Source: Mobula hypostoma (taxonomy: Eukaryota). Taken from it: DNA of 64,000 nt. The DNA is taken from the NCBI RefSeq assembly GCF_963921235.1, contig NC_086107.1:114330001-114394000 (forward strand). The letters run 5' to 3'. Both the position numbers and the translations under genes were made by a program. The notes under the pieces are model-generated. The model saw only the letters and a program-made list of their open reading frames with translations, was not told where the DNA came from and did no database searches. Shown here one piece after another: positions 1 through 64,000 of the stretch (positions are counted from its first letter, which is position 1; the number at the start of each line of letters is the position of its first letter).

Positions 1-582
1 TACTCAATGCTATAAAACAACAAATAAAATAAATAAACAATAAATAAAATCAAGTAACCAGCCAGTACAAGCAACGTCCAGCAGTACAAAAGCACAACTC
101 AGATACATGACAGCCATAAAACCATATTAAAGTGGCAATATAACAAATTTATGGATGATGCTTGATCGATTGGTTCAGAGCAATTATAGCTCTGGGGAAA
201 AAGCTATTTTTCAGTCTGGAAGTGCGGGCATAGAAAATCTTATCAAGTCTGCCAGACGTAAGAAGCTCAAACAGATGATTGCATGGGTGTGTATTGTCCT
301 TACAGATGCTTGTAGCTTTCCTTAGGCAGCGAGAGCTGTAGGTGTCCTCCAGGGCTGGGAGCTGTGTCCCAAAAATCTTCTGTACGCTAGAGACAACCCG
401 CTGAAGTGCTTTCCTATCAGCTGCTGTACAACCGAGATACCACACAGAGATGCAGTATGTTAAGATGCTCTCTATGGTGCAGTGGTAAAAGGTCACCAGC
501 ATCTGTTCAGGTAGACCAGCTTTCTTCAGCGTCCTGAGGAAAAACAAGCATTGCTGTGATTTCTTAACTACTGTTGTGGTGT
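1..582 (-). mobile_element. 3' fragment of a non-LTR retrotransposon (Rex1/Babar- or L2-like C-terminal region)
   Basis: ORF 149..547(-) has FFLRTLKK...FYHCTIESILTYCISVWY...RLKNSFFPRAI, the C-terminal motif set typical of these LINEs; related fragments recur across the window. Confidence 0.75.
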
Positions 583-589
583 TAGTGGA

Positions 590-735
590 CCATGGATAGA
601 TAGCTAGAGAAATAGAAAGAGAGAGATAGATAGATAAAGATAGACAGAGAGATAGATATAGATAGAAATAGAGAGAGGGTGAGATGGATAGAGAGAGTGA
701 TAAAGATAGATGAAAGAGGGGGTGGAGAGAGATGA
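590..735. repeat. GA/GATA-rich microsatellite
   Basis: Runs of GATA/GAGA. Confidence 0.85.
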
Positions 736-797
736 GGGTCTGGGGGAGTGAAGGAGGGTCCGTACATGAACTGACAGAGTTTCTGAAACTCTCTCAG

Positions 798-960
798 GTT
801 GCAGGCGGGAAGACCCTAGTCACGTGCTCGCTCCGCCCCACAGGAATCTACGGAGAGGGTAACCCCATCATGGCAAAGGTGTATCAGATGATTATGAGCT
901 TCGGCGGCTGGAGGCTGCGGCTGGCAGGGAAGGGGGTGGAGCACGCGAGAGTTTACGTGG
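798..960 (+). CDS. HSD3B7: 3-beta-hydroxysteroid dehydrogenase type 7-like, penultimate coding exon (163 nt, phase 0 to 1)
   Basis: ctctcAG acceptor at 796-797 and GTGAGT donor at 961; encodes VAGGKTLVTCSLRPTGIYGEGNPIM...VEHARVYVG, matching the HSD3B7 TCALRPTGIYGEG...EHGRVYVG motifs as I recall them. Confidence 0.9.
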
Positions 961-1121
961 GTGAGTACTGGCCGATCAGGGAAACCCTGTCCTGTGCCCC
1001 GCCTCTGACTCACCATTCTTCCCCCCCCCCCCACTCCCGGGAGCAGGCTTCAACATCGTCCTCTTCCCCACTCCCCCGGGACTGGGTGTCAGACACACCA
1101 TCTCCTCGGGGCCCCTGAGAA

Positions 1122-1931
1122 AGGCAATGATCCCATCTCTGCCCTCTCGGCCCACAGGCAATGATCCCATCTTTGTCCTCTCTGCCCACAGGCAATGACC
1201 CATCTCTGCCCTCTCTGCCCACAGGCAATGATCCCATCTTTGCCCTCTCTGCCCACAGGCAATGACCTATCTCTGCCCTCTCTGCCCACAGGCAATGACC
1301 CATCTCTGCCAACAGGCAATGACCCATCTCTGCCCTCTCTGCCCAAAGGCAATGATCCCATCTTTGCCCTCTCTGCCCACAGGCAATGACCCATCTCTGC
1401 CCTCTCTGCCCAAAGGCAATGATCCCATCTTTGCCCTCTCTGCCCACAGGCAATGACCTATCTCTGCCCACAGGCAATGACCCATCTCTGCCAACAGGCA
1501 ATGACCCATCTCTGCCTTCTCTGCCCAAAGGCAATGATCCCATCTTTGCCCTCTCTGCCCACAGGCAATGACCCATCTCTGCCCACAGACAATGACCCAT
1601 CTCTGCCAACAGGCAATGACCCATCTCTGCCCTCTCTGCCCACAGGCAATGACTCATCTCTGCCCTCTCTGCCCAAAGGCAATGATCCCATCTCTGCCCT
1701 CTCTGCCCACAGGCAATGACCCATCTCTGCCAACAGGCAATGACCCATCTCTGCCCCCTCTGCCCACAGGCAATGATCCCACCTCTGCCCTCTCTGCCAC
1801 AGGCAATGACCCATCTCTGCCCACAGGCAATGATCCCATCTCTGCCCTCTCTGCCCACAGGCAATGATCCCACCTCTGCCCTCTCTGCCCACAGGCAATG
1901 ACCCATCTCTGCCCTCTCTGCCCACAGGCAA
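1122..1931 (+). repeat. Intronic minisatellite, about 26 units of 24/33/34 bp, built from the HSD3B7 3' splice site
   Basis: Unit GCAATGA(T)CCCATCTCTGCCCTCTCTGCCCACAG; the last unit is the real acceptor. Confidence 0.95.
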
Positions 1932-2346
1932 CGTTGCGTGGATGCACGTGCTGGCAGCCCGCGCCCTCCAGCAGACACCCGCCATTGTGGGCGGTGAGGT
2001 CTACTTCTGCTATGACGACTCGCCCTACCTGTGCTACGAGGATTTCGACGCGCTGTTTCTGGGCCCGGTCGGAGTTCAGCTGATCGGACGGACCCCTCTG
2101 CTTCCTTACTGGGCCCTGTATCTGCTGGCACTGCTGGGCGAGGGTCTGCACTTCCTGATGCGGCCACTGGCCAGGAAGGAGATCATCTTCAACCGCTACA
2201 CCCTGGCCATGATCACCACCTCCTTCAGCGTGCACACCAACAAGGCCGCCCGTCACTTTGGTTACAGCCCACTGGTGCCCTGGGCACAGAGCTGGGTCCG
2301 AACCCTCGACTGGGTCCAAACCCTGGCAGGGACACATGTCGGGTAG
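1928..2346 (+). CDS. HSD3B7: 3-beta-hydroxysteroid dehydrogenase type 7-like, last coding exon
   Basis: cccacAG acceptor at 1926-1927; G|GC joins in frame to (G)NVAWMHVLAARAL...GEVYFCYDDSPY...RHFGYSPL...; TAG at 2344-2346. Confidence 0.9.
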
Positions 2347-2846
2347 CCCCTCGCTCCACACCTCCCTGCGCTTTGGGTTCTGTCTTCTCCCTAAACCGGA
2401 CTCTCCCGACGACAGTACAGCCCTTCACCCGTGATGCAGCGCCAAGCTAATTGGTTAAAGCAAGCGGACTGAACTAAACCCTTCCACCTGCACAATGCCC
2501 CCTTCCCTCTGCTTATCTAAGAGCCTCTAACACCTCTGACATATCTGGTTCCAACGCCTGCCCCAGCACCACATTCCAAGCAGCCACCACACTGTGTGTA
2601 AAGAAGAACGTATCACCTGCATCTCCTTCAAACTTTCTCCCTTTTGCTTTAAATGCACATCCTCTATTTCTTGACATTTCTACCCTGGGGTAGAAATACT
2701 GTCTTTCATGTTCTTATAAACCTCAATCAGGTCTCCCCTCACCTTCTACCTAGAAAACAACCCTAGTCTTCCCCCCCCCCCCACCACCCCACTTGTAGCT
2801 CACGCTCTCTAATCCAGGCAGCATCCTAGTGAACATCTTCTGCATC

Positions 2847-2943
2847 CTCTCCAAAGCCCCCACACCCTCTCCAAAGCCCCCATACCCTCTCCAAAGCCCC
2901 CACACACTCTCCAAAGCCCCCACACACTCTCCAAAGCCCCCAC
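2847..2943. repeat. 20-bp tandem repeat (about 5 copies) inside a decayed minus-strand CR1 fragment
   Basis: CTCTCCAAAGCCCCCACAC(A/C) at 20-bp spacing; flanks resemble CR1 (ccaggcagcatcct..gtgaac). Confidence 0.85.
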
Positions 2944-3230
2944 GCCTACCTGCAATGGGACAACCAATACTTTGGGTGCGGACTGACCAGTGTTATACAG
3001 CTGTAAGTTAAAGTCCAACTCTTGAACTCAAGTGTCTCAACTGATAAAAGCAAACATGCCACACTTTATTGCTTGGCAGCATCACGGCCTGGTGTGGAAA
3101 CACTAATGCCCTTGAACGGAAAATCCTACAAGAAGTAGTGGATATGGCCCAGTCCATCACGGGTAAAGCCCTCCCCACCATTGAGCACATCTGCACAGAG
3201 CATTGTCGCAGGAAAGCAGCATCCATCATC

Positions 3231-4240
3231 AGTCATAGTCATAGTCATAGTCATACTTTATTGATCTTGGGGGAAATTGGTTTTCCTTACAGTTGCACCA
3301 TAAATAATAAATAGTAATAGAACCATAAATAGTTAAATAGTAATATGTAAATTATGCCAGTAAATTATGAAATAAATCCAGGACCAGGCTCAGGGTATCT
3401 GACCCTCCACGGGAGGAGTTGTAAAGTTTGATGGCCACAGGCAGGAATGACTTCCTATGACGCTCTGTGTTGCATCTCGGTGGAATGAGTCTCTGGCTGA
3501 ATGTACTCCTGTGCCCAACCAGTACATTATGTAGTGGATGGGAGACATTGTCCAAGATGGCATGAAACTTAGACAGCATCCTCTTTTCAGACACCACCGT
3601 CAGAGAGTCCAGTTCCATCCCCACAATATCACCAGCCTTACGGATGAGTTTGTTGGTTCTGTTGGTGTCTACTACCCTCAGCCTGCTGCCCCAGCACACA
3701 ACAGCAAACATGATAGCACTGGCCACCACAGACTCGTAGAACATCCTCAGCATCGTCTGGCAGATGTTAAAGGACCTCAGTCTCCTCAGGAAATAGAGAC
3801 GGCTCTGACCCTTCTTGTGGACAGCCTCAGTGTTCTTTGACCAGTCCAGTTTATTGTCAATTCGTATCCCCAGGTATTTGTAATCTGCCACCATGTCCAC
3901 ACTGACCTCCTGGATGGAAACAGGGGTCACCGGTACCTTAGCTCTCCTCAGGTCTACCACCAGCTCCTTAGTCTTTTTCACATTAAGCTGCAGATAATTC
4001 TGCTCACACCATGTGACAAAGTTTCCTACCGTAGCCCTGTACTCAGCCTCATTTCCCTTGCTGATGCATCCAACTATGGCAGAGTCATCCGAAAACTCCT
4101 GAAGATGACAAGACTCTGTGCAGTAGTTGAAGTCCGAGGTGTAAATGGTGAAGAGAAAGAGAGACAAGACAGTCCCCTGTGGAGCCCCAGTGCTGCTGAT
4201 CACTCTGTCGGACACACAGTGTTGCAAGCACACTTACTGT
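3231..4240 (-). mobile_element. 5'-truncated Rex1/Babar-like LINE (RT C-terminal half) nested in an older LINE 3' fragment
   Basis: ORF 3352..4233(-) has GAPQGTVLS, EFSDDSAIVG and YKYLG; (GACTAT)n tail at 3231-3254; host sequence ...gcatccatcatc / gggacacccacc... resumes on both sides. Confidence 0.85.
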
Positions 4241-5329
4241 GGGACACCCACCACACAGGCCATGCTCTCTCCTCGCTTGTGCCATCATGAAGAAGGTACA
4301 GGAGCCTCAGGATTCACACCACCAGGTTCAGGAGCAGTTACTACCCCTCAACCATCAGGCTTTTGAACCAAAGCAGCTACTTCACTTGTTCCATCATTGA
4401 AATGCTTCCACAACCCAATGGACTCACTTTCAAGGACTCTTCATCTCATGCTCTCAATATTTGCTGCTTATTTATTTATTATTATTATTTATTTTTATAT
4501 TTGCTGAGTTTATTTTCTTTCACACTGGTTGAATGCCCAAGTTGGCGTGGTCTTTCATTGATCCTATAATGGTTATTGTTAGGGATTTACTGAGAATGCC
4601 CACAATAAAGTTAATCTGAACTCCTCCATCCTGATCAAAAAGGCACAACAGTGCCTTTATTTCCTGCAGAGCATCAAGAAAGCTCACCTCTGTCCCAGGA
4701 TACTGACGGACTTTTACTGCTGTACCATTGAGAGCATACTCACCAACTGCATCTCAGTGTGGTATGGCAATTGTCCCGTATCGGACCGCAAAGCACTCCA
4801 GCGTGTGGTGAAAACTGCCCAGTGGATTATTGGCACCCAATTGCCCTTCTTTCCCCTTCCTTTCCAGTCCTGAAGAAAGGTTTCGGCTGAAACATCGACT
4901 GTTTATTCCTCTCCATAGATGCTGCCTGACCTGCTGAGTTCCTCCAGCATTTTGTTTGTGTTGCTCTGGATTTCCAGCACCTGCAGAATTTATTGTGTTT
5001 GTGGACAGTGCTAAACCCGGCTGTGAGAGGAGAAGGATTGGGTATGGGGCAAGCATCTCCATCTGGAGATTATTTTCTTACAGAACCATTCACAGTAGAA
5101 CAAAGAAATACAATAGAATCAATGAAAAGCTACACACAGAGACTGACTGACAAGCAAACAATGTGAAAACGAAGACGAACTTGCAAATACACAAATATAA
5201 ACAAATAAATAAATCATTAATTAATTAATCAATTAAATGGTAAGTGGTAAAGTCTTTGAAAGTGAGTTTATGGGTTGTGCAATCAGTTCAGTGTTGAGGT
5301 GAGTGAAGTTATCCACACTGGTTTAGGAG

Positions 5330-5910
5330 CCTGATGGTTGAGGGGTGATAACTGTTCCTGAACCTGGTGGTGTGGGACCTGATGGTTGAGGGGTGATAAC
5401 TGTTCCTGAACCTGGTGGTGTGGGACCTGATGGTTGAGGGGTGATAACTGCTCCTGAACCTGGTGGTGTGGGACCTGATGGTTGAGGGGTGATAACTGCT
5501 CCTGAACCTGGTGGTGTGGGACCTGATGGTTGAGGGGTGATAACTGTTCCTGAACCTGGTGGTGTGGGACCTGATGGTTGAGGGGTGATAACTGCTCCTG
5601 AACCTGGTGGTGTGGGACCTGATGGTTGAGGGGTGATAACTGCTCCTGAACCTGGTGGTGTGGGACCTGATGGTTGAGGGGTGATAACTGCTCCTGAACC
5701 TGGTGGTGTGGGACCTGATATTTGAGGGGTGATAACTGTTCCTGAACCTGGTGGTGTGGGACCTGATATTTGAGGGGTGATAACTGTTCCTGAACCTGGT
5801 GGTGTGGGACCTGATGGTTGAGGGGTGATAACTGTTCCTGAACCTGGTGGTGTGGGACCTGATGGTTGAGGGGTGATAACTGTTCCTGAACCTGGTGGTG
5901 TGGGACCTGA
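5330..5910. repeat. 48-bp minisatellite, 12 copies, derived from a LINE 3' region
   Basis: Unit CCTGATGGTTGAGGGGTGATAACTGTTCCTGAACCTGGTGGTGTGGGA x12 (5330-5905); single-copy homologues at about 4315-4360(-) and 15565-15605. Confidence 0.95.
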
Positions 5911-7129
5911 GGTTTCTGTGTGTCCTATCCGAAGGCAGCAGTGGGAAGAGAGCATGATCTGGGTGGTGGGTGTTGTTTGATGCTGGTTGCTGCTTTCTTG
6001 TGGCTCCATTCCTTTAGATGTGCTCAGTGGTGGAAGGGCTCACCCGGAGATGTACTGGGCAGTATCCACTACTTCTTATAGACTTATCCGTTGCTGGGTA
6101 TTGGTGTTTCCGCATCAGGCTGTGATGCAACCAGCCAGCATACTCTCCACTTGCATCCATAGTTTGTCAGATGGCACACCAAAACTGAGCAAACTCAGAA
6201 GAATGCAGAGACACTGCCATGGCTTCATTGTAAGGGCATTTACCTGCTTTCCCCAAGGAATTTAAAGCTGCTGATGGTCTTCAACTCTGTAAACCCTCCC
6301 TTCCCTGCAACTCCCCCCCATCTCTGTAACCCCCTCCCCATCTGTTTAAGGGATCTATCCAATGTTTTAAATGTACTGTCATACTGAAAAAACAATAAAT
6401 AATATTTAAAGTTGTGACCATCAAGCAAAGGGCACAGTACTTCAGCTTATCCTCCGAATGTGTTGATTACATAAGGAGCATTCCCCAAGCTGACTGTTTT
6501 AAATTAACCTTGACACACGCGAAGGAATCTTGTCCTCTTTTGTTTAATTGGAGAAAGGGTTTATTGCAAAACCTGGCCTGGATTAGCAGAATGTCCCCAT
6601 GGAATGGATTAGTGCAAAGACCTAGTCATTTCCAGAGAAATGGGGTTGCTCAGATATTAATGGATGTGGGGGCTGGAGGAGGGGATTACAGAGATATAGA
6701 GGGATGTTGGGAAGAGAGGGATTACAGAGACAGGGAGAGCTGTAGGGGAGGGAGGGTGGTGGTTTGGAACCAGAAGGGTTACAGAGACAGGGAGGGAGGG
6801 GGGTCACAGAGACAGGGAGTTATATAGGAGAGGAAGGGTGTTACAGAAACAGGGAGGGAGGGTCATGGAGCTTTTGAAGTTATAAAGTGATACAGTATAT
6901 CTGTGAGGACTTTAGCCCTGGCATGAGAGGAAGGCAAGTTCCAGTTCTGCTCATTAAGTATTAATTAATTCTTGGTGTTCTTGATTATCCAGATATAACC
7001 ACACCCAAACTCATCTGACTGTGTTGTTGGAGGAGCATGCTTCATACACAGGATATTACAGAGTATTGATATGAACACTGTTTTTCATCTAAAGCTAAGA
7101 CGTACTGCTGTGGGAATGTTTGACACTGG

Positions 7130-9185
7130 AGTTAGATCCACTCAGTGGATCTTGAGTGTGGGAAGAGGCTCCACCCCGTCCAGCACATCGAATAAAGATG
7201 TGACTGCAACGCTATCTCTGGAGGTCCAACACCATCCCCTTTGACCCTCCCCTCTGCTCTGTCCTCAGTCAGGGCCGCACCTTTGTCCCTCTGCGCCCGC
7301 ACCTCAGTGAGTTCCACGCCTGCCACGGTGTCGAACACGCCATCCGTCACCGGCATCTGCAAGCCTACTCCTTAGACAAGGGTTCGCCAGCACTGTCCTG
7401 TCTTCATCCCTCCTCCTCTTCCTGGACACGCTGCTCTAGCCCTTTTCATCTGAGACATCAACCATCTCGACTTCAGCACTCCCCTCTCCAATGTAAACCC
7501 TACCCCCTCTGAACACACTGCCCTCCACTCTCTGCGCACCAATCCCAAACCCGCACAAAACAGGATGCCCTCAACCTTGCTGAGGCCAAGTGGCAACTCT
7601 CAGGCACCTCCTCTTACTTACCCTTTAAAAAGGATCTCGCTCAGCACGATCAGAACACCACACCATTACCAACCTCATCAACCCTGGAACTCTCCCAACA
7701 CTACCACCAGCCTCGTAGTTTCCTTGCCCTAACTCCTACCCAAGATCCACAAACCTGACTGTCTGGATAGTCTACTCTTGCCCCACTTAACCCAAGCCAC
7801 ATACCCTGACTCTATTTTGTTCCCCTTTGATTCGGTGCCCTCTGACCAAGACCCAAGACACTTCTCATGCTCTCGATCTCCTCACTAACTTTCAATTCCC
7901 TGGCCCTGACCACCTTATTTTCACCATGGATGTCCAACCCCTACACCCTTCTATTCCCCATCAGGAAGGCCTTAAAGCTCTCTGTTTCTTTCTAGACCAC
8001 AGACCAAACTAGTTTCCCTCCTCTGTCTGGTGAAACTGGTCCTCGCTTTCAACAGTTTCTCCCTAGACACCTTCCACTTTCTCCGGACCCAAGGGGTAGC
8101 CGTGGAACACACATGGGTCCCAGCTACGTGGGACACTCCATGTTCCAAGCCTACACTGTACTGCTTCCCAACTCTTTCTGCACGACATTGATGCCTGCAT
8201 TGGTGCTGCTTCATGCACCCGTGTTGAGTTCGTTGACTTCATCAACTTTGACACTAACTTCCACCCTGCCCTTAAATTTACTTGGTCCATCTCTAACACC
8301 TCTCTCCCCTTTCCCAGTTTCTCCTTATCCACCTCTGGAAGCATACTGTCTACTGATATCTTTTATAAACCCACTTACTCTCACATCTATCTTGACTATA
8401 CCTCTTTGCTATCCCCTTTCCTCTGCCTCCACTCCATATGCTCCCAGGACGAGGCTTTCCATTCCAGAATATCCTCCTCCTTCAAAGAACAGGGTTTCTC
8501 TTCCTTCACCATTGATGCTGCCCTCTCCCATGTCTCCTCAATTTCCCAGATACCTGCCTTCACTCCATCCTCCTGCCACCACAGAGTTCCCCTTGTCCTT
8601 ACCTACCACCCCACAAGCCGTGACACTCAGCACATCATTCTCCTCAACTTTCACCATCTTCAATAGGATCCAACCACCAAACACATCTTTACTTCCCCCC
8701 AGCCTCCACACTCCACTCTATGCAGGGATCGCTCTGTCCGTGACTCCCGGTATAATCGGATCACTTGTCCACCGATCTCCCTCCTGGTGTTTACTCCTGC
8801 AAGTGGAAAAAGTGCTACACCTGCCCACTCACGTTCCCCCATCATCGTTCAGAGCCCCTAACAGTCCTTCTAGACAAGACAACACTTCACCTGCAAGTCT
8901 GTTAGGGTCGTCTGCTGTATCCAGTGTTGCTGGTGTGGCCTCCTCAACATTGGTCAGACCCAATGGGATAGATTGGGATACTGCTTTGTAGAGCCCCTTC
9001 ACTCCATCCACAACAGGCAGGATTTCCTGGTGACCAACCATTTTCATTCCAATCCCCTTCCCCATTCTGAAATGTCGGTCCATGGCCTCCTCCACTGCCA
9101 TGATGAGGCCACTCTCAAAATGGAGGAGCAACGCCTTATGTTCTGTCTGGATAGATTCCAACCTGAAGGCACAAATATCAACTTA
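7130..9185 (+). mobile_element. Degenerate Penelope-like retroelement (RT plus GIY-YIG endonuclease remnants)
   Basis: Frameshifted pieces FTMDVQPLHPSIPHQEGLKAL, MGPSY, RVPLVLTYHP, HFHS...HSEMSVHGLLHC...EEQRLMFCL..FQPEG.NIN. Confidence 0.8.
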
Positions 9186-10240
9186 GTCCAGAAGGTAGGA
9201 GCAAAATTAGACCATCTGGCCCATCAAGTCTGCTCCGCTATTTCATCATGGCTGATCCATTTTCCCCCTTAGCCCCGATCTCCTGCCTTCATGCCCTGAC
9301 CAATCAAGAATCTATCAACTTCTGCCTTAAGTACACCCAATGACCTGGCCTCCACTGCCAACTGTGGAAACGAATTCTGCAGATTTACCATCCTCTGGCT
9401 AAACAAATTCCTCCTAATCTCCATTCTAGATGAATGGCCTTCTATTCTGAGCCTGAGCCCTCTGGTCTTAGACCTCCCCACCATAGGAAATATCCTCTAC
9501 ACATACAGTCTGTCAAGGCCTTTCAACATTCGATAGTTTTCAATGAGATCCACCTTCTGAATTCCAGAGCCATCAATCTCAGAATCATTTTCATGAACCT
9601 CCTTTGAACCCTCACCAATGTCAGCACATCCCTTCTTAGATAAAACTGCTCACAAGACACCAAGTGAAGCCTCACTGGAGCTTTATAAAGCCTCAACATT
9701 GCATCCTTGTTTTTCTACTCTAGTCCTCTTGAAATGGATGCTAATGGTATTTGCTTTCCTCGCCCCCGATTCAACCTGCAAATTTTCTTTTAGCGAATCC
9801 TGCACGTGGACTTCAAGTCCCGTTGCACCTCAGATTTTTGACTTTTCTCACCATTTAGAACATAGTCAACCCTTTCATTTCTCCTACCAAAGTATATGAC
9901 CATACATTTCCCGACACTGCCCATTCTCCTAATCTGCCTAAATCCGTCTATAGCCTCCCTACTTCTTTAAAACTACCTGCCCCGCCACCTATCTTCGTAT
10001 TGCCTGCAAATTTGGCCTTAAACCCATCAATTCTGTCATCCAAATCATTGACATGTAACGTAAAAAGAAGTGGTCCCAATACAGCTCTCTGTGAAAAACC
10101 ACTAGTCATCGGCAGCCAGCTAGCAAAGACTCCCTTTACTCCCGCTCTTTGCCTCCTTCCAATCAGCCGATGCTCTATCCATGCTAGTGTCTTTCCTGTA
10201 ATACCATGGGCTCTTAACTTGTTTAACAGCCTCCTGTGCT
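9185..10240 (-). mobile_element. Degenerate CR1 LINE 3' fragment
   Basis: ORF pieces HRRLLNKLRAHGI...VLGPLLF...FAGNTKIGG and SKTRGLRLRIEG...FSQRMVNL. Confidence 0.85.
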
Positions 10241-10914
10241 GCACCTTCATCCCCTCTCCCCCTTCTCTCTTTTTCCATTCCCCATTCTGGCTCCTATCTT
10301 ACCCCTTCCCTTCTCCTAACCCGCCCATCGCCTCCCCTCCTCCAACATTTTCTCCCATGCTCCACTCTCCTCTCCAATCAGATTCCTTCTTCAGCCTGTT
10401 AACTCTTCCTCCCACATAGGGTGACTGACAGGAAATGGTAAAGTAGTGCTGGGGGGGGTGTGGAGGGCTGGATTGGTGGGTGGGGATGTTGACCAGCGTT
10501 ACTGCTTTTGGGGAAAGTAACTGTTTTTGAGTCTGGTGGTCCTGGCAAGGATGTTATGTAGTCTCCTCCCTGATGGGAGTGGGACAACAGACCATGAGCA
10601 GGGTGGGTGGGATCTGTCATGATGTTATTGATCTTTTTTCAGCACCTTTCTCTATATACTGTATGTGGATGCAGGTAATGCATTGGGCAGTTTTGACTGC
10701 CTGTTGTTGAGCCTTCCTGACCACTAGAGGGCAGTTTCGTACCAGGCTCTAATGTAGCATGTTAGGACGCTTCCCACTATGCAAAGACACTAAAGCCACA
10801 AAATTCAATTGCATAAATAAATAGAGTGTAAAAGATGAATAACGATCGTGGGTTCATGGACCATTCAGAAATCTGATGACGGGGGGGAAGAAGCTGTTCC
10901 TGAATCATTTAATT

Positions 10915-11565
10915 GCAAATGTGACGTTAGCATTCATTTCGAGAGGACTAGGATATAAGAGCAAGGATGTAACACTGAGGCTTTATAAAGCACTGGTGAG
11001 ACTTCACTTCGAATATTGAGAGCTGTTTCGGGCCCCTTAAAGGATGTGCTGACATTGGAGAGAATTCAAAGGAAGTTCACGAAAATAATTCCAGAATTGA
11101 AAGGCTTGTAATATGAGGAGCATTTGATGACCCTGGGCCTGTACTCACTAGGATTCAGAAGAGTGAGGGGGGGATCTCACTGAAACCTAACAAATCTAGA
11201 AAGGCTTTGTTAGAGTGGATGTGGAGAGGCTGTTTCTGATGGTGGGGGTGCCCAAGAGCAGAGGACACAGCCTCAGAATAGAGGAGCGTCCTTTTAGAAT
11301 GGAGACGAGGAGGAATTTCTTTTAACCAGAGGCTGGTGAATTGGTGGAGTTTGTTACCACAAGTGGCTAGGCAGGCCATGTCATTGGGTATATTTAAGAC
11401 AGGGGTTGATTGATTCTTGATTGGTCAGGGCATGAAGGGATATGAGGAGAAGGCAGGAGATTGGGGCTGAGAGGAAAATCGGATCAGCCATGATGAAATA
11501 GTGGAGCAGACTCGATGGGCCAAATGGCCTAATTCTGCTCTTGTATCTTATGATCTTATGGTCTA
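10915..11565 (+). mobile_element. Degenerate CR1 LINE 3' end
   Basis: Homologous to the ORF2 C-terminus and 3' UTR of the intact CR1 copies; ends ...ggcctaattctgctc...tcttatggtct. Confidence 0.85.
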
Positions 11566-11817
11566 ATTAGAAATGACTTATTATTGTTACACATGCGAGG
11601 ATACAATGAACAACTTGTCTTGCGTACTGTTGACACAGATTAAATCATTACTCAGTGCATTGAGGCAGAACAAGGTAAAACAATAACAATGCAGAATGAA
11701 GTGTAACAACTACAGAGAATGTACGATGCCAGTAAAAAAAAAGGTATAAGATCATAATGACATAGATTGCTCAAGATTCAAGGTACATTTATTATCAACG
11801 TATGTATGCCATATCAA

Positions 11818-12365
11818 GGTTGTTACAGCCGATGGCGTTGGGTATGAGATCCCACTGCCTATTAAATGCTCCCGATGGCGTGCGTCTCAACTAGCCTCTG
11901 ACCACCAAGTCCAGCTCCTGGCCATCACGTGTGGCTTAGCTAGTAAGCCTGGTGGAACAGTTTCTACTGACAGGAGAAGGGGCAAAGGCAGGTGAGTGGC
12001 GCCTTAAAACCAATCGCTTTGGGCAGATGGGGCTCATCAGCCGTGGTTGGCAGCTCGTCTAGGTAAAGGGAAGCTCTGATCTCTTTCGGCTACACCCACT
12101 CATGGGGAAGGCTTTGGAGGTAAACCGCGGGGAAAAATCTGGAGCTGGGGTCCCCAAGGCAGTCCTACAGAGTTCAACGCTGACTGGCAACTCCTGTGAC
12201 GCTGCTGCTGCCAAACCGTATCGGTCTCCGCCGTTCCTTTGGGTTCATCAGATACGTAGAGACGGGGAGCTTTCTACATGGACAACAGCTCACTCTCCGT
12301 ATCGTACTGTCCGGTACTGCTAGAATGCAACATCCATGGTCGACCCTGACTGACGGAGGCCTCAT
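11818..12365 (+). mobile_element. Probable RTE-related non-autonomous retroposon
   Basis: RTE 5'UTR-like motif ggcagctcgtctagg..aagggaagctctga; no coding capacity; recognised from memory only. Confidence 0.4.
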
Positions 12366-13948
12366 CAGTATACAACTCTGAGACTCATCTTCTCCAGATA
12401 GCCACAAAACTCAGAAAACCATGGAAGTCGTTCAAGGAAAATCATCAAGACCGCCCCACATGCAAAGAAAAAGAAATAAATCGCACGGACATATTGTGCT
12501 CAGGAACCATTTTGCAGTTTGTGTAACAGTGGAGTATAAGCTGGCCTTTGACCTGCTTTCGGTCTTTTTTACCTTCTCCCCAGTGGTGGTGGGAGGTGGG
12601 GGAGAGAAGTGAGAATGCCCAGAGTGGGAGGGGGTTCTGCTTTACTAAGGCAGCGAATGACAGAGTCTGTGGGAGGGGGGGAGGCTGGTTTCCGAGATGG
12701 GCTGAGCTGCGTCCACACAAATCTGCAGCCTCTTGTGGCCACGGGCAGAGCGCTTGCCGTGCCAAGCTGTACTGTGTCTAGGCGGGATGCTTTCCACGGT
12801 GCAAGGACAAAGAACTGGTGAAGTGCCAAATTTCTTCAGCCCTTCTAAGGAAGTAGAGGAACTGGTGAGTTTTCTTAGCCGTGGCCTTTCTCCTTCCCAG
12901 TGGTTGTAACAGGAAAATGATGCAAGTCCTTAGGGGTGGATGTCACCTTCTTCTTAGTGATGGATACTGGCTCGTGAAGATGTCCTCGATGCTGGGGAGG
13001 CTTGTGATGGACCTGGCTGAGGCCACAGTCCTCTGAAGCTTCCTGCCATCCTGTGCATTGGAACCACCACACCAGTCACGATGCTCTCTGCCGTACATCG
13101 GTAGCACTTACTTTATACTCACAGTTATTTTGTAATAGCACTATTCTTTGCATTTCTGATCAGATGCTAACTGCACTTCATTGGCTTTGTATCTGCACTC
13201 AGCACAATGACAATAAAGTTGAATCTAATCTGTAGAAAATTACAAAGTCTATGGTGATGTACCAAATCTCGTCAATCTCCTAATGAAGTTGGAACTACCG
13301 ATGTTCCTTCATTATTGAATCATTATGTTGGGCCCAGGACACATCCTCCGAAGTGCTGTCACCTCTTCCATCGCTGGCCCCTCAAACAGTACTGGTGTGT
13401 GTTCTCCCAAACACTCCTTGCTAAAGTCCACAATCAATTCTCTGACCTAGCTGACGTTGAGTACAATGATTTTGTTGCAACACCACTCAACCCAGCCAAT
13501 CTATCTTACTCCTGTACACTTCCTCAACGCCACCCGAGACGTTATCAACAATAGTGATGTCACCTGCAAATTTATTGACGAGCTTCGAGTAGCACTTAGC
13601 TACGTGGTCATGAGAGTAGAGGGAGTAGAGCAGCAGACTCAGCTCACTTCCTTGAGGTGTGCCGGTATAGATTGTCGATTAGGAGAAGATCTGCACAGAC
13701 TGTGATCCCCTGGTGAGGAAGTCAGGACCTAGTTGCAGAGGGAGGACCAGGTTTGAAGTTTGTTGATTAGTACTATGGGGGTGATGGTGCAGAACAATGA
13801 GCTGTAATCAATAAACAGCTGCCTGACATAGGTACTGTTGTTGTCCAGATGGTCTAGCACCGAGTGGCAAACCAGTGAGATTGTATCCGCTGTAGATTTA
13901 TTGAGGTGATAGGTAAATCACGGTGGGTCCAGGTCCTTGCTTAGGCAG

Positions 13949-14424
13949 AACATAAGAACATAAGAAATAGGAGCAGGAGTCGGCCATCCGCCCCATCGAG
14001 CCTGCCCCGCCATTCAATAAGATCATGGCTGATCTGTCCATAAACTCAGCTCCATCTACCTGCCTTTTCCCCATAACCCTTAATTCCCTTACTATGTAAA
14101 AATCTATCTAACTGTTTCTTAAATATATTTAGTGAAAAAGCCTCAACTGCTTCCCTGGGCAGAGAATTCCACTGATCCATCACTCTCTGGGAAAAACAAT
14201 TTCTCCTCATTTCTGTCCCAAATCTTCTCCCCTGAACATCGAGGCAAATGTCCCCTAGTTCTAGTCTCACCTACCAATGGAAACAACTTTCCTATTTATA
14301 TCTTATCTATCCCTTTCAAAATTTTGTATGTTTCTATAAGATCCCCTCTCATTCTTCTGAATTCCAGAGAGTATAGTCCCAGGCGACTCAACCTCTCCTC
14401 ATAGGTTAACCCCTTCATCCCTGG
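13949..14424 (-). mobile_element. CR1 3' end inserted into a decayed Rex1/Babar-like RT fragment (about 13230-14560, minus strand)
   Basis: (AACATAAG)n tail at 13949; ORF ...RNCFSQRVMDQWNSLP...GYGEKAG; host ...cttaggcag / gagttgattctggccatgaccaacctctcaaa resumes and is homologous to 47240-47300. Confidence 0.8.
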
Positions 14425-15049
14425 AGTTGATTCTGGCCATGACCAACCTCTCAAAACACTTCACCACAATAGAGGTGAGTGTCACTGGGTGATAGCTGTA
14501 GAGGCTGCTCACCATGCTCTTCCTGGGCAGATGGAAACCTCCAGGTGCAGTGGTGAGAGACTGAAGAATCTATCCTACCCCTTCTGAATTGCTTGCAGGA
14601 ACTCCAGCCAGTGTTGTTCTGCTGTGATCCCTGCTAGAGTCTCCCAATGAGGAAATCGAGGATCCATTTGCAGAGTGAGGTACAGAGGCCCTGGTTTTGA
14701 AGTGTGTTCATTAATACTGAGGGGATGCTAAGCTGTAATCAATAAACACCTTAACCCCACTCCTCTCTTTACTGAGTAATCCTGGAAGCTACAGAGAGTG
14801 CAACCCAGGGTGCTAACACAAAACAGAGAAGAGTGTAGCACAAGAGCAGGCCCTTCAGCCCCACATATTTGTGCTAACCCCAATGACAGTCCAGTCCGGC
14901 ATTTCCCCACTTCTTTATGCGATGGACCCTTGCCATTAACCGAGGAGTCTGCGGGTCGCAGGTTGGGAACCCCTGGTCTAGAGTCATCCCACCTGCCTGT
15001 CCATAACTCTGTTCCCTGCCTGATGATGTGCCTTTCTAAAACAATGATC

Positions 15050-15300
15050 GCTTAGCGGGTTGTCCGACGCTATTGCGGCTCGCGGTGTTCCAGAGTTTGG
15101 GGTTCAATTCCGGCATCACCTGCAATGTGTACATTTTCCCCGTGAAGCGCGTGGGTTTCCTCCGGGTGCTCTGCTTTCCTCCCACAGACCAAAGCCACAC
15201 GGGTTAATAGGTTAACTGGCCACTGTAAATTGTCCTGTGATTAGGCGTTAGGGTTAAATAGGTGGGTTGCTGGGGGGGGGGGTGCAGTTCATTGGGCCAA
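15050..15300 (+). mobile_element. V-SINE (HE1-like)
   Basis: tRNA-like head with ggttcaattcc B box and V-domain gtgggtttcctccgggtgctctgctttcctcccacag. Confidence 0.75.
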
Positions 15301-16084
15301 AAGTTCAAAATAAATTTTATTATCAAAGTACATTTATGCCACCATATACAACCCTGAGATTCTTTTTCTATCGGATAGTAACTATAACGGGATCAATGGG
15401 AGATCACCCAGAGTGCGGAAGACAACAAACTGTGCAAATGCAAATATAAATAAATAGCAATAAATAACAACAACATGAGATAATGAGATAAAGAGTCCTT
15501 AATGTGAGATCATTGGTTGTGGGAATATCTCAATAGATGGGAAAGTGAGTGTAATTATCCCCCGATGATTGAGGGGTAGTAACTGTTCCTGAACCTGGTG
15601 GCGTGAGTCCTGAGACTCTTGTACTTTCTATCTGATGGCAGAAGGGTCTGTTCCACGTTGTTTCTTTAATTTAAAAAATGGTGATATTATCTCTACCTCC
15701 ACCACTGCTCCGGCGTCCATTGTGGGCACCCACCACTCTCTATGTAAAAAGCAATAACTCACCCCGCACATCTCCTTTGAACCTGCCCCCTTCCACGGGG
15801 AGGTGTACAGGGGTGCGGAGGACCACTGGTCAAATACTGTCGGAGCAAGTCTTGCACTCGGTATCAGCAAGACCAAGGGATGGATTGTGGACTTCTGGAA
15901 GGTGCGGTGGGGAGAACACGCCTGTTCTCATTGAGGGGGCAGCGATGGCAAGGGTGAGCTCCCGCTCAAGCTTCAATTTGCTGGGTGTTAACATGTTGGA
16001 GGATCTGTCCTGGGCCAGACGTTTTGATGCAATCATGAAGAAAGCATGAGAGCGGCTACACTTCAGTGGGAGACTGGGGAGATT

Positions 16085-17245
16085 TAATAAGTCCTTTTCC
16101 AAATTGCTACAGATTTCAGTGGATAAGCAGTTACAGAACAGTGACCACAACTCCTTAACTTTCAGGATAGTTATAGATAAAGATAGGAATGGTCCTTGCT
16201 GGTGAGTCTTGAACTGGAGTGGGGCAAATTACAAGGGCATTGGGCAGGAACTAAGGAGAGTTAACCGGGAACTCCTTTTTTTCTGGGAAGTCCACATCAG
16301 ATGTGTGGAGGGTGTTTAAAGATCAATTACACAGAGTACAGGAAAGGTATGTTCCTGTCAGAAGGAAGGACAAGGATGGAAAGGTAAAAGAACCTTGAAT
16401 GTCCAGTGAGGTGATGAATTTAGACAAGAAGAAAAAGGAAAAGAATATAAAGCTTCAGAAGTCAGGATCAACTGGAGCTCATGAGGAGTGTGAAAAGCCC
16501 TTGGCAAGTAGGATTAAGGTGAATCCCAAGTCATTCTATGGTAGGGCAAATGCAAGGAGACAGTTCACTGTTACGGGCAAGATCCTTAACAGTGTTGCTG
16601 AGCAGAGAGATCGTGGGATCCAAGTTCAGAGCTCCTTGTAGGTGGCTCCACGGGTCAATAGGATGGTTAAGAAGGCTTATGGAATGATTGTTTTTTAGTC
16701 GAGGCATTGAGTCCTAACTTTATAAAACTCTGGTTAGGCCACATCTGGAGTATTGCATACAGTTCTGGTCACCCAACTACAGGAAGGATGTTGAGGCTTT
16801 GGAGAGGGTGCAGAAGAGGTTTATCAGGATGCTGCCTGGTTTAGAGGGCATGGGCTATCATGAGAGGCTGGATAAACTTGGGTTATTTTCTCTGGAGCAG
16901 CTGAGGCTGTGGGGAGGTCTGAAAGAGGGTTGCAAGAACATGAGAGGCAGAGATAGAGTAGACGCGAGTATCTGTTGCCCAGGGTAGAAGCGTCTCATAC
17001 CAGAGGGCATTCACTGAAGGTGAGAGGGGATAGGTTCAAAGGGGATGTGAGGGGTAAGTGTTTCACTCAGAGAGGTGGACGCCTGGTATGGCGGTGGAGG
17101 CAAATACATTAGAGGCTTGATGTTTAGATAGGCACATGGATGTGAGGAAGACGGAGGGATATGGAGGAGGGATTAGTGTTTTGGTGTTTTAGATTTGCTC
17201 ATTAGCTGGGCCGAAAGGCCTGTTTCTGTATTGTAGTGTTCTTTC
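16085..17245 (+). mobile_element. Internally deleted CR1 LINE remnant
   Basis: Pieces of the EN-RT linker (KPLASRIKVNPKSFY) joined to the C-terminus (RPHLEYC, ERVQKRFIRMLPGL) and 3' tail. Confidence 0.8.
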
Positions 17246-17746
17246 ATCTGTGTTGTAACTGTCACGGGTTGTGAATGAATCTCAGCTTTGCATACCGGAG
17301 CGTACTGTAGATGATCTTTGATAATACATTTACGTTGAACCTTGAGCAAACCTGATTCCGATTGTTTTGTTTATTGTCAATGACGTAAGTCGTAAATTTG
17401 AAATTTGGTGATTACAGGGAGAAGGGAACGTGCTGGGGGGTGGTTGCAGAAGAAATCAGCCAACACGTTATGAGTGGGACAGACCCAAAGGGCCACACAG
17501 CCTCCCCGACCCCTGGGACCAGCCGGGAGCCCTGCTCAGGAACCAAGCCGCAGGAAAACTTTACCAGGCTTTGACTGAGCCGGCAACAGAAATTCGAGCT
17601 GTCTAAACAGCCCGCTCCTGTGACTGATACCTCAGCCCTGCTGACTACATTGTTCTTGCCCCTCCCTCATTCCTCCCAGAGGCGGAGGTGGGGAAACCTC
17701 TTACAGCGAAACCAACACCTGGAGAACACTAAATCCGTATCCAGCC

Positions 17747-17786
17747 ATGAACACCTTCCTCCTCCTGCTGTCTGCTGCGGCTTGTT
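17747..17786 (+). CDS. Serine protease exon 1 (signal peptide, 40 nt, phase 1)
   Basis: gccATG Kozak context; MNTFLLLLSAAAC+T followed by a GTGAGT donor; size and phase typical of S1A protease first exons; joins in frame to downstream exons. Confidence 0.7.
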
Positions 17787-18029
17787 GTGAGTTTTCTTGT
17801 CTTACCTTTCTGTCACTCGGGGTGAGATGTGAGTGAGGGAGAGGGCTGGGTCGGTGGGGAGGGGGGAGCAGTTCAAGGGACTGGTGAAGAATCCCATTTA
17901 TAGTCACTGTCTTAACATGATGTGAAACTGCAGAACACTGCAAAGACATGAAAATCACTGAGGGTTACCAGATAGTACAAAATTAAGAGCAACGAGACCA
18001 TGTTCCTGGTCCGTCAAGATTATGATGGC

Positions 18030-18710
18030 AGAGAGGGGAGCAGTTGTCCCGGAAGGGAAGAGAGAAGAGACGGGAGTAAGGGGAAAGAGTGAAAGTGGAA
18101 GGGGGGGGGGATGAAAGAGGAGATGGAAAGAAGGTGGGGAAAGAGGGAGGGGAGAGGGAGAAGAGGACAGAGGGAAGAGAGGGAGAGAGGGAAGGAGGGG
18201 GAGGAGAGAAACAGAGGGTAAAGGGGAGGGAGGGGGAGAGAAGAGGGGGAGAGAGGGGTTAAGAAAAGGGGAAGGGAGGGCGAGAGGAGGGAGGGAAGAG
18301 AAGGAAGGGGCATAGAGGGGAAGTAGTAACGGGAAGGGGAGGGGAAGGAGAGAGGGGGAGAGGAATAGGTATGGGGAAGGGGAGGAGAAGGAGAGGTGTA
18401 AGGGAAGGGGGAATGGGAGAGGAAGTAAGGAGGGAATAGGAGGGTTGAGGGGCAGTGAAGAGAAGGGAAGGGGAAGGGCAGAAAGGAATGGGGTGGAGAG
18501 GACAGCAGAGAGAAGAATGTTGGAGAGAGGGGAGAGTGAAGTAGAATGGGGAAGAGAAAGGGGAGATGGAAGGCATGAGAGAGAAATAAAGAAGGAGGAG
18601 AGAGGAGAGGAGAGAGCAGTAAGAGGCAATCAAGGGAGAGAGTGGGATGGAGGAAAGGAGTGGGAATTGGGGAGTGTGAGGGGAAGGGAGAGGGTCGAGG
18701 GTGGAGGAGG
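18030..18710. repeat. Polypurine (G/A) low-complexity tract, continued at 21445-21580 after the CR1 insertion
   Basis: Almost exclusively G/A on the + strand. Confidence 0.9.
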
Positions 18711-18711
18711 G

Positions 18712-21445
18712 GACGTTGTATCGGAGGGATAGGAAGATAGGCAAAGGGGGTGGTGTGGCTCTACTGGTAAAGAATGGCATCAAATCAATAGAAAGATGTG
18801 ACGTAGGATCAGAAGTTGTTGAATCCTTGTGGTTGGGTTGAGAAACTGTAAGGGTAAAAGGACCCTGATGGCAGTTATATACAGGCCCCCCAGCAGTAGC
18901 TGGGAGGTGGACCACAGATACAACAGGAAATAGAAAAGGCGAGTCAAAACGGCAATGTTGTGACAGTCATGGGAGATTTTAACATTCAGGTTGATTGGGA
19001 AAATCAGGTTGGTAATGGATCTCAAGAGAATGAGTTTGTTGAATGCCTAAGGGATGGCTTTTTAGAGCAATTTGTTATTGAGCCAACTAGGGGATCAGCT
19101 ATACTAGATTGGGTGTTATGTAATGAACCGGAGACGATAAGGGAACTTAAGGTAAAAGAACCCTTAGGAGCCAGTGATCACAATATGATTGAGTTCAACT
19201 TGAAATTTGATAGGGAGAAAGTAAAGTCTGACACAGCAACAGTATTTCAGTGGAGTAAGGGAAATTACAGTGGTATGAGAGAGGAGTTGTCCGAAATAAA
19301 AAGGAGCTGCTGGCAGGGATGTCAGCAGAGCAGCGAAGGCGTGCGTTTTTGGGGAAAATGAGGAAGGTGCAGGACATGTGTATTCCAAAGGTGAAGTAAT
19401 ACTCAAATGGCAAAATAGTGCAACCATGGCTGGCAAGGGAAGTCAAAGCTGTTGTGAAAACAAAAGAAAGGGCATACAACAAAGCAAAAATTAGTGGGAA
19501 GATAGAGGATTGGGAAGTTTTTAAAAACCTACAGAGAGCAACTAAAAGAATCATTAGAATGGAAAAGATGAAGTATGAAAGTGAGCTAGCAAATAATATC
19601 AAAGTGGATATTAAAACCTTTTTCAAGTATGTAAAAAATAAAAGAGAGATGAGCGTGGACATGGGACCGCTAGAAAATGCGGCTGGAGAAATAATAACGG
19701 GGGACAAGGAGATGGCAGATGAACTAAATGAATATTTTGCTTTAGCCTTCACTGTGGAAGACACTAGCAGTATGCCTGATGTTGTAGTGAGTGAAGGAAG
19801 AGAAGTGGGTTCAGTTATTGTTACAAAAGAGAAGGTGCTCAAAAAGCTGAAAGACCTAAAGGTACATAAGTCACCCAGACCAGATGAAATGCACCCAAGG
19901 GTTCTGAAAGAGGTAGCGTTAGAGATTGTGGGGACATTAGAAATGATCTTTCAAAAATCATTGGACTCTGGCATGGTGCCAGAGGACTGGAAAATTGCCA
20001 ATGTCACTCCACTCTTTAAGAAAGGAGAAAAGCAGCAGAAAGGAAATTATAGACCAGTTAGCCTGAACTCAGTGTTTGGGAAAATGTTGGAGTCAATTGT
20101 TAAGGACAAGGTGATGGAGTACTTGGTGACACAGGTCAAAATTGGACAAAGTCAGCATGGTTTCCTTAAGGGAAAATCCTGCCTGACGTACCTGTTGGAA
20201 TTTTTTTAAGATGCTACAAGTACGGTAGATAAAGGGATGCAGTGGATGTTGTATATTTGGATTTTCAGAAGGCCTTTGACCAGGTGCCACACATGAGGCT
20301 GCTTACCAAGTTAAGAGCCCATGGTATTACAGGAAAATTACTAAGATGGTTAGAGCATTGGCTGATTGGAAGAAGCAGCGAGTGGGAATAAAAGGATCCT
20401 TGTCTGGTTGGCTGCCAGTGACCAGTGGTGTTCCACAGGCGTTGGTGTTGGGACCACTTCTTTTTATGCTGTATATCAATGATTTAGATGATGAAGTAGA
20501 TGGCTTTGTTGCCAAGTTTGCAAATGATACAATGATTGGTGGAGGGGCAAGTAGTTTTGAGGAAACAGGTAGGATGCAGAAGGACTTAGACAGATTAGGA
20601 GAATGGGCAAGAAAGTGGCAAATGAAATACAATATTGGGAAATGCATGGTCATGCACTTTGGAAGTAGAAATAAATGTGCAGACTATTTTCTAAACGGGG
20701 AGAAAATCCAAAAATTCTGAGATGCAAGGAGACTTGGGAATCCTTGTCCAGAACACCCTGAAGGTTAACTTGCAGATTGAGTCGGTGGTGAGGAAGGCAA
20801 ATGCCATGTTAGCATTCATTTCAAGAGGTCTAGAATACAAGAGCAAGAATGTGATGCTGAGGCTTTTATAAGACACTGGTGAGGCCTCACTTAGAATATT
20901 GTGAAAAGTTTTGGGCCTTATCTTAGAAAAGATGTGCTGGCATTGGAGAGGGTCCAGAGGAGGTTCACAAGGATGATTCCAGGAATGAAAGGGTTATCAT
21001 ACAAGGAACGTTTGATGGCTCTGGGTCTGTACTTGCTGGAATTTAGAAGGATGAGGGGGGATCTAATTGAGACCTTTCGAATGTTGAAAGGCCCAGACAG
21101 AGTAGATGTTGAAGGATGTTTCCCATGGTGGGAGAGTCTAGGACAAGAGGACACAGCCTCAGGATAGAGGGGCGTCCTTTCAAAACAGAGATGCAGAGAA
21201 ATTTCTTTAGCCAAAGGGTGGTGAATTTGTGGAATGTGTTGCCACGTGCAGCTGTGGAGGCCAGGTCATTGGTTGTATTTAAGGCAGAGATTGATAGGTT
21301 CTTGACTGGACATGGCATCAAAGGTTACGGGGAGAAGGCCGGGAACTGGGGTTGAGGAGGAGAGAAAAAGGATCAGCCGTGATTGAATGGTGGAGCAGAC
21401 TCAATGGGCCAGATGGCCTAATTCTGCTCCTATATCTTATGGTCA
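18712..21445 (+). mobile_element. 5'-truncated CR1 LINE with disrupted ORF2 (APE-RT)
   Basis: ORF pieces VMGDFN...SDHNMIEF, NYRPVSL...QHGF, GVPQALVLGP...FANDT, FFSQRVVNLWN, with several frameshifts and stops. Confidence 0.92.
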
Positions 21446-22772
21446 AAAGGGAGAAAGGGAGAGAGATGAGAGAGGGGGCGAAAGTGTGGATGAAGGAAGA
21501 GGGGGAAAGGTGGGAGTGAGGGTTGAAGGCGAGGGGAGGGGGAGAAGAATGAGTGAGGAGGTAGAGTGGGAGGGGTAATGGGGTGGTTGTATTACATCCC
21601 CGTACTCAGACAGGGAGGGAATCTCTTTCCCGAGGCTCTGCTCCTGGATCCAGAGAGCCGGTTGTGGGTCTGTGTTAATGAGTGTGCGCGAGTAGGTGTG
21701 TGAATAGAGTTAGCACAACAGGCCCTTCAGCCCGTCAAATTCATGCCCACCTATACCTCACACAAGAGAACGCAGAGACTGTGACCCAGAGCTCTGTATT
21801 CAGTACGTCAAAGTCAAGTCATCATCGAGTTCACTCTCATCTACTCAAGTACTGTTACGCAAGAGCAGTAAGGATCTTATCTGTGGCAGCCTCGTGGCAT
21901 CAGATAAACAGCACGCACAGGACAAAGCAGACGTGATACGAAGCTACCCTCAGCTAGAGGGTAGTTGCCACTTCTAGAGTATTGCCCACAGTTCTGGTCA
22001 CCCCCATTCATGAGAGGAAGGGTGGCAAAGCTTTGGAGAGGGTGCGGAAGGGGCTCACCAGGATGCTGCCTGGATTAGAGAGCGTGAGCTAGAATGAGAG
22101 TTTGGCCAGACCTGGGTTGTTTCTCTGGAGCACCGGAGGCTGAGGGGAGATCTGATAGAGGTTTACTAGATTAGGAGAAGCACAGATAGAGTGGACAGAC
22201 AACTATTGTTTCTCCCAGGGTCAAAATGCCTAATACCAAAGGCGAAAGTAGGTAATTTCCAAGGAGATGTGAGGGGCAAGTTGTTTTTACACAGATGGTG
22301 GAGGATGCCTGGAAGAGGCAGATACACTCCAGACATTAAAGAGACATTTAGGTAGGTACAAGAATGTGAGGGAAATGGACATTGTGTCGGCAGAAGAGAT
22401 TAGTTTAGTTGGGCGTTTAATGACTAATTTAATTGTTTCGGCACAACATTGTGGGCTGAAGGTCCTGCTCCTGTGCTAGCCCATTCAATGTTCCAGGTTT
22501 TATACAAGAAAGAACACAGTCAGAACAGATGTGACCCTACTTTAGTGGGGAGTGATCATACTGTTGGTAAACTGGTGGTGATTATGGTTATGCCAGTCGG
22601 TTCAAGGACCGAATGGTCGAAGGGAAGTCATTATTAACAGGAAACAGAACAGTACAGCACAGTACAGGCCCTTCAGCCCACAATGTTGTAACCTAACCCC
22701 TCCCTTCCACATAAGTCTCTTGGTTTCTTTCGCCACGTGCCTGTCTACGAGTCACTTAAATGCCCCTAATGT

Positions 22773-23130
22773 TCATTCATTCATTACGTGCGGTGTCGTA
22801 TGACGTAGACAACCCCGGTTTCCTTCAGCATGGTTGTTCTCGGCAAAGCTTCTCTGCGGAAGTGGTTTGCCATTACCTTCCTGTGGGCAGTGTCTTTACA
22901 AGATGGGTGATGCCAGCCACGATCAATATGCTTCAGAGATTGTCTGCCTGGAGTCAGTGGTCGCATAACCAGGACTTGTGATATGCACCAGCTGCTCATA
23001 AGACCACCATGGCTTCATGTGACCCTGATCTGGGGGGACTAAGCAGATGCTACACCTTGCTGAAGGGTGACCTGCAGGCTAGCGGAGGGAAGGAGCACCC
23101 TTCACCTCCTATGGTGGAGAGGTATCTCCC
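22773..23130 (-). mobile_element. RTE/BovB-related SINE-like element; partial second copy at about 26683-26900
   Basis: Minus strand has ggaaggtaatggcaaaccacttc (RTE-type motif) and a (TGAA)n tail; the two copies align. Confidence 0.55.
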
Positions 23131-24404
23131 AGTCCCTAATGTATCTGCCTCCAGTACCACCCACCCCTGGCAGTGTATTCCAGTTACTTACTAACCTCTG
23201 TACCAAAAACCTGTCTCTGACATCCCTTCCCCATATTTTCCTCCAATTGCCTCAAAATTATGCCCTCTCGTATGAGAGATGGCTGGCCTGGGAAAAGGCA
23301 CTGGCCATCCACGTGATCTACTGTATGCCTCTTACCACCTTGTACATCTCTTTCATTCTCCTCTCCTCCTCCTTCACTCCAAAGAGCTTGCTCAACCTTT
23401 CCACGTAAGATGCTCTCTTATCCTATAAGACATGTTCTCTAATCCAGGCAGCATCCTGGTTGATCTCCTTTCTCCTATGGAGGTCCGACATGATTGAACA
23501 CAATATTCCGAATGTGGTCTAACATTTTAGAGTTACATTGTGGCTCTTGAGCTCAATCCCCTGACCAATGAAGGCCACCACACCATACGCCTTCTTAGCC
23601 ACCATATTAACGCGCGGCAGCTATGGATGTGGGCCCCAAGGTCCCTCTGTTCGTCCACACTGCTAAAGAAACCTGCCATTAACTTTGTGCTCTGCCTTCA
23701 AGTTCGACCTTCCAAAGTGAATCATTTCACACATTTCCGAGTTGAACTCCATCTGCCCCGCCTCAGCCCGGCTCTGCATCCTGCCAATGTCCAGCTGTAA
23801 CCTGCAATAACCTTCTACACTATCACCAACTTTCATGTTATCGGCAAACTTTCTAACTTCCTGAACTTGGTGGTGTGGGACTTCAGACTTATGTTGTAGC
23901 CCCTGCCCAATGGGAGCTGTGAGAAGATGGCATGGCTGGATGGTGAGGATCTCTGATGATAAACGTTGCCTTCTTGCGGCAGTGGCTCCTGTAGATACGA
24001 CGGATGGTGAGGAGGGATGTGCCTAGGGTGTAGTTGGCTGAGTCGACCACTCTCTGAAGCTTCTTACATTTGAATTCCCATACCAGGCCATGTTGTAACC
24101 AGCCATGGCATCTCCAACAGTACATCTACTGAAGTTCGTTAGACTGTTCCGTGATAAACCAAAACTCCGGAACCCCCTGGGAGAGTAAAGCCGCTGGCTC
24201 AGCTTTCCGGTAATTGCACCTGCGTGCTCGACCCGAGGCAGGTCATCTGATACGTCAACGGCCAGGCATTTAAAGCTCAGAGTCACAAACAGAATCAGGT
24301 TTAATATGGGCTCCTCCCACTTGCTACAAACAAAAGGTATAGTCCATGGGTCAGTCACAAACAAGAGAAAATCTGCAAATGCTGGAAATTGTGTGTGTTG
24401 TGTA

Positions 24405-25868
24405 GCCAGGGACAGTCGCATGGGTCCCAGCTACGCCTGCCTTTTCGTTGGCTACGTAGAACAGTCTGTGTTCCAAGCCTACACTGGAATCCATTCCCCA
24501 CTTTTCCTACACTGCATCGACTGCATTGGTGCTGCTTCCTGCACCCATGCAGAGCTCGCCAACTTCATCAACTTTCCTCCAACCTCCACCCTGCCCTCAA
24601 AAACGTACCTGGTCCATTTCCGTCACCTCCCTCCCCTTTCTTGATCTCTCTGGAGACAGCTTATCTACTGATATATATATTACAAACCCACGGACTCTCA
24701 CAGCTACCTGGACTACACCTCCTCCCACCCTGTTACTTGTAAAAACGCCATCCCCTTCTCAGAATTCCTCCATCTCTGCCACATCTGCTCTCAGGATGAG
24801 GCTTTTCATTCCAGAACAAGGAAGATGTCCTCCTTCTTCAAAAAAAAGGGGTTTCCCTTCCTCCACTATCAATGCTGCCCTCAACCACATCTCTTCCATT
24901 TCAAACACGTCAGCTCTCACTCCATCCTCCCACCATCCTACCAGGTATAGGGTTCATCTTGTCCTCACCTATCACCCCACCAGCCTCTGCATCCAGCACG
25001 TAATTCTCTGAAACTTCCACCATCTCCAGTGGGATCTCACCACCAAGCATATCTTTCCCTCCCCCTCCCCCCGACTTTCTGCTTTCCGCAGGGATCGCTC
25101 CCTATGTGACTCCCCTGTCCATTCGTCCCTCCCCACTGATCTCCCTCCTGACACTTATCCTTGCAAGTTGAACAAGACTACACCTGCCCCTACAGCTCCT
25201 ACCTCAGGCTCCCAAACAGTCCTTCCAGATGAGGTGACCCTTCACCTGTGAGTCTGTTGGGGGTCTTTTACTGCGTTCGATGCTCCCAGTGTGGCCTGAC
25301 ATAGATTGGGAGACCACTTCGCTGAGCACTTACGCTTCATCCACCAGAAAAAGTACGATCTCCCAGTGGCCACCCTCTTTAATTCTACTTCCTATTCCCA
25401 TTCCGATATGTCCAACCACGGCCTCCTCCACTGTTGGGATGAGGCCACACTCTGGTTGCAGGAAGAACACCTTGTATTCCGTCTGGGTAGCCTCCAACCT
25501 GATGGCATAAACATCAATTTCTCAAACTTCTGGTAATGCCCCCCACTCCTTCGCTGTTTCCCATCCCTTTTCCGTCTCTCACCTTATTTCCTTGCCTGCC
25601 CATCGCCTCCCTCTGGTGATCCTCCCCCCTTTTTCTTTCTTCCATGGCCTTCTGTCCTCTCCTATCAGAATCCTCCCTTCTCCAGCCCTGTATCTCTTTC
25701 ACCAATCAGCTTCCTATCTCTTTATTTCATTCCCCCCACCCCCCCCAGTTTCACCTGTCACTGTGTGATTCTTCCTCCCCTCCCCCCACCTTCTTACTCT
25801 GACACCCCATCTTTTTTTTCTCCAGTTCCGGTGAAGGACCTTGGCCCGAAAGGTCGACTGTACTCTTT
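24405..25868 (+). mobile_element. Degenerate Penelope-like element 3' part (RT end, GIY-YIG, terminal repeat; tail resumes at 26508-26600)
   Basis: RMGPSYACLFVGYVEQ, VHLVLTYHP, GDHFAEHL...VATLFNS...EEHLVFRLGSLQPDGININFSNF*. Confidence 0.85.
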
Positions 25869-26507
25869 ATGATTTATGATTTATTTATGACTACGAAGAC
25901 ATGCAATCCTCTTTTATTGTCATTTAGTAATGCATGCATTAAGAAATGATACAATATTTCCTCCGGTGTGATATCACAAAACACAGGACAGACCAAGACT
26001 GAAAAAAACTGACAAAACCACATAATTATAACATATAGTTACAACAGTGTAACAATACGATAACTTGATGAAGAAGTCCATGAGCACAGTAAGGTTCAAA
26101 GTCTCTCAAATGTCCCACATCTCATGCAGACGGGAGAAGGAAGAAAAACTCTCCCTGCCACACCCAACCATGGTCCGACTCTGAGTCATCTGAAAACTTT
26201 GAGCTCTGATCAGCCCTCTGACACCGAGAACGGAGCGCCATCTTTGCCAAATCATTCAACTTCCATCTCGGTTGCCAAAAAGCAGGCAAGGCCAGGGAAT
26301 TTGAGGCCTTCCCGCTGAAAGATTCCCGACCATGCAGTAACGAGAGCAGCAAACGAGTGTTTCAGAAATTTTTCCAGATGTTCCTCTGTGCCTTCACGTC
26401 CATCTCCATCAAATCAGAATTGGCAACGGCCCCATTTAACGGAAACGATATCATTTTCACCGAAGATCTGCGCATGCGCTGCGCGCTGCTTCTCTCTCCT
26501 CCCACCA
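25869..26507 (-). mobile_element. About 640-bp non-autonomous retroposon with 8-bp target-site duplication
   Basis: TACTCTTT direct repeats at 25861-25868 and 26508-26515; short-repeat tail (atgattt)n at the left end. Confidence 0.75.
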
Positions 26508-27034
26508 TACTCTTTTCCATAGATGCTGTCTGGTCTGCTGGGTTCCTCCGGCATTTTGTGTGTGTTGCTTGGAATTCCAGCACCTGCAGATTTTCTCTTG
26601 TTTGTCAAGTTTATTGCCACTTGCTCAAGTTGCAGAGTAGGCAGAGCAAATTACTACTAGTTAAAATAAAGCAATTAAATATTCATCATCATCATCATTA
26701 TGTGCCATATCATATGGGATGGGTGATCAAGGTCTTTCTATGACCGTGATTGTTCTTGGAAAATTTTTCTACAGGAGGGGTTTGCCATTGTTTTCTTCTG
26801 GGCAGTGTCTTTACAAGATGGGTGACCCCAGCCATTATCAGGGATTGTCTGCTGGTCAGTGGTCACCAGGACTTGTGATATGCACCAGCTGCCCCCATGG
26901 TTTCACGAGGACTGAGAACTGGTGTGTGTTCCCTCGACTTCCCCCTCCTGAACTCCACAATCAGTCCCTCGGTCTTGAGGATGTTGGGCATGGCGTTGCT
27001 GTGGTGACACCACCCGACCAGCCGATCAACTGGA

Positions 27035-27357
27035 ATAGGGGAGATGGAGAGCACGAGGGAGGGAGGGAGGGAGAGATGGGGAGAGAAGAAGGCAGGGAGA
27101 AGGGAGAGAAAGAGAGAGAGAGAGCAGGAAGGGGGATGGAGGGAGAAGGAGAGGGATGGAGGAGGGAAGGAGAAAAGGAGAGAGAATGAGAGAGCGTGAG
27201 ATGAAGGGAGAGGGCTGAGGGAGTGGGAGAACAAAAGGGGGAAAGGAAGGGAGAGGGAGAAAGTGTGGATGGAGAGAGAATGGAAAGGGGGCGAGGGAGA
27301 GTTGAGGGGAAAGGGGGAGAGGAATGAAGGGGAGGAAGGAGGAGGAGGAGGAGGGAG
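27035..27357. repeat. Polypurine tract
   Basis: G/A-only low complexity. Confidence 0.9.
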
Positions 27358-27431
27358 GTTGTATCACATCCCTGTGTTCGGTCAAGGAGAGAGACTCTTT
27401 CCCGAGGCTCCACTCTGTAAGCGGACCCCCG

Positions 27432-28210
27432 CAGTGGGCCTGTACTCACTGGAATTCAGAAGAATGAAGGGTACGGTATCTCACTGAAACCTATCAAACA
27501 TTGAAAGGCGTCGATAGAGTGGATGTGGAGAGGATGTTTCCCATGGTGGGAGAGTCTGAGACCAGAGGACACAGCCTCAGAATACATGGATATACATTTA
27601 AAACAGACATAAGGAGGAATTTCTTTTACCACAGAGTGGTAAATCTGTGGAATTCTTTGCCACAGTGGCTGTGGAGGCCGTCATTATGTACAAACGTATA
27701 TTTAAGGCAGAGGTTGATAAATTATTGATTAGTCAGGGCATGAAGGGATACGGGGAGAAGGCAGGAGATTGGGGCTGAGAGGGAAATGGATCAGCCATGA
27801 TGAAGTGGTGGAGTACACTCGATGGGCCGAATGGCCTAATTCTGCTCCTATATCTTGTGATCTTAATATAAAAGCAAGAAGGCAAGAATGTAATGCTGAG
27901 GCTTTGCAAAGTATTGGTTAGACCACCCTTGGTGAGCAGTTTCAAGCCCCATATCTAAGGAAGGACGTATTGGCATTGGAGAAAGTCAAGAGGAAGTTTA
28001 CGAGAATTGTCCTTGGAATGAAAGGGTTGACATATGAGGAGTGTTTGATGGCTCTGGGCCTGTACTCACGAGTTTAGAGGAATTGGGAAGTTGGGGGGTT
28101 GAAGGATCTCACTGAAACCTACCAAATGTTAAGAGTATCAACAGTTACAGGAAGAAGGCAGCAATATGGGGTTGAAAGAGAAAATAAATCATCCACGATC
28201 GAATGGTGGT
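27432..28210 (+). mobile_element. Two decayed CR1 3' fragments
   Basis: GLYSLEFRRM...RMFPMVGES...FFYHRVVNLWNSLP and CR1 3' UTR. Confidence 0.75.
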
Positions 28211-28717
28211 GTAGTGACTACACAAACAATCTAACATCACTTACAGACTGTGGGCGGGGGATCTGATCTGTATGATGCACTTTGCAATCCAATAACAAGG
28301 TTCCAAAGTCGAAGAATACATTTGAACATTTATGGAGGAACTAGCAAAGCTAACAATCTTGAAGCAATAAAAACTAACTGAAACTAAAGCTAGTGATATA
28401 AAAAATATATACTTAGCAAAACGAATGTACTTAAGCTTTCTTCAAGGTAATTAAGACCAGGAGATATAGGAGCAGAATTAGGCCATTTGGCCCATCGAGT
28501 CTGCTCTGCCATTTTGTCATCCATTTCCCTCTCAGCCCCAATCTCCTGCCTTCTCTCCATGTCCCTTCATTCCCAGACTAATCAAGAATCTGTCATCTTC
28601 TGCTTTAAATATACCCGATGATTTGCTTGTGGCAACAGATCAAGTGAAGTTAAGCAGTCAACAAATAAGATACCACCTGGCTCTCTCTCTAGCTCGAGGC
28701 TGACTCTAAAGACAAAG

Positions 28718-30680
28718 CATAGAAAACATAGAAACATAGAAAATAGGTGCAGGAGTAGGCCATTCGGCCCTTCGAGCCTGCATCGCCATTTATTATGATC
28801 ATGGCTGATCATCCAACTCAGAACCCCGCCCCAGCCTTCCCTCCATACCCCCTGACCCCGGTAGCCACAAGGGCCATATCTAACTCCCTCTTAAATATAG
28901 CCAATGAACTGGCCTCAACAGTTTCCTGTGGCAGAGAATTCCACAGATTCACCACTCTCTGTGTGAAGAAGTTTTTCCTAATCTCGGTCCTAAAAGGCTT
29001 CCCCTCTATCCTCAAACTGTGGCCCCTCGTTCTGGACTTCCCCAACATCGGGAACAATCTTCCCGCATCTAGCCTGTCCAATCCCTTTAGGATCTTATAC
29101 GTTTCAATCAGATCCCCCCTCAATCTTCTAAATTCCAACGAGTACAAGCCCAGTTCATCCAGTCTTTCTTCATATGAAAGTCCTGCCATCCCAGGAATCA
29201 ATCTGGTGAACCTTCTTTGTACTCCCTCTATGGCAAGGATGTCTTTCCTCAGATTAGGGGACCAAAACTGCACACAATACTCCAGGTGTGGTCTCACCAA
29301 GGCCTTGTACAACTGCAGTAGTACCTCCCTGCTCCTGTACTCGAATCCTCTCGCTATAAATGCCAGCATACCATTCGCCTTTTTCACCGCCTGCTGTACC
29401 TGCATGCCCACTTTCAATGACTGGTGTATAATGACACCCAGGTCTCGTTGCACCTCCCCTTTTCCTAATCGGCCACCATTCAGATAATAATCTGTTTTCC
29501 TATTTTTGCCACCAAAGTGAATAACTTCATATTTATCCACATTAAATTGCATCTGCCATGAATTTGCCCACTCACCCAACCTATCCAAGTCACCCTGCAT
29601 CCTCTTAGCATCCTCCTCACAGCTAACACTGCCACCCAGCTTCGTGTCATCCACAGACTTGGAGATGCTGCATTTAATTCCCTCATCCAGTCATTAATAT
29701 ACATTGTAAACAACTGGGGTCCCAGCACTGAGCCTTGCAGTACCCCACTAGTCACCGCCTGCCATTCTGAAAAGGTCCCGTTTATTCCCACTCTTTGCTT
29801 CCTGTCTGCTAACCAATTCTCCACCCACACCAATACCTTACCCCCAATACCGTGTGCTTTAAGTTTGCACACTAATCTCCTGTGTGGGACCTTGTCAAAA
29901 GCCTTTTGAAAATCCAAATATACCATATCCACTGGTTCTCCCCTATCCACTCTACTAGTTACATCCTCAAAAAATTCTATGAGATTCGTCAGACATGATT
30001 TTCCTTTTACAAATCCATGCTGACTTTGTCCGATCATTTCACCGCTTTCCAAATGTGCTGTTATCACATCCTTGATAACTGACTCCAGCAGTTTCCCCAC
30101 CACTGACGTTAGGCTAACCGGCCTATAATTCCCCAGTTTCTCTCTCCCTCCTTTTTTAAAAAGTGGAGTTACATTAGCCACCCTCCAATCCTCAGGAACT
30201 AGTCCAGAATCTAACGAGTTTTGAAAAATTATCACTAATGCATCCACTATTTCTTGGGCTACTTCCTTAAGCACGCTAGGATGCAGACCATCTGGCCCTG
30301 GGGATTTATCTGCCTTCAATCCCTTCAATTTACCTAACACCACTTCCCTACTAACATGTATTTCGCTCAGTTCCTCCATCTCACTGGACCCTCTGTCCCC
30401 TACTATTTCTGGAAGATTATTTATGTCCTCCTTAGTGAAGACAGAACCAAAGTAATTATTCAATTGGTCTGCCATGTCCTTGCTCCCCATGTCCTTGCTC
30501 CCCATAATCAATTCACCTGTTTCTGTCTGCAGGGGACCTACATTTGTCTTTACCAGTCTTTTCCTTTTTACATATCTATAAAAGCTTTTACAGTCCGTTT
30601 TTATGTTCCCTGCCAGTTTTCTCTCATAATCTTTTTTCCCCTTCCTAATTAAGCCCTTTGTCCTCCTCTGCTGAACTCTG
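28718..30680 (-). mobile_element. Young 5'-truncated CR1 LINE (RT; one frameshift near 29690)
   Basis: ORFs 29480..30769 and 28818..29654 nearly identical to the 31821..34847 protein; (CATAGAAA)n tail. Confidence 0.95.
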
Positions 30681-31069
30681 CATGAATACATAACTAAATT
30701 CTTTGCTTCTGCCACACCCCAACCCACATGACTAACCACACGTAATAAACGCACAGCAAAATAATACAATAAAATGCAAATAGAAAATTAAATATATGGC
30801 TGCTACAAGCGGAGCAGACTCGATGAGCCAAGTGCTGCTATGTCTAATGGTTTTATGCTTGTCCTCAACACCTCTGCTCCACTCTCTACACAATCATGAT
30901 TGAGTGGCCAAATTCTGCTCTAACTGCATCTCCTGCATTAGCCAATAATGCCACCGTAGAGAGCCAGCCAGTGGTGTAGTGGTATCAGCACTGGACTTCG
31001 ATGGTCCCAAGTTCAAATCCAGCTGGATCCCAAGGGCAGCAGCAGTATCTGCAGGGAAGGAAGGCCTGG

Positions 31070-31500
31070 CAGTCTACGAGGCTCAGGTCAGGAGTCTAAT
31101 GGAATTCTTGCAACTCGCCTGGAGGAGTGCAGCTCCATCAACACTCAAGAAGCTGGACACCATCCAGTACAAGGCAGCCCATGATTGGTACCCCTTCCAC
31201 AAGCATCCAATCCCTCCACCATCGACGAACAGTTGCAGCAGTGTGTACTATCTATGAGATGCACCGCAACAACACGCCAAAGTTCCTAAGGAAGCACCTT
31301 CCAGACCCACGACCACTACCATCTAGAAGGACAAGAACAGCAGATACCTGGGCACGCCACTATTTGGAAATCTCCTTCCAAGTCACTCACCATCCTGCTG
31401 GGAATCAATTCCCTCCCTGTGGGTGTACAGTGGCTCAGGAAGGCATCTCACACCACCTTAGCTTAGCTGGGGGCGCCCACATCCCGTAAATGAATAAATT
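31070..31500 (+). mobile_element. Old L2/CR1-group LINE 3' fragment, preceded by a tRNA-derived SINE head (about 30963-31040)
   Basis: YEAQVRSLMEF..LAWRSAAPSTLKKLDTIQ; tail gcccacatccc..aatgaataaa; A/B box-like gtggtgtagtgg...gttcaaatcc. Confidence 0.55.
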
Positions 31501-31726
31501 TTTTAAAAATCTACTTCCGTATCTTGGCACTGAAACTCTATGGACAACTCGATGGCACTCAAGAACAACAGTGGGCCATATCTCAAACATCGATTAGTTA
31601 GAGTACAGGAGAGAGACAGAGAGCCGAGTGACGTGGTGTCAAGATGATAGATATGAAAATACTGAAGGCGTTTTACTCTACAGAGGTGAATAAATGGTTT
31701 ACATTCCTTGTCGAGTTTCTGTTATT

Positions 31727-34700
31727 AAACATAGAAACATAGAAAATAGGTGCAGGAGTAGGCCATTCGGCCCTTCGAGCCTGCACCGCCATTTATTATG
31801 GTCATGGCTGATCATCCAACTCAGAACCCAGCCTTCCCTCCATACCCCCTGACCCCTGTAGCCACAAGGGCCATATCAAACTCCCTCTTAAACATAGCCA
31901 ATGAACTGGCCTCAACAGTTTGCTGTGGCAGAGAATTCCACAGATTCACCACTCTCTGTGTGAAGAAGTTTTTCCTAATCTCGGTCCTAAAAGGCTTCCC
32001 CTCTATCCTCAAACTGTGACCCCTCGTTCTGGACCTCCCCAACATCGGGAACAATCTTCCCGCATCTAGCCTGTCCAATCCCTTTAGGATCTTATACGTT
32101 TCAATCAGATCCCCCCTCAATCTTCTAAATTCCAACGAGTACAAGCCCAGTTCATTCAGTCTTTCTTCATATGAAAGACCTGCCATCCCAGGAATCAATC
32201 TGGTGAACCTTCTTTGTACTCCCTCTATGGCAAAGATGTCTTTCTTCAGATTAGGGGACCAAAACTGCACACAATACTCCAGGTGTGGTCTCACCAAGGC
32301 CTTGTACAACTGCAGTAGTACCTCCCTGCTCCTGTACTCGAATCCTCTCGCTATAAATGCCAGCATACCGTTCGCCTTTTTCACCGCCTGCTGTACCTGC
32401 ATGCCCACTTTCAATGACTGGTGTATAATGACACCCAGCTCTCGTTGCACCTCCCCTTTTCCTAATCGGCCACCATTCAGATAATAATCTGCTTTCCTAT
32501 TTTTGCCACCAAAGTGGATAACTTCACATTTATCCACATTAAATTGCATCTGCCATGAGTTTGCCCACTCACCCAACCTATCCAAGTCACCCTGCATCCT
32601 CTTAGCATCCTCCTCACTGCTAACACTGCCACCCAGCTTCGTGTCATCCGCAAACTTGGAGATGCTGCATTTAATTCCCTCATCCAAGTCATTAATATAT
32701 ATTGTAAACAACTGGGGTCCCAGCACTGAGCCTTGCGGTACCCCACTAGTTACCGCCTGCCATTCTGAAAAGGTCCCGTTTATTCCCACTCTTTGCTTCC
32801 TGTCTGCTAACCAATTCTCCACCCACACCAATACCTTACCCCCAATACCGTGTGCTTTAAGTTTGCACACTAATCTCCTGTGTGGGACCTTGTCAAAAGC
32901 CTTTTGAAAATCCAAATATATCACATCCACTGGTTCTCCCCTATCCACTCTACTAGTTACATCCTCAAAAAATTCTATGAGATTCGTCAGACATGATTTT
33001 CCTTTCACAAATCCATGCTGACTTTGTCCGATGATTTCACCGCTTTCCAAATGTGCTGTTATCACATCCTTGATAACTGACTCCAGCAGTTTCCCCACCT
33101 CCGACGTTAGGCTAACTGGCCTATAATTCCCCGGTTTCTCTCTCCCTCCTTTTTTAAAAAGTGGGGTTACATTAGCCAGCCTCCAATCCTCAGGAACTAG
33201 TCCAGAATCTAACGAGTTTTGAAAAATTATCACTAATGCATCCACTATTTCTTGGGCTACTTCCTTAAGCACTCTAGGATGCAGACCATCTGGCCCTGGG
33301 GATTTATCTGCCTTCAATCCCTTCAATTTACCTAACACCACTTCCCTACTAACATGTATTTCACTCAGTTCCTCCATCTCACTGGACCCTCTGTCCCTTA
33401 CTATTTCTGGAAGATTATTTATGTCCTCCTTAGTGAAGACAGAACCAAAGTAATTATTCAATTGGTCTGCCATGTCCTTGCTCCCCATAACCAATTCACC
33501 TGTTTCTGTCTGCAGGGGACCTACATTTGTCTTTACCAGTCTTTTCCTTTTTACATATCTATAAAAGCTTTTACAGTCCGTTTTTATGTTCTCTGCCAGT
33601 TTTCTCTCATAATCTTTTTTCCCCTTCCTAATTAAGCCCTTTGTCCTCCTCTGCTGAACTCTGAATTTCTCCCAGTCCTCAGGTGAGCCACTTTCTCTGG
33701 CTAATTTGTATGCTACTTCTTTGGAATTGATACTATCCCTAATTTCTCTTGTCAGCCACGGGTGCACTACCTTCCTTGATTTATTCTTTTGCCAAACTGG
33801 GATGAACAATTGTTGCAGTTCATCCATGCAACCTTTAAATGCTTGCCATTGCATATCCACCGTCAATCCTTTAAGTGTCATTTGCCAGTCTATCTTAGCT
33901 AATTCACGTCTCATACCTTCAAAGTTACCCCTCTTTAAGTTCAGAACCTTTGTTTCTGAATTAACTACGTCACTCTCCATGTTAATGAAGAATTCCACCA
34001 TATTATGGTCACTCTTACCCAAGGGGCCTCTCACGACAAGATCACTAATTAACCCTTCCTCATTGCTCAAAACCCAGTCCAGAATAGCCTGCTCTCTAGT
34101 TGGTTCCTCGACATGTTGGTTCAAAAAACCATCCCGCATACATTCCAAGAAATCCTCTTCCTCAGCACCTTTACCAATTTGGTTCACCCAGTCTACATGT
34201 AGATTGAAGTCACCCATTATAACTGCTGTTCCTTTATTGCACACATTTCTAATTTCCTGTTTAATACCATCTCCGACCTCACTACTACTGTTAGGTGGCC
34301 TGTACACAACTCCCACCAGCGTCTTCTGCCCCTTAGTGTTACGCAGCTCTACCCATATCGATTCCACATCTTCCCGGCTTATGTCTTTCCTTTCTATTGC
34401 GTTAATCTCTTTTTTAACCAGCAACGCCACCCCACCTCCCCTTCCTTCATGTCTATCCCTCCTGAATATTGAATATCCCTGAACGTTGAGCTCCCATCCC
34501 TGGTCACCCTGGAGCCATGTCTCTGTGATCCCAACTATATCATAATCATTAATAACAATCTGCACTTTCAATTCATCCACCTTATTACGAATGCTCCTTG
34601 CATTGACACATAAAGCCTTCAGGCGCTCTTTTACAACTCTCTTAGCCCTTGTACAATTATGTTGAAAAGTGGCCCTTTTTAATGCTTGCCCTGGATTTGT

Positions 34701-34880
34701 CGGCCTGCCACTTTTACTTTTCTCCTTTGTACTTTTTGCTTCTATGCTCACTTTACACCCCTCTGTCTCTCTGCACTGGTTCCCTTCCCTCTGTTGTGAA
34801 CTAACCTCCTCACGCCTAGCCTCTTTAATTTGATTCCCACCCCCCAACCATTCTAATTTAAAGTCACCTCAGTAGCCCTA
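31727..34880 (-). mobile_element. Young CR1 LINE with intact ORF2 and the last codons of ORF1
   Basis: Uninterrupted 1008-codon ORF; (CATAGAAA)n tail at 31727; 5' truncation just upstream of the ORF1 stop. Confidence 0.97.
31821..34847 (-). CDS. CR1 ORF2: apurinic-like endonuclease plus reverse transcriptase
   Basis: APE motifs NARS, ITETWL, VYRPP, GDFN, SDH; RT motifs YRPVSL, QHGF, DFQKAFD, GVPQGSVLGP, FADD; the listed start codon is TTG, not ATG. Confidence 0.95.
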   Translation of the reverse strand: MGGGNQIKEARREEVSSQQREGNQCRETEGCKVSIEAKSTKEKSKSGRPTNPGQALKRATFQHNCTRAKRVVKERLKALCVNARSIRNKVDELKVQIVINDYDIVGITETWLQGDQGWELNVQGYSIFRRDRHEGRGGGVALLVKKEINAIERKDISREDVESIWVELRNTKGQKTLVGVVYRPPNSSSEVGDGIKQEIRNVCNKGTAVIMGDFNLHVDWVNQIGKGAEEEDFLECMRDGFLNQHVEEPTREQAILDWVLSNEEGLISDLVVRGPLGKSDHNMVEFFINMESDVVNSETKVLNLKRGNFEGMRRELAKIDWQMTLKGLTVDMQWQAFKGCMDELQQLFIPVWQKNKSRKVVHPWLTREIRDSINSKEVAYKLARESGSPEDWEKFRVQQRRTKGLIRKGKKDYERKLAENIKTDCKSFYRYVKRKRLVKTNVGPLQTETGELVMGSKDMADQLNNYFGSVFTKEDINNLPEIVRDRGSSEMEELSEIHVSREVVLGKLKGLKADKSPGPDGLHPRVLKEVAQEIVDALVIIFQNSLDSGLVPEDWRLANVTPLFKKGGREKPGNYRPVSLTSEVGKLLESVIKDVITAHLESGEIIGQSQHGFVKGKSCLTNLIEFFEDVTSRVDRGEPVDVIYLDFQKAFDKVPHRRLVCKLKAHGIGGKVLVWVENWLADRKQRVGINGTFSEWQAVTSGVPQGSVLGPQLFTIYINDLDEGIKCSISKFADDTKLGGSVSSEEDAKRMQGDLDRLGEWANSWQMQFNVDKCEVIHFGGKNRKADYYLNGGRLGKGEVQRELGVIIHQSLKVGMQVQQAVKKANGMLAFIARGFEYRSREVLLQLYKALVRPHLEYCVQFWSPNLKKDIFAIEGVQRRFTRLIPGMAGLSYEERLNELGLYSLEFRRLRGDLIETYKILKGLDRLDAGRLFPMLGRSRTRGHSLRIEGKPFRTEIRKNFFTQRVVNLWNSLPQQTVEASSLAMFKREFDMALVATGVRGYGGKAGF

Positions 34881-36340
34881 GTATTCCTCTCCATAGATGT
34901 AGCGTGACCTGCTGAGTTCCTCCAGCATTTCGTGTGTGTTGCCTCAGGTTTCCAGTGCCAGTGGAATCTCCCGTGTTTAACGAGTCATGACAACAACCTC
35001 AAGGTGCAAACATAAAAAACCAAGTCACTACCTTTCGGAAGCAGGGCAGTGCGCAGACTCGTGCGTAGATCGACAGTGCTGACATTGAGAGAGTGGAGAA
35101 CTTTGGGCAACTTTGACCTTTCAGGAGTGAACAATCCCAACAGCCTTCCCTGGTCGGACCTTGTAGATACCACCAGCTGCTCTACTTCCTCAGGAAGCTG
35201 AAGAAACTTGGCAATGTCTACATTGACGCTCGCTGATTGTTATCAACACACCATAGAAAACATCACGACTTGGTACAGCAACCGCTCTGCTCCTGACCGC
35301 AAGAAACCGCAGGGAGTTGTGGACACAGTTCAGCACATCATGGAAACCAGCCTCCCGTCCATGGACTCACCTCCTTCACACCTCACTGCCTCGGTAAAGC
35401 AGTAGAGACTTCAGAAAGGGTTAGAGAAGGGGAACGCACACCAGTCCTTGTAGAGGGATCAGAAGTGGAGAGAGGAAGCAATTTCAAGTTCCTGGGTGTC
35501 AAGATCTCTGAGGATCTAACCTGCTCCCGACATATCAATGCAGCTACAAAGGAGGCAAAACAGCGGGTATGTTTCATTACGAGTTTGAGGAGATTTGGTC
35601 TGTCACCAAAGACACTCGCAAGTTTCTACAGATGTACCGTGGAGAGCATTCTCACTGGCTGCATCACCCTCTGAGGGTCAGGGAGAGTTACTGCACAGGA
35701 TCAAAATAAGCTGCATAGTTGTAAGCTCAGTCAGCTCCATCACAGGCACTGGCCTCCCCAGCATCCAGCTCATCTTCGAGGAGCGATGCCTGCAAAAGCG
35801 GCGTCCGTCATTAAGGCGCCCCCCCCCCCCATCACGCAGATCATGCCCTGTTCTCATAGTAACCATCAGGAAGGTATAGAAGCCTGAAGCCACACACTCA
35901 ATGATTCAGGGACAGCTTCTTCCCCTCTGTCATCTGATTTCTGAATGGACATTGAACCCAGAAACACCAACTCACTACTTTGTTATTTATGAGACTATTA
36001 AACAATTGAGTATCTAAAGGAAATGCTCCTTGAGTTTTGTTTGTACTTCAGCCCCATGTCTGTGATATATAGTCACCCAGTGTAGAGGAGGGGTGGGCGG
36101 GTTGCTCGGGGGATCTGCTGGTGGGCTTGCTCCTGGGCCTGGCCAAGGTGGCCTTTCACAGGTCCGGGCGGCGGACAGTCGAGCTGGCTGCCTGCCCCAC
36201 TTCCAGAGTTACGTTCATACCCGTGTCCTTACAGAGGGAGCATGCGGTCACTGTGGGCACAGTCCGAGAGTTCTGAGAATGGTGGACCCCTGCCCCCGAG
36301 AACTCAGTGTTTGTAGTTGATGGTGTTTTAATTTGAAAGT

Positions 36341-36760
36341 GTAACTTACTTACATACGCCGCTGGTGTTTCAGGCAGCAATGAAGGTCCTCCATCTCTGG
36401 TGGTGTTCAGGGCTTCCTACATCGTGTCAGTAGCTTCCTCTCAGTTTTCACTACTGTCAGTCATGCACGTCCCATGTGGAAACGCGGGATACCACCGCAC
36501 TCAGATGCAGGAGGATTCTTCATTGATGTTTCCATAACAGTTTTGTTTGACTGGTCAGGGTTGTTAGCCCTGAGCTGACCCCCCGAACCTGGTGGACCAA
36601 TAGACCACTCTTAGCCTGTCCTCTACCCTTTGACCTGTTTAACATTGGTGACCCCACCAAGAGCCAAAGCGTAAAGCCCTGACTCCAGCCAACATCGCTC
36701 TCCGGGTCATCGAGGCACGCGAGCCTCCAAACCCTGCGACATGCTTGTGGTCCTCGTGGA
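36341..36760 (-). mobile_element. Bipartite RTE-derived non-autonomous element; second copy on + strand at about 40070-40317 plus 41907-41945
   Basis: Expander/RTE-like 5' motif ggtagggtc.cccatgcc.aacaggtc...ccagactaagag; 3' end encoding RWRTFIAA; (TAAG)n tail; the two copies align. Confidence 0.65.
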
Positions 36761-37059
36761 GGGTGAAATTGTAAACATTGGTGTAAATCCCTGATCGTGT
36801 GTATTTTGTGAGTGGATAAACTTTTGTAGTTTTGTAAAAAAAAAGACGAGTAAACATTACCCAAGTCTGATAAAGTAGACTCTTGAGCTCACAATTTACT
36901 TCATTGTGGCCCTTACAATTTATCATCTTCCTGTCGCGCACTTCCCCTGTTTCTGTAATACTCTGTTCTGCTTTCCGCTATTGTGCTTACCTTGTACAGC
37001 TCAATGCACAGAACCGATGGAACGATCTGTACCGGGACTGTAGCGCGTCTATTTACCTG

Positions 37060-37530
37060 AGCAACACACACAGAACTCAGCAGGTCAGGCAGCATCTACG
37101 GAAAGGAATAAACAGTCGACAATTCAGGCCGAGGCCCTTCTTCAGGGTGAGGGGGAAATAGGCTGGCTGGAAGGTGATAGGAGAAGCCAGGTGGGTGGGA
37201 AAGATCAACGGCTGGGGAGGAAGGAATCTGAGAGGAGAGGAGAGTGGGCGACGGGAGACAGGGAAGGAGGAGGTTATAGGCAGGTGAGAAGAAGTGAAAG
37301 GTCATAGTGGGCAGTAAAGGAAGGGTTGGGGGAAGGAGTTTGTTCATGAAAAGGAGAAATTGGTGTTCGTGCCATCGTGTTGAAGACTACCCAGACAGAA
37401 TATAAGTGGCCTCATCGTGGCACAAGAGGAGGACATGGATCGACACGTCAGAATGGAAATGGGAATTGGAATTAAAATATTTGGCCACTGGGAAGGCCCG
37501 CTCATGGCGGATGGTGCGGAGGTGCTTAAG
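37060..37530 (-). mobile_element. Penelope-like 3' terminal fragment
   Basis: RFLKHLRTI...PVAKYFNS..HFHSDVSIHVLLLCHDEAT, plus the same terminal sequence seen at 25540-25860. Confidence 0.75.
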
Positions 37531-37629
37531 GAAGCGGTCCCTGCCTTTTAAATGTTGATTATGACTTGCTTCAACCACTTCCCCTGGCAGCTCATCACAT
37601 ATACTCGCCACCGAGTGTGTAAATATACC

Positions 37630-37915
37630 GGGGTGGCACGGTGGCGCAGCGGTTACCACAAGGCCTTTTAGTACCAGCGACCTGGGTTCAGTTCCCAGCG
37701 GGGCCTGTAAGGAGTTTGTATGTTCTGTACAGGACCACGTGGGTTTCCTCCAGGTGCTCTGGTTTCCTCCCACAGTCCAAAGACGTACCAGTACTGGTTA
37801 GTTGTAATTGATCATTGTAAGTTGTTCCGTGATTAGGGCAGGGTTAAATCGAGGGATTGCTGGGCGATGTGGCTTGATTGGCCTGACAGGCCCACTCCAC
37901 ACTGTATCTCAATCA
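37630..37915 (+). mobile_element. V-SINE (HE1-like)
   Basis: ggtggcacggtggcgcagcgg A box, gggttcagttcc B box, V-domain gtgggtttcctccaggtgctctggtttcctcccacagtccaaagac. Confidence 0.85.
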
Positions 37916-38324
37916 AACACTAAACAGATAGACAGATAGATAGATAAAAAGTAGCCCCTCTTTCACCTTAAACACAGGGCCCTCTTGATTCCCCAACCCC
38001 TGGGAAAAAGTCTGTGCATAGACACACAGTGTACAAGCTGCTCATGGTTCTATACACCTCGATAAGATCAACCTGCTCTCGTCTTGTAAAGTACTGTGCT
38101 CCAGCATAAACTGATTAGCTTTATTAGTCACACGTACATCAAAGCATGCAGCTAAAAGACAATGTCTGCATTAATGACCAACACACAGACCAAAGTTCAA
38201 GGTACATCTATTATCAAAGTATTGTATAAATTACACAGCCCTGAGATTTGCCTGCTTACAGGAAGGCATGAAACAAGAAACCCAAAAGAACCCAACTTGA
38301 ATAAAAGACCAACACCCAATGCGC

Positions 38325-39324
38325 AGAGAGAGAGAGAGAGAGAGAAATCATGCACGCATGCACACTCACACACACACAGACACACACTCTCTCTCACACA
38401 CACACACTTATACACACACACACACTAACACACACACACACTCACACACACATACACACACAGACACACACACACTTATACACACATTCACACACACACT
38501 AACACACACACACACTCACACACACCCACTCACACACACATACACACACAGACACACACACACTTATACACACACACCAACACACACACACTCACACTCA
38601 TACACAGTCTCTCACACACTCACACACACACTCACACTCACACGCACACACTCACACTGATACACACAGTCTCTCTCACACACTCACACACACACTCACA
38701 CGCACACACTAACACACACACACACACTCACACTGACACACACTGTCTCTCTCTCACACACACACTCACACGCACACACTAACACACACACACTCACACT
38801 AACACACACACACACTCACACTGACACACACTGTCTCTCTCTCACACACACACTCACACACACACTCTCTCACACACACACACTCACACACTCACACGCA
38901 CACACTAACACACACACACTCACACTAACACACACACACTCACACTGACACACACTGTCTCTCTCACACACACACACTCACACTGACACACACTCTCTCT
39001 CTCACACACACACTCACACACACACTCTCTCACACACACTCACTCACACACACACACTCACACGCACACACTAACACACACACACACTGACACACACTGT
39101 CTCTCACACACACACACTCTCTCACACACACACACTAACACACACACACACACACACCCACTCACACTCACACTGACACACACTGTCTCTCTCTCACACA
39201 CACACTCACACACACACTCTCTCACACACACTCACACACACACACTCACACGCACACACTAACACACACACACTCACACTGACACACACACACACTCACA
39301 CTGACACACACTGTCTCTCTCACA

Positions 39325-39364
<40 letters not shown>

Positions 39365-39408
39365 CACACACACACACACTCACACACACACACACCCACT
39401 CACACACA
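38325..39408. repeat. Compound (CA)n/(CT)n microsatellite, about 1.1 kb
   Basis: Imperfect CA repeats with recurring ctga/ctaa/ctct interruptions. Confidence 0.95.
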
Positions 39409-40316
39409 TCGTGCAGACAGTAAAAGCAAGCAACAACATTCCGAACGGAATCGAGCCCGTAGACCTGGAGCCCAAAGCGGCGGGAGTAGGTCCACCACCT
39501 CAGCCTGAGCTCAGCACGAGGTTGTGAAGCTCACAGAGACGAAACCCGGGGCGGTCTCACAGCCTCAGCGCCGCTGGGGGGTGCAGCAGAATCGGCCCGA
39601 CCACCGCCTCCGGTCTCAACACCCTGCCTTTTCAGTCTATCTGGGCCGGCGTTTAAATGGTCCAGACACTGGGTTGTTCAAGGATTGTAGTGGGGCAGCC
39701 CGCAATTGTCGCCATGCTTTGGGCGCCAACATAGCATGGCCACAACTCGCTAACCCTAGCGCGTACACCTTTGGAATGTGCGAGGACGCCAGGGCTCCTA
39801 GAAACCACGAGGTGAAGGGGAGAAGGTAGAGACAGCGGCAGAAATTAAATGGTGATTTGTGATCAATGGTGCCATTAAGCGATCTTGCCAACCGCTATGC
39901 TACCATGATGCACTTGGAGTATTGGATGCAGTTTTGGTCACCCTGCGGTGGAAAAGCTGTTATTGGGCTGGAAAGTGTACGGAAAAGGTTTACCAGAATG
40001 CTTTCTGGATACTGCAGGCTGCATTGCAGGAATCACGTACTGGGACGTCCTGAAAGCATATACACCAGCCTCCAAGAAGACCACAACCTCATTGTAGGGT
40101 TCGGAGGCTTGTGTGCCTCAAAGACCCAGAGAGCTCTGTCGGCTGGAGTCAGGGCTTTATGCTTTGGCTCTTGGTGGGGTCACCCATGCCAGACAGGTCA
40201 AAGGGTAGAGGCCAGACTAAGAGTGGTCCACTCGTCCTCCTGGTTCGGGGGTTCAGCTCGGGGATAACAACCCTGACCAGTCAAACAAAACTGTTACTGA
40301 AACAGCAATGAAGAAT

Positions 40317-41907
40317 CATAGAAACATAGAAACATAGAAAATAGGTGCAGGAGTAGGCCATTCGGCCCTTCGAGCCTGCACCGCCATTTATTATGATCAT
40401 GGCTGATCCTCCAACTCAGAACCCCGCCCCAGCCTTCCCTCCATACCCCCTGACCCCTGTAGCCACAAGGGCCATATCTAACTCCCTCTTAAGTATAGCC
40501 AATGAACTGGCCTCAACTGTTTCCTGTGGCAGAGAATTCCACAGATTCACCACTCTCTGTGTGACGAAGTTTTTCCTCATCTCGGTCCTAAAAGGCTTCC
40601 CCTCTATCCTCAAACTGTGACCCCTCGTTCTAGACCTCCCCAACATCAGGAACAATCTTCCTGCATCTAGCCTGTCCAATCCCTTTAGGATCTTATACGT
40701 TTCAATCAGATCCCCCCTCAATCTTCTAAATTCCAACGAGTACAAGCCCAGTTCATCCAGTCTTTCTTCATATGAAAGTCCTGCCATCCCAGGAATCAAT
40801 CTGGTGAACCTTCTTTGTACTCCCTCTATGGCAAGGATGTCTGTCCTCAGATTAGGGGACCAAAACTGCACACAATACTCCAGGTGTGGTCTCACCAAGG
40901 CCTTCTACAACTGCAGTAGTACCTCCCTGCTCCTGTACTCGAATCCTCTCGCTATAAATGCCAGCATACCATTCGCCTTTTTCACCGCCTGCTGTACCTG
41001 CATGCCCACTTTCAATGACTGGTGTATAATGACACCCAGGTCTCGTTGCACCTCCCCTTTTCCTAATCGGCCACCATTCAGATAATAATCTGTTTTCCTA
41101 TTTTTGCCACCAAAGTGGATAACTTCACGTTTATCCACATTAAATTGCATCTGCCATGAATTTGCCCACTCACCCAACCTATCCAAGTCACCCTGCATCC
41201 TCTTAGCATCCTCCTCACTGCTAACACTGCCACCCAGCTTCGTGTCATCCGCAAACTTGGAGATGCTGCATTTAATTCCCTCATCCAAGTCATTAATATA
41301 TATTGTAAACAACTGGGGTCCCAGCACTGAGCCTTGCGGTACCCCACTAGTCACCGCCTGCCATTCTGAAAAGGTCCTGTTTATTCCCACTCTTTGCTTC
41401 CTGTCTGCTAACCAATTCTCCACCCACACCAATACCTTACCCCCAATACCATGTGCTTTAAGTTTGCACACTAATCTCCTGTGTGGGACCTTGTCAAAAG
41501 CCTTTTGAAAATCCAAATATACCACGTCCACTGATTCTCCCCTATCCACTCTACTAGTTACATCCTCAAAAAATTCTATGAGATTCATCAGACATGATTT
41601 TCCTTTCACAAATCCATGCTGACTTTGTCCGATCATTTCACCGCTTTCCAAATGTGCTGTTATCACATCCTTGATAACTGACTCCAGCAGTTTCCCCACC
41701 ACCGATGTTAGGCTAACCGGTCTATAATTCCCCGGTTTCTCTCTCCCTCCTTTTTTAAAAAGTGGAGTTACATTAGCCACCCTCCAATCCTCAGGAACTA
41801 GTCCAGAATCTAACGAGTTTTGAAAAATTATCACTAATGCATCCACTATTTCTTGGGCTACTTCCTTAAGCACTCTAGGATGCAGACCATCTGGCCCTGG
41901 GGATTTA
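40317..41907 (-). mobile_element. Young 5'-truncated CR1 LINE (RT, one in-frame stop near 40905)
   Basis: ORFs 40905..41873 and 40416..40898 nearly identical to the intact copy; (CATAGAAA)n tail. Confidence 0.95.
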
Positions 41908-42831
41908 GGACCTTCATTGCTGCCTGAAACACCAGCATGTAACGGGCAGCTAAATCAAAATCAGAATCAGGTTTAAAATCATCAGCATAGGCCATGAAAT
42001 TTGTTAACTTTACGGCGGCAGTACATTGCAATACATGATAATAGAGAGAAACAAAAAAAAACTGAATTACAGTAAATATATATAGTATATATTAAATAGT
42101 TAAACTAAATAAGTAGTGCAAAAATAGAAATAAAAAATTAGTAGTGTTCACGGGTTCAATGTCCATTCAGGAATCGGATGGCAGAGGGGAAGAGGCTGTT
42201 CTAGAACGGAGTGTGTGTCTTCGGGCTTCCGTACCTCCTTCCTGATGGTCGCAATGGGAGTAAGGCCTAACCTGGGTGGTGGTGGTCCTTAATGATGGAT
42301 GTCGCCCCTTTGAGGCATCGCTCCTTGAAGCAATCCTATATACTGCGGAGATTACCATCAGCCTCAAGGACAGCTTCCACCCTCCTGCTAAACTTCTAAC
42401 CTGGGCCCTCTGCTCCCAGTGGATCATCGGCCATCAATTACCTCCTGTCTCCGTCGTCCTCTGAAGCTGATGGTATGGTTGGAGTTCATCAATGTTTCTG
42501 TGATCCGTTGTATATCCCCTGTACAGGGGATTGGCTTGTACAGATTCACCAGAGCCCTGTTGTCTGGACTTAACCGTTTCCACACTCCGGACAGGGACGT
42601 AGGGCCAGACTCCATCGTTACTAGTCTGAACTGTCCCCCAATAGACTCTTGCCCTCACAATCTACCTCGTCGTGGCCTTTGCACCTTATTGTCAGCCTGC
42701 ACTGCCCTTTCTCTGGAACTGTAACACTCTATTCTGTGTTCTGTTATTGTTTTACCTGGTACTCTCTCAATGCACTGAGTAATGAATTGAAGCGTATAAG
42801 TGGTATACAAGACTAGTGACCAATTTAGTTT

Positions 42832-43814
42832 TGTCACAAACCCCGTGATGGGAATAAAGAACCAGCAGAGATGGAAAACACTTTGGAGTCCAGTATTGCT
42901 ATAAACTAATAATATTTATTAGTAACTACAATACAGCAATACAGCAATATAAATGTAGATAAATCAAACAGGTTAGCAATGATTATATATATATATAAGT
43001 AAGTATATCAGAAGTGTGGAAATATATGTATGAAAAACCAAGCTTCTTTAAGTCTAGGGGTGAAAAGATGGTCTTACGATGATGAGTAAAGTTCAGTTTA
43101 GTTCATGGTATTTGGTTGAGTAGTGATGGAGAGAGAGAGAGGGAGTGATTTGAGTCTTCAGGTGAACTGATGCCGTCAATCTCCTCGTTGTCCTTCCGAA
43201 ATCCTTTCAAAGTCACCGACTGTGACTTTAACAAGGGGACCAGTTTTCTGTGGTGGAGCTATTCCCCCAGGCGAGGGTGGACACATGGACAACTCCTCAC
43301 CAGTCACCCCTTTCCTCTTTCCATTGCAAGAGCGACTGATCAATCTGCCTGATCAATCCTCCAAAACCCACTTTTTCTGCGGGCACAACAATGCTCATTC
43401 AGTGTCCAAAACATGTGTCTGAGGTCTATCATCTGACCTCCTACTTTATCTTCTCGTGCTGAGCATCAACTGTCACTCAAATAACTCCTCCTTCCTCTCT
43501 CTGTGAAGAAATGCAAGCAGGCAAAAGTCCTTGAGAAGTGTCAACAACCCGCCGAAAATCATAACATTGAGTGTCCATTAAATAACGCCGCCTTCGGTCA
43601 CCATAGAAACTTACGATCTGCTCGGTGCCATCTCCAACTCCAACTCAGCAGGAATCCAAAAGTTACTTCCAGTGCCTTAAAGTGATAGTCCAACAGTTAG
43701 TCTTCATCTCTCTCTCTCTTTTCAAAACAACATGTCGGTGTTAAATAACTCTCTCTCTCTCTCTCTCTCTTTTCAAAAGCACAGTTCATAGGGGTAATTC
43801 AGGACCCCGTCACA
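42832..43814 (-). mobile_element. Probable solo LTR (Gypsy-type)
   Basis: TG...CA termini (TGTCAC / GTCACA), 4-bp GTTT target-site duplication at 42828-42831 and 43815-43818; AATAAA on the minus strand near 42915; strand inferred. Confidence 0.7.
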
Positions 43815-44385
43815 GTTTATTCCCTGGAATGTAGGAGATTGAGGGGGCAGGTGACCTGACAGAGGTATATAAGATCACGAGGCATAGACAAGGTAAAAGT
43901 ACATAGTCTTTTTTCTCCCAGGGAGGGGGCTGCTTTAAAACAAGAGGGAACAGGTTTAAACTCAGAGGTGAGAGACACCAGGAGCATCTTCTTCACAGAG
44001 GGGGTGAAACGAGCGGCCAGAAATACTGGTTGAGGCGGCCACACTAGCAACATTTAAAAACCATGTCCTGCCCTGTAGATCAGCAGATGGACAAGGAGAG
44101 GAGAGGAGATGGGGAGGTGGGACCAGCTCACTGGGCAACATGGCCAGCGTGAACAAGTTGGGCAACGGTCTGTATCTGTGCCATATGTCTCCAGGGTATA
44201 TTGTGCCCAACACTTCCCATAGTAAGACCATAAGATACAGAAGCAAAATTAGGCCATTTGGCCCATCGAGTCTGCTCTGCCATTTCATCATGGCTGATCC
44301 ATTTCCCTCTCAGCCCCAATCTCCTGCCTTCTGCCCATATCCCTTTGTGCCCTGACTAATCAAGAACCTATCAACCTCTGCCTTA

Positions 44386-45714
44386 TGTGATACCCTGCAT
44401 TAAGACCATGCTTTATTTTATTAATACAGATATGTTGTTTTCTCAAAATGCAACAAGCATTCCTTTAATTATATTATACAATTGAATACTTAAAATAAAA
44501 AAAATCAGTTGATTGATAAGTTAAGGTTGTTGAATTAGCCAATGGGATTTGTCTTGGGAACATTCTAGAGAAAATGTTGAAAAAGAGCAGGTTACCATTT
44601 TGTGGAGAGTGCATTGAAAAAGAGCAGGACAGCCATTTTGTGGAGAGAGTGTAGGAAAAGAGCAGGACGGCCATTTTGAAGAAGCAGAAAGAAGGAAAAT
44701 AGAAACAGACGATGAACTTTGCAGAAGAACATAGTGAAACACTCACAGAACCCATCTGAAAGGACAGATAACACACATCAAAGTTGCTGGTGAACGCAGA
44801 ACGGCCAGGCAGCATCTCTAGGAAGAGGTGCAGTCGACGTTTCAGGCCGAGACCCCTCGTCAGGACTAACTGAAGGAAGAGTTAGTAAGAGATTTGAAAG
44901 TGGGAGGGGAGGGGGAGATCCAAAATGATAGGAGAAGACAGGAGGGGGAGGGATGGAGCCAAGAGCTGGACAGGTGATCGGCAAAAGGGATACAAGAGGA
45001 TCATGGGACAGGAGATCCGGGAAGAAAGACAAGGGGTGGGGGGGACCCAGAGGATGGGCAAGGAGTATAGTCAGAGGGACAGAGGGAGAAAAAGGAGAGA
45101 GAGAGAAAGAATGTGTGCATAAAAGTAAGCAACAGATGAGGTATGAGGGGAGGGTGGGGCCTTAGCGGAAGTTAGAGAAGTCGATGTTCATGCCATCTCC
45201 CCCTCCCCCTCGTACCCCATCTTTTTTTTTCTCTTTGCTGCTCTTCTACTGCTCTTTTTCAGTACCGTGAGTAAATGGAGTGAAGCAAACTGGATTGATT
45301 ACTCAACAATGAGCTCCAACGATTATGTGCACATTATAGACTGATTATATACAAAATAAAGAAAAGGGCTACCCTTTAAATATATATAGGTCCTTTATTT
45401 TGTCATGTTATTTTATCTGTTATGGCTTAAAATACTTTGTCAATACAATTTCAATCAAAGTTTATACTGGTGTGAGTTAAATTATTATTTTCTGGCAAAT
45501 TTCCATGTGTGTTAGAGTTTGTACAGTAATTGCCTCGGATTTCCTTTAGAAGGAACATTAAAACTTTATGTTTATGTTTACCCAAATCATATTTTCCCTG
45601 GACATATCTATTTATTGGAAATCACTACTCCCATGAATTGTTGAGTTATGTTGCTGTTAGCTTTTATTCACAGTAACAGCTAACTCATTACAAGCAAGCG
45701 GTGAGAGGGTTACA
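44386..45714. mobile_element. Probable solo LTR interrupting a CR1 3' end and itself interrupted by a Penelope fragment (about 44765-45195)
   Basis: Termini TGTGATACCCT...AGGGTTACA; imperfect CTTA/TTTA duplication; host CR1 ...ctctgcctta / aatac.c.caatg resumes. Confidence 0.6.
44831..44868 (-). ncRNA. Minimal type I hammerhead ribozyme-like motif in a Penelope terminal repeat
   Basis: Minus strand TAGTC-CTGACGA-GGGGTCTCGGCCT-GAAAC-GTC-GACTG: stem I, CUGANGA and GAAA core boxes, stem II, GUC cleavage triplet. Confidence 0.65.
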
Positions 45715-45994
45715 TTTAAATACGCACAATGGCTTAGTCATAGTCATAGTCAGTCATAGTCATAGTCATACTTTATTGATCCTGTGGGAAATTGGTTTTC
45801 GTTACAGTTGCACCATAAATAATAAATAGTAATAGAACCATAAACAGTTAAATAGTTAAATTGGCCTGTGGCAATGAATTCCACAGATTCTCCACTTTCT
45901 GCCTGAAGAAATTGCTCCTCATTTCCATTCTTGGTGGAGAGTAGAGAGAGTCTGGAATGTAGTGCCAGAGGTGGTGGTGGAAGCAGATATGCCC

Positions 45995-46190
45995 ATACTA
46001 CGTATACATCTACACTACGCCGGATAATTTTGAAAACGCCGGTTTCGAGTAAAAACGTCCACACTAAGTGTTTTTAAAAGTGTCTCTGTCCACATTAGAC
46101 GGATATTTGGGCGAATCTCCGCATACCGGGCATGCGCAGGACACACAGAAAACAAGCGAAGAGGAAACTATATACTTACTCTTAGCACAT
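45995..46190. mobile_element. Possible end fragment of a non-autonomous DNA transposon (Harbinger-like)
   Basis: Repeated (g)tccacact subterminal motifs and gcatgcgca; the other end was not found. Confidence 0.35.
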
Positions 46191-46494
46191 GGATGTAGGA
46201 GATATGTGAGGTTCAGAGACAGAATCAGGTTTATTATCACCGGCATGTGACGTGAAATTTGTTAACTTAGCAGCAGCAGTTCAATACAATGCATAATATA
46301 GAAGAAAAAAATAAAATAAAATAATAATAAATAAACAAATAAATAAATTACAGTATACGTATATTGAATAGATTACAAATTGTGCTAAAAACAGAAATAA
46401 TATATATTAAAATAGTGAGGCAGTGTCCAAGGATTCAATGACCATGTAGGGATCAGATGGCAGAGGGAAAGAAGCTGTTCTTGAATTGCTGAGT

Positions 46495-47490
46495 GTGTGC
46501 CTGTCAGAATGCTCTCCATGGTACATCTATAGAAGCTTTTGAGTGTATTTGTTGACACACCAAATCTCTTCAAACTCCTAATGAAGTTTAGCTGCTCTCT
46601 TCTTTATAACTGCATCGATATGTTGGGACCAGGTTAGGTCCTCAGAGATCTTGACGCCCAGAAACTTGAAACTGCTCACTCTCTCCACTTCTGATCCCTC
46701 TATGAGGATTGGTATGTGTTCCTTCGTCTTACCCTTCCTGAAGTCCACAATCAGCTCTTTCGCCTTACTGATGTTGAGTGCCAGGTTGTTGCTGTGGCAC
46801 CACTCCACTAGTTGGTATATCTCACGCCCCCTCGTCACCACCTGAGATTCTAAAATTTACAGATGGTATTTGAGCTGTGCCTAGCCACACAGTCATGTGT
46901 ATATAGAGAGTAGAGCAGTGAGATAAGCACACACCCCTGAGGTGCACCAGTGTTGATCGTCAGTGAGGAGAAGATATTGTCACCAATCCGCACAGGTTCT
47001 GGTCTTCCAGTTCGGAAATTGAGGATCCATTTGCAGAGGGATGTACAGAGGCCCAGGTTCTGCAACTGCTCAATCAGGATTGTGGGAATGATGGTATTAA
47101 ATCTGAGCTACAGTCGATGAACAGCATTCTGACATAGGTGTTTGCGTTGTCCAGGTGGTCTAAAGCCATGTGGAGAGCCACTGAGATTGCATCTGCCATT
47201 GACCTACTGTGGTGATAGGCAAATTGCAATGGGTCCAGGTCCTGGCTGAGGCAGGAGTTCAGTCTAGTCATGACCAACCTCTCAAAGCATTTCATCACTG
47301 TCAATGGTGAGTGCTACCGGGCGATAGTCATTAAGGCAGCTCCCATTATTCTTCTTAGACACTGGTGTAATTGTTGCCTTTTTGAAGCAAGTGGGAACTT
47401 CCACCTGTAGCAGTGAGATGTTGAAAATGTCCTTGAGTACTCCAGCCAGATTTTCAGAGCCTTACCAGGTAGTCCATCAGGACCTTCTGC
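46495..47490 (-). mobile_element. Degenerate Rex1/Babar-like RT fragment
   Basis: MKCFERLV...[49 protein letters not shown]...FKFLG. Confidence 0.85.
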
Positions 47491-48818
47491 TGGCATATGT
47501 AATGAAATGTGTTGTCTTTGCAGCAGCAGGACAACGCAATATATAATAATAATGTATTACGTATTATGTGTAACATATAAAAATATTTTTCTATACATAA
47601 AATAGTTAAATTAAATAAAAAACAAAAATAGAAATAAAAAAGTAGTGAGGTAGTGTTCATGGGTTCAATGACCATTCAGAAATCAGAGGGCAGAGGGAAA
47701 GAATCGCTGAGTGTGTGCCTTCAGGCTTCTGTACCTCCTTCCTGATGGTAGCCATGACAACAATACGTGACCTTAGGAGATGATGGATGGAGCCAGGAAC
47801 TTGAAGTTGCTCATTCTTTCCACTTCTGATCCCTCATTTTAGAAGCACTGCTCCTTGAAAATATCCTGGACACTGTGGAGGCTAGTACCCATGATGGAGC
47901 TGACTGAGTTTACAACTCTCTGCAGCTTATTTTGATCCTCTGCAGTAGCCCCCTCCCTCCCTCCAATACCGGACGGTGATGCAGCCAGTTAGAATGCTCT
48001 TCATGGCACATCCGTAGAAATTTACAAGTGTTTTAGTGACAAACCAAATCTCCTCAAACTCCAAATGAAATATAACTGCTGTTGTGCCTTCTTTGTAGCT
48101 GCATCAATATGTTTTGTCCAGGATAGACTGTCAGAGAAGTTGATAGCCTGGAAGTTGGAATTGCTCATCTTTTCTGTTTCTGGTCTCTCCACGAGGACTA
48201 CCCAGAGTAGCTGGAAAGAGTTTTTGAAAGTGAGTGGTTGGTGCGTGGAATGCACTGCCTGAGTCAGTGGTGGAGGCAGATACACTGATGAAGTTTAAGA
48301 GACTACTAGACAGGTATATGGAGGAATTTAAGGTAGAGGGTTATATTGGAGGCAGGGTTTAAGGGTCCGCACAACATTGTGGGCTGAAGGGCCTGTACTG
48401 TGCTGTACTATTCTATGTTCTATGTTCTCTGTAAAGTGAGTCGGTAGGTCATGGAATCAATTCAGATTCGTGGAAAGTGAAGTTTTCCACGTTGGTTCAG
48501 GAGCCTAATGGTATGATAACTCTAATAACAGACCCTAACTGTTCCTCAGCCTGGTAGCGTGGAACTGGAAGCTTCTGTACCTCCCTTCCAATGGTACTAG
48601 AGAGACGAGGGCCTGCTACGTTCACCAGCAACTTTGATGTGTGTTGCTTGAATTTCCAGCATCTGCAGAATTCCTGTTGTTTGAGGGCCTGATTTGGTTG
48701 GGGTGATTGCTGTGTATTTAATATTTCAGTAATATTTGAGTACTGTTGTAAATATATTGTTTGATCAAGCATTCTTGTTCATTTAAACAATTAATTATGG
48801 GTTATATGTATAAATAAC

Positions 48819-49020
48819 CGGCCGGCGTTGTAGTGGCTTCCGCACCAGACTTTGAGGTGAGCGGTCGCAGGTTCGAGTCCGGCCGGCTCCTTGCACGCTT
48901 TCCACCCGTGCTGGGTTGAGCATCGAGCTGGCAACTCGGCCTCGTAAAGAACAGACAAATGCCAAAATACGGCAAGGTTGCCTCCCTGTGTGTGGAGAGG
49001 AACAACAACAAACGTAGAAA
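48819..49020 (+). mobile_element. tRNA-derived SINE; related heads at about 30963 (+) and 51165-51300 (-)
   Basis: A box gttgtagtgg, B box ggttcgagtcc, (AAC)n tail. Confidence 0.6.
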
Positions 49021-50245
49021 TAAGTGAATTGGATACGTCATCACACTACCACGTGATAATGTGCGCCTGGCTTAAAGCAAACATGAAATTAGGCTCACAT
49101 ATCAGACTCCCGTGTCTTCAGGTCAAGATAATTGTGAGTTAACTATATACATGTATTTAGACAATATTTCCTCAAACCAGGGTGTGAAGCACAGAGGCAG
49201 ATATAACACACGATAACTTATGAAGGTAAGGATAAAATCTACAGATGAATCACACATAAATAACAAACTAAAGTGCATTAATGTTAAATATTGTAAGGTG
49301 TGAAACAGATCAACCGGCAACACTTCGAATATGATGTGACAGGGAGTTCAGAAGCCTAATGCCCTGGAGGAAGAAACTGCTTCTCATCCTGATCCTCATT
49401 TCTTTTGGGCAACCTAGTCTCCCGCCTGATGGTAGAAAGTCAAAGACGATACTGGATGGATGGGTGGGATCCTGATGGGTGCAGAAACCTGATTGGATGA
49501 GGACTAACCAATCAGGAGGGACTGGCTCTGGGGGTATAAATACCACCGGACTAGACATGCCCAGGCATCATCCCTGAAGAAGATGGCAGAGTCTTAACGT
49601 CAGTCAAAATCAACACATGGATCTGGCTGGAAGCTCCAGAAGAGTTTATGCATCATATGCATTGGGAAAGCACTAGATGCTTTTTTATATATAATTAATT
49701 TGTAATAAAATCTCCAATACTAAAAATCAGGCAATGGAGTGGGCTTAAAATGGATAGACCATCAGGGAGGAGGTACAGAACCCTGAAGACCCACACTCTA
49801 CATTTTAGGAACAGCTTCTTTCCCTCCCCCATCAGATTTCATGAACCCAAAAGCTCAAAGTACATTTATTATCAAAGTATGTATACATTATACAACCTTG
49901 AGATTCGTCCCCTTACAGGCAGCCACAAAACAAAGAGACCCAAAAGAACCCATAAAAGAAAAAAAAAACACCGTTAAACACCCGATGTGCAGAGAGAAAA
50001 AAAAAACATCATGTAAATTATAAAAGTAAGCAAATAGGATTCAGAACAAAAGTTAGTCCTCAGATACGAAGCCTGCAGCAGGCCGCAGCCTCAGCCTCAG
50101 TTCAGTGCCGAGCCGAGCAGGCACAGCAGAGCAGTGGGCATAACCAGTCTGACCCTTGCCTCTTGTCCCAACATGCTGCCTTTTCAATCCATGAAGACCA
50201 CCTCGTTGCTTTGCTCTTCCCCGGCACTTTTTTATCTATGTTTTA

Positions 50246-50537
50246 CGAGGGTGATTGATAAGTTCGTGTCCTAAGGTAGAAGGAGATGAAGTTATTAACT
50301 TCAAACTTTCTGCATAATCACTCAAAGAGTTGAACTGCACGTGCTGTAACGAGAGCGTCTTGGACCTCCAGGTGGTCCGTAGCAGGGGTGATTGATAAGT
50401 TCGTAGCCTGAGGTAGAAGGGGATGAGTTACACAGCTCTTGTTACACGCACGTGCAGTTCAACTCTTTGAGTGAAAGTTTGAAGTTAATAACTCATCTCC
50501 TTCTACATTAGGCCACAAACTTATCAATCACCCCTCG
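50246..50537. mobile_element. Tc1/mariner-type MITE
   Basis: TA target-site duplication (50244-45, 50538-39); about 110-bp imperfect TIRs starting CGAGGGG(G)TGATTGATAAGTT. Confidence 0.88.
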
Positions 50538-52273
50538 TATATATTTCTTAATGTAGCTGCCACAAAATAAATTTCACAATGTATATCAGTGATAATAACT
50601 GGATTCTGATTCTAATCCTCTTTGATAAATATTTATTTTATTCAGGAGTTACAGTGCAACTGGACAGGGTACTGGTGAGGCCGCACCTGGAGTACTGAGT
50701 GTGGTTCCAGTCTCCCTATTTGAGGAAGGATATACTGGCTTTGAAGGCCGAGCATGGGAGGTTCACCAGGTTAATTCTGGAGATGAGGGGGTTAACCGAT
50801 GAGGAGATTGAGTTGGCTGGGACTGTCATCACTGGAATTCCAAAGAATGAGAGGGGATCTTAGAGAAACATATAAAAGAGACAGTTAAGATAATCCTGAT
50901 GAAGGATCTCGGCCCGCAACGTCAACTGTTCATTCATTTCCACAGATGCTGCCTGACCTGCTGAGTTCCTCCAGTACTTTGTGTGTGTTGCTTTGGATTT
51001 CTGGCATCCACAGATTTTCTCGTGTTCAGATGAGACAGACTAGAATGCAGGGAATAGATTTAGGATGGAAATGAGGAGAAACTGCTTTTCCCACAGAATC
51101 GTGAATCTGTGGAATTCTATGCCCAGGGAGGCAGTAGAGGCTTTGTTTTTATCGTGTTTTCATGGCAAGATACGGAAGTAGATTGCCAGGCCTTTCTTCC
51201 CTGCAGGTACTGCGGCTGCCCAGGTGGGATGCAGCCAGATTTGAACTCAGGACCATCCATCTCAAACTCCAGTGCTGATGCCACTACACCATCGGACGGC
51301 TACGTCATTCAGCCAGAGTTGGACAGATTTTTGCACAGCAGGGGAATTAAGGACTCTGGGGAAAGAGACAGGGAGGCAGAGTGATAATTCATCATCTTAC
51401 TGAATGGTGAAGTAGGCAATTTCCAGAGGGCCAATGCTGTAAGAGGAATATTACCAGCGGTTTTGAGCCCCTGATCTAAGAAAGGATGTAGTGGCATTGG
51501 AGAGAGTCCGGAGGGAGCTCAGGAGAATGATTCTGGCAGTGACGGGGTTATGCTATAAGGAGCTCTTGATGGCTCTGAGCCTGTGCTCACTGGAGTTCAG
51601 AAGAATGATGGGGGGGGGTGGGGGGGGTGGATGTCATTGAAAGCTTCTGAATATTGAAAGGCCTGGAGTGGACATGGACAGCATGTTTCCAATACTGGGA
51701 GAGAATGGACCAGAGGGAAGAGCCTGAGAATACACAGGCGCCCCTTTAGAACAGAGGATTTCTTTCGCTGGAGGATAATGAATCTGTGTTGAACTTGCCT
51801 ATTTAAAGTAGTGGTTGATAGGATCCTGATTAACCAGGGCATCAAAGGTTATGGGGAGAAGGCGCGAGAATGGGGCTGAGAGGCAAAATAAATCAGCCAT
51901 GAAGGAATGGTGGGGCAGTCTGGATGGGCCGAATGGCGTGATACTGTTCATCAGAATTATGGAATAAAGATCAATTGTGGCAAAACTCTCCCTGATACGG
52001 AAACTGTCGAGTCCAGGCGGAATTCTCATAAATCTCTTGCGCACCAGTTCCAGCTCGGCAATGTCTTTCCAATAACAGAATGAGTGACAATGGACACAGT
52101 AGGTCCCTGCGTGAAGTCCTGTGACCCACTGCATTTTGGTAGCCTTTGTTCTTGCACGTAATGCATCCGAGGGTGTGATCGCTCGGGCGGAAAAGGTCCC
52201 CTCTCTGGTGAATCTGTTAATCTCCCACCGCAGTCCAGAGTGTGGTCAGACTCATGGAATTTCTCTCTTTCAG

Positions 52274-52300
52274 GTTTACCGACGGGGGAAGCACAATTCC
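52274..52300 (+). CDS. Serine protease exon 2 (27-nt microexon, phase 1 to 1)
   Basis: tttctctctttcAG acceptor and GTAAGT donor; encodes (C)LPTGEAQF(P), completing the signal peptide with a G-E-A cleavage site and joining exons 1 and 3 in frame. Confidence 0.75.
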
Positions 52301-52399
52301 GTAAGTTCCAACGAGATCCCGACGGGCTCACACGGAGTTTCCCACTTCGAAGTTGTGTGGGGAGACGGGTTAACCCTCGAAGATGTCCTCCTGGCTTTG

Positions 52400-52980
52400 A
52401 GAGGGGTAGTGAGGAGGGAGCTGTGTGGGTGGGGGTGAGGAGTGAATGCTGTGGGAGGGGGTGAGGAGGGAGTAGTGTGGGGGTGAGGGAGCAGTTTGGG
52501 ACGGGTTGAGGAGGGAGCGCTGAGGGATGGGGATGGGGAAGGAATGCTGTGGGAGGGGGTAAGGAGGTAATGCTGTGGGAGGGGGGAAGGAGGTAACGCT
52601 GTGGGAGGGGGTGAGGAGGTAACGCTGTGGGAGGGGGTGAGGAGTGAATGCTGTGGGAGGGGGTGAGGAGGGAGCTGTGTGGGGAGGGAGTGAGGAGGGA
52701 ACACTGTGGGAGAGGGTGAGGAGGGAGTAGTGCGGGGTTGAGGGAGCAGTTTGGGGCGGGTTGAGGAGGGAGCACTGAGGGATGGGGATGGGGAAGGAAT
52801 GCTGTGGGAGGGGGTGAAGAGGGAGCTTTGTGAGGGGGGTGAGGAGAGAGCAGTGTTGGGGGTGAGGAGGGAATGCTGTGGGAGGCGTGAGGAGGGGACG
52901 CTGTGGGAGGGGGTGAGGAGGGAACGCTGTGGGAGGGTGGTGAGGAGGTAACGCTGTGGGAGGGGGAGAGGAGGGAAGGA
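52400..52980. repeat. G-rich degenerate minisatellite (about 23-bp unit, gctgtgggagggggtgaggagg)
   Basis: Recurring unit with G-runs directly downstream of the microexon. Confidence 0.8.
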
Positions 52981-53456
52981 GATTCTCTGGTTTCTACCCT
53001 TCCTCAAAACCGGAATTGACTTCGGATCTGGCCGCTTCTGTCCACAATTACCCAGGAATGTTTGACCAGTGGAATGTGCCCAGCTGATAGAGAATCACTT
53101 CCTTGTGGCAAAACACCAGCTCCCCTCACACCCAGAAACTCTCCACACACCCACTCTGCCATCCCAGCACACGCTGGGATCTGCTCACCCTCACACAGGT
53201 AGAGACGACTGCCGGTAAATAGCAGGCCTGTCATTGTACTCATGACAGTGATGTTAGGTCAGACATCTCCACGCAGGTTCCAGTACACAGCAATTCCAGC
53301 AGTGGTACCTCACAGCCTGCCAATCCCACCAGGCTGGGAACCCAGTACACCCATTCCCAGCAGAGTGCCAACCCACAGCTTCCTGATCCCAGCAGAGTAG
53401 TGCCCTAATACATTCCAGTCCCAGCACGCAGATCCCAGTAGATGGTGACTACTATC

Positions 53457-56106
53457 GAAGATGTGGAATCGATATGGGTAGAGCTGCGTAACACTAAGGG
53501 GCAGAAGACGCTGGTGGGAGTTGTGTACAGGCCACCTAACAGTAGTAGTGAGGTCGGAGATGGTATTAAACAGGAAATTAGAAATGTGTGCAATAAAGGA
53601 ACAGCAGTTATAATGGGTGACTTCAATCTACATGTAGACTGGGTGAACCAAATTGGTAAAGGTGCTGAGGAAGAGGATTTCTTGGAATGTATGCGGGATG
53701 GTTTTTTGAACCAACATGTCGAGGAACCGACTAGAGAGCAGGCTATTCTGGACTGGGTTTTGAGCAATGAGGAAGGGTTAATTAGCGATCTTGTCGTGAG
53801 AGGCCCCTTGGGTAAGAGTGACCATAATATGGTGGAATTCTTCATTAACATGGAGAGTGACGTAGTTAATTCAGAAACAAAGGTTCTGAACTTAAAGAGG
53901 GGTAACTTTGAAGGTATGAGACATGAATTAGCTAAGATAGACTGGCAAATGACACTTAAAGGGTTGACAGTGGATACGCAATGGCAAGCATTTAAAGGTT
54001 GCATGGATGAACTACAACAATTGTTCATCCCAGTTTGGCAAAAGAATAAATCAAGGAAGGTAGTGCACCCGTGGCTGACAAGAGAAATTAGGGATAGTAT
54101 CAATTCCAAAGAAGTAGCATACAAATTAGCCAGAGAAAGTGGCTCACCTGAGGACTGGGAGAAATTCAGAGTTCAGCAGAGGAGGACAAAGGGCTTAATT
54201 AGGAAGGGGAAAAAAGATTATGAGAGAAAACTGGCAGAGAACATAAAAACAGACTGTAAAAGCTTTTATAGATATGTAAAAAGGAAAAGACTGATAAAGA
54301 CAAATGTAGGTCCCCTGCAAACAGAAACAGGTGAATTGATTATGGGGAGCAAGGACATGGCAGACCAATTGAATAATTACTTTGGTTCTGTCTTCACTAA
54401 GGAGGACATAAATAATCTTCCAGAAATAGTAAGGGACAGAGGGTCCAGTGAGATGGAGGAACTGAGCGAAATACATGTTAGTAGGGAAGTGGTGTTAGGT
54501 AAATTGAAGGGATTGAAGGCAGATAAATCCCCAGGGCCAGATGGTCTGCATCCCAGAGTGCTTAAGGAAGTGGCCCAAGAAATAGTGGATGCATTAGTGA
54601 TAATTTTTCAAAACTCGTTAGATTCTGGACTAGTTCCTGAGGATTGGAGGGTGGCTAATGTAACCCCACTTTTTAAAAAAGGAGGGAGAGAGAAACCGGG
54701 GAATTATAGGCCGGTTAGCCTAACGTCGGTGGTGGGGAAACTGCTGGAGTCAGTTATCAAGGATGTGATAACAGCACATTTGGAAAGCGGTGAAATGATC
54801 GGACAAAGTCAGCATGGATTTGTGAAAGGAAAATCATGTCTGACGAATCTCATAGAATTTTTTGAGGATGTAACTAGTAGAGTGGATAGGGGAGAACCAG
54901 TGGATGTGGTATATTTGGATTTTCAAAAGGCTTTTGACAAGGTCCCACACAGGAGATTAGTGTGCAAACTTAAAGCACACGGTATTGGGGGTAAGGTATT
55001 GGTGTGGGTGGAGAATTGGTTAGCAGACAGGAAGCAAAGAGTGGGAATAAACGGGACCTTTTCAGAATGGCAGGCGGTGACTAGTGGGGTACCGCAAGGC
55101 TCAGTGCTGGGACCCCAGTTGTTTACAATATATATTAATGACTTGGATGAGGGAATTAAATGCAGCATCTCCAAGTTTGCAGATGACACAAAGCTGGGTG
55201 GCAGTGTTAGCAGTGAGGAGGATGCTAAGAGGATGCAGGGTGACTTGGATAGGTTGGGTGAGTGGGCAAACTCATGGCAGATGCAATTTAATGTGGATAA
55301 ATGTGAAGTTATCCACTTTGGTGGCAAAAATAGGAAAACAGATTATTATCTGAATGGTGGCCGATTAGGAAAAGGGGAGGTGCAACGAGACCTGGGTGTC
55401 ATTATACACCAGTCATTGAAAGTGGGCATGCAGGTACAGCAGGCGGTGAAAAAGGCGAACGGTATGCTGGCATTTATAGCGAGAGGATTCGAGTACAGGA
55501 GCAGGGAGGTACTACTGCAGTTGTACAAGGCCTTGGTGAGACCACACCTGGAGTATTGTGTGCAGTTTTGGTCCCCTAATCTGAGGAAAGACATCTTTGC
55601 CATAGAGGGAGTACAAAGAAAGTTCACCAGATTGATTCCTGGGATGGCAGGTCTTTCATATGAAGAAAGACTGGATGAACTGGGCTTGTACTCGTTGGAA
55701 TTTAGAAGATTGAGGGGGGATCTGATTGAAACGTATAAGATCCTAAAGGGATTGGACAGGCTAGATGCGGGAAGATTGTTCCCGATGTTGGGGAGGTCTA
55801 GAACGAGGGGTCACAGTTTGAGGATAGAGGGGAAGCCTTTTAGGACCGAGGTTAGGAAAAACTTCTTCACACAGAGAGTGGTGAATCTGTGGAATTCTCT
55901 GCCACAGCAAACTGTTGAGGCCAGTTCATTAGCTATGTTTAAAAGGAAGTTAGATATGGCCCTTGTGGCTACAGGGGTCAGGGGGTATGGAGGGAAGGCT
56001 GGGTTCTGAGTTGGATGATCAGCCATGATCATAATAAATGGCGGTGCAGGCTCGAAGGGCCGAATGGCCTACTCCTGCACCTATTTTCTATGTTTCTATG
56101 TTTCTA
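53457..56106 (+). mobile_element. Young 5'-truncated CR1 LINE with ORF2 open to the stop
   Basis: ORF 53442..56009 (855 aa) differs from the 31821..34847 protein at only a handful of residues; TTTCTATG tail. Confidence 0.96.
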
Positions 56107-56469
56107 AACCCTGATCCCAGCAGAGGTGTTCCCCAGTACACTCTAGTCCCAGCAGATAGGAGTCCCAATATACCCTTGTCCCAGCAGACAGGGATCCCAG
56201 TAGACCCTGGTTCCAGCAGACAGGGATCCCAACAGAAACTGCAGTAAGCAAACTGGCACCCTGGTCCCAGGAAAGAGGAGTCATTGTAAAGCTCCCAGTA
56301 GATACTGACTTCATCAGAACTGGGTCACCGTATACGCTAATCGCAGCAAAGTTAGTTCAGTGCACCCTGATCCCAGTGAGGAGGGGAAACAGATGCGTGC
56401 AATGCCCAGTCCCGTGTGTCTGATCCAAGGTCCCAAAGGGGACGATGGGATGAGAGATGATAATGTGGT

Positions 56470-57112
56470 CGATGCCCAGCCCCGGGGAGGGAGAGGGCGG
56501 CGTGTCCGACGCCCAGCCCCGGGGAGGGAGAGGGCGGTCTGTCCGATGTCCAGTCCCGGGGAGGGAGAGGGCGGCGTGTCCGACGCCCAGCCCCGGGAAG
56601 GGAGAGGGCGGCGTGTCCGACGCCCAGCCCCGGGAAGGGAGAGGGCGGTGTGTCGGATACCCAGCCCCGGGGAGGGAGAGGGCGGTCTGTCCGACGCCCA
56701 GTCCCGGGGAGGGAGAGGGCGGTGTGTCGGATACCCAGTCCCGGGGAGGGAGAGGGCGGTGTGTCTGATGCCCAGTCCCGGGGAGGGAGAGGGCGGTGTG
56801 TCGGATACCCAGTCCCGGGGAGGGAGAGGGCAGTCTGTCCGATGTCCAGTCCCGGGGAGGGAGAGGGCGGTGTGTCGGATACCCAGTCCCGGGGAGGGAG
56901 AGGGCGGTGTGTCGGATACCCAGTCCCGGGGAGGGAGAGGGCGGTGTGTCTGATACCCAGTCCCGGGGAGGGAGAGGGCGGTGTGTCCGATGTCCAGTCC
57001 CGGGGAGGGAGAGGGCAGGCTGTCCGATGTCCAGTCCCGGGGAGGGAGAGGGCGGTGTGTCCGATGTCCAGTCCCGGGGAGGGAGAGGGCGGTGTGTCGG
57101 ATACCCAGTCCC
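56470..57112. repeat. 37-bp GC-rich minisatellite, about 17 copies
   Basis: Unit CCCAGTCCCGGGGAGGGAGAGGGCGGTGTGTCGGATA. Confidence 0.95.
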
Positions 57113-57176
57113 GCGGTTAGGAGGTGACGTTGCCGTGGGTTACATGACATTAATTGGTTCTCTCTTGCTTTTTCAG

Positions 57177-57339
57177 CCTGTGGGCGTCGTGTGATCAGAA
57201 ATCGGATCGTGGGGGGGACGGACGCGATGGAGGGAGATTGGCCTTGGCAAGTCAGCATTCATCTCAACAACAAACACATTTGCGGAGGCACACTCATTTC
57301 CCCAGAATGGGTCTTAACGGCAGCACATTGTATGGAAAG
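57177..57339 (+). CDS. Trypsin-like (S1A) serine protease exon 3: light chain, activation site, catalytic His (163 nt, phase 1 to 2)
   Basis: tttttcAG acceptor and AG|GTAGGG donor; [53 protein letters not shown]. Confidence 0.95.
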
Positions 57340-57410
57340 GTAGGGGTCACGCATGCCTCACTGATCATCCCCAAGTGTCAACAAGATCACCGTGTAGTTC
57401 ACGTCGAATT

Positions 57411-59010
57411 GGACGGTGTGGAGGGAGATTCACTCTGTGTCTGACCCCGGGAGTGTGTGATGGGACGGTGTGGAGGGAGTTTCACTCTGTGTCTGACCCC
57501 GGGAGTGTGTGATGGGACGGTGTGGAGGGAGTTTCACTCTGTGTCTGACCCCGGGAGTGTGTGATGGGACGGTGTGGAGGGAGTTTCACTCTGTGTCTGA
57601 CCCCGGGAGTGTGTGATGGGTCGGTGTGGAGGGAGATTCACTCTGTGTCTGACCCCGGGAGTGTGTGATGGGACGGTGTGGAGGGAGTTTCACTCTGTGT
57701 CTGACCCCGGGAGTGTGTGATGGGACGGTGTGGAGGGAGATTCACTCTGTGTCTGACCCCGGGAGTGTGTGATGGGACGGTGTGGAGGGAGTTTCACTCT
57801 GTGTCTGACCCCGGGAGTGTGTGATGGGACGGTGTGGAGGGAGTTTCACTCTGTGTCTGACCCCGGGAGTGTGTGATAGGACGGTGTGGAGGGAGTTTCA
57901 CTCTGTGTCTGACCCCGGGAGTGTGTGATGGGACGGTGTGGAGGGAGATTCACTCTGTGTCTGACCCCGGGGGTGTGTGATGGGACGGTGTGGAGGGAAC
58001 TTCACTCTGTGTCTGACCCCGGGAGTGTGTGATGGGACGGTGTGGAGGGAGTTTCACTCTGTGTCTGACCCCGGGAGTGTGTGATGGGACGGTGTGGAGG
58101 GAGTTTCACTCTGTGTCTGACCCCGGGAGTGTGTGATGGGACGGTGTGGAGGGAGATTCACTCTGTGTCTGACCCCGGGAGTGTGTGATGGGACGGTGCG
58201 GAGGGAGCTTCACTCTGTGTCTGACCCCGGCAGTGCGTGATGGGACAGTGTGGAGGGAGATTCACTCTGTGCCTGACCCCGGGAGTGTGTGATGGGACGG
58301 TGTGGAGGAAGATTCACTCTGTGTCAGACCCCGGGAGTGTGTGATGGGACAGTGTGGAGGGAGCTTCACTCTGTGTCTGACACCGGGAGTGAGTGATGGG
58401 ACGGTGTGGAGGGAACTTCACTCTGTGTCTGACCCCGGGAGTGTGTGATGGGACGGTGTGGAGGGAGTTTCACTCTGTGTCTGACCCCGGGAGTGTGTGA
58501 TGGGACGGTGTGGAGGGAGTTTCACTCTGTGTCTGACCCCGGGAGTGTGTGATGGGACGGTGTGGAGGGAGATTCACTCTGTGTCTGACCCCGGGAGTGT
58601 GTGATGGGACGGTGCGGAGGGAGCTTCACTCTGTGTCTGACCCCGGCAGTGCGTGATGGGACAGTGTGGAGGGAGATTCACTCTGTGCCTGACCCCGGGA
58701 GTGTGTGATGGGACGGTGTGGAGGAAGATTCACTCTGTGTCAGACCCCGGGAGTGTGTGATGGGACAGTGTGGAGGGAGCTTCACTCTGTGTCTGACACC
58801 GGGAGTGAGTGATGGGACGGTGTGGAAGGAGCTTCACTCTGTGTCTGATCCCGGGTGTGTGTGATGGGATGGTGTGGAGGGAGCTTCACTCTGTGACTGA
58901 CCCCGGGAGTATGCGATGGGATGGTGTGGAGGGAGATTCACTCTGTCTGACCCCGGGTGTATGCGATGGGACGGTGTCGAGGAAGATTCACTCTGTGTCT
59001 GACCCCGGGA
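57411..59010. repeat. 52-bp minisatellite, about 30 copies
   Basis: Unit GGGACGGTGTGGAGGGAG(A/T/C)TTCACTCTGTGTCTGACCCCGGGAGTGTGTGAT. Confidence 0.97.
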
Positions 59011-59075
59011 CGGAGATGGAGGGATATTTGCTGCATTTCTAACTGTTGGGAAACATCTTTCTTCCCATCACTCAG

Positions 59076-59344
59076 TACTGGGCCGCACAGTTATCTGCTG
59101 TACTTCGGGAGATATCAGCAGAATGGAATCAACAGACACGAAACTTCCTCGGGAATAATCAGCATTCAGAAACACAGAAGATACACGACAACTGAAGAGG
59201 GTTATGACATTGCTTTATTGAGACTTACCCGTTCAATACCCCTCTCCGAGTACATTATCCCCATCTGCCTCCCCTCCAGCACCTACCAGTTCACCTGTGG
59301 TCCTGGCTATTACGTCACCGGCTGGGGACACGTCAGGGAAAGTG
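59076..59344 (+). CDS. Serine protease exon 4: catalytic Asp (269 nt, phase 2 to 1)
   Basis: ctcAG acceptor and GTAAGA donor; (S)TGPHSYLLYFGRYQQ...GYDIALLRL...IIPICLP...VTGWGHVRES. Confidence 0.93.
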
Positions 59345-59629
59345 GTAAGAAGTTAGCTCGGTACTCCACGCGTTGACAAACGGCTCTCTTCCTCCCTCTG
59401 GGACTGTCCTTCGCCACCCCACGGCCGCGACCGGGCGTCGGACACACCGTCCTCTCCCCTTTTCTCTGGGACCAGGTACAGTGTAAAAAACACCAGGGCA
59501 CGCTGTAAATACCGACACGCTCTCTGGGAACCCGGTAGATACCGACACACTTGCCAGGACCCCCTGTAAATACTGACACACTCCCCGGGACCCCCTGTAA
59601 ATACTGACACACTCCCCGGGACCCCATGT

Positions 59630-62460
59630 TAAGAACATAGAACATAGAATAGTACAGCACAGTACAGGCCCTTCGGCCCACAATGTTGTGCCGACCCTCA
59701 AACCCTGCCTCCCATATAAGCCCCCACCTTAGATTCCTCCATATACCTGTCTAGTAGTCTCTTAAACTTCACTAGTGTATCTGCCTCCACCACTGACTCA
59801 GGCAGTGCATTCCACGCACCAACCACTCTCTGAGTAAAACACCTTCCTCTAATATCCCCCTTGAACCTCCCACCCCTTACCTTAAAGCCATGTCCTCTTG
59901 TATTGAGCAGTGGTGCCCTGGGGAAGAGGTGCTGGCTATCCACTCTATCTATTCCTCTTATTATCTTGTACACCTCTATCATGTCTCCTCTCACCCTCCT
60001 TCTCTCCAAAGAGCAAAGCCCTAGCTCCCTTAATATCTGATCATAATGCATACTTTCTAAACCAGGCAGCATCCTGGTAAATCTCCTCTGTACCCTTTCC
60101 AATGCTTCCACATCCTTCCTATAGTGAGGTGACCAGAATTGGACACAATACTCCAAGTGTGGCCTAACCAGAGTTTTATAGAGCTGCATCATTACATCGC
60201 GACTCTTAAACTCTATCCCTCGACTTATGAAAGCTAACACCCCATAAGCTTTCTTAACTACCCTATCCACCTGTGAGGCAACTTTCAGGGATCTGTGGAT
60301 ATGTACCCCGAGATCCCTCTGCTCCTCCACACTACCAAGTATCCTGCCATTTACTTTGTACTCTGCCTTGGAGTTTGTCCTTCCAAAGTGTACCACCTCA
60401 CACTTCTCCAGGTTGAACTCCATCTGCCACTTCTCAGCCCACTTCTGCATCCTATCAATGTCTCTCTGCAATCTTTGACAATCCTCTACACTATCTACAA
60501 CACCACCAACCTTTGTGTCGTCTGCAAACTTGCCAAACCACCCTTCTACCCCCACATCCAGGTCGTTAATAAAAATTACGAAAAGTAGAGGTCCCAAAAC
60601 AGATCCTTGTGGGACACCACTAGTCACAATCCTCCAATCTGAATGTACTCCCTCCACCACCACCCTCTGCCTTCTGCAGGCAAGCCAATTCTGAATCCAC
60701 CTGGCCAAACTTCCCTGGATCCCATGCCTTCTAACTTTCTGAATAAGCCTACCGTGTGGAACCTTGTCAAATGCCTTACTAAAATCTATATAGATCACAT
60801 CCACTGCACTACCCTCATCTATATGCCTGGTCACCTCCTCAAAGAACTCTATCAGGCTTGTTAGACACGATCTGCCTTTCACAAAGCCATGCTGACTGAC
60901 CCTGATCAGACCATGATTCTCTAAATGCCCAGAGATCCTATCTCTAAGAATCTTTTCCAACAGCTTTCCCACCACAGACGTAAGGCTCACTGGTCTATAA
61001 TTACACGGACTACCCCTACTACCTTTTTTGAACAAGGGAACAACATTTGCCTCCCTCCAATCCTCCGGTACCATTCCCATGGACAACGAGGACATAAAGA
61101 TCCTAGCCAGAGGCTCAGCAATCTCTTCCCTCGCCTTGTGGAGCAGCCTGGGGAATATTCCGTCAGGCCCCGGGGACTTATCTGTCCTAATGTATTTTAA
61201 CAACTCCAACACCTCCTCTCCCTTAATATCAACATGCTCCAGAACATCAACCTCACTCATACTGTCCTCACCATCATCAAGTTCCCTCTCATTGGTGAAT
61301 ACCGAAGAGAAGTATTCATTGAGGACCTCGCTCACTTCCACAGCCTCCAGGCACATCTTCCCACCTTTATCTCTAATCCGTCCAACCTTCACTCCTGTCA
61401 TCCTTTTTTTCTTCACATAATTGAAGAATGCCTTGGGGTTTTTCTTTACCCTACTTGCCAAGGCCTTCTCATGCCCCCTTCTTGCTCTTCTCAGCCCCTT
61501 CTTAAGCTCCTTTCTTGCTTCCCTATATTCATCAATAGACCCATCTGATCCTTGCTTCCTAAACCTCATGTATGCTGCCTTCTTCCACTGGACTAGATTT
61601 TCCACCTCACTTGTCACCCATGGTTCCTTCACCCTACCATTCTTTATCTTCCTCACCGGAACAAATTTATCCCTTACATCCCGCAAGAGATCTCTAAACA
61701 TCGACCACATGTCCATAGTACATTTCCCTGCAAAAACATCATCCCAATTCACACCCGCAGGTTCTAGCCTTATAGCCTCATAATTTGCCCTTCCCCAATT
61801 AAAAATTTTCCAGTCCTCTTTGATTCTATCCTTTTCCATGATAATTATAAAGGCCAGGGAGCAGTGGTCACTGTCCCCCAGATGCTCACCCACTGAGAGA
61901 TCTGTGACCTGACCCGGTTCATTACCTAGTACTAGATCTAGTATGGCATTCCCCCGGTCGGCCTGTCCACATACTGTGACAGGAATCCCTCCTGGACACA
62001 CTTAACCATCTCTGCCCTGTTTAAATACTTGGAACTAATCAGGTGCCAATCAATATTAGGGAAGTTAAAGTCACCCATGATAACAACCCTGTTATTTTTG
62101 CACCTTTCCAAAATCTGCCTCCCAATCTGCTCCTCTGTATCTCTGCTGCTACCAGGGGGCCTATAGAATACCCCCCGTAGAGTAACTGCTCCCTTCCTGT
62201 TCCGGACTTCCACCCATATTGACTCAAAAGAGGATCCTGCTACATTACCCACCCTTTCTGTAGCTGTAATAGTATCCCTGACCAGTAATGCCACCCCTCT
62301 TCCCCTTTTTCCGCCCTCTCTATCCCTTTTAAAGCACTGAAATCCAGGAATATTGAGAATCCATTCCTGCCCTGGTGCCAGCCAAGTCTCTGTAATGGCC
62401 ACTACATCATAATTCCATGTATGTATCCAAGCTCCCAGTTCATCACCTTTGCTCCTGACA
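59630..62460 (-). mobile_element. 5'-truncated CR1 LINE of a different subfamily (APE-RT, frameshift near 61950) inserted in the 31-bp minisatellite
   Basis: ORFs 61938..63023 (ITETWL, FYRPP, GDFN) and 59698..62001 (DFSKAFD, GVPQGSVLGP, FADD); (AACATAG)n tail. Confidence 0.95.
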
Positions 62461-63980
62461 ATACTGACACACTCCCCAGGACCCCCTGTAAATACAGACA
62501 CACTCCCCGGGACCCCCAGTAAATACTGACACACTCCCCAAGACCCCCTGTAAATACTGACACACTCCCCAGGACCCCCTGTAAATACCGATACACTCCC
62601 CGGGACCCCCTGTAAATACTGACACACTCCCCGGGACCCCCTGTAAATACTGACACACTCCCCGGGACCCCTGCGAATACCGACACACTCCACAAACCCC
62701 TGTAAATACTGACACACCCCCCAGGACCCCCTGTTAATACTGACACACTCCCCGGGACCCCCTGTAAATACTGACACACTCCCCGGGATCCCCTGTAAAT
62801 TCTGACACACTCCCCGGGACCCCCTGTAAATACTGACACACTCCCCGGGACCCCCTGTAAATACTGACACACCCCCCTGGACCCCCTGTAAATACTGACA
62901 CACTCCCCGGGACCCCTGTAAATACCGACACACTCCCTGGGACCCCCTGTAAATACTGACACACTCCCTGGGACCCCTGTAAATACCGACACACTCCCCT
63001 GGACCCCCTGTAAATACTGACACACTCCCCGGGACCCCCTATAAATACTGACACACTCCCCGGGACCCCCTGTAAATACTGACACACTCCCCGGGATCCC
63101 CTGTAAATTCTGACACACTCCCCGGGACCCCCTGTAAATACTGACACACTCCCCGGGACCCCTGTAAATACAGACACAGTCCCCGGGACCCCTGTAAATA
63201 CAGACACACTCCCCGGGACCCCCTGTAAATACTGACACACCCCCCAGGATCCCCTGTAAATACTGACACACTCCCCGGGACCCCTGCGAATACCGACACA
63301 CTCCACAAACCCCTGTAAATACTGACACACCCCCCAGGACCCCCTGTAAATACTGACACACTCCCCGGGACCCCCTGTAAATACTGACACACTCCCCGGG
63401 ATCCCCTGTAAATTCTGACACACTCCCCGGGACCCCCTGTAAATACTGACACACTCCCCGGGACCCCCTGTAAATACTGACACACCCCCCTGGACCCCCT
63501 GTAAATACTGACACACTCCCCGAGACCCCTGTAAATATTGACACACTCCCCGGGACCCCCTGTAAATACTGACACACCCCCCTGGACCCCCTGTAAATAC
63601 TGACACACTCATCGGGACCCCCTATAAATACTGACACACTCCCCGGGACCCCCTGTAAATACTGACACACTCCCCGGGATCCCCTGTAAATTCTGACACA
63701 CTCCCCGGGATCCCCTGTAAATTCTGACACACTCCCCGGGACCCCCTGTAAATACTGACACACTCCCCAGGACCCCTGTAAATACTGACACACTCCCCAG
63801 GACCCCCTGTGAATACTGACACACTCCCCAGGACCCCTGTAAATACTGACACACCCCCCTGGACCCCCTATAAATACTGACACACTCCCCGGGACCCCCT
63901 GTAAATACTGACACACTCCCCGGGGCCCCCTGTAAATAACGACACACTCCCCGGGATCCCTGTAAATACTGGTACACTCC
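62461..63980. repeat. 30-31-bp minisatellite (about 49 copies); first few units at 59503-59628 left of the CR1
   Basis: Unit AAATACTGACACACTCCCCGGGACCCCCTGT. Confidence 0.97.
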
Positions 63981-64000
63981 TTCGCTCTCTCTGTAAATAA

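What the first reader, a model, noticed from the sequence alone, without database searches (positions are those of the whole stretch)
1122..1931. The whole 3' splice site of the HSD3B7 last intron is amplified into about 26 tandem competing acceptors
Seen: each unit has a branch-point-like ATGAC/ATGAT, a polypyrimidine tract, (C/A)AG and the first exon bases GCAA, so it is a full acceptor cassette; the final unit is the real acceptor (1927). The array is bounded by an AGGCAA direct repeat (1122 and 1926), a likely slippage seed. Units are 24, 33 or 34 nt. Splicing to 1894 adds 11 aa in frame (GNDPSLPSLPT). Any acceptor at or upstream of 1860 must read through a 34-nt unit and stops at ...SAHRQ*, deleting the C-terminal exon product. 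Established: a stop in the last exon would not trigger EJC-dependent NMD. Inference: the spliceosome must pick the last of 26 near-identical sites, or the VNTR acts as a length-dependent dial on the output of this bile-salt pathway enzyme, or the copy is crippled.
Basis: partly seen in the sequence, partly recalled or inferred. Interest (0 to 1): 0.8.

Follow-up and report, generated by a model that had tools for sequence, protein, structure and literature searches.

The report
Repeated splice acceptors; only last used
In a ray's bile-acid enzyme gene HSD3B7, the end of the last intron has been copied 26 times in a row, yet the RNA seen is joined at the last copy only, so this is a tolerated repeat of a kind already known from lancelets and, in mirror image, from a few human genes.

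Summary
Window 1124-1927 holds 26 head-to-tail units (9 of 34 nt, 10 of 33 nt, 7 of 24 nt). Each has a TGAC/TGAT branch-like motif, a pyrimidine tract and a terminal AG. AGGCAA bounds the array at 1122 and 1926. The frame arithmetic is also right. Only 1927 (normal) and 1894 (+11 aa) keep the frame; the other 25 AGs end in ...HRQ*.

The gene is the HSD3B7 orthologue of a myliobatiform ray and all its coding exons are present. The unit occurs nowhere else in the 3.48-Gb genome.

In 4 of 4 public runs laid, one contig joins exon 5 (ending at 960) to 1928, the canonical joint. None of the 4 showed a joint at 1895 or 1861. Short array-only contigs occur at low depth and could be pre-mRNA.

So the copy is not crippled, and the spliceosome does pick the last of 26 look-alike sites. 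The "length dial" idea remains untested. This fits the "mirage" minisatellites of amphioxus and mirrors the human F7 intron-7 donor repeat. It is a new member of a known kind and a good natural test case for 3' splice-site choice.

The parts
798..960 (+). HSD3B7 coding exon 5 (54 codons plus the first base of a Gly codon); donor GTGAGT follows at 961
   Evidence: tblastn with the Mobula protein, aa 174-230; Pfam 3Beta_HSD profile positions 167-218; its last 30 letters are the loose ends of the spliced contigs
961..1121 (+). Non-repeated 5' part of the last intron, about 161 nt
   Evidence: Sequence reading; lies outside the TRF array
1122..1931 (+). Minisatellite: 26 units of 24, 33 or 34 nt plus the 6-nt AGGCAA overlap; it reaches 4 nt into the last exon
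   Evidence: found only at this locus in the genome
1124..1894 (+). 25 pseudo-acceptor cassettes (units 1-25). 6 of the 26 upstream AGs have -20..+3 identical to the real site (1224, 1291, 1645, 1712, 1860, 1894)
   Evidence: no joint to 1861 or 1895 in 4 runs
1895..1927 (+). Unit 26, the cassette actually used: candidate branch site CAATGAC (A at 1901), pyrimidine tract, AG at 1926-1927
   Evidence: Spliced contigs start at 1927/1928 in 4 of 4 runs. The branch-site position is inferred from the AG at 1893-1894 and the first-AG rule (recalled)
1928..2346 (+). Coding part of the last exon (GC completing Gly, then 138 codons, stop TAG at 2344-2346)
2347..2700 (+). 3' UTR, at least as far as the stretch laid; contigs run on about 80-120 nt further
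   Evidence: Contigs cover 1927-2700 without a joint

Best explanation
This is a tolerated 'mirage'-type minisatellite. A roughly 33-nt segment was multiplied in place to 26 copies by slippage and repeated unequal exchange. The segment holds the branch site, the pyrimidine tract, the AG of the last HSD3B7 intron and the first four exon bases, and it is flanked by the 6-nt direct repeat AGGCAA. The gene still works because the splicing machinery uses the copy that abuts the exon and treats the 25 upstream copies as intron. Several upstream copies are identical to the real site from at least -20 to +4; for example, 1224 is identical for 48 nt upstream. The choice must therefore be made by information lying 5 nt or more downstream of the AG. 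That information is either the exon body (exon definition or enhancers acting on a C-rich, weak pyrimidine tract) or, for the upstream copies, the next cassette starting 7 nt after their AG and occluding it. Shown here: the anatomy, locus specificity, the intact gene, and the canonical joint in RNA of three samples of this species and one relative. Inferred: the origin by slippage, the reason the last copy wins, and neutrality.
For: Array anatomy and frames. The unit is found only here in the genome: 9 of 9 hits lie in the array and the reversed control gives 0. Recent turnover: an exact 80-nt internal repeat at offset 67 and several exact 56-67-nt repeats. Gene identity and integrity: Pfam 3Beta_HSD. 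The last exon is 91% identical to Mobula birostris 'HSD3B7-like' and 88% to Hemitrygon akajei HSD3B7. Orthologues read RVYVGNVAWMH with no insert in 7 of 7 fetched. Exons 2-6 and exon 1 were found. RNA: in runs X1, X2, X3 (one organism, three samples) and X4 (a relative, 24 other letters and 4 gaps in 774) one contig covers 1927-2700. Its preceding letters end ...GAGTTTACGTG, which is window 930-959 and unique in the window. That makes 4 of 4 runs. Loose ends at 1861 or 1895: 0 of 4 runs. The joined form cannot be genomic DNA. Exon 5 occurs once in the genome and no intron-less copy was found. The neighbouring paralogue has the same phase-1 intron without any array. Precedents: amphioxus mirages, including an acceptor-side one in BflGb6, do not disturb splicing (PMC3087553 passages; PMC3902484 passage). 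In the F7 intron-7 donor repeat only the exon-proximal site is used (PMC1557585 abstract, introduction and discussion).
Against: The runs are Logan contigs, not raw reads, so they show presence and not absence, and rare junctions are dropped (tool text). I laid only 1850-2700, so joints from 960 to acceptors upstream of about 1850 could not be seen directly. Short array-only contigs do exist in the two deepest runs: X1 has 121 nt at depth 4.5 against 153.8, and X2 has 64 nt at depth 12.7 against 492.9. They could come from transcripts spliced at upstream pseudo-acceptors rather than from pre-mRNA. Such transcripts would carry their stop in the last exon and so escape EJC-dependent NMD (established knowledge). 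Neutrality and the reason for the choice of site were not tested. No orthologous intron from another ray could be fetched, so the age and variability of the array are unknown.
Confidence: 0.8

Rival explanations
1. Leaky decoys, or a length dial. A real fraction of transcripts is spliced to pseudo-acceptors. This would give an NMD-resistant mRNA for a truncated enzyme (...SAHRQ*) or, from 1894, a +11-aa form. Array length would then set how much functional HSD3B7 is made.
For: Six upstream sites are identical to the real one from -20 to +3, and 15 of 26 differ by at most one base. Array sequence is present in RNA contigs of X1 and X2 at about 3% of the exon contig's depth figure. In the human 6-16 and CBS donor minisatellites the two nearest pseudo-sites are used (PMC1557585 introduction). 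A repeat-length dial at a final intron-exon boundary is known in canine PMEL Merle (PMC6091007 passages).
Against: 0 of 4 runs show a loose end at 1895 or 1861. In 4 of 4 runs the main contig runs from exon 5 into 1928 without a break. The array-only contigs carry no exon-5 letters and are equally explained by unspliced pre-mRNA. Their word depth is also inflated because the same words recur in several units. No data on length variation were available.
Confidence: 0.12
2. The copy is crippled. The amplified acceptor has disabled this HSD3B7 gene and the neighbouring paralogue has taken over.
For: A second HSD3B7-like gene lies tail-to-tail about 6 kb beyond the window end.
Against: All coding exons are open and match the Mobula protein at 81-94% per exon. 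Correctly spliced RNA is present at contig depths of 153.8 and 492.9. The paralogue is only 35-58% identical per exon (tblastn) and so is an old duplicate, not a recent replacement.
Confidence: 0.02
3. Assembly artefact. The array, or its length, was produced by mis-assembly.
For: Minisatellites are sometimes mis-assembled; the amphioxus BflGb6 mirage was (PMC3087553 supplementary legend).
Against: Independent RNA contigs of two runs hold multi-unit array sequence. The array is 0.8 kb inside a 117-Mb contig. The units carry an ordered mix of variants rather than a collapsed or stuttered copy. The unit number itself is not independently verified.
Confidence: 0.03
4. Self-correcting ratchet. Splicing to any pseudo-acceptor re-creates G|GCAAUG at the junction, a GC-type donor look-alike. 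Mis-spliced RNA could then be re-spliced to a later acceptor until the last one is reached.
For: Read from the sequence only: every unit begins GCAATG right after its AG. This echoes recursive splice sites (recalled).
Against: The regenerated site lacks consensus at -2, +5 and +6, positions that GC donors normally need (recalled consensus, not tested). Steps of 24-34 nt are below the usual minimum intron size. No intermediate was seen.
Confidence: 0.02

Closest known systems
'Mirage' minisatellites of amphioxus (Adh3, troponin C, globins BflGb6/BflGb9, PGBD5)
   Same: They are tandem repeats whose unit spans an intron-exon boundary and so multiplies a splice site. BflGb6 duplicates the 3' end of an intron plus the 5' part of the exon, which is the acceptor side as here. 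Regular splicing is reported as undisturbed (PMC3087553 passages; PMC3902484 passage).
   Different: This one is in a cartilaginous fish, not a cephalochordate. It has 26 copies against 3-6 for BflGb6, much shorter units (24-34 nt against 150-160), and only 4 exon bases per unit. Each unit is little more than a bare branch site, pyrimidine tract and AG. Length instability, shown for Adh3 and BflGb6, was not testable here.
Human F7 intron-7 37-bp VNTR, with the 6-16 (IFI6), CBS, LMNB2 and PDGF donor minisatellites (Borensztajn et al. 2006, PMC1557585)
   Same: The unit holds 4 exon bases plus intron sequence. There are several to 25 splice sites identical in sequence. In F7, LMNB2 and PDGF only the exon-proximal site is used. 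The pseudo-sites are competent but do not compete.
   Different: Those repeats multiply the 5' splice site and this one multiplies the 3' splice site with its branch site. The 5'-to-3' scanning model proposed for F7 does not explain the choice of the last acceptor. In 6-16 and CBS the two nearest pseudo-sites are also used, which was not seen here.
[quoted passage not shown]
   Same: A length-variable repeat next to the last acceptor competes with the original acceptor.
   Different: There the repeat is an oligo(dT) tract of an inserted SINE, and its length does shift splicing to the alternative acceptor. Here no shift is seen.
NAGNAG and other tandem alternative acceptors
   Same: Several AGs compete at one exon start.
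   Different: NAGNAG sites are 3 nt apart, share one branch site and both are used. Here the spacing is 24-34 nt, each AG has its own branch-like motif, and only one is seen in use.

Membership tests
Mirage-type minisatellite (tandem repeat spanning an intron-exon boundary) | Head-to-tail array of short units | tested here: met
   TRF score 942; 26 units
Mirage-type minisatellite (tandem repeat spanning an intron-exon boundary) | The unit includes the splice signal and some exon bases, and the array abuts the real exon | tested here: met
   Each unit ends in AG and 25 of 26 begin with GCAA, the first exon bases. The array ends at 1931, 4 nt inside the exon
Mirage-type minisatellite (tandem repeat spanning an intron-exon boundary) | Regular splicing is not disturbed | tested here: met
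   Canonical 960|1928 joint in 4 of 4 runs and no other joint seen. These are contig-level data, so rare forms are not excluded
Mirage-type minisatellite (tandem repeat spanning an intron-exon boundary) | Length instability or allelic variation | not testable with these tools
   Only indirect signs: exact 56-80-nt internal repeats point to recent exchange. No second haplotype or individual was available.
HSD3B7 (3 beta-hydroxysteroid dehydrogenase type 7) orthologue | 3Beta_HSD domain, with best matches named HSD3B7 | tested here: met
   PF01073 at 6.5e-12 and 8.7e-09. The listed hits of E up to about 1e-26 that carry an informative name are HSD3B7 or HSD3B7-like, at 91% to Mobula and 88% to Hemitrygon
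HSD3B7 (3 beta-hydroxysteroid dehydrogenase type 7) orthologue | Complete, open coding exons | tested here: met
   Exons 2-6 and exon 1. Exact splice sites of exons 1-4 were not inspected.
HSD3B7 (3 beta-hydroxysteroid dehydrogenase type 7) orthologue | Enzyme activity on 7-alpha-hydroxylated sterols | not testable with these tools
   Function taken from the family name only
Recursive splice sites (ratchet points) | A 3' splice site directly followed by a strong 5' splice-site sequence | tested here: not met
   The units follow AG with GCAATG. There is only one GT in the array, at 1175 and not at a unit start. The comparison with the GC-donor consensus is from recall.
NAGNAG tandem acceptors | Two AGs 3 nt apart | tested here: not met
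   AG spacing is 24, 33 or 34 nt

The most novel reading that the evidence does not exclude
The pseudo-acceptors may not be fully silent. In some tissues or some array-length alleles a meaningful share of HSD3B7 transcripts would be spliced to them. The products would be an NMD-resistant truncated enzyme or the in-frame +11-aa form from 1894. An unstable minisatellite would then set bile-salt pathway output in this ray. That would be the first natural length dial built from whole branch-site/tract/AG cassettes.
Probability: 0.08. Interest if true: 0.65.

Novelty: new member of a known kind. Interest (0 to 1): 0.35.

Why it matters
This is a natural experiment on 3' splice-site choice. There are 26 complete cassettes in a row, six of them identical to the real site from -20 to +3 and one identical for 48 nt upstream, yet the RNA seen uses the last one. 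The deciding information must therefore lie downstream of position +4 or in the way neighbouring cassettes interfere with each other. This is the acceptor-side counterpart of the well-studied F7 donor repeat and could be used in the same way, with minigenes carrying 1 to 26 units or a mutated last AG. It also extends boundary-spanning ('mirage') minisatellites from amphioxus to a jawed vertebrate. For annotation, gene finders and splice predictors will see many equal-scoring acceptors here.

Tried and rejected
1. Laying reads on the whole intron. Joints from 960 to acceptors upstream of about 1850, and the depth of the unique intron part 961-1121, therefore remain unseen.

2. No listed holder is on record as RNA. 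The runs were shown to hold spliced RNA only by the joint itself.

3. X3 and X4 have no cover over 1850-1907. This is no evidence either way.

4. A protein search with the translation of 1897-2343 (the +11-aa reading), lengths 'near', found no protein of this species (best hit 64%). It says nothing about a +11-aa isoform. The 'longer' search also held no protein of this species.

5. A masking RNA structure. The fold of 1100-1960 has z -1.63 against 20 shuffles and a nearly open centroid, so there is no sign of a structure that hides the upstream sites.

6. Another reading on the opposite strand or as an RNA gene. The long minus-strand open frames give no Pfam family above cut-off and Rfam gives 0 matches in 1-6000.

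7. A dispersed repeat or transposon origin is rejected, because the unit occurs only here.

8. Literature on acceptor-side minisatellites in vertebrates. Searches found none; one search returned 0 papers. A search for HSD3B7 + elasmobranch + bile returned 0 papers. The original mirage paper (Canestro et al. 2002, PMC117041) is not held and is cited only through PMC3087553.

9. Earlier notes of this scan, by place and by sequence, returned nothing.

10. No splice-site scoring matrix (MaxEnt) was available. I compared the -20..+3 windows directly instead.

Full report
**What is there**

The window starts inside a gene on the + strand. Positions 798-960 and 1928-2346 are two coding exons of a 3-beta-hydroxysteroid dehydrogenase (Pfam PF01073, E 8.7e-09 and 6.5e-12). 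Together they read ...EHARVYV-G-NVAWMHVLAAR... across a phase-1 intron. The donor is GTGAGT at 961 and the acceptor AG is at 1926-1927.

The last exon is 91% identical to Mobula birostris 'HSD3B7-like' and 88% to Hemitrygon akajei HSD3B7. The other listed hits that carry an informative name are also HSD3B7. Seven fetched orthologues all read RVYVGNVAWMH with no insertion.

The window is G000:C45:114330001-114394000 in a 3.48-Gb assembly. Coding exons 2-4 lie 2.4-9 kb upstream of the window and exon 1 about 50 kb upstream. All are open.

**The array**

TRF finds one array at 1122-1931. Cut at the AGGCAA anchors, it gives 26 units from 1124 to 1927: 9 of 34 nt, 10 of 33 nt (one of them, unit 22, a shortened 34-type) and 7 of 24 nt.

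- Every unit ends in AG, and 25 of 26 begin GCAA, the first four bases of the exon.
- Every unit has TGAC or TGAT, with its A 26-27 nt (or 17 nt in the short units) before the AG.
- The 810 nt contain 27 AGs, all at unit ends, and one GT.
- Six of the 26 upstream AGs have a -20..+3 window identical to the real acceptor (1224, 1291, 1645, 1712, 1860, 1894), and 15 of 26 differ by at most one base.
- Site 1224 is identical to the real site for 48 nt upstream and 4 nt downstream.

The array shows higher-order structure and exact internal repeats of up to 80 nt (1312-1391 = 1379-1458). This pattern is typical of ongoing unequal exchange.

A 41-nt unit pattern with up to 3 mismatches occurs 9 times in the whole genome, all inside this array, and its reversed control occurs 0 times. 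The array is therefore home-grown and not part of a dispersed element.

The array is 26 units plus a 6-nt overlap (AG + GCAA).

**Consequences of each acceptor**

Joining 960 to each of the 27 AGs gives the normal protein from 1927 and a +11-aa in-frame protein from 1894 (...YVGNDPSLPSLPTGNVAW...). The other 25 each give a stop ...HRQ* after 13-51 extra residues, losing the 138 C-terminal residues.

The stop would lie in the last exon. No joint is seen in 1927-2700 in RNA contigs. Escape from EJC-dependent NMD is therefore expected from established knowledge.

**What the RNA shows**

A run search with the last exon found three runs of one organism (X1-X3, three samples, shares 1.00/1.00/0.97) and runs of a second organism with partial shares.

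I laid X1-X4 on 1850-2700.

In 4 of 4 runs one contig covers 1927-2700, at depth figures of 153.8, 492.9, 7.25 and 12.6. Each carries loose letters before 1927 ending ...GAGTTTACGTG. The 30-letter consensus is window 930-959 and is unique in the window. Base 960 (G) is the same letter as 1927, which is why the alignment starts one base early.

This is the canonical 960|1928 joint. It cannot be genomic DNA, because exon 5 occurs once in the genome and no intron-less copy exists. The runs therefore hold spliced RNA.

X4 differs by 24 letters and 4 gaps in 774, so it is a related species, and it uses the same joint.

No run shows a loose end at 1895 or 1861 (0 of 4).

Two short array-only contigs exist: X1 has 121 nt at depth 4.5 and X2 has 64 nt at depth 12.7. 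They carry no exon-5 letters. They show that array sequence is present in RNA at a low level. This is expected for pre-mRNA but is also compatible with some use of upstream acceptors.

The depth figures are per contig and are inflated in repeats. Contigs also drop rare variants. A minor leak therefore cannot be excluded.

**How it most likely works**

Under the accepted rule that the first AG downstream of the branch point is used (recalled; also referred to in the PMC1557585 discussion), the branch point for 1927 must lie after the AG at 1893-1894. That places it in unit 26, where CAATGAC (A at 1901) is the only candidate. Choosing an acceptor here thus means choosing a cassette.

Several cassettes equal the real one from far upstream to +4. 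The discrimination must therefore come from +5 onwards. There are two candidate sources, both inferred:

- **The exon body.** The pyrimidine tracts are C-rich, so they are probably weak and dependent on enhancers.
- **Occlusion by the next cassette.** In every upstream unit another branch site begins 7 nt after the AG. Complexes on neighbouring cassettes spaced 24-34 nt apart should exclude each other, and only the last AG is never overlapped.

A masking RNA structure is not indicated (z -1.63, open centroid).

**Comparison with what is known**

Tandem repeats that span an intron-exon boundary are known as 'mirages' in amphioxus. Examples are Adh3, troponin C, PGBD5 and the globins. BflGb6 repeats the 3' end of an intron plus the start of the exon. 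They are reported not to disturb splicing and to vary in length (PMC3087553 passages; PMC3902484 passage).

The mirror image on the donor side is well studied in human F7 intron 7: 5-9 copies of 37 bp, with 4 exon bases per unit. Only the exon-proximal site is used, and the pseudo-sites are competent but do not compete. Further cases are 6-16 (25 pseudo-sites, the two nearest also used), CBS, LMNB2 and PDGF (PMC1557585).

A true length dial at a final acceptor exists in canine PMEL Merle (PMC6091007).

My searches found no acceptor-side boundary minisatellite described in a vertebrate. That covers only the open-access library searched.

The present case is therefore a new member of a known kind. 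It is notable for its copy number and for units that are almost nothing but a complete 3' splice site.

**Verdict**

Interest is moderate. It is a clean natural substrate for studying 3' splice-site choice, not a new mechanism.

Noticed in passing
G000:C45:114400224-114405966 (about 6-12 kb beyond the window end), loci L007 and L014, minus strand: A second, divergent HSD3B7-like gene lies tail-to-tail with this one. It is 35-58% identical per exon to the Mobula HSD3B7-like protein (tblastn). It has the same phase-1 intron at YVG|N (about 790 nt) but no acceptor array. Its last exon ends ...SLARPRSE*.
   Followed up: partly
L007:1416-1521: A perfect 44-nt x 2.4 tandem repeat (100% matches) covers the stop codon and the start of the 3' UTR of that paralogue. 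It is a very young duplication at a coding end.
   Followed up: no
window 2846-2943: A 20-nt x 4.9 tandem repeat (CCTCTCCAAAGCCCCCACAC, 96%) lies just downstream of the stretch of HSD3B7 3' UTR covered by RNA contigs.
   Followed up: no
window 5330-5914: A 48-nt x 12.2 minisatellite at 98% identity (TRF score 1100), of unknown context.
   Followed up: no
window 152-793 (-), 3355-4233 (-), 29483-34868 (-), 40908-41954 (-), 53442-56006 (+), 59701-63038 (-): Many LINE-type retrotransposon fragments (Pfam RVT_1, Exo_endo_phos, ALKBH8_N-like tail). One lies in the intron just upstream of exon 5 and one just downstream of the gene. The longest open frame is 1015 aa at 31824-34868.
   Followed up: partly
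window 595-711: A GATA/GAGA-rich simple repeat lies in the intron about 90 nt upstream of the exon-5 acceptor.
   Followed up: no
window 2101 (run X4): The related organism B lacks 3 nt here. This matches the one-residue gap (RTPL-PYW) in the Mobula birostris protein relative to this ray.
   Followed up: no
about 190 nt upstream of the 960|1928 joint, in RNA contigs of X1 and X2: Both contigs start exactly 190 letters before the joint, about 27 nt into exon 4. This may mark an alternative splice or a variant there. Named orthologue isoforms that skip upstream exons exist in Mobula and Hemitrygon.
   Followed up: no
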